DNA from: Mytilus trossulus
Taxonomy: Eukaryota
Assembly: GCF_036588685.1 (NCBI RefSeq)
Contig: NC_086374.1
Span: forward strand, 96,348,001-96,412,000
DNA length: 64,000 nt
Direction: 5' to 3'
Shown: positions 1 through 64,000 of the stretch, piece by piece
Numbering within the stretch: the stretch's first letter is position 1
How the letters are laid out: every line of letters starts with the position of its first letter
Made by a program: the position numbers and the translations under genes
Notes under the pieces: generated by a model
The model's input: the letters and a program-made list of their open reading frames with translations, nothing else
Database searches by the model: none
Told to the model about the DNA's origin: nothing

Positions 1-1154
1 GGGTTATTCCTAGGTATTTTTTTACAATACCACAGTCACCCTCGTGGTCAAAATTTGTTTTCGAACCAAAAACAATAAATACCATTGCATAAGTGTTTTT
101 CTTAATCTTTAAAAATAAGTAATTATAACTAATGATGAATTAGGGAAGTTAAAGATATAACTGTATATCTTGTTATATGTTAAAAGTTTGTTAAAATATT
201 TACACCACTTAATATTCATTTAAATACGTTTCTAGATATATAATCCACTGGACAAACGATTGCTAGATGATATATGTACAGAATGCAAGTATGAAACACA
301 AAGACAAAAAAAGGTACTACAGACACCATAAAGACAGTAAAATCCAAAACATTTTACCAAAATAAGGTTGTAACATAATTATTCTTATGTCTGAGTATAA
401 ATTCATGTAAAGTTATATATTGGCGTTTCTTATGATCAGATTTCTATTGTTTTGAATTTTGGATTAAGACCGATTAAATGTACAGCAAATTAGACGTTTC
501 AAAAAATAATTTTAGTAAAATATCTGATAAGATCACACATACTATATTTTACCATGCGTATAAGTCATTTTGCCAAGGGGAGGTCATAGACAATAATTTT
601 GTAATACATATGCAACTTTTTCTGTTAAAACAGTTAGATTTTATTTATTAAACAAAAATTTAATTCTGATCTTTAAGTTATCATCCTTTAGGTTAGACGT
701 AGGTTTCATAAAGTTAATATCCGCCAACCTGTACTTCATTGTAACGTTCAAATAATGAAAGAAGAAGCAATATTGAATGTGCAGATTGTTCCACTGTGCA
801 CGTTTATAGTGCTCACCGAACAGTTCACAACAATGGCTAACCAGGTTTAATCCACCTTTTTTCTGCGTAAGAATATGCATGTCAGATATATGACAGTACT
901 TTTCCATTCGTTTGATTTAAGTTGTCAGTTTATTTTTCGATCTATGAATTTGACTGTCCCTCTGGTATCGTTTGCCCCTCTTTTTAGACCAAAGTAGAAA
1001 ATTTGAAGGAACTAAATATTTCCATACAGTCTTTAAATAAGGGATAAAACCAAGAGTAAGCTATGAATATGTTCAAAGTGGCCTTAGCATACAAAAGATA
1101 TGTGTAGAGTCATTTATTACATTGGGCAAGTAAAACATTGACTTGCTAGGGTGT

Positions 1155-1223
1155 TCAACAACTGTCACGCTGTGCTTTGATTTGTAGTGTTATAATTGGA
1201 ATGTCTTCATTATTCCAGTCGCC
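1155..1223 (-). CDS. TBH: TBH/DBH last coding exon
   Basis: ttcag|GDWNNEDIPIITLQIKAQRDSC-TGA; the terminal Cys matches the conserved partner of the DOMON Cys. Confidence 0.88.
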   Translation of the reverse strand, partial: GDWNNEDIPIITLQIKAQRDSC

Positions 1224-4200
1224 CTGAAAAAATAGAACTTATAAATTAGAAATATGAGAACTCTGTTGACCAACATTTCTATACTAATAAGTCACCGATC
1301 TACTCATACTGTGGATTTATATATTTTAGTTGGTACCAATTTTCGTGGATTTAGGAAAAATAGCATTTTCGTGGATATCTATTTTTGATGATTTTGGCGT
1401 AGTCATTTCTTTTAAAAGTGTAATTCGTTGAACATTTATATTCGTTGTTTCATTGTATCGATGAATCCACGAAAATAGATATCCATCGAATTTTAACGAA
1501 TACACAGTAGTCATATCTTCAATACTGTCATGATTTAATACAAACTTTTCTTATGTATAAACTTAAAAGATTTTTTTATGAAATTGTGTGTTCAACTCCC
1601 TCAGACAAAGTTGACCTTAAATGAATTTTGGCTATTAGTTTTGGTTAATTTTGGTCATAACGCTCTTCAAGTACTTCGGTTCTAATACATCTTTGGCTAT
1701 AATTCATTTGGCTTTGAGCTTTCCCGATGAAATTATTCCATAAAAGCGCATTGAACGCTGTAATTTATGAAGTGTTGTCTCATGTTTTATTTGGCTAATT
1801 CAATTTTATGATTACAATATAATGTCTCTTACAATGACTCATTTTTTCTAATTATCAAAACAAAGAGACAAATTGAATTCAAGAATTTATATTGATCATG
1901 TTATAATTTTGATTTCCATTTTTTTGTGTTTTTAGGGTTTCATTTTGGCTTCGTAGCACTTCAAAATTTGAATATAATTGCATCGGCCTCAAATAGAATG
2001 AATATATCAGAATAAATGTTTTATAATAATATTTTATCATCACTTTTTTTCTAAAAATGTCAGATTTACTAAATATATTTATGCAACTGATGCGTTCAAG
2101 GTTAACGATTTCCTTTCTTAACACGTATTTGCTTTTTTCTTAAATGTGGATTAATTTAAATTAGTATTGACAGAGAAGAGAAGATGCATCGTTATCAGTA
2201 GTAATAATAAACCATAAGATTTAAACAAAACTAGAAAAATGCAATTGACAGATACTCACTGGGAATCGGGTTCCGTCTGATCGATTACATTGCATCGATA
2301 ATGGTGCGATATCGTAAAAAGTGCTCAACATCTGACTTGCTCGATCAGACCATTTAATGGACTGGTAGTTTTCTGCAACGTTTTGCGTCGATGACGTGTT
2401 ATCTTTGTAACGTCTAAAAATGGAAAAAGGATTTTTATGTTTTGTTGAAGTATAAAACAATACAATTGTCCACTTAAAGCTGCCACAAAGATTCAACTGT
2501 TGTCTTTGTTACGAAAGCTTGTGAATAATTTAATTATAGAAACAGGATTGCAATTGTCTAAAAAAAACTCATTAGTTAAAACGGCAAAATAATGTGTAAA
2601 GTTAAAGAACAGCGAGGACATAACATTTCTAAAGCTTTTGCAAAGCACAGCTTAAGTAATCTTTTGTTAGGGAGGATGTTGTTGCATCTAGACACCTATT
2701 TTTTTAACAGTCATTTAATTAAAATGACTATATCCACACTGATGCTTACGGGAGAGAAACCTCCACCAAAAAGTGGCTTTAACCAATTGATTAAAGATAA
2801 ACTCATCACAGATACCAGGATTATAATTATGAATGCAACGCACGTCTTTTTCAACAAAAGATTATGTTACGCTCGATTCAAGTATATTCTAAGAAAACAC
2901 CAGAATATATACGAAATGGGCACTCAAAACTCATAAGCTGTTCGATTTTTTCCCCAGTGAAATATGCAAAACAGTTACATATGAATACGTTTGTTTGTAA
3001 ATATAATGTCCTAAGGACAATCCATAGCTTTCTATGATACCCTTTTAATAAGTAACAATGCAATAACTAACTATGACATTATCATCTTACTTATTCATAA
3101 ACCTAAAGAATGCCTGAAGGGCGTCTGAGTCGACAGAACTCTTGCAGACTTCTAAATCAACTGCTGGGTAGTAGTGAATATAGTTCACACACATTTCTTC
3201 TTTGATAGAAAAGCCACCCTAAAAATAAAGATTGTTCCGAGGAAGGCTACATTTATATAAGTTGTTTAAATAAAGGCAACAGTAGGATACCGCTGTTCGA
3301 AATTCACAAATCGATTGAGAAAAAAATAAATCCGGATAACAAATTAAAACTGAGGAAACAAAACAAAGATAAGAGGTGAACAGCGACACAACAGAAACAC
3401 AAAAATGAAACACACAAAGAAACAAATTATTACATAACAATAACCATTTTGTACAGGGATATTTCTGTTACATAGTTCCTAAACGAAACAAACAATTAAA
3501 ACAACTTGTAAGACTTTATTTTAAGTATTGTTTGATAAACTGTTAGTTTGGAATTCAAATGCATATCCTCGTTGTAAAAAAATGTATGTGTTTCTACGTA
3601 TTGTTTGTCAATGAATACAATTGTCCCATGGCAGTTCTATTATAAATACGTTCTCCGACGTTTATTTCAAGTTTTTAAAACTGACAAAGAATATGTCAAA
3701 GTATGAGACATGTATATATCAGCATTTAAGACTATTTTTTACTTCTTCTGGTTGCATTAACTAGTAAACGAATTTGTGGTTGAAACTGTCATTTTTATCT
3801 TAACATCATCTGATCAATCTTTATAATATTATGCATAAGTTGTTTTGTTATGTTCAGTTTTTCAGTAATGAATTCATTACTATTCAGACAACTCCTTGCA
3901 GTCAATTCGGTCCGGTTCAGTAGCTTGTCATAGAATTCGGTATGCTGTTGATCTGTATAAAAGAATTCAACTTCTGAGCAATGAGCGAAAAAAGTACTAG
4001 ACAGTAAGCGAATAATCTGAATAAACAGCATTCAATTAACTGCAGTCCTTAGGTCTGAAATTTGAAATTGGCAAAACAAAAAATTACTTTACAATATTCT
4101 GTTCAGTCTTTTATGAGCTGTTTATATCAAATGATCGCTTAAGATTGATATTCGTTTAATAGCGTTGAATAACATGAGGCATAGCCTCAAATTTGCATAT

Positions 4201-7200
4201 ATGTTATGTTGGCATGTGGAGCAGGATCTGCTTACCCTTCCGGAGCACCTGAGATCACCCCTAGTTTTTGGTGGGGTTCGTGTTGTTTATTCTTTAGTTT
4301 TCTATGTTGTGTCATTTGTACTATTGTTTTTCTGTTTGTCTTTTTCATTTTTAGCCATGGCGTTGTCAGTTTGTTTTAGATTTACGAGTTTGACTGTCCC
4401 TTTGGTGTCTTTCGTCCCTCTTTTTTTGGTAAAACACACACCAAAAAACTTATACTACATTCATAATTTTTCTCTTGGAACGCGACTCTAGTATTATTAA
4501 AACGCACTTAAGGGAAATAAATAATCATACTGGCCCGAGATTGAAGTCATTCTGAACACAAATATATAGGGACAGCTTCAAATTGAGGGGTTATATATTC
4601 AATTTGACAGATTAACCCATACTCATTTTTGACCTTTTTCAACTGAACCATATCACTTATCTACCTGTTAATTCATGTCCCAGTTTTTTCTCAAAGTGTA
4701 AAAGAGTGCTCCTACTATCAGCATAGTTTTATCAAAAATATACCGCAATGTATTTTGTCATCAAATTTAAATTTCTGTAAATTCAGTCTGGTGTAATTAA
4801 AACTGAAGTTTAAGGTCATCAAACTGATGTTTCAAACATTTACAATTCTAACTTAATTGTAATGCTGATTAATCTCAGCATATGCTAAATTCAAAAGATT
4901 GCTTACTAATGTGATGTTCTCTCTATCAAGTGTACTATCCTCACATGTAGTTATAAGACTGTCTCCCTAAAAATAATAAGGCAGTATAGCATATATGACT
5001 TACAAAAATTGGCATAGTTTTCGAAATTCATCCCTTTAAAATACTTTTGCGTTTGTTTCAGTCGTATAAAAGTCTACTTAATGTAAAACTATTGCCAGGA
5101 TACGTATCGCAGGTCTTAAAGTGTTTCAAATCGATCTTAAACATTTATCAAACTTTTTTTATTTTTAAAAAGACTAAATTATTGATTAAAAACACAAATG
5201 AGTGCTCTAATCTGCAAAGTATTTACAGCTTTTGTTCAAATACATTACAGTCATAATTGCTATCATTTCTCATATTCTTAAGTAAGATGAACCATGTGCT
5301 TTTAAAAATATTATAGCTGTCAGTGACATTCGTACATACAGCAAACATGAAATATTCCTTTTTTTTATATTGATTGTTTTCTTTATTACTTTATTCTTTT
5401 AAAATGATTACACCTACTGGTAAAACAACGACCGGTTCTTGTAGTCTTCTTATCTCTTGAAAATGTGGACTATAATGATTGTCTCTATTCAGTTCTGGTA
5501 ATTCTTTTCCATTCCTGACATGCTTTGTGTATACACGTTTCCCTGTCATATGCGTGTGCAATTGAGAAGCATATATGTGTATGCCTGTTCTTGGTAACGC
5601 CTGTAAAATGAAAAATATATATATATATATATTTATTGAGAAGCGAAAACTTGACAGCTAGGAACTTATAGCTGGGTTTATACAAGTATGCAAACCTTAA
5701 GTGTATCAACAAATCTGTTTGCCAATACGTTAATTTGATATCATGGTTTTGTTGCAATTAACATGATTTACATTTGTAAACGAAAAATGTTTTCTTTAAA
5801 TTACCTCAATCGAAATTGAATATGTTACTAGATCTCAGCTAGTTTATTTAAAAAGCTGTTGTTTAATATATCATTTAATACATGATTCTCACAGTTCGTG
5901 TGCAATCCGCGATACAGTATCCTGTCAGAGAAAACAAGTTCTGGTTTGGAGGAATCGCCATTTTGTTTGTGTATTCCAACCCCAGCTCCATTATCCCCGA
6001 ATCAAATTTTCTCAGTTTACTTGTAACATACAAACGGATACCAGACGAATCTTTCATACCTGTAAATAATTATAGTATATTAATAAGGCTAAAACAAAAT
6101 TGATGCAAAATGGATAAACATATTACATGCTAAAACATCGGTTGAAATATTTGCGTTATAACAGTATAAAACTGAATGCGAACAGAGAACATCAACATAT
6201 TTGCATAGAGCATTTGGAATGTACTAATTGAAAAATTTCAGCTAATCGAATGTGTCTTAGGTCATGGCAACATACCAAATACATTTTTTATCTGACAATA
6301 AGTTACATTTTTATCACAGTGACTTCTCTCGAGGGGTCAGTGAGTGTCGTTTTGCAATATATAATATCTCTCTCTGTATAAAACATTGAAACTACATCGT
6401 CACTATTAGATTTGTTTTAGAATGCTCGTAAATTAGTAAGTCTTTGAAGCCAGTGCCTTTTCGATATAAGATATGGTAACTGTCATATCTTATAAACAGA
6501 ATTATGTATACAGACAATAACTGTTGATGATGGCAAATACAACTAAGGTGATATTCATGAATTAATTATGATCTAGATAATGAGTTGTTCAAGACAGAAC
6601 AAATGACCACTTTGAATTCAGTGAATAATTCCTACATATATAGGTTCTAAAAAGCTGCAAAAATTCCATAGCAGCATCGTATTTCATCTGAATAGCTGAA
6701 CGTTCTTGTTAAAGCTAGTTTGTATAACGAAATATTGCGTGAATCTACGTAAAATATATTTTCATTACACTCATAAGCGTGTTTAAGCGGCTTTTTAGGC
6801 ATATTATTTGGATATTGTATATATATCTTTTAGAATATTTTCTTTAATAGAAGTGACAATAATGATGGTCTTTTTAAAGGGCCCTTTCAAAACAATAAGT
6901 ATCTCTCTGACATGTCTTAAATCAGTACATGCATAGATAACCTAGTTTTCCTTTAATAACAAAGACTAATGAAAAACACATTATTTTGTAACCGTTAGCA
7001 ATAATGCATGTGCAAACATCTTCATTTTCCTTTATTATGATAGATCTTCCGACTATTTGACATTTGACCTAAATAGCTATTCAGCCAGCTATATAAACAG
7101 TTCTGTTCTCAAAAACCATGACAAGGGTATAAAAGGTAGACAATTAATTATTATGCTCCACCTACAATAGTAGAGGGGCATTCAGTTTTCTGGTCTGTGC

Positions 7201-10200
7201 GTCCGTTCGTCTGTCCGTCGTATCGTTCGTTCGTTCGTTCGTCTGTCCCGCTTCAGGTTAAAGTTTTTGGTCAAAGTAGTTTTTGATGAAGTTGAAGTCC
7301 AATCAACTTGAAACTTAATATGCATGTGCCCTATGATATGATCTTTCTAATTGTAATGCCAAATTAGAGTTTTGATCCCAATTTAACGGTTCACTGAACA
7401 TAGAAAATGATAGTGCAAATTGCAGGTTAAAGTTTTTTGTCAAAGTAGTTTTTGATAAAGTAGAAGTCCAATCAATTTGAAACTTAGTATACATGATAAG
7501 ATCCTTCTAATTTTAATGCCAAATTAGAGAATTTATTCCAATTTCACTGTCCACTAAACATGGAAAATGACAGTGCGAGTGGGTTATCCGTGTACTGTGG
7601 ACACATTCTTGGTTTTTTTTCAATGATTATGCAGGGATAACAAACGAGAATCATCTTTCAAAATTAATTCTTAAATTGCTGTATTAATTACAGAGGAACT
7701 AATTTAATAATTGCCTTTACTTTTATACATGTGCTAGCGATATGCTTTGTCATTACTGTTACCTTGGGTCAGCTGTGGGTTATTATAATGTACCTCTAGC
7801 AACACAAATCTACGTTACAGTTACCTTGGGTCAGCTGTGGGTTATTATAGTGTACCTCTAGCAACACAAATCTAGACCAACCATCACCGCCTACTGGTGT
7901 TCCAGCTTCCTCTGGTAATGTAACAGACTACAATATATTATCTAAGTAACAATGGTGCTGAAAAAATATTGCTTTACCAATACCCATGGGTAAAGAATTT
8001 TATAATTGAAATGTGCAAATACCTGCACATTTTGATAAGACAACGAATTAGAGGATTATTTTCGCAAACGTACAACATTATTGTAGAGTTAAAAATCTGT
8101 TTGTATGACGCATATGGAAAAAAACTGGCTGTAAATTATATAAGACAAGTGAGGTCTTTTTGGTTTGGCATATATATTTGTATTGCATCGCCATGATGGC
8201 TCTTGTCTTACCTAGCACTTATGTTCTAATTAATTATTTGTATACAATATAGAGTAATTACAGAGTAATAACAGAGTCACTGTAAATTATTCTTCCAATA
8301 TTTCAAGCAAGTCAATAATATGCAACACAACTTGCATTTAGGTTGGTAGAATGTGAACATGAAGGGAGCGTAAGATAAACAGGCGGAAAGAGAAAGAGAT
8401 AAGTCTGATAATAAGACACATAAGAAACATTTTACTTCCTTCTTATTGTATAAAACTATTCTTTCGCTCTGTCAATTTAAATAAATTCTGTTAAATTATA
8501 GTTATTTAAAATCTTTATCGTCATGGATATTTTTTATTTTGGAATTGATCGCGACCTATGTGTACTAGTATCTATTACTTACTGATGCGCCCATTGCCCA
8601 TGCGCCAATGACTTTACGACAGATTGACAACCCTGGTGGTTTTCCTTCCGCTAAACCAGGACCATTATATGATGGTACAACTTCGTTTGGTCCGGCTTCA
8701 CAATGAAATAGTTCCATGTGGTGAACAAGATGTTCGTGGCCTTTTTCGATGATCCCTTCATACTACGAGAACACGTAGGAAAAAGGTTTATATATTAAAG
8801 TCTTGTTATAATTTTAAGATGATAAAAACATGGATATTGAGTGGCAACATAATAACTACATTAACTCTTTCAAAAAATTGCTATATATTGGAATTTGCGT
8901 GTTATTTCTCAGTTCTTTTTCAGTTAAAAAAAATATAGTTATTGTGACGTCTTTTTTCACTGCACCAGTACACATTCTTTGTTTGGAGACCAACTGAAGC
9001 CCACTTTCTGGTGCTGGATTTTCTCGGTGTGTTGGAGACTTATTGGTGGCCTTTGTGTTGTTTTTTGCTAATTGGTCGGGATGATGTCTTTTCGAAACAT
9101 TTCCCATTTTAATTCCCAATTTCATCATAAAAACTATCATATTTTAAATACATAATATGATTGGAGAACGTTTGCTTGGTTTGATTCAGATTTACTTCAT
9201 ACATTTTTAGGTTTCTCATTGTAATGTTACCTTGATGATATGATGTTTCCGTTTGAAATCTGGTAACTTCGTTAGATACCACCAGTAAGTAGTATCAGTT
9301 GATGGAACTGTTATCTATAAATATATATAGACAGGAACTTAAACATTATCACACATTTGGAACTAAAAGAGGGGCGAAAGATTTCAAAGGGACAGTCAAA
9401 CTCATAAATTTAAAACAAACTGACAACGCCATGCATGGTGTCATCAAAACCGTGATTATAACATTTTAAGTTCGTCGATAATCTTGTATGCTATTGGCAT
9501 GTGCCTAGATTGATTTCTATGCCATCAATATTTTGATCAATCCTAAAAATTTACACTACGATTTTTTTTGCAGATTAAGAAGTCAAACTATTTAAAACTG
9601 AATAAAGAAAGCCATTCTATAAAAGTTTAATACAATTTATGATCTGTTTACTTTATTTGATAATATTTAAGGAAATAAAGCCGTTCCAATTATTAGATAC
9701 CAATATGCTAAAGTGCAAAATAAAATTGTGATTTCGCCTATAAACAGGTCATTGGACTTAATTGTTGCAGACCATTGCGTATTTGCGTTACCTAGTAGAA
9801 TACATACCTCTTGGTTCGTGACGTCAATTACCGATGTGTCGTCTGGCATGTTCACATCTGGAATATCTGGTTTTAAAATTTGAACTCTTTGCAAGCCTTT
9901 CTTATTCTCTAAAGTGTTGATCCGTTTGGGATATCCGTAGCCAGTGAAAAATATAATGTGTGTCGTTCCATTCTGTTAAACATACAAATAGTTTTATTAC
10001 ATTCTACTTATTTTATACATGTGACGAAACAATGTATCTTGGAATAGGCTCCTGGGTATAAATCAATTTTTTTTCTAATATAGGATTTCGCTATATTTTT
10101 CTCTAAATAAACTTTATCCTATACCTAACAGAAAAATAAAATAAAAATATGGGGTTACTGTTCATTTAGGCTCACAATCTGCCATCGAAAAAAGCATGCA

Positions 10201-13200
10201 TTTTTGTTTAGGTACTTTTTTTCTGTTGAACTAATAGGAGAGAAAAAAGGTAAAATCGAAATAAAAAAAGAACCTAATATAAGAAATTGCTTAAATTTTA
10301 CAATTGTTTAGTTTAAGTGCAGCTTATTTGAAAAAAATGATAAAAAAAATATAGGTCACCGATAAGTTTAAAAAGATATTTCAATTTTAATGCCAAAAAA
10401 TCTCATTTTTTTTCACCGAAGGGAGATAATTTGGAGCTTTTTCAATGATATCAAAATTTTAAAAATCATTTGGGGCTAAAACGCCTTGATTTTTTGGGTT
10501 GATTTTTTTACCATAACATAATGTTACAACTTATAATGTAATGAATAAAATTTGTTATGAAAAATAAATGTTTAAATATTTGCTGATTTTTGTTGTACCT
10601 ACGAGCCTCCTTAAGTGAATCATGAGCTTTTGTATTTGTTCCTTTTATTCAAGATTGAATAAAGTGATATTGCGAAGTGTACAACAGTCTAAAAAATAGT
10701 CGAACATCCTGTTTCCCCCATAATATGATTGAATTATAAATTTATAATTACAATATGATCAATTATACAAGATCGCATATATGAAAACATTCTGTCAAAG
10801 AGTGTCAGAGGAGTTGCATTCAAAAAGTGTCATTGTTGTAATATAGCATTGGCGAATCCAAATGGGGTTTCCGGGGGTTGAACCCCCCTTTTTTTCTTGG
10901 CCGATAAATGCATTTGAATGGGAACATATAGTTAGAACCCCACCCCTTTTGTCTTGGGTTAGGACCCCCTTTTTTTAAATGACTGGATCCGCCCCTGTAC
11001 AATAGTAAAATAATGATCATATCTTAATGACAGTCTTATCAGGTCAACTATTTCTGTGAACAAACAATCCTAGCAAGTACGAGTGCTTTCTGTTAAAAGG
11101 TGTCAAAAAAGTTTCGTGCACAAAGTAACCAGATTTCTCTCAAACGGTCTCTTGAGTATTTGTGTGTTTCGCGGGACAAACGTACGAACAGACGGACGAA
11201 TATAGACCATCACCACCATCCTAACTCATCCCAGCCCCCACCCCAAAGCGTGTGCAAGGTGGTCAAAAACTTTTCAAAATAAAAATGTATACGAAAACTG
11301 CTGCACTAGAATGTTCTTACTTATCATTGTTTTTCAAATGTTTAACAACAAAATGGGTCCCGAATCAGTTTTGTGATATAAACCGCGTTTTAACTAAAAC
11401 TTACGTCTAGCTTGTAATCGTCTCCGTCACATGTATCGAACTTCCTAATGAATTCTAGCGTAAATCTGTTATATTTCCACTTTACAGTACGAGTCCGGAC
11501 GTAGTTTTGGTTTTGGTCAATGTGTATGTATCCTTTATTGTCTGTATGGGCGTCCTAAATTAAAAAGGTAATAAAATAACAAAAGATTTTTTTCACAAAA
11601 ATTAACAAAAGATTTTTTTTAAAAACCTAACAAAACATACTTAGTAGACGATTTGGGTTTACAAATTAATGGAAGTCAAAGTTGACCTTAAACCTCACTT
11701 CTTCCAGTTTTGTATTAAACAATCATACAAGTTTCATACGATTCCTTAATTTTGATTGGCCGTGACATTTCAAAATGTATATTTCATTTCCGTGTAAATT
11801 GCAACATCTAGCATGACTGTACGTGTTCAGTGATAAAGTCAAAACAATGTTTAAACAAACAAGAGAAAGCTTTTTGTAACTAGTATTTTAATGGTTGTTG
11901 CATAATTATGTAATAGTAAGAATTGAATGCTTCATAGGATCGTGCACATCTAAGGCATCCGTTCGAGCTATCCGTTAAGGTGTGACCGAGGCTTAAAAGT
12001 ATGACGCGCTTTCATATTAAATCTGTCTCGGTCAACTCTTTTACAAACTATAATAATACAAAAATAGATATTCAATTCTTGAAGACATTACCAAACTTTC
12101 AAACTGAGTCCGGACTTAAACCATCTCGAAACTAAATACTGGGCATATAATGTTTTCCATTTGACTCTCAATTTATCAATCGTTGGTGAATACATTATTC
12201 ATACTATCTAAAGGAGGAACTTACTTTGAACATTGTATTTCCAAATAAGTCCTTCCAAAACAAAACCGAATCATACTATCTAAAGAGGGAACTCAATTTG
12301 AACATTGTATTACCAAATAAGTCCTTCCAAAACAAAACCAAATCATACTATCTAAAGGGGGAACTTACTTTGAACATTGTATTACCAAATAAGTCCTTCC
12401 AAAACAAAACCAAATCATACTATCTAAAGGGGGAACTTACTTTGAACATTGTATTACCAAATAAGTCCTTCCAAAACAAAACCAAATCATACTATCTAAA
12501 GGGGGAACTTACTTTGAACATTGGATTACCAAATAAGTCCTTCCAAAACAAAACCAAATCATACTATCTAAAGGGGGAACTTACTTTGAACATTGGATTA
12601 CCAAATAAGTCCTTCCAAAACAAAACCAAATCATACTATCTAAAGGGGGAACTTACTTTGAACATTGTTTTATCAAATAAGTCCTTCCAAAACAAAACCA
12701 AATCATACTATCTAAAGGGGGAACTTACTTTGAACATTGGATTATCAAATAAGTCCTTCCAAAACAAAACCAAATCATACTATCTAAAGGAGGAGCTTAT
12801 TTTGAACATTGTATTACCAAATAAGTCCTTCCAAAACAAAAACAAATCATACTATCTAAAGGAAGAACTTACTTTGAACATTGGATTACCAAATAAGTCC
12901 TTCCAAAACAAAACCAAATCATACTATCTAAAGGGGGAACTTACTTTGAACATTGTATTACCAAATAAGTCCTTCCAAAACAAAACCAAATCATACTATC
13001 TAAAGGGGGAACTTACTTTGAACATTGGATTACCAAACAAGTCCTTCCAAAACAAAACCAAATCATACTATCTAAAGGAGGAACTTACTTTGAACATTGT
13101 ATTACCAAATAAGTCCTTCCAAAACAAAACCAAATCATACTATCTAAAGGAGGAACTTACCTTTAACATTGTATTACCAAATAAGTCCTTCCAAAACAAA

Positions 13201-13502
13201 ACCAAATCATACTATCTAAAGGGGGAACTTACTTTGAACATTGTATTACCAAATAAGTCCTTCCAAAACAAAACCATATCAGCATTCTCACATTCTCCGT
13301 AATCAGAAAACCCGAACGACAACCATTCGTTTGGTCGCAGTTTTCCTTGTATCCGAAACTTCACCAGTTCATCAGCATAATTCACATTCCATAGCAAGTT
13401 AAGTGATTTGTCCATACTTAGAATTGTTTCATAATCAAAATGTTCGGCAAAAATAATAGTATAACATAAAAATATGAAATACACAAATGAAATATATTTC
13501 AT
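1155..13502 (-). CDS. TBH: Tyramine/dopamine beta-hydroxylase (copper type II ascorbate-dependent monooxygenase), complete 12-exon gene, about 570 aa
   Basis: Exons (minus): 13502-13233, 11554-11405, 9972-9808, 9314-9231, 8762-8583, 7927-7825, 6059-5893, 5600-5418, 4966-4907, 3218-3091, 2413-2260, 1223-1155. All introns are GT-AG with consistent phases. Signal peptide MKYISFVYFIFLCYTIIFA; DOMON domain (WLSFGFSDYG..ADMVLFW, RKFDTCD); CuH ligands LVHHMELFHC and EVHYNNP; CuM ligands SQLHTH and EEMCVNYIHYYP; DNHYSPHFQEIR. Confidence 0.95.
2260..2413 (-). CDS. TBH: TBH/DBH exon 11
   Basis: tttag|RYKDNTSS...ENYQSIKWS...APLSMQCNRSDGTRFP|gtgagt. Confidence 0.93.
3091..3218 (-). CDS. TBH: TBH/DBH exon 10 (CuM Met)
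   Basis: tttag|GGFSIKEEMCVNYIHYYPAVDLEVCKSSVD...FMN(K)|gtaaga; ends phase 2. Confidence 0.95.
4216..4425. repeat. Abundant dispersed (SINE/retroelement-tail-like) repeat
   Basis: gtggagcaggatctgcttacccttccggagcacctgag...gactgtccctttggt..tcgtccctctttt; the same 3' block recurs at about 915-985, 9363-9432 (reverse) and 57775-57915. Confidence 0.7.
4907..4966 (-). CDS. TBH: TBH/DBH exon 9
   Basis: tttag|GDSLITTCEDSTLDRENITL|gtaagc; 60 nt. Confidence 0.92.
5418..5600 (-). CDS. TBH: TBH/DBH exon 8 (CuM HxH)
   Basis: tacag|ALPRTGIHIYASQLHTHMTGKRV...NRDNHYSPHFQEIRRLQEPVVVLP|gtaggt. Confidence 0.95.
5893..6059 (-). CDS. TBH: TBH/DBH exon 7
   Basis: tacag|(G)MKDSSGIRLYVTSKLRKFDSGIMELGLEYTNKMAIPP...GYCIADCTRT|gtgaga. 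Confidence 0.95.
7145..7612 (-). mobile_element. Helentron/pearl-like MITE with two internal ~165-bp tandem units and a (TTCG)n microsatellite
   Basis: Reverse-orientation relative of 15745-16116; terminal hairpin (atgctccacctac..gtagaggggcat); internal duplication caggttaaagtttttggtcaaagtagttttt. Confidence 0.7.
7753..7874. repeat. 62-bp tandem duplication of the 3' end of TBH exon 6 plus its donor site
   Basis: ttac(t/a)gttaccttgggtcagctgtgggttattata(a/g)tgtacctctagcaacacaaatcta occurs twice, period 62. Confidence 0.95.
7825..7927 (-). CDS. TBH: TBH/DBH exon 6
   Basis: tgtag|SVTLPEEAGTPVGGDGWSRFVLLEVHYNNPQLTQ(G)|gtaact; 103 nt, ends phase 1. Confidence 0.92.
8583..8762 (-). CDS. TBH: TBH/DBH exon 5 (CuH His-His)
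   Basis: cgtag|YEGIIEKGHEHLVHHMELFHCE...CRKVIGAWAMGAS|gtaagt; 180 nt. Confidence 0.95.
9231..9314 (-). CDS. TBH: TBH/DBH exon 4
   Basis: tatag|ITVPSTDTTYWWYLTKLPDFKRKHHIIK|gtaaca; 84 nt. Confidence 0.92.
9808..9972 (-). CDS. TBH: TBH/DBH exon 3
   Basis: aacag|NGTTHIIFF...GLQRVQILKPDIPDVNMPDD...NQE|gtatgt; 165 nt. Confidence 0.93.
10847..10997. mobile_element. Short GC-rich MITE (TIR about CAGGGGCGGATCCAG)
   Basis: cattggcgaatcca...ctggatccgcccctg; close relative at 40017-40171 and a similar one at 49443-49597. Confidence 0.65.
11405..11554 (-). CDS. TBH: TBH/DBH exon 2
   Basis: tttag|DAHTDNKGYIHIDQNQNY...FIRKFDTCDGDDYKLD|gtaagt; 150 nt. Confidence 0.93.
12199..13278. repeat. 72-bp minisatellite, 15 copies, made of the TBH exon-1 3' end plus the 5' splice site
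   Basis: Unit tcatactatctaaagggggaacttactttgaacattgtattaccaaataagtccttccaaaacaaaaccaaa starts at 12199+72n (n=0-14); the last unit overlaps the real exon. Confidence 0.97.
13233..13502 (-). CDS. TBH: TBH/DBH coding exon 1 (signal peptide and DOMON N-terminal part)
   Basis: MKYISF...ADMVLFWKDLFGNTMFK followed by donor GTAAGT; 270 nt, phase 0. Confidence 0.9.
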
Positions 13503-15744
13503 TTTGCTGCTCTTTGAATCAGTAAGCACGATATGCTTGTTATAGTAACGAACTATATTTCTTCTTTTATATGTTCCTTAAAGATTCCTCTTGAGAAAGG
13601 CTTGAAGAACTAAGTAATTCTACATCGACATTTTTTTTATTCAACGAAATTTGGCGTATTTTCTTATCTGTAATATATGTAGGTTGTAATCGAATTATTA
13701 ATGCTTCCTTTAGACGCCAGGGATATTTAAATTATCGCTCTAAGATAAAAACAAATTTCAAATTAGATTCTTAATTACTATTCTTTAGTGTAAATTTAGA
13801 GCCATCAATTAGAAAAATATTTTTATCTAGTTATTCTTGTCTAATTTCATTTCATGCAAAAGGAATGAAGATGTACATTTCTCGTTGGTCATTACCCTCT
13901 CCCAGACAATGGAAGCGAGCTTGACAGGTGCTTCCCAAATTGATTCCGGATATTAAATGAGTGTCGACAAAATGAATATTTCTTTATTTCTTTATTCAGT
14001 TAAAGATAGCTCTGAATTAATTTGTAGTTATTGATGCAATGTTTTGTTGTCGAAAATTTAATCAAGTGTTTACAAAAAAATGAGTTTCGTGACAAGTTTT
14101 CGTTCAATTACCGCTTAAGTAATTGATGACATTTGATTTCTTGTATATTGCTGTATTTGTTGATTTTCGTGTATTACGCATTCATTACATGCTTTCTGGC
14201 ATGTTAAACATATTAGGATTGGTCTGGAATTATATTTGATAGACACATATAGAAAGAACATTCGGTAAAACAAACTGCTGCGTTCTTTTCTGTATTTTAT
14301 TGCACCGAAAGAGAAAAAAGGGAGGAACAACTCAGATAATGCACTGCAGCAATAACTAAATTGATTCCACAAGGTTATGTTGAGACCAGATATGTGTAGT
14401 TGATTAAAAATCAATGGCTGTTTAAAGCTGTTCAAAAAACCAAAGGCACATCCAACGGCTTCGGAAAGAAAAAAATAAAATGCCAGCACGTAAAACAAAA
14501 CGAGACCGGTTGTAACCTCGATTGAGTTATTCAATAGTGATCAATCTTCCCTTCAAAATGTGAACGGATTTTCAGTTAATCTTTCAGATATTCTTCATTA
14601 TAGACTAATACTACTGCAAAGTACAAAGCAAACAAAAACAAGGAAGACAGATTGAAAATCATATGATTCCCTTATTTGCCAAATCAATCACAATGAAGAC
14701 TGTCTCCCTCATCAACGAACCATCCGCCCATTTTCTGGCATACTACCCAGAATTCACTTAATCGGAGAAAATCCTTTTTAAGATCAACTGCATCTCTTGC
14801 ATAATATGGTGAATTACAATCGTGACAATCACCAGCCAAATCATTTGCCTAAAATGTACATATTATCTGCAAAAATTAGTCAAAATTATGGCATTCTATC
14901 GGCACTATTTTTTTAATTTGATGTTGCGGCTTTATACACATGATTCTTTTTACAGTTTTTTTTTCAAATTTTTAATGTGCAATGACTGTATCAGATTTTT
15001 CGGAGTGATTATTTGACTTATATTATATTTCTAGATTGTTACAAATACTGCACAATGAAGAAATCTCCGGTGTAAAATAGCAAGAATATTTCAAAGTTGC
15101 TATAGATCACAAAACCAAAATCAAAAACAAAAAGCTTACTAAGGAAAGTCAAAAAATCATAAGAAGCAACTTCCAGGTCGACTGTATAATAATTAGTAAA
15201 AATTAGTGTTGTCAACGGTTAACCGGTTAATCGGTTAATCGATCGAACGACCGAATACCGAATACTCAAAACGCTAACCGGTTAACCGGATTTTTTTAAA
15301 TTACGATAGATTTGATATAAATTTGTGTTGAAAATCAAATCATTAAATAGTTATGTTTTATTTTAAAATTGTCGTCGTCGTAATTAGTTTGACAGATCAA
15401 TTGTCCAGTATATTGATTGCTATTGTTAATCCTAAAAACATAAACATTAATTAGAGTTCGGGGCAGGATATTTAAGAAACATAATTAGTAAACATGTTTT
15501 TTTAACAGTAACTTTAAATCGGTAAAGAGATTTAATTTGACAAATTACTTCATTACTTCGTTTTCGATCTAATATTGTGAAAACCTACATTTAAATGTGC
15601 AACCTCCGTAGTGCAAGGGTTAGTCTTACTTTAAATTAAAAAATTGCGAAATGCAAACCAATGTGAATGTACTCAATGTATACGTGAAAGTACGAGAAAC
15701 ATACTTAAAGAAAAAAGCAAAAACAGTGATCAAACAGGTTACTA

Positions 15745-15978
15745 ACAAGAATGTGTCCACAGTACACGAATGCCCCACTCGCAGTATCATTTTCTATGTT
15801 CAATGGACCGTGAAATTGGGGTAAACACTCTAATTTGGTATTACAATTTGAAAGATCATATCATAGGGAACATGTGCACAAAGTTTGAAGTTGATTGGAC
15901 TTCAACTTCATCAAACACTACCTCGACCAAAAAATTTAACCTGACATGGGACAGACGGACGAACAGACAGAAGAACGA

Positions 15979-16056
<78 letters not shown>

Positions 16057-16116
16057 GAACGGACGCACAGACCAGAAAACATAATGCCCCTACTACTATC
16101 GTAGACGGGGCATAAA
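15745..16116 (+). mobile_element. Helentron/pearl-like MITE with (GACA)n microsatellite
   Basis: Starts aacaagaatgtgtcc..atgcccc; (acag)n at about 15978-16035; 3' hairpin atgcccctactac..gtagacggggcat then aaaaa. Partial copy at about 25890-26030. Confidence 0.75.
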
Positions 16117-16487
16117 AATTGACAGAACAATTTATCATTCTGCAATTTTGACAAACTTATCATAAATTCACTACTGGTATCTGAATTACAAAGTGAATTA
16201 ATACTTAACGTAGTTTCATTAAAAAGAACAAATCATATGACAAACAAACTTCCCAGACAAAATATACAAAAATAAAAATATCTAATATGATTGTTATTGT
16301 ACGTTATTAACTATGCTTTTGAGACCAGGTGCGTGTTATTGTGTTCTTCAGTAGTGAGAAAAGTGAGGTCCATTTCTGTTGTTTTTTGTTTTGTTTTGTT
16401 TTTTGCATTCGGAGGATCTACCTCTTCTTTTAAATTATGTGGTTTATACGCAGGGGCACATCACAAACATGTCGTCATTTAGTATTG

Positions 16488-19400
16488 CAGCCTCAGAACA
16501 TTCCTGTCAGGAAGATAAAACCTCAGAACATTCCTGTAGGGAAGATAAAGCCTTATAACATTCCTGTAGGAAGGATAAAGCATCAGAAAATTGCTGTCGG
16601 GAAAATAAAGCCTCAGAACATTGCTGTAGGGAAGATATAAAGCCTCAGAACATTCCTGTAGGGAAGATAAAGCCTTATAACATTCCTGTAGGGAAGATAT
16701 AAAGCCTCAGAACATTCCTGTAGGGAAGATAAATATCAGAACATTCCTGTAGGGAAGATAAAGCCCCAGAACATTCCTGTAGGGACGATATAAAGCCTCA
16801 GATCATTCCTGTAGGGAAGATAAATATCAGAACATTCCTGTAGGGAAGATAAAGCCCCAGAACATTCCTGTAGTGACGATAAAGCCCCAGAACATTCCTG
16901 TAGGTAGAGATAAAGCCTCAGAACATTCCTGTAGTGAAGATAAATCATCGAAACATTCCTGTAAGGAAGGTAAAGCCTCAGAACATTCCTGTAGGGACGA
17001 TAAAGCCCAAGAACATTCCTGTAGGGACGATCAATCCCCAGAACATTCCTGTAGGGAAGATAAAGCCTCGGAACATTCCTGTAGGGAAAATAAAACATCA
17101 AAACATTCCTGTAGAGACGATTTAGCCTGAAAACATTCCTGTAGGAAAGATAAAGCCTCAGAACATTCCTGTAGGGAAGATATAAAGCCTCAGAACATTC
17201 CTGTAGAGTAGATAAAGCATCAGAACACTCCTGAAAGGAAGATAAAGCCTCGGAATATGCCTGTAGGGAAAATAAAACATCAGAACATTCCTGTAGGGAA
17301 GATAAAACATCAGAACATTCCTGTAGGGAGGATAAAGTCGTAAATTATTCCTTTAGGGAAGATAAAGCCTCAGAACATTCCTGTAGGGACGATAAAGCCC
17401 CAGAACATTCCTGTAGGGACGATAAATCCCAAGAACATTCCTGTAGGGAAGATAAAGCCTCGGAACATTCCTGTAGGGAAAATAAAACATTAGAACATTC
17501 CTGTAGAGAAGATTTAGCCTGAAAACATTCCTGTAGGAAAGATAAAGCCTCAGAACATTCCAGTAGGGAAGATATAAAGCCTCAGAACATTCCTGTAGAG
17601 AAGATAAAGCATCAGAACATTCCTGTAAGGAAGATAAAGCCTCCGAACATGCCTGTAGTGAAAATAAAACATCAGAACATTCCTGTAGGGAAGATAAAAC
17701 ATCAGAACATTCCTGTAGGGAGGATAAAGTCGTATATTATTCCTTTAGGGAAGATAAAGCCTCAGAACATTCCTGTAGGGACGATAAAGCCCCAGAACAT
17801 TCCTGTAGGGACGATAAATCCCCAGAACATTCCTGTACGGAAAATAAAACATCAGAACATTCCTGTAGAGAAGATTTAGCCTGAAAACATTCCTGTAGGA
17901 AAGATAAAGCCTCCGAACATTCCTGTAGGGAAGATATAAAGCCTCAGAACATTCCTGTAGAGAAGATAAAGCATCAGAACATTCCTGTAAGGAAGATAAA
18001 GCCTCGGAACATTCCTGTAGGGAAAATAAAACATGAGAACAACATTCCTGTAGGGAAAATAAAACATCAGAACATTCCTGTAGGGAGGATAAAGTCGTAA
18101 AATATTCCTTTAGGGAAGATAAAGCCTCAGAACATTCCTGTAGGGAAGATAAAGCCACAGAACATTCCTGAAGGGAAGATATAAAGCCTCAGAACATTCC
18201 TGTTGGGATGATAAAGCCTCAGAACATTCCTGTAGGGAAGATAAAGCCGCAGAACATTCCTGTAGGGAAGACATAAAGCCTCAGAACATTCCTGTTGGGA
18301 AGATAAAGCCTCAGAACATTCCTGTAGGAAAAATAAAGCCTCAGAACATTCCTGTAGGGAAGATAAAGCCCCAGAACTCTCCTGTTAGGAAGATAACGCC
18401 TCAGAACATTGCTGTAGGGGAGATAAAGCCCCAGAACATTCCTGTCGGGAGGATAAAGCCTCAGAACATTCATGTAGTGAAGAAAAAGCCCCAGAACATT
18501 TCTGTAGGGAAGAAAAAGCCCCAGAACATTGCTGTAGGGAAGATAAAGCCCCAAAACATTCATGTAGGGAAGATAAAGCCCCAGAACATTCCTGTAGGGA
18601 AGATAAAGCATCAGATCACTCCTATAGGGAAAATAAAGCCTCAGAACATTCCTGTAGGGAAGATAAAGCCTCAGAACATTCCTGAAGGGAAGATAAAGCC
18701 CTAGAACATTCCTGTATGGAAGATACAACATCAGAACATTCATGTAGGTAAGATTAAACCTCAGAACATTCCTGTAGAGAAGATAAAGCCTCAGAACATC
18801 CTGTAGGGAAAATAAAGCCTCCGAAAATTCCTGTAAGGAAGATATAAAGACTCAGAACATTCCTGTAGGGAAGATAAAGCCTCAGAACATTTCAGTAGGG
18901 AAGATAAAACATCAGAACATTGCTGTGGGGAAGATAAAGCCTCAAAACATTCCTGTAGGGAAGATAAAGCCCGAGAACATTCCTGTAGGGAAGATAAAGC
19001 CTCAGAACATTCCTGTAGGGAAGATATTAAGCCTCAGAACATTCCTGTAGTGAAGATAAAGCCTCAGAACATTCCTGTAGGGAAAAAAACATCAGAACAT
19101 GCCTCTAGGGAAGATAAAACATCAGAACATTCCTGTAAAGACGATAAAGCCTCAGAACATTTTTGTAGGGAAGATAAAACATCAGAACATGCATGTAGAG
19201 AAGATAAAGCCTCAGAACATCCTGTATAGAAAATAAAGCCTCCGAAAATACCTGTAAGGAAGATATAAAGACTCAGAACATTCCTGTAGGGAAGATAAAG
19301 CCTCAGAACATTTCTGTAGGGAAGATAAAACATCAGAACATTGCTGTAGGGAAGATAAAGCCTCAAAACATTCCTCTAGGGAAGATAAAGCCCCAGAACA

Positions 19401-22400
19401 TTCCTGTAGGGAAGATAAAGCCTCAGAACATTCCTGTAGGGAAGATATTAAGCCTCAGAACATTCCTGTAGTGAAGATAAAGCCTCAGAACATTCCTGTA
19501 GGGAAGAAAAACATCAGAACATGCCTCTAGGGAAGATAAAACATCAGAACATTTCTGTAGGGAAGATATTAAGCCTCAGAACATTCCTGTAGTGAAGATA
19601 AAACCTCAGAACATTCCTATAGGGTAGTAAAACATCAGAACATGCCTCTAGGGAAGATAAAACATCAGAACATTCCTGTAGGGACGATAAAGCCTCAGAA
19701 TATTCTTGTAGGGAAGATTAAACATCAGAACATGCCTGTAGGGAAGATAAATCACCAGAACATTCCTGTAGGGAAGATTAAGCCATAGAACATTCCTGTA
19801 GGGAGGATACAGCCTCAAAACATTCCTGTAGTGAAGGTAAAGCATCAGAACATTCCTGTAGGAAAAATAAAGCCTCAGAACATTGCTGTAGGGAAGATAA
19901 AGCATCAGAACATTCCTGTAGGGCAGATAAAGCCCCAGAACATTCTTGTAGGGAAGATAAAGCCCCAGACCAATCCTGTAGTGAAGATCAAGCCCCAAAA
20001 CATTCCTGTAGGGAAGATAAAGCCTCAGAACATTCCAGTAGGGAAGATAAATATCAGAACATTCCTGTAGGGAAGATAAAGTCCAAGAACATTCCTGTAG
20101 TGAAGATAAAGCCCCAGAACATTCCTGTAGGGAAGATAAAGCCTCAGAACATTCCTGTAGTGAAGATAAAGCATCAGAACATTTCTGTAAGGAAGGTAAA
20201 GCCTCAGAATATTCCTGTAGGGACAATAAAGCCCCAGAACATTACTGTAGGGAAGATAAAGCCTCGGAACATACCTGTAGGGAAAATAAATAATCAAAAC
20301 ATTCCTGTAGAGAAGATTTAGCCTGAAAACATTCCTGTAGGAAAGATAAAGCCTCAGAACATTCCTGTAGGGAGATATAAAGCCTCAGAACATTCATGTT
20401 GAGAAGATAAAGCATCAGAACATTCCTTTAAGGAAGATAAAGCCTCGGAACATGCCTGTAGTGAAAATAAAACATCAGAACATTCCTGTAGGGAGGATAA
20501 AGTCGTATATTATTCCTTTAGGGAAGATAAAGCCTCAGAACATTCCTGTAGGGACGATAAAGCCCAAGAACATTCCTGTAGGGACGATAAATCCCCAGAA
20601 CATTCCTGTACGGAAAATAAAACATCAGAACATTCCTGTACGGAAAATAAAACATCAGAACATTCCTGTAGAGAAGATTTAGCCTGAAAACATTCCTGTA
20701 GGAAAGATAAAGCCTCCGAACATTCCTGTAGGGAAGATATAAAGCCTCAGAACATTCCTGTAGAGAAGATAAAGCATCAGAACATTCCTGTAAGGAAGAT
20801 AAAGCCTCGGAACATTCCTGTAGGGAAAATAAAACATGAGAACAACATTCCTGTAGGGAAAATAAAACATCAGAACATTCCTGTAGGGAGGATAAAGTTG
20901 AAAATATTCCTTTAGGGAAGATAAAGCCTCAGAACATTCCTGTAAAGAAGATAAAGCCACAGAACATTCCTGTAGGGAAGATATAAAGCCTCAGAACATT
21001 CCTGTTGGGATGATAAAGCCTCAGAACATTCCTGTAGGGAAGATAAAGCCGCAGAACATTCCTGTAGGGAAGACATAAAGCCTCAGAACATTCCTGTTGG
21101 GAAGATTAAGCCTCAGAACATTCCTGTAGGAAAAATAAAGCCTCAGAACATTGCTGTAGGGAAGATAAAGCCCCAGAACTCTCCTGTTAGGAAGATAACG
21201 CCTCAGAACATTGCTGTAGGGGAGATAAAGCCCCAGAACATTCCTGTCGGGAGGATAAAGCCTCAGAACATTCATGTAGTGAAGAAAAAGCCCCAGAACA
21301 TTTCTGTAGGGAAGAAAAAGCCCCAGAACATTGCTGTAGGGAAGATAAAGCCCCAAAACATTCATGTAGGGAAGATAAAGCCCCAGAACATTCCTGTAGG
21401 GAAGATAAAGCATCAGATCATTCCTATAGGGAAAATAAAGCCTCAGAACATTCCTGTTGGGAAGATAAAGCCTCAGAACATTCCTGAAGGGAAGATAAAG
21501 TCCTAGAACATTCCTGTATGGAAGATACAACATCAGAACATTCCTGTAGGTAAGATTAAACCTCAGAACATTCCTGTAGAGAAGATAAAGCCTCAGAACA
21601 TCCTGTAGGGAAAATAAAGCCTCCGAAAATTCCTGTAAGGAAGATATAAAGACTCAGAACATTCCTGTAGGGAAGATAAAGCCTCAGAACATTTCAGTAG
21701 GGAAGATAAAACATCAGAACATTGCTGTGGGGAAGATAAAGCCTCAAAACATTCCTGTAGGGAAGATAAAGCCCGAGAACATTCCTGTAGGGAAGATAAA
21801 GTCTCAGAACATTCCTGTAAGGAAGATATTAAGCCTCAGAACATTCCTGTAGTGAAGATAAAGCCTCAGAACATTCCTGTAGGGAAGAAAAACATCAGAA
21901 CATGCCTCTAGGGAAGATAAAACATCAGAACATTCCTGTAGGGACGATAAAGCCTCAGAACATTCTTGTAGGGAAGATAAAACATCAGAACATGCATGTA
22001 GAGAAGATAAAGCCTCAGAACATCCTGTAGAGAAAATAAAGCCTCCGAAAATACCTGTAAGGAAGATATAAAGACTCAGAACATTCCTGTAGGGAAGATA
22101 AAGCCTCAGAACATTTCTGTAGGGAAGATAAAACATCAGAACATTGCTGTAGGGAAGATAAAGCCTCAAAACATTCCTCTAGGGAAGATAAAGCCCCAGA
22201 ACATTCCTGTAGGGAAGATAAAGCCTCAGAACATTCCTGTAGGGAAGATATTAAGCCTCAGAACATTCCTGTAGTGAAGATAAAGCCTCAGAACATTCCT
22301 GTAGGGAAGAAAAACATCAGAACATGCCTCTAGGGAAGATAAAACATCAGAACATTTCTGTAGGGAAGATATTAAGCCTCAGAACATTCCTGTAGTGAAG

Positions 22401-24100
22401 ATAAAACATCAGAACATTCCTATAGGGTAGTAAAACATCAGAACATGCCTCTAGGGAAGATAAAACATCAGAACATTCCTGTAGGGACGATAAAGCCTCA
22501 GAATATTCTTGTAGGGAAGATTAAACATCAGAACATGCCTGTAGGGAAGATAAATCATCAGAACATTCCTGTAGGGAAGATAAAGCCATAGAACATTCCT
22601 GTAGGGAAAATAAAGCCATAGAACATTCCTGTAGGGAGGATACAGCCTCAAAACATTCCTGTAGTGAAGGTAAAGCATCAGAACATTCCTGTAGGAAAAA
22701 TTAAGCCTCAGAACATTGCTGTTAGGAAAATAACGCCTCAGAACATTGATGTAGGGGAGATAAAGCCCCAGAACATTCCGGTAGGGAGGATAAAGCCTCA
22801 GAACACTCATGTAGTGAAGATAAAGCCCCAGAACGTTCCTGTAAGGAAGATAAAGCCATAGAACATTCCTGTAGGGAGGATACAACCTCAAAACATTCCT
22901 GTAGTGAAGGTAAAGCATCAGAACATTCCTGTAGGAAAAAATAAAACCTCAGAACATTGCTGTAGGGAAGATAAAGCCTCAGAACTTTCCTGTTAGGAAA
23001 ATAACGCCTCAGAACATTGATGTAGGAGAGATAAAGCCCCAGAACATTCCTGTAGGGAGGATAAAGCCTCAGAACACTCATGTCCAGAACATTCCTGTAG
23101 GGAAGATAAAGCCCCAGAACATTCCTGTAGGTAAGATTAAACCTCAGAACATTCCTGTTGGGAAGATAAAGCCTCAGAACATTCTGTAGTGAAAATAAAG
23201 CCTCAGAACATTCCTGTTAGGAAGATATAAAGACTCATAACATTCCTGTAGGGAAGATAAAGCATCAGAACATTTCTGTAGGGAAGATAAAACATCAGAA
23301 CATTGCTGTAGGGAAGATAAAGCCTCAAAACATTCCTGTAGGGAAGATAAAGCCCCAGAACATTCCTGTAGGGAAGATAAAGCCTCAGAACATTCCTGTA
23401 GGGAAGATATTAAGCCTCAGAACATTCCTGTAGTGAAGATAAAGCCTCAGAACATTCCTGTAGGGAAGAAAAACATCAGAACATGCCTCTAGGGAAGATA
23501 AAACATCAGAACATTCCTGTAGGGAAGATATTAAGCCTCAGAACATTCCTGTAGTGAAGATAAAACATCAGAACATTCCTATAGGGAAGAAAAACATCAG
23601 AACATGCCTCTAGGGAAGATAAAACATCAGAACATTCCTGTAGGGACGATAAAGCCTCAGAACATTCTTGTAGGGAAGATAAAACATCAGAACATGCCTG
23701 TAGGGAAGATAAATCATCAGAACATTCCTGTAGGGAAGATAAAGCCCCAGAACATTCCTGTAAGGAAGATAAAGCCATAGAACATTCCTGTAGGGTGGAT
23801 ACAGCCTCAAAACATTCCTGTAGTGAAGGTAAAGCATCAGAAGATTCCTGTAGGAGAGATAAAGCCTCAGAACATTCCTGTAGGGAAGATGAAGTCCGGA
23901 ACATCCCTGAAGGGAAGATAAAGCCTCAGAACATTCCTGTAGGGAAGATAAAGCCTCAGCAGAACAATACTGTCAGGAAGATAAAGCCTCAGAACATTCC
24001 TGTATGGAAGATAAAGCCTCAGAACATTGCTGTAGGGAAGATAAAGCCTCAGAACATTCCTGTATGGAAGATAAAGCCTCAGAATATTCCTGTAGGGAAG
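16488..24100. repeat. About 7.6-kb satellite, 30-bp unit (32-bp variants), roughly 250 copies, with a ~2.8-kb higher-order duplication
   Basis: Consensus aagcctcagaacattcctgtagggaagata; diagnostic variants recur 2802-2803 bp apart. Confidence 0.97.
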
Positions 24101-24795
24101 ACAAACTTGATAAATATGGACAATAACAGTGAGGGAACGACTATTTGATATTCTGGGGAGGGTTCAGGAAACAGTAGGATTTGTTTACGGATTTATGATT
24201 AATTTTATTAGGTTTTATCAATTCTATTTTCAGCTCTTACCAGGCCAACCATGATATTTATATTTAAAATACTCTATCTACCGTCCCAATCAAAAATAAT
24301 ATCAAATTATTTTCTCCTGATTTTTAACACGATTTTGAATTGATTTGGTGTTTACCGCTTGTTTCTAAGTGACAAATATTACATGCATGTCATGAAAAAG
24401 AACTCGAATCAGAAAGTCATGGAATATAATATAAAAATTTTAAAAATGAGGTAAAGTGCCAATGCGACAACTATATATTGGAGTATAAATTAAGAGGATA
24501 AGGAGTATTATAGGTAACTGTTTGGCCTTCAACAATGATAAAAATCCATCCCGCATAGTCCGCTATTAAAGGACCCGAAATGAAAAAAAAGGGAAACAAT
24601 TGAATCCAAAAAATAACGGCCTTATTATATGTATCTTTCATTAATTTGTAGGATCCTTTACTATAGATAATTTAGCTGATCTGTAACAATAACATATTCA
24701 TGCCTTATATATCATGTACTGTAGTACGCCGCTAGATTAAAACTGACGAGGAAAGGTAACATACGGCCAGCGAAAGCTCTATTATTAGTAGAGAC

Positions 24796-24888
24796 AAGGT
24801 GGTCGTGTGGTCTAGCGTGACGGCTGTAGTGCAGGCGATTTGGTGTCACGATATCACAGTAGCATGGGTTCGAATCCCGGCGAGGGAA
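24796..24888 (+). repeat. tRNA-derived (Pol III A/B-box) segment inside a dispersed repeat; not an intact tRNA
   Basis: A-box-like GTGGTCTAGCG, B-box GGTTCGAATCC, followed by an A-run; no clean acceptor stem. Confidence 0.5.
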
Positions 24889-25209
24889 GAACCAAAAAAA
24901 AAAAAGCGAAAGCAAATTTACAGATCTAACATTGTTGCGTTGATGTTTAGACGAGTTGTATATATATATCTTTACTATTAAACGAGAAGACCTCATTTTG
25001 GGTGTCGCTTCTCTTCCTTCCACAATAAATCAATCATCATGCCTCTGTGTCCTTTAGGTAACATGCATAGTCGCATTTGTCATCCATTCCTATGATTATT
25101 CAGATTGAGTTATTTTGGGAGAAAAACATCAAAAAAGAGTCCGGATATGATTCCGTCATCGGACTATCTTTTAGTCACAGATGAGATTTCCGGTTTGAAA
25201 GATGCACAA

Positions 25210-25458
25210 ATACAACCAATCGTATGATAGATAACTAAATATGAAAAATAAATAAGCCATTCAGAGCGTTCTCCATAACATGGGGCTTAGATCGCACGAA
25301 CCACAACTATAATACCTCCTTATAGAGGTCTGGACAAAAAAAATCGCGTTTATCTATTATGTAAACTACGATTATGATACTTTAATATATAGAGAATCTC
25401 TGTATTCTGTCTTCTGTTTTCTTTAAAATGTTTACTATTTAAGGGGTCATACCAGTTG

Positions 25459-25489
<31 letters not shown>

Positions 25490-25885
25490 AGTAAAATATT
25501 TGACCCAAGTACAACCAATCGTATGATGGATAACAAAAATGGAGAAAAAAAAGCCATTCAGAGCGTTCTCCATATCATGGTGTTTAGATCGCAATAATCA
25601 CAACTATTATACCTCCTTAGAGAGGACAATTATTTTTCGCGTTTCATATCACGGTGTTTAGATCGCAAGAACCACAACTATTATACCTCGTTACATAAGT
25701 TAATTATTTTTCGCGTTTATCTACATGTAAACTACGATTAATATACTACTTTAATATATAGAGACTATTTGTATTCTGTCAGGGACTTTCTATGTTAGTA
25801 TAGAATGTCGGCCCTGATTCTGTTTTCTTTGAAATGTTTACTACTTAAGGGGTCATACCACTTGCATATATATTAAAATAAGTAA
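25210..25885. repeat. Diverged direct duplication, about 300-bp period
   Basis: tacaaccaatcgtatgat...aagccattcagagcgttctccat...aaggggtcatacca appears at 25211 and 25510. Confidence 0.85.
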
Positions 25886-26410
25886 AACATGCTTAACTTC
25901 ATCTAAAACTACCTCGACCAAAAACTTTAACCTGAAGCGGGACAGACATGGACGGACGGACGAACGAACGAGCGAACGGACGGACGGGCAGACTAGCCTG
26001 AAAACATAATGCCCATAAATGGGGCATTAAAATTTATTGTCGAAAGGGAAAATAGTGATTTGGCAAAAATGAAAGTAAGTTAGAGATTAAATTTAGGCGA
26101 GCATTTTTCGGGGCGTCGGGATCGTGTGTTTTTAAGCTCGGGATTTGGGGATTGATCCTTTCTGAATCCGGAAATATATTTTTCGATTTCGTGATTTCGG
26201 GATATGCATTTCTTTTAATTCTGCATCTCTGGATTTCATGGTTTTTAAATCCGCGGGATTTCGGGATCAGGACCCCTCCGACCACCCCTCAAATTAGCCT
26301 TAGTCATTTATACATGATGCATATCCTACCATTGACATCTTAATAAGGCTCTCAAAAGAAAAAGTAAAAACACTGAAGGATTGTCCTAGAAGCATATTTT
26401 ATTATAATGA

Positions 26411-26706
26411 TCTATATATAAGCAGTTAGATTTATTTCATGTTTGAAACGGTGCAAATTGTTAATTTTATTTAACTTTCACCAAAAGCAGCATTGTAGCA
26501 AAGGAGAAGAATAAAAGTGGTCTGAGGCCAGACTCACGAAAATATTTGAATTTAACAGATAGGAAACAAATATCGGACTTTTGAACAAGGGAGAAGGCTG
26601 TTGATACCTTTTATGAAATTTCCCATACATACTATCTTTCACAAAAAAATCATCCTACAACAGTCCACAAGCTGTATATACCCGCGATTTCGCGGGTGTG
26701 TTCTAG
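26411..26706 (+). mobile_element. Non-autonomous Helitron, about 296 bp
   Basis: A|TCTATATATAAG 5' end; 3' hairpin CCCGCG-attt-CGCGGG followed by CTAG|T; inserted between A and T. Confidence 0.75.
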
Positions 26707-27360
26707 TATATATATATATATATAAACAAGTCTAAATTGAAAATACGTTCAAACCTATGATTGCGTTGGATAAAAACCGCAATTTTTATACGTGTGCATG
26801 TAAAACCGTTGTAGAAGGGTCTAAATACTGCAAAAACAACAATTTCCAAAAGACCAAAAAAGTGAAGAAAAAAAAGTATATTTAAACAAAACGCATTTGA
26901 CTAACAGGTCGAAAAACTGATGTTCTTTAACCCTGCTGACTGCCATTGGCGATTGCCAAATAAAATATATATATATCAAAAACAATTTACAAATCTCAAA
27001 TATGAGTCAGAAGGTTTTGACCACTGAAATTTGTCAATAGAAATAAAAGTTAGATCAAACAGATTTTGAAAAGTGTGCGATATATTTTATACAGAAATAG
27101 TCCAGTGCTTTACTTTATAAACTTTGATAGACAAGACGTCCTTTTCAATCATATAATATATTATAGTACTTGGTAAAACGTTTTTTTTTCTGTGTCATAT
27201 TTTCTCTTTTAAAAAAATGAAAATATCAGCATGAAAACGTTAAAAAATGAAAATATAATGCGGAGGCATAAATTATAAGACCATCTTCTCCCTTTAAAAA
27301 AAAGATCCACAAAATACGTTCGTTACTCTCCCCAGACGTTAACTATACTTGAAGCACAAA

Positions 27361-27399
27361 ATGGCTTTGAACGCGCAGTGTACAGACTCTCAAAAGGAG
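27361..27399 (+). CDS. Probable first coding exon of the KCTD gene (MALNAQCTDSQKE)
   Basis: aaaATGG context, 39 nt, GAG|gtaaac donor, phase 0 matching the acceptor at 28914. Confidence 0.6.
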
Positions 27400-28914
27400 G
27401 TAAACATTTAATTAATGACTTAACAAAACATAATTTACAAAACAAAATCAAATACATACACTCAAACCTTAACTTTCAAAACAAAGATAAAAAAAAATGT
27501 TCTGATAAAACCATTGATTTACGTGTCTCTCCTGCAACAAATAAGAAACAACTTCAAGGGAATACTATTTCTTTCAAGTGTATATGCTCAAAATTCTAGG
27601 GTAAATATTGTAAATTACAAAATGAGAAAAAAAAATATTTGTCAAGGGATTTGTTAAAAACAGAAATATGTAATCGTTATGTCTTCGGTTTGTTTGAATA
27701 ATGAAATAACAAATTTAGGCGTGTTTGATTCATAAAATGATCAACTTACGGTGTGTTTGAATATTAAAATACATGTGCCATAAACATTCCAAACTTCTTT
27801 TGAAGTAGATATCCGCGTGTTGTTGTGTCATAATATAATAATAATAAGTGTGACAAAAGTGTCCAAATCTGGGCAAAATAACTATTTAATTGGAGTATTT
27901 GGGTTTAATCAAACAATAAAAAAAGTTTTTATAAAAGAAAGAACTTCAACTATTATTTAGGTAATAATGTTTGTTAATTTTTTACTCAAACACACCTTTG
28001 CAAACCTTTATGAATAGTGTACCAAACTTGGACTTCGTGTTCCATAGCAAGAATCTAAAGCAAAATTTTCAAAATCAGAACTTTTTTCTTCGTTTTCTGC
28101 TTTTTACTGTCAGATGAACAGGATTGTGTTTTATTGTTGTCATCATTCACATGACGATACAGCCTGTGGTTTTGTTTTTTGATTTTTTAAAATAAATTTT
28201 GATAATTATTTTGAATTTTTCATGTATTTTTCAGAATTTGGACAACACTTTTCTGTAGTTTATTTTTATTATTTTTGTCATTTTTTTTTTTTTTTTTTTT
28301 TTAATTATGTTCATAATTACTTATAGCAGCAGTCAATGGCAAAACACATGGTTTTGATTAACTTACAAAACATTTCCAGCATATATTCCTTGAATAACCA
28401 CGTTTTGCATTGGTTGTCATTTTAGAAAGTTCGATCAACTTAAAGTTGATACATGGCCAGTCACTCAGTAGATACTCATTGTACATACATGTAACAACCA
28501 CTAACATGAAAGAGCCGCTAGTTAATGTAATGAATAAGGTTCTAACTTTCTTCTAAATCACTAAATACTATACAGTTTCTTTTGTGGGAAGTTAATATTT
28601 TTTAAGACATCTTAATACAACAACCGGTAAACAAAAAACAGACAGATAAAAAAAAAATAGAATAAAACATTGTCTCTGCTGTTAATGAATATAAGGACGT
28701 GTTGCATGGTGGTCAATCAAGCCATTTTCCAATAGAGTCAAAATAAAGCAGATATAAGCAAGCCAATCATAGGTTAACGTATATCCCTTAACAATGAGCA
28801 AAACCTATGCCGTTTAGTCAGCTGTTAAAGGCCCTGACTTTACAAAATGTATGACAATCTAAAGTAATTATTATCGATTCTAATAGACTGTGTATTTACT
28901 TTTTTAATTTGTAG

Positions 28915-29739
28915 ATGCCTCCAGTTGTGAAACTTAATGTAGGTGGTAGACATTTTGAAACAAGACTTGAAACATTAAGGAAATATCCGGAATCAATGCT
29001 AGGAGTTATGTTTAGCGGCCGATATAAATTAGATTTGACCGATGATGGACGGTATTTCATAGACAGAAACGGTGATTACTTTGAACATATTTTAGAATTT
29101 CTGAGAGACAGCTCTTACCTACCACCTAAGGACTTTCTTTTCGCAGTTTTCCGCGAAGCTGACTATTTTGCCCTTGATGCACTATGCGATAAAATGACGA
29201 TGACACCACCAATATATCCATTTTGCGGTGACAGACCTGACCCAGTTCCAAATTACATGGAAATTAAAGAAAATATAATGAAAGAATCACGTGATTTCGT
29301 GAAAGCTACAGCACGCGGACAAACAATTGTATATTTACTTGCGCTTCAGGCCATTGAAGACCACCAGCCGTATCCTGAGTATGTGTATTCCAGTGAAATA
29401 AAGCACCTGTTGAAAATCGTTGTACCAATTGATAGTCCATGGGATTGTTTTTCACACCAATCAAATGCAATTAAAAGTATCGTAGATGAACAGGACATTG
29501 AGGGTATCGAAGATGTTCCACCTATACTTACATTTAAAGCTGAGAGCAAAGACCACGCTCTGTCTGTTTCCAATTGCTTATTCTTTGATTTAAAGAAACA
29601 CGGATTAGACATCAAAATGGAAAATGAAAACTGTACTTCACTAGGTTTTGTGGATCAATTTGATTTTAAAACAAAAGAATATGGAGAATTTGGATGTAAT
29701 CCTTGTCATCATCACAGTAAATTCACGTTCCTCTGGTAA
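28915..29739 (+). CDS. BTB/POZ (T1-type) domain protein, KCTD7/KCTD14-like; main exon
   Basis: VVKLNVGGRHFETRLETLRKYPESMLGVMFSGR...YFIDRNGDYFEHILEFLR...EADYFAL; C-terminal KFTFLW resembles the KCTD7/14 ends; preceded by acceptor tttttaatttgtag. Confidence 0.92.
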   Translation: MPPVVKLNVGGRHFETRLETLRKYPESMLGVMFSGRYKLDLTDDGRYFIDRNGDYFEHILEFLRDSSYLPPKDFLFAVFREADYFALDALCDKMTMTPPIYPFCGDRPDPVPNYMEIKENIMKESRDFVKATARGQTIVYLLALQAIEDHQPYPEYVYSSEIKHLLKIVVPIDSPWDCFSHQSNAIKSIVDEQDIEGIEDVPPILTFKAESKDHALSVSNCLFFDLKKHGLDIKMENENCTSLGFVDQFDFKTKEYGEFGCNPCHHHSKFTFLW

Positions 29740-30765
29740 AGGGAATGTTGTTGATGTAATTGTGATTAGTCCATCAGAAATATTGTGTTTTGGCCGAATG
29801 CACACGATTTTACATTAACCGAGTCGATATGTAGATATTAGCGAAAGCACAATCAGTTTTAGATAAATAAATGCTATCAGCTACTTTGAATATAAACATT
29901 TTCAGAACTAAGATTGTTTTAATAAATGTATATTCCTGCGACTTTTTCTGATTTGTAAAAAAGCATTGTAATGTTCAGACCTGGCAATCACACAAAAAAG
30001 ATCGATCTTTAATAAGGTCGATCTGAAAAAAGATCGATATTTACTAAGATTTAAGATCGATCTTTGGTCCAGTGTAAATGGGTAAGATTGATCTTCAACC
30101 GGACTTAACAAGTTTACCTCTAGAGGTGGTTTTAAAAAGATCAATCTTATTTGAATCGATCTTTTTTTTTTTGTGAATTTAAAACGTTTTTAGGTTTTTG
30201 TGTTATATTTAGATAGGAAAATAAAGGTCATACCGGTTCTTTTTATGTTATAATAGTGTAAACACACAGGATTAGATAAGATTATCTTGCTTGTGCAATG
30301 AAACGCAAGCTGGTCTTTTAAAGATCGATTCAAATAAAGATCGATCCAATTTCGTTGCCAGTGTAAACGGGATCTTATAGTGGAATCCGATTTAGTTAGT
30401 GCATATGACAATTACTAAGTTAAATGTTAATGTATACGGATGGACGTTAAAACACGTTACTATAGATTACTCTTCTTTGTTCCCATTTTCAAAAAGACAT
30501 TTTTTTGTAAAATAAATGAATAAACATAAATTTATCCATTTCTAAATTGTCAAAATAGTTTCAATGCTGACACCCCCCCCCCCCCCTATTTTAAATAGCT
30601 AAACACGTCAAGTGCACGCGAAAACCCATCTCCAACTAAGGGGTTACATCGGAGGTCACATGAATCCGGATCCAATGGGATTGAATTATTCACTTGCAGG
30701 TGAATAACTTAATCATTCATAAGCGATGTTCCTTAGCTTATTTTGTCAAAAGCGAACCAAACTAG

Positions 30766-33700
30766 TAGTGCGGTGACTGAAGGTAGATTTTTTGGATTTT
30801 AATCTCCCCACCGAACACACACCTATATAATATATCATTGCAAAGAGGAAATCGTGTACTATAATAATATGCCTGTCGTCAGGACTTTGTATGGTCACAA
30901 CTTTTTTAAATTGAGGTCAAAGGTTATATGTGAAAATCTGTGAAAATTTGGGAGGGTTTCAATTTTGACATTTTTTTCTATTTCTAAACTCTACATAAAT
31001 ACAAACGATACTGTTTTGGCTTTATTAATGTTTGTTATTATACATAAACCTTAATCATTAAGATTTATTTTATCAAAAAAATCCTAAAACGACGTTTTAG
31101 AAACAAAACTTCAAAAATTAAGTTTTCAACCTATAAAATGTTTAGAGCACCTGAACCTTTTGAAAAATTTCAATTTCAGGTAAAAAAAAACGTGTCATGC
31201 AGGACAATACTTTCAATTTATTTTTTAAACTATCATAGTTGGTGAGGTATCAAATCAAAGCAATAGAACACTACAGTCAAATACGACCTCAAATTGAATT
31301 GCGGATACTTCAGATTTTATCATAGACTATTCGTTGCTTTTGTTTTTTTCACAATTATTACTGCTTCCATATAGTATTATCTTTTGTTGCGTATTTAACT
31401 CTGGTTAATATCTATTACATTATAAGTTTTGTACCTATATCCCCCCTTTTTTTTCCTTGCAACGAATTTCAAAAGTATTCCATATAAAAAAAAGAAAAAG
31501 TGATATGATTGCAAATGAGGCAACCCTCCAAATGAGACATAAATTACCAATACGTCCCGTATGGGCTCCAACGATGAGTAAAATTTATACTGTATAGTCT
31601 TCAATTCACGAGATGAATATTGTAAAACAAACGAAAAATCTCTCGACCTGATTAATGTGCAAAATGAATAAGAAACAAACAAATAAAGTATATAGAAACA
31701 TACGACAAACACTGCATTATCGTCTCGTGACTTGAAACAGACACAAACAGAATGTGGCGGGGTTTGACTTTTTTAAGGGCACGCCAACACTCCCCAAACT
31801 CAGGGGCTGGGACCATGTGTATCAGTTCAACAAGCTCTATACCTAATCAACCGTTATCTCCATCATTTTTATTTTCACCAACCGTCACAAGACATGTTTT
31901 TAATATTTCTATACATTTCACTCATGGCCACAGGTATGCACATGAAAGGTTCTGCTCAAAGCAAACACGTTATTTTGAGTTTTTCTTTACAAGTACAGAC
32001 AAGGTATTGTAGGAAGTCCGAAGACATTTGTTCCCAAAGAAATAACAGCTTTAAACCATCCCTTTCAATTCATCCAATATTTTACAGAGATCTTAAATGG
32101 GGTTATATACATTTTCATGGACCTACAATCTGTCGATACCTGTAACTTGGCATTGCACACGGTCATGTTCTTCTCTGGCTGTTTATGACGTCTTTACACT
32201 AAATCCATTGTATGTTGGATGTGTACGGATTGAGTGCTTAGTCTTAGAGGCATGGTTTTTTAATTAGTTGTTGGTGGTTTTGAACTAGCTGTCAGATAAC
32301 TGCGAGTACTCTTAGATCTGCTCATTGTGCCTTTTTTGTCGGGATGTATAAGTACCCTGCCACGTCAACTTGCATTTTTTGTCTATCTGATGAGTGAAGT
32401 CTTTTTCAACTGACTTTTATAGTTCGTTCTTATGTTGAACTGTTATACCACTGTCCAAGGTTAGTGGGAGGGTTGGGATCCCGCTAACATGTTTAACCCC
32501 GCCACATTATTTATGTATTTGCCTGTCCCAAGTCAGGAGCCTGTAATTCAGTGATTGTCGTTTGTTTATGTGTTACATATTTGTTTTTCATTCATTTTTT
32601 ACATAAATGAAACCGTTAGTTTTCTCGTTTAGATTGTTTTACATTGTCTTATCGGGGCTCCTTTTATAGCTGACTATGCGGTATGGGCTTTGCTCATTGT
32701 TGAAGGCCGAACGGTCATTTTGGTCTTTTGTGGATAGTTGTTTCATGGGCAATCATATCACATCTTCTTTTCTATATTAAGATGACATCCATATGCTTGT
32801 CTGCAAAGATGATGGGGAAACATTATGCATGGGACGTACACACTATCTTGTTTTCGCTCAATTTCATGGTTTGCAACACATTAGATAGCGTCGCACTATA
32901 CTTTAAGAAGCATAAAATCCATTGGCATTCAATATTTCAACAAGGTGTTTCGAACCAAACTCATGGTACATTTATAAAGCCAATCCGAAATGAAAAGGAG
33001 TAAAACAAAATGGCCATACAAACGGTTGACGCAACTACGTAATTTCTGTGATTCCATTTCCTGAGAATAGTCTTGGCTATGCAGTTTCATCGAGTTACCA
33101 TAAAATGAATTGCAATAAAGACGAAGGCATTGACTGAGTTGAAGAAGAAAGAGACATTTCTTCGGAAGGTGGGTATACTTCTGTAGAGTTTGTAGAGATG
33201 TCTTTTCTATTGTATACTTGCAGCGGAATGACATATCTATCCGTTATTTGTGTCTATTACATTTGACATTAAAATTTTGAGTTCAGTTTTCAATTGACTA
33301 GCAGCTGATATGGCATCTCAAATAGTTATTTTGTTACAAAATATTGTTATATTTGCCTTGAACTTGTTGAAGTTGTTTGACAACTGTATTTCTATAGAAA
33401 TCAATGAGTTTAGACTGTATTTTACAAGTAGAATATTTTAAATTAGAAACAGCTGGAAGAAAAGATCTACTTCTCAGTAGTATATTTATCTAGAAACAGT
33501 GTCATGAGTAATGACCATTACATCGTTGTCAATAGCCAAAATAAAATTAGTAAAAGCAGTATCGTGATCTGAGATATCTGCTTTTTTTTTTTCGTTTTTA
33601 GCAAATAATTTGTAATGCAACCAAAATGACAGAGTGCTTGAAGTTTAAAAGATGGACGGGAAACTATTTCAACTCTAACTTTAACTGACACGGTTAAAAC

Positions 33701-34979
33701 ATTCTTAATACGCTCATATGATTCAAACTTGAGTAGTTTTTTTATCTTTCTAAAATGTTTTGTTGCAACAAAATATACAAGCGCTCTAGTTGAACGACTG
33801 CATTCTAGAACGCGTACACATACCCGAAACTGAGGGACAACAGTCCGATAATTGTATGTCGTCATTAAATATCAGATAAGAAGCTTCCTCGCTCTAAAAG
33901 GGGGAACAAATATGTTAACTTGTGGAACTCTTGTAGCATGAACAATGATAAACAGCCTGCAAGGACTTCTGTAAATTAACAGCTTTCGCATGAAACATCT
34001 TGATGTTCACCTCATCTAATCTTTTATTCAATGCAGGTACAAAAATCGACTTTCCTATAGTGGTAAATTGACCCAAAATTTCAGTCCATTTTTTCTTTTC
34101 TTTGCATATTAAGCACTGCATAAAATTTAACAACTTTTGTCTTTTCTTTGGACTTAATGGAGCAAGTTGCAACTGACTTGACATATCACGGAATATTTAC
34201 TGAAACTATCCGTCAATTATTTTGATTTTACAATTAGACTTTTCTGACAAAGTATATTTATTGTTTTATAACAAAAAAATCATAGAATATAAACACATAC
34301 AAACAAAGAATGTAGCATATATCAGTGCAAATATGTGTATATAATAGCGAAAAAGGTAATAATATCATATATCAGTTGAGAGCAAATTATTGACTAATAC
34401 ACAAAATGTGACGGAAGGGAAGTGATTAAGTTCCGTGTTGAAATTGAAGTTTTTTATTCCATTCTTTTTCCATTGATTTCTTAAGGGTTTTTTTCATATT
34501 TTGGTTCCGAAATTTTTATCACTGATTAGTTTTATGAAATACTATATGCTAAAATTATTATGGGATAATTTTTATTACTACTATAAAGAAGAAACTAAAG
34601 TTTGTGTCTGAATTTGGAATTACAATTACCTCAATTTTTAACAGTCTAAGATTCGCAAATTTTATAGATTATAAGAAAATGAAATACTAAATAGAATATT
34701 TCGATATATGAAAATAGCTTCCGGAAAAACTATATCAGTTAAATGTAAGCAAACATACACAATTTTTCATTTTGAAAAAGGGGGGTTGAAACTCTCCAAT
34801 GTACTACCAGTCATTAAAACGACTATTTAGAAAAATGTGACCGTACGAAATTCTGACGACAGGGCAAAAACTAAAGAAGACATATTTATCTTTAAGTTAA
34901 GACCATTTTTAGCCGTGTGTTATTTGGGGAGATTAAACTCGCGATCTAGACGACTTTTTACACTTCTGTCACCGCACTA
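30766..34979 (-). mobile_element. 4.2-kb DNA transposon with imperfect TIRs, 3-bp TSD (TAG) and decayed transposase; Academ-like
   Basis: Left TAGTGCGGTGACTGAAG, right CTTCTGTCACCGCACTA; further inverted blocks tttaatctcccc..aacacac and cctgtcgtcag..ggtcaca; TAG flanks both ends; broken ORF at about 32950-34184 (CLIC, YHCSCYKS, TRS..FN*SACIFC). Confidence 0.7.
32140..32772. repeat. Dispersed repeat nested within the transposon
   Basis: Core aacatgtttaaccccgcc..gcctgtcccaagtcaggagcct shared with 63110-63162; end ggcaatcat..catcttctttt shared with 46285-46310 and 35060-35090 (reverse). Confidence 0.75.
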
Positions 34980-36636
34980 TAGGTGCTAAAAGCGAATATT
35001 TTTATTATTTTTCACTTTCCTATAATGACTCAATTTGAACAAAAATATATATATATATAAAAGAAGATGTGGTATGATTGCCAATGAGACAACTATTCAC
35101 CAAAATACACGTATTTCATTTTGTTAATATCTCGTACCTGATGCCCCTTTTAACTAGCTAGCTATACTGCAGTCATGTCGTATCTCTCTAACGTTTAGAA
35201 TCAATATGTGTATACACTCTTCAAGGCAAGAAACCCATTATTGGCTGTAGCTTTCCATTTATACATTTAGTTTTATGTCGATCGTCTGAATCAATTATGC
35301 ATATTGTCTCACTATTGGTTGACCCCCACACAAATGGAGATTTTTTTTAATCAAAAGCACCATCGTCGGGGTGTGATTTTTCTGTATTTATAAATGAAAT
35401 GTCGGATATTAGTTTTTTTGCTTTGGTGATGACGACGAGTCGGCTTGCAAAAGATGGAGATTGTGTATTGTGACCTTGACTTATCAACAAATCTACTGAG
35501 ATGTTTTTCAATGACATGGAGCATTCTCAAGCTATGTTTGGTGATTTATTAGACAGTCACAAGCATCATAAAATAAGACATCACATTGGACCACTCACAG
35601 TTTGGTAAATGATTGACAATTGGTTTTAAAGCTAACATCTAGGAACAAAATTACGGTCCTTCTTTCTGTGTCTATAAATTGCTACTGTGACTTTGACCTT
35701 TAACACAGTTATATTGAAATTAAATATAATAGAGGTTGTGTTAATTCCATTGGATATTATCCCACCAAGTTTTTTTTTCATTAGAAATACGAATGGTTCA
35801 GAAACAAAACAAAAAAAATGTTGTCCTAATTTCAGTTTATTGAATACTGCTCACAGAAATATCATCTTTAACTAAATTATAACAGCAAGTTATGTAAACG
35901 TAAGACCCATATTAGACCTTGACCTATAGAATATAAAATCACTAATTATGTCCCTATTTCATATGCAGAGTTTTATCAAACAAACATTGTTAAAACAAAT
36001 AATCATAGGATCAAAACATAACATCCGAAACCAAACTGTTGTCCACGTTTTGGTCCATCAATATCTGCTGTGACAATGACCTTTGACCTAATGTCCCCAA
36101 ATTCAACAAACAAAAATTTCCTCATCCTTTGGGGCATTATTAAAACCTAGTAAGGTAAAGATTTTATTTATGACTAAAGATTTTGTTCGCAAACAAATAT
36201 ATTGACATTAGGCCATTCGGACGCTCGGATATCCGGACGGAATTCCTCCTATAGTCGAGTATGTCTTTATCGGAACTCGTCTGAAACGTTTGTATAGCAA
36301 GAAGATCAAATACTAGTAAACGTTTTAATATACATGTAAAACAATAACAACAAATATAAATCTTTATAACATTGAACATATATGACATATATTACGTACT
36401 GTAATGTTAAACAAAGGAATACTGTTCCTTGACAGTAATTAATAAATGATAAATTATATATTGGCAAGTTGTTTTATTGTATTTCTACTTTAAAACATAG
36501 CGACATGAATTATATGAACATTGTACAAATATTAATAAACAAGCAAATTCAATATGCTTATTATATATCATAGCTTGTGATGGAACAGTTAAAATAAACT
36601 TGTTTTCCAACAAGATAACTACAGTTGCCAATTTCT

Positions 36637-37625
36637 TCATCCCATCTTAGTTGTTCTCTTTTTTCTTAAGTTGTTGCGTACAATCAATACTACTCCAAGG
36701 ACGACGGCAATTAGTGCTACGCCAAATGTCAAAAGATATCCGTAACGAGTACAATGCAAACCTTTACAAAACGTTGAAGCATCTGAACTTACTTCGAGAT
36801 CATATATTTCACCAAAAATCAAATGAAGAATAATTATTAGAACAGCTCGAAGTAGCATTACCAGACCCCAATTGCGCATTAAATTATCAATGTGAAACAC
36901 TTCACTCATAGCTGTAGGTCCAATGGTATACACTATTCCAGTTCCAATAGCGGCTAACACTACCGCAGTGATGACAACCCCCTTTCCTGACGATAAGAAA
37001 GCATTTAACATCGAACTGATGGCTAAACATATTACTCCCGCGATTAAGAATGATGTCCTCGTTAAAATATGCTTCATTTTGTCAGATGCTGCACTGAATA
37101 CCAATGCTGCAACAATCACTATCGGTGGGTACATAATCGTGATGATACTATCTATAGAGGTCAGATCAAGTTCTTTTGTTAAGACTGTCATATTGTTGCT
37201 TAGCAAAAGCGACACAGCAAATGCCGATGAACACATCCACGCAAGCAATTGATAATCAACAGTGCAGAGTAGTTCCGAAAAGGATTTTTCTGATAATGCG
37301 TTATTAGTGTCCATTGCTTCATATTTGAAATTTGAAGACTGTGGTTCCTCATTGTCAACAGTAAGTTCTCCAACATTAGAGGATGCGTTTCTGAGGAATA
37401 TCATACAAAATATATATACGGCAGCATTGAAAGATACCACAACAATCAAAAGTCCTTCGAATCGGTCGGCTGCTGCAAAAGCCTTGTAATATATAACAGT
37501 GAAGCTGATCATGCCAATATCAATGAAAATAAACATCATTGCCATAATACGACCCCTTTTGTCTTCTGCAAAATGCGTTGCGTTAAATCGTAATGCCATA
37601 ATGTAGGCTACAGAACCTCCAAGAC
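36637..37625 (-). CDS. MFS transporter last exon
   Basis: ttcaaag|(G)LGGSVAYIMALRFN...KKRTTKMG-stop. Confidence 0.92.
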
Positions 37626-40600
37626 CTTTGAAATAAAAAAAATATAAAGAATTCATTTAAGAGCTTTAGTTTGACAATTTCCTTCACTATATTCTAGGTA
37701 AAGTTCATACAAAATAGTAATTAAACAGCTCTATATACATTAGTTTTGTCTCCACTGAAATGAAAGGGCGAACCAAACTACACACCGGGCTATGTATATT
37801 TATAGGTAATACTGAATTGGATTTGTCATGTTCGGGTCCCTTTAAAGCTAAAGTATACGGTATGCGTATTGCTCATTGTTACAGAACGTTCTTATGTCCA
37901 TTTCTTCGTCATTTGGTCTTTGGTGGAGAGTTGGCTCATTTGCAATAGTACTTCATCTTATAAAAACATATTTTTTTTCAGAAATTTTGAATTTAAATTT
38001 CTCATAGATTTCTAAATATACTTAATAATATAGTTGTCGCAATATACAGACGTTGCTTTAAAAAAAACCAAGTGAATAAATGGATTCATAAATCAAGGTA
38101 TTATTCTACATATGACTATTTAGAAGGAAAAAAAGTACTTGTAACTTACCGCTAATAAGAAAATAGAAAGCCATAAGCCAGCTCTTTCCCTCATAGAATG
38201 CCACCATCTTTGTAGAGCTCCACAATAAAAGTAAACCAGTAGTACTTAACAGTAAACCAATAACTAATATCCATGTTGATTTCAGTTTGCTACCAATCAA
38301 ATTGGGTAAAAACCCAAGGCCAATTCCGGCATTCAACATGGAGGCAAATAATTCCACTAAAATGTAATATACTTTGTTTTTAATTCCAGCTTTAGTGCAA
38401 ATTCTTTAGTACATGTATATATCTTAAAACTTATCCGTCTTTGTGTTTCTTTTTTTAATTGACATAACAGGACGACCCTCTTCCCTTGCTGATTTTTTTT
38501 TATAAACCTTTGATATATACTTCATATAAATTCTTTAAGACCTGAAGGTGTGAGAAAAAAGTAAAATCACAAAAATACTAAACTCTAAGGAAAATTTAAA
38601 ATAGAAAGAACTCACCCGAAAATTGCTGACATAAACATTTGGTATTATATAAGTTGCATATCAATCCTACAAGAAATGCAGTATGAGGGTGCTTACAATA
38701 AAACGTTATAATTGATCAACATTTCTAAGGAGCATAGATCTTTTAATAATAGTTGATTACCGTTGGTTTTTAACTCTTCCAATACATTGTTAATAATAGC
38801 CTTCGAAATAAATCTAATAACAAGACCAGACGTCATTACTAGGGGGACCATAAAATTATTAAAACATTTCAAAATAATGTTGGTTCAGGTAGCAATACAC
38901 AGTAAGAAGTTTAGTTTCGCATTATGGCCATGGTGATTTTTTTTAATATAAAAGTTGTTGTACAAAAAACTGATTTTTAGATAATTGATGAATAATTTAG
39001 CCTTCTTGGTGGGTTTATATGAACATTTAAATTGTTTTTATCATGTTTTATAGGCCATATATCTGTTTGGCAGTCCGTATTTTCCTATCTGTACCATCCA
39101 TAGGTCCATAAATTATTGTAGTGTTTATCAACGAAGATTTTGCGCTCGATCTTTTCAATAATTATTCAATTTTATGGAAAAACGAGCAGAAATGCATATG
39201 ATTTTTTTGTGGACCAATTGATAGATATGAACCTATGGTATCAGCTGGAAAGGTATCACTATAAATGATTGATATTTTCCTTGGACCAAGTTTTGGAGAC
39301 ATTTGTGACCTGTTCACCCCCTTTTGCATTTATTTGGTATAAAAGAAATGCAAATTGTTGACATGGTTACACCCAAAAGGGATTATATTTCACCATTTTG
39401 ACCAATAGAAATTAAATCTATGGTAGATTCTCTTTCTACAAATATATAAATGCATAACACAAAAATTAAACATTATTTGTTAGAAAGGAGGGGAAAGAGG
39501 GTGTTTAAAAATTATGAGTGTCAATTTTAAGTTTTTTTCCTAACCGCATATTGCTACGTCAACTATAAAACAAGAGCTATCAGAATGAGAGTAACCCGGA
39601 TTTTTTAACATTTATTAGTGTCCTGGCATTTATCAAGATCACAAGGACCCCAGCTCCTAAATGGTAAAAATGACAATCATCAATACCAAACTTGATCTCC
39701 AATTTTTTAACAGTAACAACATTTTAAAATTTGAAAAGCTTTGTTTGAATGGTTCACGAATAAATTCATGGACACGACTGGAAACAACATTATTCCATCT
39801 ATCAAGAACCATAACTCCTGAACGGTCAAAGTAAAAAACTGTCATTGTTGAACTTGACCTCCATTTTGTTGTCAGTAACAACATATTAAAATTGTAAAAG
39901 CTTTGATTGAACGGTTCATGAGTTAATTAACGGACAACATTTGGCTGTCGCCCGGCCGTCGGACCGACCACCTGTCCTCCCGCCCGCCGTACATCCCCAA
40001 ATCAATCACAACGACCCATGCGCGGATCCAGGGAGGGGGGGTTCCGGGGATTAGAACCCCCCCTTTTTGGATGATAAATGCATTTGAATGGCGACATGTA
40101 ATTGGACCCCACCCCCTTTGTCCTGAGTTAGGACCCCCCCCCCCTTTTTTAAATGGCTGGATCCGCCCCTGCGACCATTGTACCCTTAGCCTTTTTGTAC
40201 AGTTAACAATGATCGAACGAACTACTCAATAAGATATTTTTTCCAAATCAGAGTGGTTGTACAAGACATTGTTAGCCGGTAATAAATTAATATCGTGTAA
40301 ATTTCAAAATACACAAATGTATACGTGTACACAAAAAAGCAAGTTTTAACAATTATACCTTCTTTCTGGTTATAGTGAAACATGGCTTTGATATCATTAA
40401 TGTAAACATAGAATATCAGATTGGATGCCATCATAGCATGAGCAAATCCTCCAGCAAGTAGGGACATCCATCGGAGATAATAGTTCTTCTTTGTTGTCGA
40501 CAGCAGTTTGTCAGTTTCATTCCCCTACAAAAGAAAATGACATTTTGTATAGAACCGTCATGTGACCAGTAATTTTTGAAATTCCTCAATCAAAGTTGAT

Positions 40601-43600
40601 TCTACTCGCGATTTTTCAAAAGTTCGATTAATTTGTTTTGTGTTTAGAGCTATTAAAATTGTATTACTGACTGGCAGCATAGTCTTTATGCGAGGTAAAA
40701 GGCATCCGTACATATTTGATTATTACATGCACGATTGCACTGTCATGGCAAAGATTATTCGATTGATGTCCGATTGTATAATTAAAATTAGGATGTGTGG
40801 TAAGATTTTTAAATGAGTTGAATATCCAAAAGATTCCAAATGAAGTGCATGTAAGAAACCATCAGTCATCAAACGACCTTCAACAATAAGAAAAACCCTT
40901 ACCATATAGTCACATATAAAAGACACCGACTTTACAAAATTGGAAAACAATGTAAACGAGTAAAACCAACTGTACTGATTTATGACAAACAATAAACGAA
41001 AAACAAATATGATAGACAGCAACCAACGAAGTCAAATATGATAGACAGCAACCAACGAAGTCAAATATGATAGACAGCAACCAACGAAGTCAAATATGAT
41101 AGACAACAACCAACGAAGTCAAATATGATAGACAGCAACCAACGAAGTCAAATATGATAGACAGCAACCAACGAAGTCAAATATGATAGACAGCAACCAA
41201 CGAAGTCAAATATGATAGACAGCAACCAACGAAGTCAAATATGATAGACAACAACCAACGAAGTCAAATATGATAGACACGAAGCCAAATATGATAGACA
41301 GCAACCAACGAAGTCAAATATGATAGACACGAAGCCAAATATGATAGACAGCAACCAACGAAGTCAAATATGATAGACAGCAACCAACGAAGTCAAATAT
41401 GATAGACAGCAACCAACGAAGTCAAATATGATAGACAGCAACCAACGAAGTCAAATATGATAGACAGCAACCAACGAAGCCAAATATGGTAGACAGCAAC
41501 CAACGAAGTCAAGTATGATAGACAACAACCAACGAAGTCAAATATGATAGACAACAACCAACGAAGCCAAATATGATAGACAGCAACCAACGAAGTCAAA
41601 TATTATAGACAGCAACCAACGAAGTCAAATATGATAGACAGCAACCAACGAAGTCAAGTATGATAGACAACAACCAACGAAGTCAAATATGATAGACAAC
41701 AACCAACGAAGTCAAATATGATAGACAGCAACCAACGAAGTCAAATATGATAGACAACAACCAACGAAATCAAATATGATAGACAACAACCAACGAAGTC
41801 AAATATGATAGACACGAAGCCAAATATGATAGACAGCAACCAACGAAGTCAAATATGATAGACACGAAGCCAAATATGATAGACAGCAACCAACGAAGTC
41901 AAATATGATAGACAGCAACCAACGAAGTCAAGTATGATAGACAACAACCAACGAAGTCAAATATGATAGACAACAACCAACGGAGTCAAATATGATAGAC
42001 AACAACCAACGAAGTCAAATATGATAGACAACAACCAACGAAGTCAAATATGATAGACAACAACCAACGAAGTCAAATATGATAGACAAAAACCAACGAA
42101 GTCAAATATGGTAGACAGCAACCAACGAAGCCAAATATGATAGACAACAACCAACGAAATCAAATATGATAGACAACAACCAACGAAGTCAAATATAATA
42201 GACACGAAGCCAAATATGATAGACAGCAACCAACGAAGTCAAATATGATAGACACGAAGCCAAATATGATAGACAGCAACCAACGAAGTCAAATATGATA
42301 GACAGCAACCAACGAAGTCAAATATGATAGACAGCAACCAACGAAGTCAAATATGGTAGACAGCAACCAACGAAGTCAAGTATGATAGACAACAACCAAC
42401 GAAGTCATATATGATAGACAGCAACCAACGAAGCCAAATATGATAGACAGCAACCAACGAAGCCAAATATGGTAGACAGCAACCAACGAAGTCAAGTATG
42501 ATAGACAACAACCAACGAAGTCAAATATGATAGACAACAACCAACGAAGTCAAATATGATAGACAACAACCAACGAAGTCAAATATGATAGACAACAACC
42601 AACGAAGCCAAATATGATAGACAGCAACCAACGAAGTCAAATATTATAGACAGCAACCAACGAAGTCAAATATGATAGACAGCAACCAACGAAGTCAAGT
42701 ATGATAGACAACAACCAACGAAGTCAAATATGATAGACAGCAACCAACGAAGTCAAATATGATAGACAGCAACCAACGAAGTCAAATATGATAGACAACA
42801 ACCAACGATGTCAAATATGATAGACAGCAACCAACGAAGTCAAATATGATAGACAGCAACCAACGAAGTCAAATATGATAGACAGCAACCAACGAAGTCA
42901 AATATGGTAGACAGCAACCAACGAAGTCAAGTATGATAGACAACAACCAACGAAGTCATATATGATAGACAACAACCAACGAAGCCAAATATGATAGACA
43001 GCAACCAACGAAGCCAAATATGGTAGACAGCAACCAACGAAGTCAAGTATGATAGACAACAACCAACGAAGTCAAATATGATAGACAACAACCAACGAAG
43101 TCAAATATGATAGACAACAACCAACGAAGTCAAATATGATAGACAACAACCAACGAAGCCAAATATGATAGACAGCAACCAACGAAGTCAAATATTATAG
43201 ACAGCAACCAACGAAGTCAAATATGATAGACAGCAACCAACGAAGTCAAGTATGATAGACAACAACCAACGAAGTCAAATATGATAGACAGCAACCAACG
43301 AAGTCAAATATGATAGACAGCAACCAACGAAGTCAAATATGATAGACAACAACCAACGATGTCAAATATGATAGACAGCAACCAACGAAGTCAAATATGA
43401 TAGACAGCAACCAACGAAGTCAAATATGATAGACAGCAACCAACGAAGTCAAATATGATAGACAGCAACCAACGAAGCCAAATATGATAGACAGCAACCA
43501 ACGAAGTCAAATATGATAGACAGCAACCAACGAAGTCAAATATGATAGACAGCAACCAACGAAGTCAAATATGATAGACAACAACCAACGAAGTCAAATA

Positions 43601-46600
43601 TAGTCAAATATGATAGACAGCAACCAACGAAGTCAAATATGATAAACAGCAACCAACGAAGTCAAATATAATAAACAGCAACCAACGAAGTCAAATATGA
43701 TAGACAGCAACCAACGAAGTCAAATATGATAGACAGCAACCAACGAAGTCAAGTATGATAGACAGCAACCAACGAAGTCAAGTATGATAGACAGCAACCA
43801 ACGATGTCAAGTATGATAGACAGCAACCAACGAAGTCAAGTATGATAGACAGCAACCAACGAAGTCAAATATGATAGACAGCAACCAACGAATTCAAATA
43901 TGATAGACAGCAACCAACGAAGTCAAATATGATAGACAACAACCAACGAAGTCAAATATGATAGACAACAACCAACGAAGTCAAATATGATAGACAGCAA
44001 CCAACGAAGTCAAATATGATAGACAGCAACCAACGAAGCTAAATATGATAGACAGCAACCAACGAAGTCAAATATGATAGACAGCAACCAACGAAGTCAA
44101 ATATGATAGACAGCAACCAACGAAGTCAAATATGATAGACAACAACCAACGAAGTCAAATATGATAGACAACAAATAGACAGCAACCAACGAAGTCAAAT
44201 ATGATAGACAGCAACCAACGAAGTCAAATATGATAGACAGCAACCAACGAAGCCAAATATGATAGACAACAACCAACGAAGCCAAATATGATAGACAACA
44301 ACCAACGAAGTCAAATATGATAGACAGCAACCAACGAAGTCAAATATGATAGACAGCAACCAACGAAGCCAAATATGATAGACAGCAACCAACGAAGTCA
44401 AATATGATAGACAACAACCAACGATGTCAAATATGATAGACAGCAACCAACGAAGTCAAATATGATAAACAGCAACCAACGAAGTCAAATATGATAGTCA
44501 GCAACAAACGATAACCACTAAACTATAGTTCACTGACTTGGGACATAATCATTGGAGCACACTTATGATAATAACATTGTTAAGATAGACAACTATAATT
44601 AACTAGTTTGATATTTTTTAAATTTTGTGTCTGCAGAGTAAAAGCCAAAATAAATGAAGACAAACCGATCGAAAAACATAAAAAAAATCATAAATTTGAT
44701 AAATGAAAATTTGCGAAAATTGGGTTACTAGCGGAAAGTAATTATCGATGTACGAGAAAATCAATCGGATAAATGACCGATTATTTGACACCAAAAAATG
44801 CATGTGATATATAAATTCATGAAAGATAAATTACAATAACAAAATAACAAAGCCTACAAGGATCCGTTTCATATGTGGCCTGGTTCAATGAGTATACAAA
44901 ATATATACTTTTCCGACGCGCGACGCTTAAAATACAAATGTATTTTGTACGAAAATTTGTGAGATAGTTATAGTGTCCTTTTTAGCTTCTTAACTCTTAG
45001 TCTTATGTCGACGAAACGCGCGTCTGGCGTACTAAATTATAATCCTGGCACCTTTGATAACTATTTACACCACTGGGTCGATGCCACTGCTGGTGGACGT
45101 TTCGTCCAAAAGAGTATCACCAGCCCAGTAGTCAACATTTTGGTGTTGACATGAATAACAATAATGTGTTCATTTTTATAAATTTCCTGTTTACAAAACT
45201 TTAAATTTTCGAAAAACTAAGTATTTTCTTATCCCAGACATAGATTACCTTAGCCGTATTTGGCACAACTATTTGGAATTTTGGATCCTCAATGCTCTTC
45301 AACTTTGTACTTGCTTGGCTTTATAAATATTTTGATATGATTGTCATTGATGAGTCTTATGAAGACGAAACGCGCGTCTGGCGTACTAAATTATAATCCT
45401 GGTACCTTTGATAACTAATTAAAATATGTAAAGACTTACTGATTCTTTTAGAAAACGCAGACATATTTTAAAATTCCACATTGAATTAAAATCAAACTTA
45501 ACATAAATTCCATACAGTTCAAGTTCTGAATATCTAATTCTTACATTAATGTGTGTGAATGTAATTAACTGTTTTGAAATATTTCTGTAAATAAGGAAAC
45601 ATGCATAATCATGCATAGCAACCACTGTAAAAATAGTTTAATTATCTAAAATGTCCAAACATTTATAGGCGTATACAGTAACTGCTCAGAATAATCGAAA
45701 AAACTTTTTTTTTTAAAAGGAGTAACACAGCAACATTATGAATTGATTGTTATTGTATCATATGATGTAGCTGCAACAGATTTCCTGGAGTTAAAGTAAA
45801 AAACACATAAAACAGGTGTTGGTGTTAAGAGTGCACACTCTCGCTTTATTGTTTTGCATATACGAGATCAGTAGATCAGGTGTTTAAAATTTATTGTAAA
45901 TGCTTTGTAAAAAGTTCTGATTTCAGTTTTCTCTTTAAGTTTGGAGCATTTTATAGCTTTCTGTGCGGTATGGGTTTTGCTCGTTGTTGAAGGCTGTAAA
46001 TAAAAATAAAAAATACGAAATCATAAATTAGGTATATAAAAATTTGAGAAAATGGGAAACCTCTCGCGGAAATTAATTGTCCGATGAACGGGTTGTTGTC
46101 TCTTTGAAACATTACCAAATTCCATTCTCAATTTTATACAAGTATTTATCAAAATTAAATTTTCTTAAGATTATGAAGCGATAGATATATATGATTTTTG
46201 CTCTTTGTTGAAGGCTGTGAGAGTATCTATACTTAGTAATTTCTACGTTATTTTGGTCCTTGATGACCTGCCAGTTGTTTCAATCGCAATCATACCACAT
46301 CTTCTTATTTTAATACAGACTTTATACTGTGTTTGGGAGGGGGTTCGAGGGGTTAGGGGGACTATGTATGGGCCGTTGAAAAGGGTAACTTTTCTACCTT
46401 CATGATTATATAGTTCGGTCAATAATACAGGTGAAATAGCCAACGAGCTCCTATCTTTTTTATGTTTTTTTTAATTAATCTTATTGAATATTTCAACTTA
46501 TAAATAATATTTGAAAAGATAATTCACCCTCAGATGTTGACATCGGTGAATATCATGTTTCTGGAATCAATAAACCATTGTAGCAAACTCATAAAAAGCC

Positions 46601-49600
46601 AATAATAATTTATTATTTAAGGTTACTGATTGAATCATAAATATCTGAAAATAATCAGATGTCGATCATTTAGCAGATGTTAATGCACCAGCTATTTGTC
46701 AAATCTATTTATTTCTCCGTGAAAACGCTTTTTAAAAGCATTTAAGCTATAGATAAATTGTTTGTGAAAAACAAAACCTTTTAAAGGGTATACATATGTA
46801 TTTGACATTCAAAATATGTAAAAAGGGAAGTTCCTCAATACATCAGCTGCCTATCCTCAAGGCTAAAGTGGCCGTAATAAAGCCTGGTTATATAATAATT
46901 AAATACAACTGATATATTGAAACTTCATTGTATCTAACAAGAATTAAGCCTCAGATATAAAATTGATTAATGGATTTGAAATGTATACAATGTTTCGTAT
47001 ATATATATATGACAGTGCATCACAAGCCTCTTAAGGCTGGTTGGTATAAATATACATGTTAATTGAATGCTTATGTTTAAAACTGAAATTTATTGTATTA
47101 CATGTATATGTACCAAGTTGTACTTTAAAATAAAAATATCTATCTATCTAAAAAAAAATTCGAACGACAGGTTTAACTAGTTTTAATGTGTAGGGGCAGT
47201 AGGGCTCCCCTCTTAATTTTTTAATACTTGGTCAGCTTAATACATTTTGTAGCAGAGTTTAAAATTTGGTTGTGCTTACATGTTACGATATGTTCATACT
47301 TAAGGTAGCATAATACAAAGATTTTTTTACTTCCAATCACTAACCTTTGAAATGCTGTAACTTTCTTATGAATGCATAGAAAATAACAAAAGAGGTATAT
47401 ATAGATAGATAAAAGATTAATCTTTTAAATGAATGAAATATTTTTATTATGCAATCATTATGTCAAGCATTATTAAGAAAGTTACAGCATTTTAAAACTT
47501 GGGAGTTAGAGTTATAAAATCTTTGTATTGTGCTATCTTAACATCTGGATTTAGAATAACTTTTCTTTAAAGCCAGTTTAAAAAAAAAGTTTCAATAATC
47601 TTGTTTCAGACTGAATTACAGACTGGATTGGTTCGACCAGATTTGCTTTAAACTTACAAATCTGATATAAAAATAAGGCGATATGCAGGTTTGATCGCCA
47701 ATAAAGAAAATTATAAAAGAGTTAAAATGAAGAGGGTGTTATCAATTATAGGCAACCGTACAGCATCAACAATGAGAAAAATAATGATGTCTTAGTAAAA
47801 TTTAATTTGTTCGATATACTTTGAAGTGTTCTTTTATCAAAACTACGGACTGAGTAAGTACGTAAGTACCAAAGTCCTTCTAGTAGATTTATAATTGATC
47901 TACAACCAATGTGACTGTCACAGATGTGGGATTTGTAACAAATTGTAACTGGACTGAAAGGTCAATAGTTTAAATCGGATTGATGAATGGCGTTTGGACA
48001 ATCGATTGATTCGGTATTTTTAACGCGTTTCATAGCTTTTATTATGATTTTTTTTTTTAGAAATTAACTGTTTCTAATTTTTTTTTTATAACATAATGCA
48101 ATTCCAGTAAGAAAAAAGGGAAAATTTCAACGGCTACATTGTATAATAAAGGGCTGCGCTTTAGCGCATGATACGCCCGTTGCTCTTTTAACTTGTCTTT
48201 TATGCTTTAAATGAATTTATATGATCAACTAGAAATAGTGTGAGCCCTGTCAACCCCCCCCCCCCCCCAAATAATAAATAAAAATGCACAAAAAAATTGG
48301 CACTATTAAGGTCAATAGATATAAACAATTTATCAAAGTTGCATAAAATTTTGTGAAAGTGTTAGTTATTGTCCCAAAATTGGAAAATCACCCCTTTTTT
48401 AAGCATAAAAATTCATAACACGGAAATGTAAAATCTGAAATATATAAAAATTGAAAGGGAGCTTACATCAACAGATATAAACAATTCACCAAAGTTTTAT
48501 GGACATTGGTGAAAGCCTTTTTTGAGTTATAATCCGAAGTGTTGAAAATCCCCCCTTTTTTATGAATAAAGCCCCATAAATCCAAAACTTAAAATCTGAA
48601 ATTAAAAAAAAACGAAAGGGAGCTTACGTCAATAGATATAAACAATTCACTTAAGTTTCATGGAAATTGGTGAAAGTGGTTTTGAGTTATTGTCCGAAGT
48701 GTGGACGACGGACGGACAGACGGACGGACGGACGGACAGACGGACGGACGGACAACGGTATACCATAATACGCAATGTCTAAAAGACGACGGGCGTATAA
48801 AAACGAAAAATTGTCATGTTTTAATAAGTGAAACTTCCTTTTTAACTTTAACATTAACCTACATGTAATGTGATATCATACGTTGATATTTTTAATAGAG
48901 TTAATATATCTTATATTGATTTAATGAGGTATATCGTAGAGTAAGAGAAATTATTAAAACAAAAACAAAAAACACTTAAAAGCGTACTTGTATAGAGGCA
49001 ATAGAACTCTTGCACAATACACATAATTTACGGTTATGCTGTTAGTAAACTATATATATCGAATAGTATGTTGTATATTATTACTTTCAAGCATTAATTA
49101 AGTTATTATATTTTTTATTTCCTGTTGATAAAGAAAATTTGTTGACAACCACAATATATGTATTGTGTAACAGAGAATGTAGTTTCTACTTATTTTTATT
49201 CAACTGAACTAGGAGACAGATTTATTCAATCCTTAGTTACTTGTTCAAGTTCTGGATCTAACTTGACATTACGAGATTTTATTTTGTATAAAATGTTATT
49301 ATTTTCATGGTATAATAAATATTATTTTCAATAACACATGATTTCACATGAACATGATATAAAACGATGACGTGTGTATACAGTGTTTGTAGGATTTTGT
49401 GTTTTTTACATTACAAAACTCTGACAAAGTAACCTTTACCTGCAGTGGTGGATACAGAACTTTTTGAAAGGGAGCCCACTGACTGGCCTAATAGAGGGAG
49501 GGGCGGAGCTTGCTCTAGTCATGCTTAAGTGATTTCCTATATAATAAAAAAAAATCATACAAAAGCCCCCCCCCCCCCTTTTTTGGATCTGCCTCTGTCC

Positions 49601-50847
49601 TGCTATGAATTTTAAAAAAATTTAAGAGAAAGGTTTTGTGAACACTATAGCTATCATATTTTTTTTCATTTGAAACTTAAGAATATTTGTCAAAAATCTT
49701 CTATTTGGTTAATCTTTTCCTTTTTTGTTCCTTTGAAACGGATAGACTTCATCTGTATATTCTAAGTGGTTAGTTACATCATTTATTTATAAATCTTTCT
49801 TTTATTTAGAGTATGTGTATTTGGTAAGTAGAAGAAAAATATTATAAGGTAAAACTTTGAAGTAGAAGTTATGAATTTGTATTTATATGCTCTCATAATT
49901 CTCAATAGAATGATACTTGTATAACTTTTATCGTAACACGTGTTTTGTAGGCGTATGACACTTTGCCCTGTGTTCTTATGTCATATTCCTACATTTATAA
50001 CCATGTAAATTGTAAACACTCAACTGAATATGATTCTGTATCGGCTTAGAATATTCTTAAAAGAGCCGTACCAATCAACAATACATTTTAAAAGAACAGA
50101 ACAAGCTTGACCCAAAATTTACATTAAAAATAATGACAGATCCATGATTTGTAAAAAAATTACTAAATAAAAATATATTTAACAAAAGGTTGCATTTATC
50201 ATTTTTTTTGTCAATTGAACCTATTTTTCATTTACTTATATCTACATATGGGAACTAAAAACAAAACTTTAATATATAATTCTTTATACATTTTCCCTAT
50301 GAGTTATTAAAAAGTCCAGTAAAGGACAAAACCGGATCATGTCTCGCTCTTGGCTATAAAATATTATATCTTTAAATGTGTCCTTTTATTCATAAAACTA
50401 ATCCATAGAATGAACTTTGTTTGTCTGCTTCAACAATATTCTTGACAAATGCATCTATTAAAGATGATATGTCATACATAAAGATCGTCCTGTACATGCA
50501 TGAAATATTTGTCACTGGACGTCAAGCAATCACCAGTCAACAAATCAATAATACATACATTAAGTCAGACCACTAAAACAGTTTGTATTTTTTTTAAATA
50601 TATATTTTTGAATTTCTTTTCATTGAAATTACAAACAGATTCCCGCTAGTCTGCTTACATAACTGTAAATAAAAGCGATCTTATGTAACTGAATAAATGT
50701 AAAGAGAAGACAAACAGATAACCGCAAGCGAGCTTCATATATTACTGCATGAATAAGTGTTGTAAAAAGACAACGTTTTAAATAGATAGACAATAAATAG
50801 CCTACCTGAACCGGTTCGGGGGAATTCTCTTTCCATATTTCATCCAT
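36637..50847 (-). CDS. MFS transporter, MCH1/nodulin-like (NFD4) family, 4 exons, about 467 aa
   Basis: Exons 50847-50806 (inferred), 40524-40359, 38356-38150, 37625-36637; GT-AG, phases 0/1/1 are consistent. About 12 hydrophobic segments; motifs NATHF..KRGRIMA, SDK..R, SEVFHIDNLMRNWG, and C.G.HC.RYG before the last TM. Confidence 0.85.
38150..38356 (-). CDS. MFS transporter exon 3
   Basis: tttag|(V)ELFASMLNAGIGLGFLP...MAFYFLIS(G)|gtaagt. Confidence 0.9.
39569..40010 (+). mobile_element. Helentron-type MITE with internal ~150-bp duplicated unit
   Basis: aacaagagct start; two copies of aacttga(t/c)ctcca..cagtaacaacat..aaaagcttt; GC-rich ccgc repeat. Confidence 0.5.
40017..40171. mobile_element. 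Short MITE with 5-bp flanking direct repeat CGACC
   Basis: catgcgcggatccag...ctggatccgcccctg, with CGACC immediately on both sides. Confidence 0.7.
40359..40524 (-). CDS. MFS transporter exon 2
   Basis: ttttgtag|GNETDKLLSTTKKNYYLRWMSLLAGG...FHYNQKE(V)|gtataa. Confidence 0.85.
41005..44505. repeat. About 3.5-kb satellite, 29-bp unit, roughly 120 copies, in MFS intron 1
   Basis: Consensus aaatatgatagacagcaaccaacgaagtc; 20-bp deletion variants; 551-bp (19-unit) higher-order repeat. Confidence 0.97.
44999..45416 (+). mobile_element. Non-LTR retrozyme-like unit: 354-nt monomer bounded by two hammerhead-ribozyme-containing direct repeats
   Basis: agtcttatg..gacgaaacgcgcgtctggcgtactaaattataatcctgg.acctttgataacta at 44999-45063 and 45353-45417; period 354. 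Confidence 0.8.
45341..45384 (+). ncRNA. Minimal type I hammerhead ribozyme (core C3 changed to U)
   Basis: Stem I UGUCA/UGGCG; core UUGAUGA; stem II GUC-uuaugaa-GAC; GAAA; short stem III C-gcgc-G; cleavage triplet GUC ending at 45378. Confidence 0.75.
47304..47537. mobile_element. Foldback MITE with TTAA TSD (Kolobok- or piggyBac-type)
   Basis: TTAA|GGTAGCATAATACAAAGATTTT ... AAAATCTTTGTATTGTGCTATC|TTAA; inner inverted block aatgctgtaactttctta. Confidence 0.75.
48146..48802 (+). mobile_element. Helentron-type MITE with internal tandem units and (GGAC)n
   Basis: Subterminal inverted repeat atacgcccgt / acgggcgtat; three copies of caatagatataaacaatt; (ggac)n at 48706-48753. Confidence 0.7.
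50806..50847 (-). CDS. Probable first coding exon of the MFS transporter (MDEIWKENSPEPVQ)
   Basis: aagATGG context, 42 nt, CAG|gtaggc donor, phase 0 matching exon 2, which has no ATG before its first TM region apart from M at 40467. Confidence 0.55.
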
Positions 50848-53431
50848 CTTTATTGTTGTTAGATTTACACTTGCTAGTCCATCTGTCACGTTTTGTTTCT
50901 ACATGAAATCGATTTCCGTCTACATATATTTAGAATAATTTATTAAATTACGGCACACGGTTCATTTACGATGGATATTTAAATCATATGTACACGTCAA
51001 GTTCAACTAATCACCACAAACGGCTGCAATCGAAATATAAATTAAGAGTTCTACATCCGTTTATTCACTTAACGTTTTGAAAGAAAATATTAGATCATTT
51101 TGATATATAACAAGTTATACATACACTACAAAAATATATATATTTTAATTTATATACTTTTTCTTAATATATGTTTTATTTAATGTGAGCAAATCGACTA
51201 TTTTTTTTTTAACAACGTGAAAGAAATGTATTTTTTATATGAATAATACGTTTGGAAAAAGGCCAATTAAAGTCATCTTTAAAATAACATGAATATATTT
51301 TCTTATACTTGAATTCCTAAGAAGAAAAAAAAACACGTATGTATAATTTCATTAGATGTATGTTCAATTATAACACGTGATTCTGATTGGCTACTCTGTA
51401 ATTTCGCGTTATTCCTTAATATAAGCAACTTCATTATACACAATAAGATTTATCATTCATGATCACACGAGGTCCCACAATAAAGTGCACAGGTCAATTG
51501 AATAAAAACTTGAGAAAAATCGTGTTTTCATGATCCAGGCGATCCAGGCTAAAAAAAATGTAACTATAAGTTAGTATTGAATGCTTCTTTTTGTAACTTC
51601 ATAGGGTTTTAAAAGTGTTAACCGTGCGCACATATTTAGAATGAAGCACTTCCGCGCTCCATACAAAATGTACTTCATTCATCGCTTTTACAGCCCGATA
51701 ATGTTACAAAAAGAAGCTTTCAATTCTTAAATAAAAGAAAATACTTTTAAATTATCTTAAAAAAAATAAAATCTTCAAAAGGTATTACTTATTTTCATCT
51801 GTATGCAGATGCCATACCATGACATTCTCGGTAGAAATCGCCATTCGCAAAGTTTGGAGGAAAGTATAAAAAATAACAAATAAATATATAATGTAAGGTC
51901 AGCGTCAGACAAATAATAAACTTTTTGTTTGAGACTGAGAAACTGGTGAAAGGCGAGGTTTTATCGACGCTTTCCCCAGTTTTGTGCCGAATACAAACAA
52001 AGTTTATATTTTATGACATTGACCTTGTATTTTTTTCATACTGCAATTGAATAACTACATTGATTTGTATTTTTAAAGATAGCAACCCAAATTTCAAACT
52101 CATTTTCATCCCGAATGAACCCCCGATTTCATAATGAAATTGACCTCGCTATATCGTCTCCTTTACGTGCTCCATGATTCTTTGTTGATTATTTTTTAAG
52201 GTCACGATCGGAAACTTTCTGCAATTGAACCCAAAATTAAGAAGCCGCAATTTTTTTCGCTCAACAATAACAATTACAAATATTCTAATTCTCAACTACA
52301 AAAAAAAACTAGGGTGAATAGGGAAAAGCCTGAATGAGAGTATTTGCCAAGGAAGTTAATGTTTTGAAAAATTTAGTCGAAATAAAGCAAGTGGTGATAA
52401 TAAGAAGATGTGGTATGATTGCCAATAAGACCCAAAATGACGTTTAAAGTAAACAACTATAAATAAGTTACAGACAACCGACTTTGGACTTGGGAAGACA
52501 TAACGGGGCAGTTTTAAACATGCTTGCTGGCGCACAAACCCTCTCCTAACCTAGGACAATTGTGTAAGAGCATAACATAGAATAAACTATATAATATTCA
52601 GTTGAAAAGGGCTCAATTCATCAGATCCAAACAAGGCAGTGGGGTATACCGAAATCAGAGTTGTATATCTTACTTAGACTGACAACAAGGCACAAAAACA
52701 ATTAACAAAAAAGATTTATAGACACAAAATACAAATCTGACAGAACTCGCAGCTATACAGAAAGCTTGTTGAAAGCCAATACATGTAACTAATAAAAAAA
52801 AAACATGCATTATCAAGACTAAGATATCAATCAGGCCTGAGGGTTGCGTTCAATATCATAGTAGCTACATAAGGCTACGTAGATGTTTGACTTCTGAACG
52901 TGTAGCTAGCCTAGCTGCTATCTAGATCTATTTAGCAGCTAGGCAGCTATCTTTCAGTAGGTCGGGATGTTTTTCGTTTTTTTTCTAATTTTTCGCAGAT
53001 AAGGTGTGATAACCTAATTTATGATAGAAAGTCAGCACACACTTACTCTTCTGGTGACCTTTTCCTATTTATAGATGTTATCAGATGCGAAAATGTCTTT
53101 TTTTTCTGCAGCCCCGATTTTCTTGGTGCACACGCAGTTTTTACAATCGCTTTTTTTGTAGAATAATTGTTGGAGAAAATTAGCTTTATTCTTATTGTCT
53201 TGTTAAAGGCATATGGAATGCTTTTTGTGCAATTTTAAGGGGTGGGGTGGGAATGGGTTGTAATATTGATGTTTGTTTGAGAGCTTGTTATACAGATTTG
53301 TCAATATGAGTCCATCCTTCACTTGCGTCGCAGTGTCAATAAATGTGAATAATATGTTGAAATTGCGATTTTATCTTAATTAGAGAAAAATATCTTCTGT
53401 AGATATAATGATATTAACATCGAATAATGTC

Positions 53432-53756
53432 TCAAAGAACAGTACATGTTTCACTGATAGTCCTTGTTTTTCCATATTTTTTATTAAAGTTATTTTTTTC
53501 TGCACTCGTTTCTGCAACGTCAACTAGAATTGTAACATCTTGGCCAGAATCGTGTCTTTTTGTAAGCTCTTCTTCTTCTATCACCTGGATCTCAACTCCA
53601 TCCTTTCCAATAACTGGTAGGGAACAATACGTATCAGCAGGTTCTTCCATAAAATCATCGTGTCGACCAATCAGAAAGTACGTATTTAACAGACCTTTAC
53701 CTTTCACCTCTATCCTTCCGCGGTCTCTGAATATGTAGTCCTCATTTATAAGCAAA
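53432..53756 (-). CDS. GUCY1B2: sGC last exon with C-terminal CaaX
   Basis: tacag|[30 protein letters not shown]...SETCTVL-TGA. Confidence 0.92.
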
Positions 53757-56700
53757 CTGTAATGAGTAATTCAAAGCAACTGTATATTATACATACGCAT
53801 TTGTTTTTATTGATTTCGATCAGATTTGAGTTTAAATGGTTAGTGCTGTCTTGCTCAGATATAGTTGATAAGAATTTCATAAAATTTGTACTTAACGGTA
53901 TTATATCTTACTCATTGTTGAAGAACGCACGTCTGGTTACCTATCTTTGCTTACATCCTTTCTTTTGGACCAAGGTGTATAGCTGTATCATTGGCAATAT
54001 AAATATTTACCTAGGTATTTGTTACAGTGAATTGTGTAATCAGGGATTCTACAAAAATTTTAGTGATTATATAGTTAAGGGATTATATATAATCACTAAA
54101 ATTTTCAGGGATTATGTATAATCAATAGAAAACAAGAACTATCTTTAAAAAAAGATATCCGACGTATTTAAATTTGAGTATATGTTTAAAACTATCATTT
54201 CGATAACCTTCAGAAGCACACTGACTTAATGATGCAGGACCTCTTTAATAAAATCTCCATCTGAATGTAACTACAAGAAATTCTTTACTAAGTCTGGTTA
54301 TATTAAGGCAATAATATATAAGAATATTGTGATGACACATAAAAAAACTATTTGTCAAAAAATCTAGTGCAAATAAAAAGAAACAAATATACATTTACCA
54401 CTGTTTACATTAGACTTAATTCATGGTTAACAAAGCTAGAAACTATTGGTAGTATAAGTAGTACCTTTCTGTTTACATTCACCAAAACCCCGCGGAAATC
54501 TCATATGCGTAGGTGCGTTCTAAATGTCATATACCAGGTGTACGTTCGTACAACAAAGTTAGCATTAAAAACTATATAATTGTCCAGAATAAACAGCTGT
54601 CATGGATGCAAAGAGCTATTGGAGAAACAATTATTTTAATAAAAATATAAATCTTTGTAAGATCTAGTTCAAATATTTATAGTTTTTCACTTGCTTTCCA
54701 TCACGATATAATTTTCGAAACGTTTTTTCAAACACAACCAAATCACCCACCGTGACGACATTTTGTCCAATCACAGAAAGGAGATTCGAGCATGCGTAGT
54801 CTGTTGCCATAGTGAAGCGTCCTTAAGTTCAAAGTGCACAAAGCGAAACTATACCGACTACGTCGGAAAAACGTCAGGAATTATACAGAATAACTGAAAT
54901 GATACTAAAATATATAACATATTGAAATATAATAAAGGTTAACAGTAATATATCAAACTGGCATAATATAAAAGACACACAAATATTGAAATGATAAGCA
55001 CAATATAATTAGATGATAAGCAAAATATATATTTAATAATTGATGTTTTGTTTTTAATACTTACTTTATCAGTAATAATATCAAGCGAGCCCTTTTTGAT
55101 ACCGGCTGTATCAGTATTAATAATATCAAGCAAGCCCACAAGGGCGGCTTGGTGAAGTTAGTATGAAAATTTTAAATGGCATAATAATTATTCTTTTTAT
55201 CGTATTAGGGAATTTGTAGAATACTAATTACAATTATCAGTGATTATGTAAAATCACTGGTCATTTTCAGGGAATCTGTATAATCACTAATGATTTTAGT
55301 GATTCTACATAATCCCTGAAAAATCATGATTTCTACATAATCCCTGAAAAATCATGAATTCTACATAATCCCTGAAAAATCATGAATTCTTCATAATCCC
55401 TGAAAAATCATGAATTCTACATAATCCCTGAAAAATCATGAATTCTACATAATCCCTGAAAAATCATGAATTCTACATAATCCCTGATTATACAAATTCA
55501 CTGTAACATATATACGGCAAACATTTATTCACTAACTTGTGACGACGAAATCCACAATTTACCATGAAATTCTTTTTTAAAACGTTAGCAACACTTCCAT
55601 AAAATCAGAGTAATTTTGTTTACGAAAATGAACTATAGACACGTTTTGTATAAACGAAACTAAAACAGACTTAAATTGAAATTGTAATTGAAGGTGTAAA
55701 TACAAGTCCGCTACTAAATATTGGCGATAGTATTTTGTTATGAAAATCTCAAAAGGTTCTCTTTATTCTACGTCGGACATTCTATTTTATTCCAGTGTAA
55801 TTATCCATCATGTTATTGTTCTATTGTTATTTTTGCATACTTTGAATGACAATTTTTTTTACATCTCTACCTGTGTGACGTACATTTTGACGTCAAACAC
55901 CCGATTCTACACTAGAGTTGATGTTAAGCTAGTCATTCGGTCACAGGACTTGAAACCTTTGAGGGTTGATTTAACATACATAAATGAAATACAAAAATAA
56001 GTAACCAATGAAACGTGGTTGTGGAATTCGATACATGCTTTTTGGTGCTTCCTTGATAAATATTGGTTTGTTTTTGTTCTGATTAAGATTGTGACAAGGG
56101 GATGACTGCTGAACCCCTATTTTGACAATTTTACCTATTATGTCTGTTTTGTTCACGCATCGTTATCAATAAAATGGAATTTAATGTGACTTCATACAAG
56201 TGAGAGGTTAAGCGCAATAAAACTAGATTTAATCTACCATTTTCTACATAAGAAAATGCTTGTACCTAGTCAGGAATTTGACAGTTGTCCATTCGTTTGC
56301 TGTATGTAAACTTTTGATTTTGCCATTTGATTAGGGACTTTCCGTATTGATTTTTCCTCAGAGTTCAGTATTTGTGTGATTTTGCTTTGTACCGACCTGT
56401 AAGCGAGAGGACTAACATGTATACGTCCAGGAACGCCGTGACTTTCCATCCTTGATGCAGTGTTAACAGTATCTCCAAACAGACAATACCTAGGCATCTT
56501 AACACCGACCACACCCGCCACAACTGGACCGCTATGAAATCCTACTCTTATCTGAAATATAATGAAAGCGAATGGAATCAGCACTAAAATTGTAATCAAA
56601 AGATTTGTTAGATTGGCATTGTATCAACCAAATTGTTAACATTATTTGAAATACGTTTATATTAATTTAATTTTCGCTGTTAAGATGAACATAACATGCA

Positions 56701-59700
56701 TTAAACCTGCACATGAAGAGTAATATAAATAATAAAAACGAAGCATTGTTGTATATTACCAGCATAAATAAAAGCATCTATCTCAGTATGCTTATTTGTC
56801 CGTCAATCGATGCGAGACGCAACGCTGATCTGCAAGATAGCAACAGTATACAATGAACTGTTCACACAGATATGTGTCTCGTCTTATTTTCATGATTTCG
56901 ATAGTAAAATGCAAATGTTGAAATTAAAATAGCAATACTTTTAAAACATTTAAGTTCTGCAAAATATTCAATCAATTAGCCATGGCTAAAGGTACAAGGC
57001 CAAACAACCTATATATGATGAAACAAATGCATAGAAAATATAATTGAACTACAATGTAGCACTAGTGGTTCCCCACAAACGAACCTAATCACAAACTAAT
57101 ACATCTAAACTAAAGTTTCATATAAAATTGAGAAATTCCACGGGGACAACAACCCGACCAAAACAATATAACATGACTAAGGGGGTAGGTCAAAATAAAC
57201 TCCATGTAAATGATTAGACAACTGCAAACCAAATTGTATTGACCTATTGGTTCTTATATGGTCTTAATCACAAACTCATACTTTGGTGGCCTTCGTCTGT
57301 TGTCTGCTCTATGGTCGGGTTGTTGTCGCATTGACGCATTTCCCATTTCCTTTCTCAATTTTATTGTTTAACGCCACGACGACGCCGTGCATAATGAAAA
57401 AAGGTCCGAACATTTTTATTCAGAAATGACAGAAGACCGGGCATATAAAACTATATGTACCGACCACTTAGTGGGTAGGACATAATATGAAATATGGTTG
57501 AATGTTGATGGTATATGTCAACCCAACAACATAAGTTGATTAATAAGAATGACTAGATTCTGCAAGCATTCCGAGTATATTGGAATAAAACAACTCGCTG
57601 AGAAAACACAAATTTAATTGCCGTGTATTTCTAACAAGTTGCTTTAAATGGCAGAAATGTACATCAGATAACTTCAGACTGCATATAAATAAAATATGTA
57701 AAGCAAGCCAAATCAGGGTTTATTGTTTTACCTTCCTATCTGTACACATACAACTTACGGAACCAGCATTGTTGCTTAGTCTACAGTTTTATATTTTGTG
57801 CCTTGTGTACTATCATTTGTCTGTTTGTCTTTTTTCTATTTTAGCCATGACGTTGTCAGTTTATTTTCGATCTATGAGTTTGAACATCCCTCTGGTATCT
57901 TTCCCCCCTTTTTTTGCGACCTCGTTCAGCTCTTTCACTCAAAAATGATTTATTTAGTCTTTGAAAAAAACCTTTCATCATCCACCTGAAGTGATAATCA
58001 TGAAGCTGGATACTTACTTGAAGTGATAATCCTGTAGCTGGAGACTTTACTTTAGCCGCCTCCTCTACCATATCCATAGCAAAATTTGCCACAGCTTGCA
58101 CGTGAATCTCTTTGATTTCGGGACATCCATTGACTATCATATACGCATCACCTATTGTTTCAACCTTCAAAAAAGTGAACCACAAAAACAATGAATCCAC
58201 TGTTTTCAAAAGAAAGTATCAAAATTAACAATATCTTATTACAATTAAACTTATTGGTAATTGCAATAACATAGCACACACTGTATCAACACTAAAACAT
58301 TATAATCCTTCGAACAGAGCTCTGGTGATGACATATGTTTATCAGGCTCATACGGTTGTGAAAAGAAAACCAATACAGAGCTCCAAGGCAAATTCAAAAC
58401 GGAAAGTCCCTGATCATATGCATGGCAATATCTAAAACTCAAACACATGAAACGAAAGGACAACAACTGTCATATTTCTCACTCGGTACCGCCATTTTCT
58501 CATGTATAAATTGATGAATTAAACATGGTTTTGTAGCTAGTTGAACCTCTCACCTGTATAACAGTCACATTTTATTGGCAACCATATGTAGCCAAAACAA
58601 ATACAGACATACTTATAGGTACAAAAAAATGTACATATTGTGATATTGAATAAAAAGAAGTACAAAACAAAAATAGCGAACTCCGAGGAAAGTTCTAAAC
58701 GGTAAGTCCAGATGCAAATTGAAAATCAAAAGCTGAAACAAATCAAACGAATGAATAACAACCGTCGTATTTCCGATTTGGTACTTGATTACTTATGCAG
58801 AACCGAATTAAACCTGGTTTTGAACAGCGGTGTACTACTGTTGTCTTTATTTATAGTCATGTAATTAAACCTCTCACAAATAATATAGAAAATATTAAAA
58901 TACTGGAAAATCAAAATCCTAAAACTATACACATAATTATTATCTGTAAAAATTAAGAAATAATTGATGCAAGCTATACTTTTATGCTATTATTTTTGCC
59001 CGAGCGATAGTGAGGATTAAAACAACACGAATATAATGCCTTTCAATGTTAAAACTACAATAAAGTATAGCTTGCATCAATTATTTCTATTCTGAATAGG
59101 ACAATTAAGGTAATTTCTTTGTCCCATAGATATAAGTGTAAAAGCGTTTGTGTAGACTCTTCCATGAACCTCCCTTTTTTGTCAAGAAGCAAACGGCTGG
59201 CACTGTGATTTTTCAGAGGGAGAAGTTTGATCAGCCAGCATAAACGCTTGTCGTTTTTAGATAACATATGTCAATTTCGGGATGCAACACATTACAGTCA
59301 TAATAATTGAATTAGTAACATCATGTGTACCATTTTTAAAAGAGTTTAAAAGTGTTTTAAAGTTAAGGAAATATATTTAGTGCATGATAATTTGAAAACA
59401 TTCATTATTCTAAAGAAGTCAGTGTACGCATGTGCAAACATATTTTTTTTTGGATTTAGAGCATGGGTTTGTTCACAAAGCAAAAGAAGCACATCATATA
59501 AGAACATACTATAAAACGTCAGGCTTCAAAAAAACAAACGTAAAGCATTAGCCAGACAAACTGTGTATCATATGTGAGACTTACCAACGGACAGGCGGTC
59601 ACCACGGATAAATACCTCTTGTGTTGTTGCTTGCATGCAAACATAATTTAACGCCTTAACTCAAGTCAAAAACTTGATCAAATAAGCTACCAAATGTATT

Positions 59701-60736
59701 CCCTTACCTTATACACATCGTGTTCATTGGTTTTCTCATCAAACTTCGCATAGAGATTGTTCAACATGGTTACAACTTCCATAGGAGAACACTCAGAGGC
59801 TATGTTGGTAAAGGTAACTATATCACTGAAGAGAATAGTCACTACCTCAAATTTCTCTGAAATATAGAAGTAAATTGTATTATCACTTAGTTATTATTTA
59901 TTACAAACACACCCATCAAACACTTTCGTAGAAAGAAGAGACCAATGATGACACACCATGTGTAACCAAACTCATTTATTTATTTTCTAATTTCAACTGA
60001 GGATTAGAAAGCCGTACGTGCGTTTCATCAAAAAAAAATTCATTTGTGACGCTCGAATTAAAAAAAGCTTTAAAGACAAAATGTAGAACTACTCACGATA
60101 GTTTAACAGCCCCCTCTCGTAATAATTCTTATTTTGGGTATCTCAACTACAAATGTATTGCATTGCTAGGGAAAATGATTTCGGATAAGTGCATTAAATT
60201 CAATAAATCAGTACGTTTCACAATGATTAAGTGGGGTAAAAAAAAAACACACCTTTTCAATAATATGCGTTCGAAGCGGTATTCCAGTTATACCTAAACC
60301 AGAACGAACACTCATAGTCACAACTTAGACACTGAAGGCTGTAGAAGTACCAAACCCGTGAATAATTGTGCATAATTGTGGGTATATATCAAAAAACAAA
60401 TATCAAATTCCTCATGCAAAGTTGTTCTCAAATAGCTATAATTCACGTCAGTTTTAGTGAACATTTTGAATCAGTTCAATTTAAAACAATTAAAAATATT
60501 CGTTGTATTTAATACAAATTATGTTTTTATACAATAAGTAGAAAAATTACTCTACACTTCAAATTAAATGATCAAAATCAGAGCACTCACCTGCTGCTAT
60601 TGTTATTCCATTTTTTAAGTCATTTGCCACTTTCTGTGGGAGCATTTGGTACAATAATGCATCAGTTCTTTGCTTTTCTTCTTCCAGAAGACGTGACGTT
60701 TTCTTTAGTTCAACTGTTGTTTCATCTAACTTTTTA
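53432..60736 (-). CDS. GUCY1B2: Soluble guanylate cyclase, beta-2/atypical-like; 3' five exons (H-NOX and PAS exons lie outside the window or were not found)
   Basis: Exons 60736-60591, 59856-59708, 58164-58018, 56551-56397, 53756-53432; phases consistent. Coiled coil [14 protein letters not shown]; [11 protein letters not shown]; [11 protein letters not shown]; [32 protein letters not shown]; RG.IEVKGKG..TYFL; ends CTVL. Confidence 0.88.
54020..55508. mobile_element. Non-autonomous TIR element (TGT...ACA ends) with subterminal repeats
   Basis: TGTTACAGTGAATT-GTGTAATCAGGGA on the left, TCCCTGATTATACAAATTCACTGTAACA on the right; flanks TATT/TATA. Confidence 0.75.
55303..55486. repeat. 28-bp tandem repeat, about 6.5 copies, inside the right end of the TIR element
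   Basis: Unit ttctacataatccctgaaaaatcatgaa. Confidence 0.93.
56397..56551 (-). CDS. GUCY1B2: sGC exon
   Basis: ttcag|[39 protein letters not shown]...PLAY|gtcggt. Confidence 0.93.
58018..58164 (-). CDS. GUCY1B2: sGC exon
   Basis: tgaag|[16 protein letters not shown]...SPATGLSLQ|gtaagt. Confidence 0.93.
59708..59856 (-). CDS. GUCY1B2: sGC exon (start of cyclase domain)
   Basis: ttcag|(E)[39 protein letters not shown]...DVYK|gtaagg. Confidence 0.93.
60591..60736 (-). CDS. GUCY1B2: sGC exon (coiled-coil signalling helix)
   Basis: tgcag|[43 protein letters not shown]...|gtgagt. Confidence 0.9.
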
Positions 60737-60879
60737 CTGCAATTATATGTAAATCAAAAATTTATATTGACAAAATTGGGTGATCAACTCAAACAAACAG
60801 TTTAAGTTAATGCGACATTGATTGGGATCCTGCAGCCAAAACTTACTCCACAGACATAAACCTCAATTTAATACCAAAT

Positions 60880-61030
60880 TTAAACAAACATACCCATTAA
60901 TCTAACAAGTGCACAGTTGGTTCCCATCGGAATGCTGACAAACTGCTGGAAAATTCATCCTCTAAGTTCAACAATTAAGTTATAATGAGAAACTCAAGCA
61001 TACTGATCACTTGTTCTTCGGTGAACACGT
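60880..61030 (-). mobile_element. Penelope-like reverse transcriptase fragment
   Basis: Minus strand reads FQQFVSIPMGTNCAL, matching the Q..GIPMGTNCAP RT motif; degenerate. Confidence 0.6.
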
Positions 61031-61639
61031 TTTATTTTCGGGCTCAATTTAAACACAATGTTTAGAATTATATAAAAAAAAACATACCAAACGAATGCAT
61101 GAATATATTTGTATGTATATATTCATTTAGCTTTATATGACCTTCATTTCGGATTCTCGGACTTCATAATGGAGTCTCATATAGGATGCATTTTTGTTGC
61201 TATCTTAATCTATGCAGTATCTTGGATAAAGCTATACGTTAAGTTATCTAAAGCTACGTAGTCCTACGATATTGAACGCGCCGCAGTACTATAATTAGAG
61301 TTGCCACGGATTAAATTATGCCAATGTCAAATCAATGAACACTAGTCATTATTGTATGCTACTAAGGTAAATAAAACTTCATCCGCAGCGATTCCGATGG
61401 GAGCGATATGTCACTACAAACAAATGATGGCAATTTCATGCAGTGAAAATATACCAAGTGATGACTGTTTGTCGAATAAAGTTGTGTACGAATGCATAAA
61501 ATAGAAGAGAGAGTTGGTACAACACAGAGATTTTCAAACTGAAGTCAAAATAGAAAATATTTGGCCAATATAACATGCATTTCTTCCCAATATTGCGTTC
61601 TCCTCATCTAACGTTATTTCTGGAAAAAATGTGGACCCA

Positions 61640-62545
61640 TATAATTTTATTGACAAGACTCCAATAGAAAACTTGCATCTTGGTTATTTAAATGTTGGTA
61701 CAAGGAACGGATTGGGAAGACTGCCTATTGAATGTCATATAAAAACCAAACTATTATGTATTTCGCCAGGCTTTTCACCTCAAATGTGAATCCCTTATTA
61801 CATGATTTTTTTCAATTAACTAAAACTTTGGATTCTAGTGGCTCCTATTCATGATTCACTTTTGCAAAAGATATTCTTTCTGAATCTAACATTAATATTG
61901 ACAGACTAAAAACCTGTGATAATTTAAAACAATTAAAAAATATTAAAAGCTATATAAAACCCCAAATAAACTCATACTACAACAACCTGTTGATAAGTTG
62001 AAATCTATTGATGATAAAAGTAAATTAAATTTTTATAAAGGACTTCAGGCAAATCTATTGATCAAACCTTACCTCTCTAACTCAAATTTTGAATTTAAAA
62101 AAATAATTTCAAATCTTAGAATCAGTGACCTTTCATTATCAATTGAAAAAGGAAGGCATTTTAAAATTCTTTGCGAAGAAAGACTTTGCAAAAAATGCAA
62201 AGTACTAGATGATGAGAAACATTTCTTAATGAATTCAAATATTAGATTAACATATTATAATTGCATTAACAGAGAAAGAAATTCATTTGCTAATCTCACT
62301 GACAATGATAAAGTTATACATATACTTAACCCATCAACACCAACGCATGTGAATAAACTAGGATCCTTTATAAAAAAAAAAGTCAATGGAACTGAGGACA
62401 GGGGACCCTTTAAAATTTACCTGAATTTATGTATTTATATTGAGTTACTTAGTTATTGTTTGTATTTGTTTCTGCTGTTGTTATATCTCACAAACTGTAA
62501 CAGGTTACTAGTATATGGCAATAAAACTTTGAACTGAACTGAATT
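61640..62545 (+). mobile_element. 5'-truncated LINE 3' end (post-RT region), degenerate
   Basis: KLNFYK..KPYL..ISNLRISD..LSIEKGR..ERLCKKC..DDEKHFL; ends in AATAAA plus a (GAACT)n tail. Confidence 0.8.
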
Positions 62546-62781
62546 GTTATTTGTTTTACCTATAAAATACGCTTAGAATGCAAATATTTGAATTGTCTTA
62601 ACTCTCTAGATAAAAGCGAGGCTTACAAATCTCAAGGTGTACTTTACTGTCAGATTTTTTTTAACTCAATGAAATTATTGAAATAACTGAGGACCCACAA
62701 TATATGTCAAGGTTAACTGTTTGATGTTTATCAGACGCATGGGTTGAATATTTGTATCGGGTAGCAATCACTTTGAAAACG

Positions 62782-63407
62782 TACAGTTGTTGGCATGACA
62801 CGGGTTATGTTCTTCTCATATATGTTATGATGGTATGATACTAAACCCCTTACGGGAAGGATTGTGTCTGATGTTCATATGATGAAATCATAATCTTTCA
62901 GTCAGTTTAATTGAAGTCTGGAGCTGGCATGTCAGTTAACTGCTAGTAGTCTGTTGTTATTTATGTATTATTGTCATTTTGTTTATTTTCTTTGGTTACA
63001 TCTTCTGACATCAGACTCGGACTTCTCTTGAACTGAATTTTAATGTGCGTATTGTTATGCTTTTACTTTTCTACACTGGTTAGAGGTATAGGGGGAGGGT
63101 TGAGATCTCACAAACATGTTTAACCCCGCCGCATTTTTGCGCCTGTCCCAAGTCAGGAGCCTCTGGCCTTTGTTAGTCTTGTATTATTTAAATTTTAGTT
63201 TCTTGTGTACAATTTGGAAATTAGTATGGCGTTCATTATCACTGAACTAGTATATATTTGTTTAGGGGCCAGCTGAAGGACGCCTCCGGGTGCGGGAATT
63301 TCTCGCTACATTGAAGACCTGTTGGTGACCTTCTGCTGTTGTGTTTTTTTTATTTTGGTCGGGTTGTTGTCTCTTTGACACATTCCCCATTTCCATTCTC
63401 AATTTTA
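62782..63407. repeat. Well-preserved dispersed repeat
   Basis: Shares its core with 32480-32540; end box gggttgttgtctctttgacacattccccatttccattctcaatttta recurs at about 9075-9122, 46089-46136, 57317-57363 and 57123-57160 (reverse). Confidence 0.8.
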
Positions 63408-64000
63408 AAATAAGTCTTCAAAGAGAGATGAAAACTTAGATATTTGTTCAAAGGAGTAAAACCACAAAATCAATTTCTAAAAATATCATACAGTTCGCTT
63501 AGCAAACAATATTTTGTATTTCAATGAAAGATAAGTTAAAAAGAATTCTCTATACAATATATGAGATTAAGACATTCAAACGGAAAAGTGTATACCTATA
63601 AAGATGTACCATAGAAACATAATCGATCAAGAAATAATATCTCTTTTCATGTTTTTTTTTATCACTTTTGCCGTTGAAAAGTTCATGTTTTCATACAATT
63701 CTGTATAAAGCGCAGAAAATAAATTTCTAGTATAACGCTCATTGTTTTGTCTTATTTGATGAAATAAACGGATTTTTTTTAGCTATTACGCACGATTGAA
63801 ACATGGTTTGAAAACATGAAGTAGATTTTATTTTTTTAAACAATGAAGATAATTTATCATTTAGTTCTAGTATTATAATCAAACTTAAATAAAAAGTTAT
63901 ATTTAATAAAGATTGAATTGTTCATTCACATTTTTCGTGTTGAATTCAGAAATAACTTTTTCATGTCATACTCCGTGCTTGATTTAACATGGGGGTATCG

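Follow-up and report, generated by a model that had tools for sequence, protein, structure and literature searches.

The host gene and its first coding exon

The window analysed here, a 64,000-nucleotide stretch of the Mytilus trossulus genome (contig NC_086374.1), carries on its minus strand a DBH/TBH-type gene of 12 exons that encodes 570 aa, with a sole, terminal stop codon and introns that are all of the GT-AG type (11/11). The initial annotation had named the host gene as TBH, and the gene, here called DBH/TBH, is intact: with the native exon 1 donor joined to 11554, the predicted protein is identical at 541/541 residues to Mytilus trossulus XP_063420908.1, itself a RefSeq prediction, in which the native donor is used. 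Human DBH (4ZEL) was matched over residues 3-533 (E 3e-166). The DOMON and two Cu-monooxygenase domains (PF03351, PF01082 and PF03712) were found on the cluster representative P0001, with which the window protein shares 513/570 residues, and in the Pfam profile DOMON is spread over exons 1-2, the exon 1 portion being residues 31-82 (E 5.6e-11). We took the HH, HxH and Met motif positions to be the copper ligands, and in the alignment with human DBH 4ZEL these are present as HH 237, HTH 388 and EEMC 461. The name MOXD does not occur among the best 120 of 829 homologues as displayed. Judged by its sequence, the host gene is an intact copper monooxygenase of DBH/TBH type. In the accessible part of PMC10244343 fly TBH and human DBH are given as 1:1 orthologues, and a preprint, likewise available in part, names the bivalve gene DBH and describes a single DBH gene in bivalves. 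The coordinates of all features are collected in Table 1.

Table 1. Features of the DBH/TBH gene and of its donor repeats (positions within the window)
Feature	Position	Strand	Basis
Whole DBH/TBH coding region	1155..13502	-	Gene model; 4ZEL match
Coding exon 1, 90 aa: N-terminal hydrophobic stretch and first half of DOMON	13233..13502	-	Pfam DOMON; tblastn of P0001 1-90; ATG 13502 aligns with P0001 N-terminus
Native 5' splice site AAA/GTAAGT, first intron base 13232	13227..13235	-	Gene model versus XP_063420908.1
In-frame TAG, codon 97, met by every exon 1 extension; its AG doubles as putative in-frame cassette acceptor	13212..13214	-	Translation of extensions
15 x 72-bp tandem array, first unit overlapping the real exon	12199..13278	-	TRF and unit comparison
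Copy 2 donor AAG/GTAAGT (junction 13161/13160)	13155..13163	-	Unit comparison; U1 duplex prediction
Copy 7 donor, lost (ATAAGC)	12795..12800	-	Unit comparison
Copy 14 donor, lost (TTGAGT)	12291..12296	-	Unit comparison
Unique rest of intron 1, including true acceptor	11555..12198	-	No other AG within 58 nt of the acceptor
Exon 2, second half of DOMON	11405..11554	-	Pfam, tblastn, gene model
Donor-spanning duplication, 62 bp x 2, at exon 6 donor 7824, copy 7762	7753..7874	-	TRF, tblastn and donor test

A donor-spanning array and the other forms of the locus

The junction of exon 1 with its intron lies within the first unit of a tandem array that TRF called at 12199-13281 (period 72, 15.0 copies, 96% matches, 0% indels, score 1984). 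Spacing between units is exactly 72 in 14/14 intervals, and the units differ pairwise by a mean of 3.1 of 72 nt. In each, 46 nt from the end of exon 1 are followed by 26 nt from the start of intron 1 with its donor, and a 3-nt microhomology (TGA) lies at the unit joint; the array occupies 1046 of the 1678 nt of intron 1. The array is thus a junction-spanning minisatellite: its units run head to tail, the first lies over the real exon/intron boundary, and the donor is reiterated. TRF and the unit comparison agree here with the initial annotation, which had described 15 copies of such a unit, and a recount likewise returned its GTAAGT in 13/15 units with losses at 12800 and 12296, its AAG/GTAAGT in the copy adjoining the real exon and its two AGs per unit. 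The latter are intact in 15/15 units, for which the probability by chance is 0.40. The units display 17 distinct changes, several of them private; in the test for clustering, the 6-nt donor carries 4 of 16 distinct changes (p 0.04, uncorrected), a weak hint that the spare donors are not fully neutral.

To see the locus outside the window assembly, contigs of four (X1, X2, X6 and X9) of 24 listed runs were compared over 13141-13800, which covers exon 1 and two units; no RNA run was among the 24. The X1 and X2 contigs are DNA by our guess, those of X6 and X9 are of unrecorded kind, and X1 may be the sample behind the window itself. Two X2 contigs share both the 30 nt of exon 1 from which they depart and their endpoint, 82 nt inside the unique intron; the shorter has a single donor, and the other, longer by 66 nt, has a second copy. 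The junction of this 67-bp donor duplication was present in 3/4 runs examined (X2, X6 and X9, from 2 studies), the X9 record reaching no more than about 30 letters beyond it in one direction. It is without both unit AGs, and in the second copy 1 nt has been lost in X2 and 6 nt gained in X6. Against 12169-12198, the loose contig ends of X2 and X9 show 1 and 2 differences in 30, respectively; the long X9 intron contig was left out as a single-copy allele, since it may lead out of that run's two-copy form. The array is therefore not fixed, single-copy and 67-bp forms occurring in other runs. As to the term 'VNTR' used previously, the four runs show that other forms of the locus exist; differing copy number of the 72-bp unit itself was unseen in them. 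For these contigs no exon 1-exon 2 joint or exon 2 loose end was listed, which bears on no splice form either way.

The 72-bp junction was recovered from X1 alone, the records being filtered such that its absence from X2, X6 and X9 was not counted. Its presence in 1/4 runs, and that possibly the source sample, could raise the suspicion that the array, or the number of its units, was created by the assembly. This we consider highly improbable, given the distinct and partly private changes of the units and a separately assembled cyclic X1 contig of 102 nt (72+30), exactly one period, that has 0 differences from the window and hence places the head-to-tail unit outside the window assembly. Word depth in the cyclic contig is 180 versus 18-39 in the flanking contigs, a depth that is not to be equated with copy count. 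The units also share variants in a manner that points to turnover or homogenisation among them: one exon variant is repeated in 5 of the 15 units, and an intron variant is common to 10/15, its alternative being found in the last unit and in the X2, X6 and X9 contigs. At 13277, 14 copies agree with X2, X6 and X9 and not with the window's own exon.

Duplication of donors is not confined to exon 1. Among the window donors tested, a set that included the second guanylate-cyclase exon (donor 56396), 3/15 have a tandem copy compared with 46/4771 random positions (~1%), and with the exon 1 donor left out 2/14 are duplicated (p 0.008). Tandem repeats make up 22% of the window. That the array is not fixed while two other window donors carry similar duplications points to a mutational process, and the earlier suggestion that the repeat could tune enzyme output is not supported as an evolved role. 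A selected copy-number dial on noradrenaline/octopamine synthesis would gain some appeal from the one DBH gene of bivalves (in the accessible part of the preprint), by which dosage could matter, and from two different duplications of the same donor. We nevertheless think it very improbable, as second copies decay, unrelated donors are duplicated too in a repeat-rich window, and the human cases, as far as the accessible text of PMC1557585 goes, use only the nearest copies, so that adding units beyond 2-3 should have little effect.

A hairpin was considered as the cause of the recurrent duplication and is not supported, fold energies falling within those of shuffles (z -0.8 to +1.5 for 8 DNA folds and -1.1 to +1.9 for 5 RNA folds). 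The predicted folds do have a stem between the donor and the exon end, and accessibility among the 11 donors is lowest at the native one (0.0007).

Predicted consequences for splicing

Extension of exon 1 to a downstream donor met a stop at codon 97 for 14/14 positions, as had been anticipated in the initial annotation, and donor competition that leads to a premature stop is possible. Donor strength was approximated, roughly, by the energy of the duplex formed with an 11-nt U1 motif. By this proxy copy 2, a consensus donor, is predicted to be a better U1 binder than the native site (-10.6 versus -5.6 kcal/mol), and would be the strongest in the gene, in which the 11 true donors span -4.4 to -8.8.

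How such a site might behave can be judged from human repeats of this kind, for which we draw on the accessible text of PMC1557585. In F7 minigenes, perfect downstream donors captured about 70% and 90% of splicing, and pseudo-sites improved to consensus values as high as 91 failed to compete. The authentic first donor alone is used in F7, LMNB2 and PDGF, and a second or third pseudo-donor is used in CBS and 6-16, 2 of the 5 human cases. The first-donor scanning model itself was derived from mammalian cells, not molluscs.

Taken together, we favour as the probable account that the array is a junction-spanning minisatellite whose host gene is spliced mostly from the native donor, the copies being mostly silent pseudo-donors. 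It likely originated when a 72-bp stretch that includes the exon 1 donor was duplicated in tandem, for which the microhomology at the joint suggests the mechanism; its later growth, on a single haplotype, was probably due to slippage or unequal exchange, with turnover inside the array. Most transcripts would use the first donor. Leakage to one further down, copy 2 being the likeliest, would run into the codon 97 stop with 11 junctions downstream, and is thus predicted to yield a decay substrate and no new protein. This account is consistent with the RefSeq model on the native donor, with the first-donor precedent of F7, LMNB2 and PDGF, and with the lancelet mirages, which, in the accessible part of PMC3087553, leave splicing undisturbed; the predicted U1 strength of copy 2, the perfect-site result in F7 and the downstream use in 6-16 and CBS would argue against it.

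The latter evidence can also be taken to mean that the strengthened copy 2 donor claims a sizeable share of splicing, whereby exon 1 would gain 72 nt, end at the codon 97 stop and be lost to mRNA decay, leaving less enzyme as in CBS, where more units go with lower enzyme activity (accessible part of PMC5188458). Such a leaky allele would be a side effect of the repeat and involve no evolved control. We hold it to be somewhat unlikely: the native donor is already a full GTAAGT and is the one used in the RefSeq model, F7 pseudo-sites below perfection did not compete, and the copy 2 change is known from the window only, the X1 contigs stopping short of 13161. A wider proposal we judge unlikely: duplication would recur at the exon 1 donor of the single mussel DBH/TBH gene, giving a natural series of forms (1 copy, 67 bp x 2, 72 bp x 15), and in the 15-copy form copy 2, by mutation to a consensus site, would outcompete the native donor. 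Noradrenaline/octopamine synthesis would thereby have a segregating allele of low expression, and first-donor scanning a natural test case in an invertebrate.

The units have also been proposed to act as in-frame micro-exons. Translation bears out that a 51-nt phase-0 cassette keeps the frame in 14/14 copies, giving a product of 587 aa with 17 more residues within DOMON, and that the 55-nt alternative shifts it, with a stop at codon 93; the peptide quoted for the cassette is exact in only 5/14 copies. On the other hand, 17 residues of a 124-position DOMON profile are no DOMON duplication, and the proposed DOMON-duplicated isoforms are poorly supported. Use of the cassettes at all we regard as very unlikely, their open frames and the AGs kept in every unit (as chance could readily allow) notwithstanding. 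The in-frame acceptor is preceded by AGs at 4, 16 and 20 nt and the frameshifting one by an AG at 12 nt, compared with 14 to >58 AG-free nt at 11/11 true acceptors; the nearer AG is the frameshifting one, and a donor lies 21 nt upstream of each acceptor. Coding constraint was undetected in the exon-like part of the units, where 6 changes are non-synonymous and 3 synonymous against a neutral 83% (p 0.18, on few changes). Neither the single-copy form in X2 nor the 67-bp junction offers such a cassette, and the duplicated peptide is present in 0/5 Mytilus models that span the stretch into exon 2 (P0001-P0005). A search of short Mytilus protein fragments for the cassette or its spliced junction gave 1 match, an uninformative exon 2 read-through.

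Relation to known donor repeats and significance

Repeats of this type are already known from F7, CBS, 6-16, LMNB2, PDGF and the lancelet mirages; unless stated otherwise, the human comparisons below follow the accessible text of PMC1557585. Much like the mussel array, the 37-bp VNTR in human F7 intron 7 (Borensztajn et al. 2006) has its first unit over the exon/intron boundary, reiterates the donor along the intron and belongs to a locus with several forms. It differs in comprising 4 exon nt in 5-9 copies with identical donors, whereas in the mussel the exon contributes 46 nt and the copies number 15, two of them with dead donors and the second with a donor that is predicted to be better than the first; F7 splicing was measured, and that of the mussel array is predicted. 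The 31-bp VNTR of CBS intron 13 and the minisatellite of 6-16 (IFI6) intron 2 similarly follow an exon of an enzyme or effector gene with 15-25 repeats of the donor. In both the second repeat decides pseudo-donor use, making them the model for a leaky allele, and downstream donor use, a possibility in the mussel, has been demonstrated; an effect of copy number is reported for CBS only (accessible part of PMC5188458). Nearest in unit size and copy number are LMNB2 (100 bp x 10-15) and PDGF intron 4 (81 bp x 16-18), whose arrays also fill much of the intron and where the authentic donor alone is used, as is predicted for most transcripts of the mussel gene.

An invertebrate parallel is provided by the mirage minisatellites of amphioxus Adh3 and the globins BflGb6/BflGb9 (Ebner et al. 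2010; accessible part of PMC3087553), in which exon-intron boundaries stand in tandem at several genes. Their units measure 10-160 bp, haplotypes vary in copy number, evolution is concerted, and a route to new exons or introns has been proposed. The present case concerns a mollusc, among samples of which a single donor is duplicated in two ways that differ in their breakpoints. Our literature search, which covered few subscription papers, found no account of the repeat in Mytilus, and the accessible part of PMC10078293 contains nothing on the junction-spanning repeat type.

As a repeat the array is thus ordinary, with others of its type on record for lancelets and for at least five human genes. 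The excess of donor duplications in the window (3/15) would, if it extended through the Mytilus genome, matter for models of exon and intron gain. The value of the locus itself lies in a natural comparison, as three forms of one donor region occur among mussel samples, one of them with a second donor that is predicted to be the stronger; such a comparison could show whether the first-donor selection of mammals holds in a mollusc, and whether less of a monoamine enzyme is made when such a repeat is present.

Architecture of the array and its host gene

The initial annotation described 15 tandem copies of an exon 1 splice donor region within intron 1 of a dopamine or tyramine beta-hydroxylase (DBH/TBH) gene, and our analysis bears this out, with TRF delimiting an array at 12199-13281 (period 72, 15.0 copies, 96% matches, no indels) whose 15 donor positions run on the minus strand from 13232 down to 12224 in steps of exactly 72 nt. 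As proposed, each unit comprises 46 nt of exon end and 26 nt of intron; the unit junction has a 3-nt overlap (TGA), and units differ pairwise by a mean of 3.1 nt. Unit-by-unit reading confirmed that GTAAGT is kept in 13 of the 15 units (missing at 12800 and 12296), and that the unit next to the native exon, copy 2, carries AAG/GTAAGT.

In searches exon 1 matched a Mytilus dopamine beta-hydroxylase-like protein. Our gene model (13502-1155, minus strand) has 12 exons, 11 GT-AG introns and 570 aa with one stop, and is identical to Mytilus trossulus XP_063420908.1 at 541/541 positions and 89-92% identical to five other long members of its homologue cluster. Human DBH (4ZEL) was matched with an E value of 3e-166 (residues 3-533), the copper-ligand motifs are kept, and the name MOXD was absent from the best 120 of 829 homologues. 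Since human DBH and fly TBH are 1:1 orthologues, according to PMC10244343, the choice between DBH and TBH is a matter of naming; bivalves possess one DBH according to a preprint (10.64898/2026.08.17.745212). The RefSeq model, itself a prediction, joins exon 2 to the native donor. Its start is the Met at 13415; beginning instead at an upstream in-frame ATG (13502) lengthens the protein by 29 hydrophobic-rich residues, and these can be aligned with the N-terminal end of the M. galloprovincialis and M. edulis proteins. Three other Mytilus gene models (P0004, P0005 and P0006) deviate at the exon 1/2 junction: residues are changed, three residues are inserted, or the model begins immediately ahead of the junction. 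Weakly supported transcripts or variation at the locus may explain these differences.

History and alternative forms of the locus

At 13277 the window's exon 1 encodes Met, while the repeat copies and other Mytilus proteins have Leu, and for this reason the Met change likely arose after the duplication. The equivalent base in 14 copies is that found in the exons of three other mussel sequencing runs (X2, X6 and X9), from which the window's own exon differs. The intron variant of these runs is kept in the last unit, with the other variant in 10 of 15 units, and a further variant is shared by units 4, 6, 8, 10 and 11. From the 13277 base and these two variant distributions we infer a young minisatellite in turnover by slippage or unequal exchange.

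Positions 13141-13800 were compared with contigs from four of 24 listed runs. In run X1, which may be the source sample of the window, a 102-nt contig has identical first and last 30 letters and thereby closes one 72-nt period with 0 differences, which argues against the array having originated as an assembler artefact; its word depth is 180 against 18-39 in flanking contigs, a figure that does not equate to copy count. X2 yielded two contigs sharing an exit from 30 nt of exon 1 and an end 82 nt into unique intron. One passes from a single donor directly into unique intron, its loose end showing 1 difference in 30 from 12169-12198. The other exceeds it by 66 nt and contains a second donor copy with breakpoints unlike those of the 72-bp unit: here a 67-nt unit takes in exon sequence from 13285 and intron as far as +14. 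This 67-nt junction is common to X2, X6 and X9 (three of four runs, from two studies and two organism labels), although in X9 one flank is covered by no more than some 30 letters. The 67-bp form is likely a separate duplication, as the four letters standing in place of some of the 72-bp junction sequence agree with native exon sequence immediately upstream, although this agreement is short. In the second copy of this form, X2 has lost 1 nt and X6 has gained 6 nt; neither AG survives, and exon extension would likewise run into a stop. Given the single-copy and 67-bp forms in other runs, no fewer than three forms of the locus exist, and the array of 15 copies has not gone to fixation.

Donor duplication recurs in the window, 22% of which is tandem repeat: within the DBH/TBH gene itself a two-copy duplication also crosses the donor of exon 6, and another crosses a donor of a guanylate-cyclase-domain gene. 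Scoring a donor as duplicated when its last 20 exon nt recurred within 150 nt (at least 16/20 matching), we found copies at 3 of 15 donors (11 DBH, 2 cyclase, 2 MFS; a small sample from one window) versus 46 of 4771 random positions, and at 2 of 14 (p 0.008) once the selected exon 1 donor was left out. Use of the second exon 6 donor would shift the frame and then meet a stop. A hairpin as the cause of recurrent duplication was unsupported, the predicted fold not exceeding shuffles. In predicted folds of 13221-13266 (minus strand) the exon end pairs with the donor and following bases, and the native donor has the lowest predicted accessibility among the gene's 11 donors.

Features of the window
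Feature	Position	Strand	Remarks
62-bp x 2 duplication, exon 6 donor, DBH/TBH	7753-7874	-	GT donor in both copies, equal predicted strength
32-bp x 2 duplication (88%), donor of guanylate-cyclase-domain gene	57987-58052	-	copy ends CAG/GT
Satellite, 30-bp unit, 7.6 kb	16489-24105		signs of higher-order repeats among ORFs
Satellite, 29-bp unit, 3.5 kb	41004-44511		
28 bp x 6.6 repeat	55302-55487		degenerate inverted copies near 54020-54120 and 55207-55297
BTB/POZ (KCTD-like) ORF	28915-29739	+	
MFS transporter gene	36637-40524	-	
Guanylate-cyclase-domain gene	53432-58218	-	

Predicted consequences for splicing

The array was also proposed to supply in-frame 51-nt micro-exons. All 14 such cassettes are indeed in frame, adjacent units lie as close as claimed (21 nt, donor to acceptor) and both AGs stand in 15/15 units, but such conservation has a chance of 0.40. 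The AG nearer the donor causes a frameshift, all 14 of the 55-nt cassettes stopping at codon 93, and the in-frame AG is preceded by others 4, 16 and 20 nt upstream, whereas the 11 true acceptors are AG-free over 14 to >58 nt. Changes in the exon-like part (6 non-synonymous, 3 synonymous) show no shortfall of non-synonymous ones against a neutral 83% (p 0.18), and an inserted cassette would represent 17 residues out of the 124-position DOMON domain encoded by exons 1-2. We regard micro-exons as very improbable.

Of the first reading, donor competition still stands, as a prediction from sequence. With the U1 motif, the predicted duplex is -10.6 kcal/mol for the copy 2 donor (13161) and -5.6 for the native one, the gene's 11 donors spanning -4.4 to -8.8. 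The donor hexamer holds 4 of 16 distinct changes (p 0.04, uncorrected), and the copy 2 donor change was found in the window only. As anticipated, exon 1 extension meets a stop at codon 97 in 14 of 14 cases. A stop with exon junctions downstream is a classic substrate of nonsense-mediated decay, and use of 13161, leaving 11 junctions beyond codon 97, would produce a predicted decay substrate.

By the sequence features tested the array belongs with junction-spanning minisatellites, resembling the human F7, CBS, 6-16, LMNB2 and PDGF repeats (PMC1557585) and the lancelet 'mirages' (PMC3087553); literature searches turned up no account of this array in Mytilus. PMC1557585 describes F7 minigenes in which pseudo-donors with consensus values as high as 91 failed to compete and perfect ones captured ~70% and ~90% of splicing. 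In the same paper the nearest pseudo-donors are used in 6-16 and CBS (two of five human cases) and the first donor only in F7, LMNB2 and PDGF. For CBS, lower activity accompanies more repeat units, according to PMC5188458.

The array is thus a real, fresh example of a well-known kind of repeat. Splicing is probably mainly at the native donor, and a sizeable leak to the copy 2 donor, which its predicted duplex would favour, seems unlikely; slightly less likely still, the stronger second donor would make this a natural low-expression allele.
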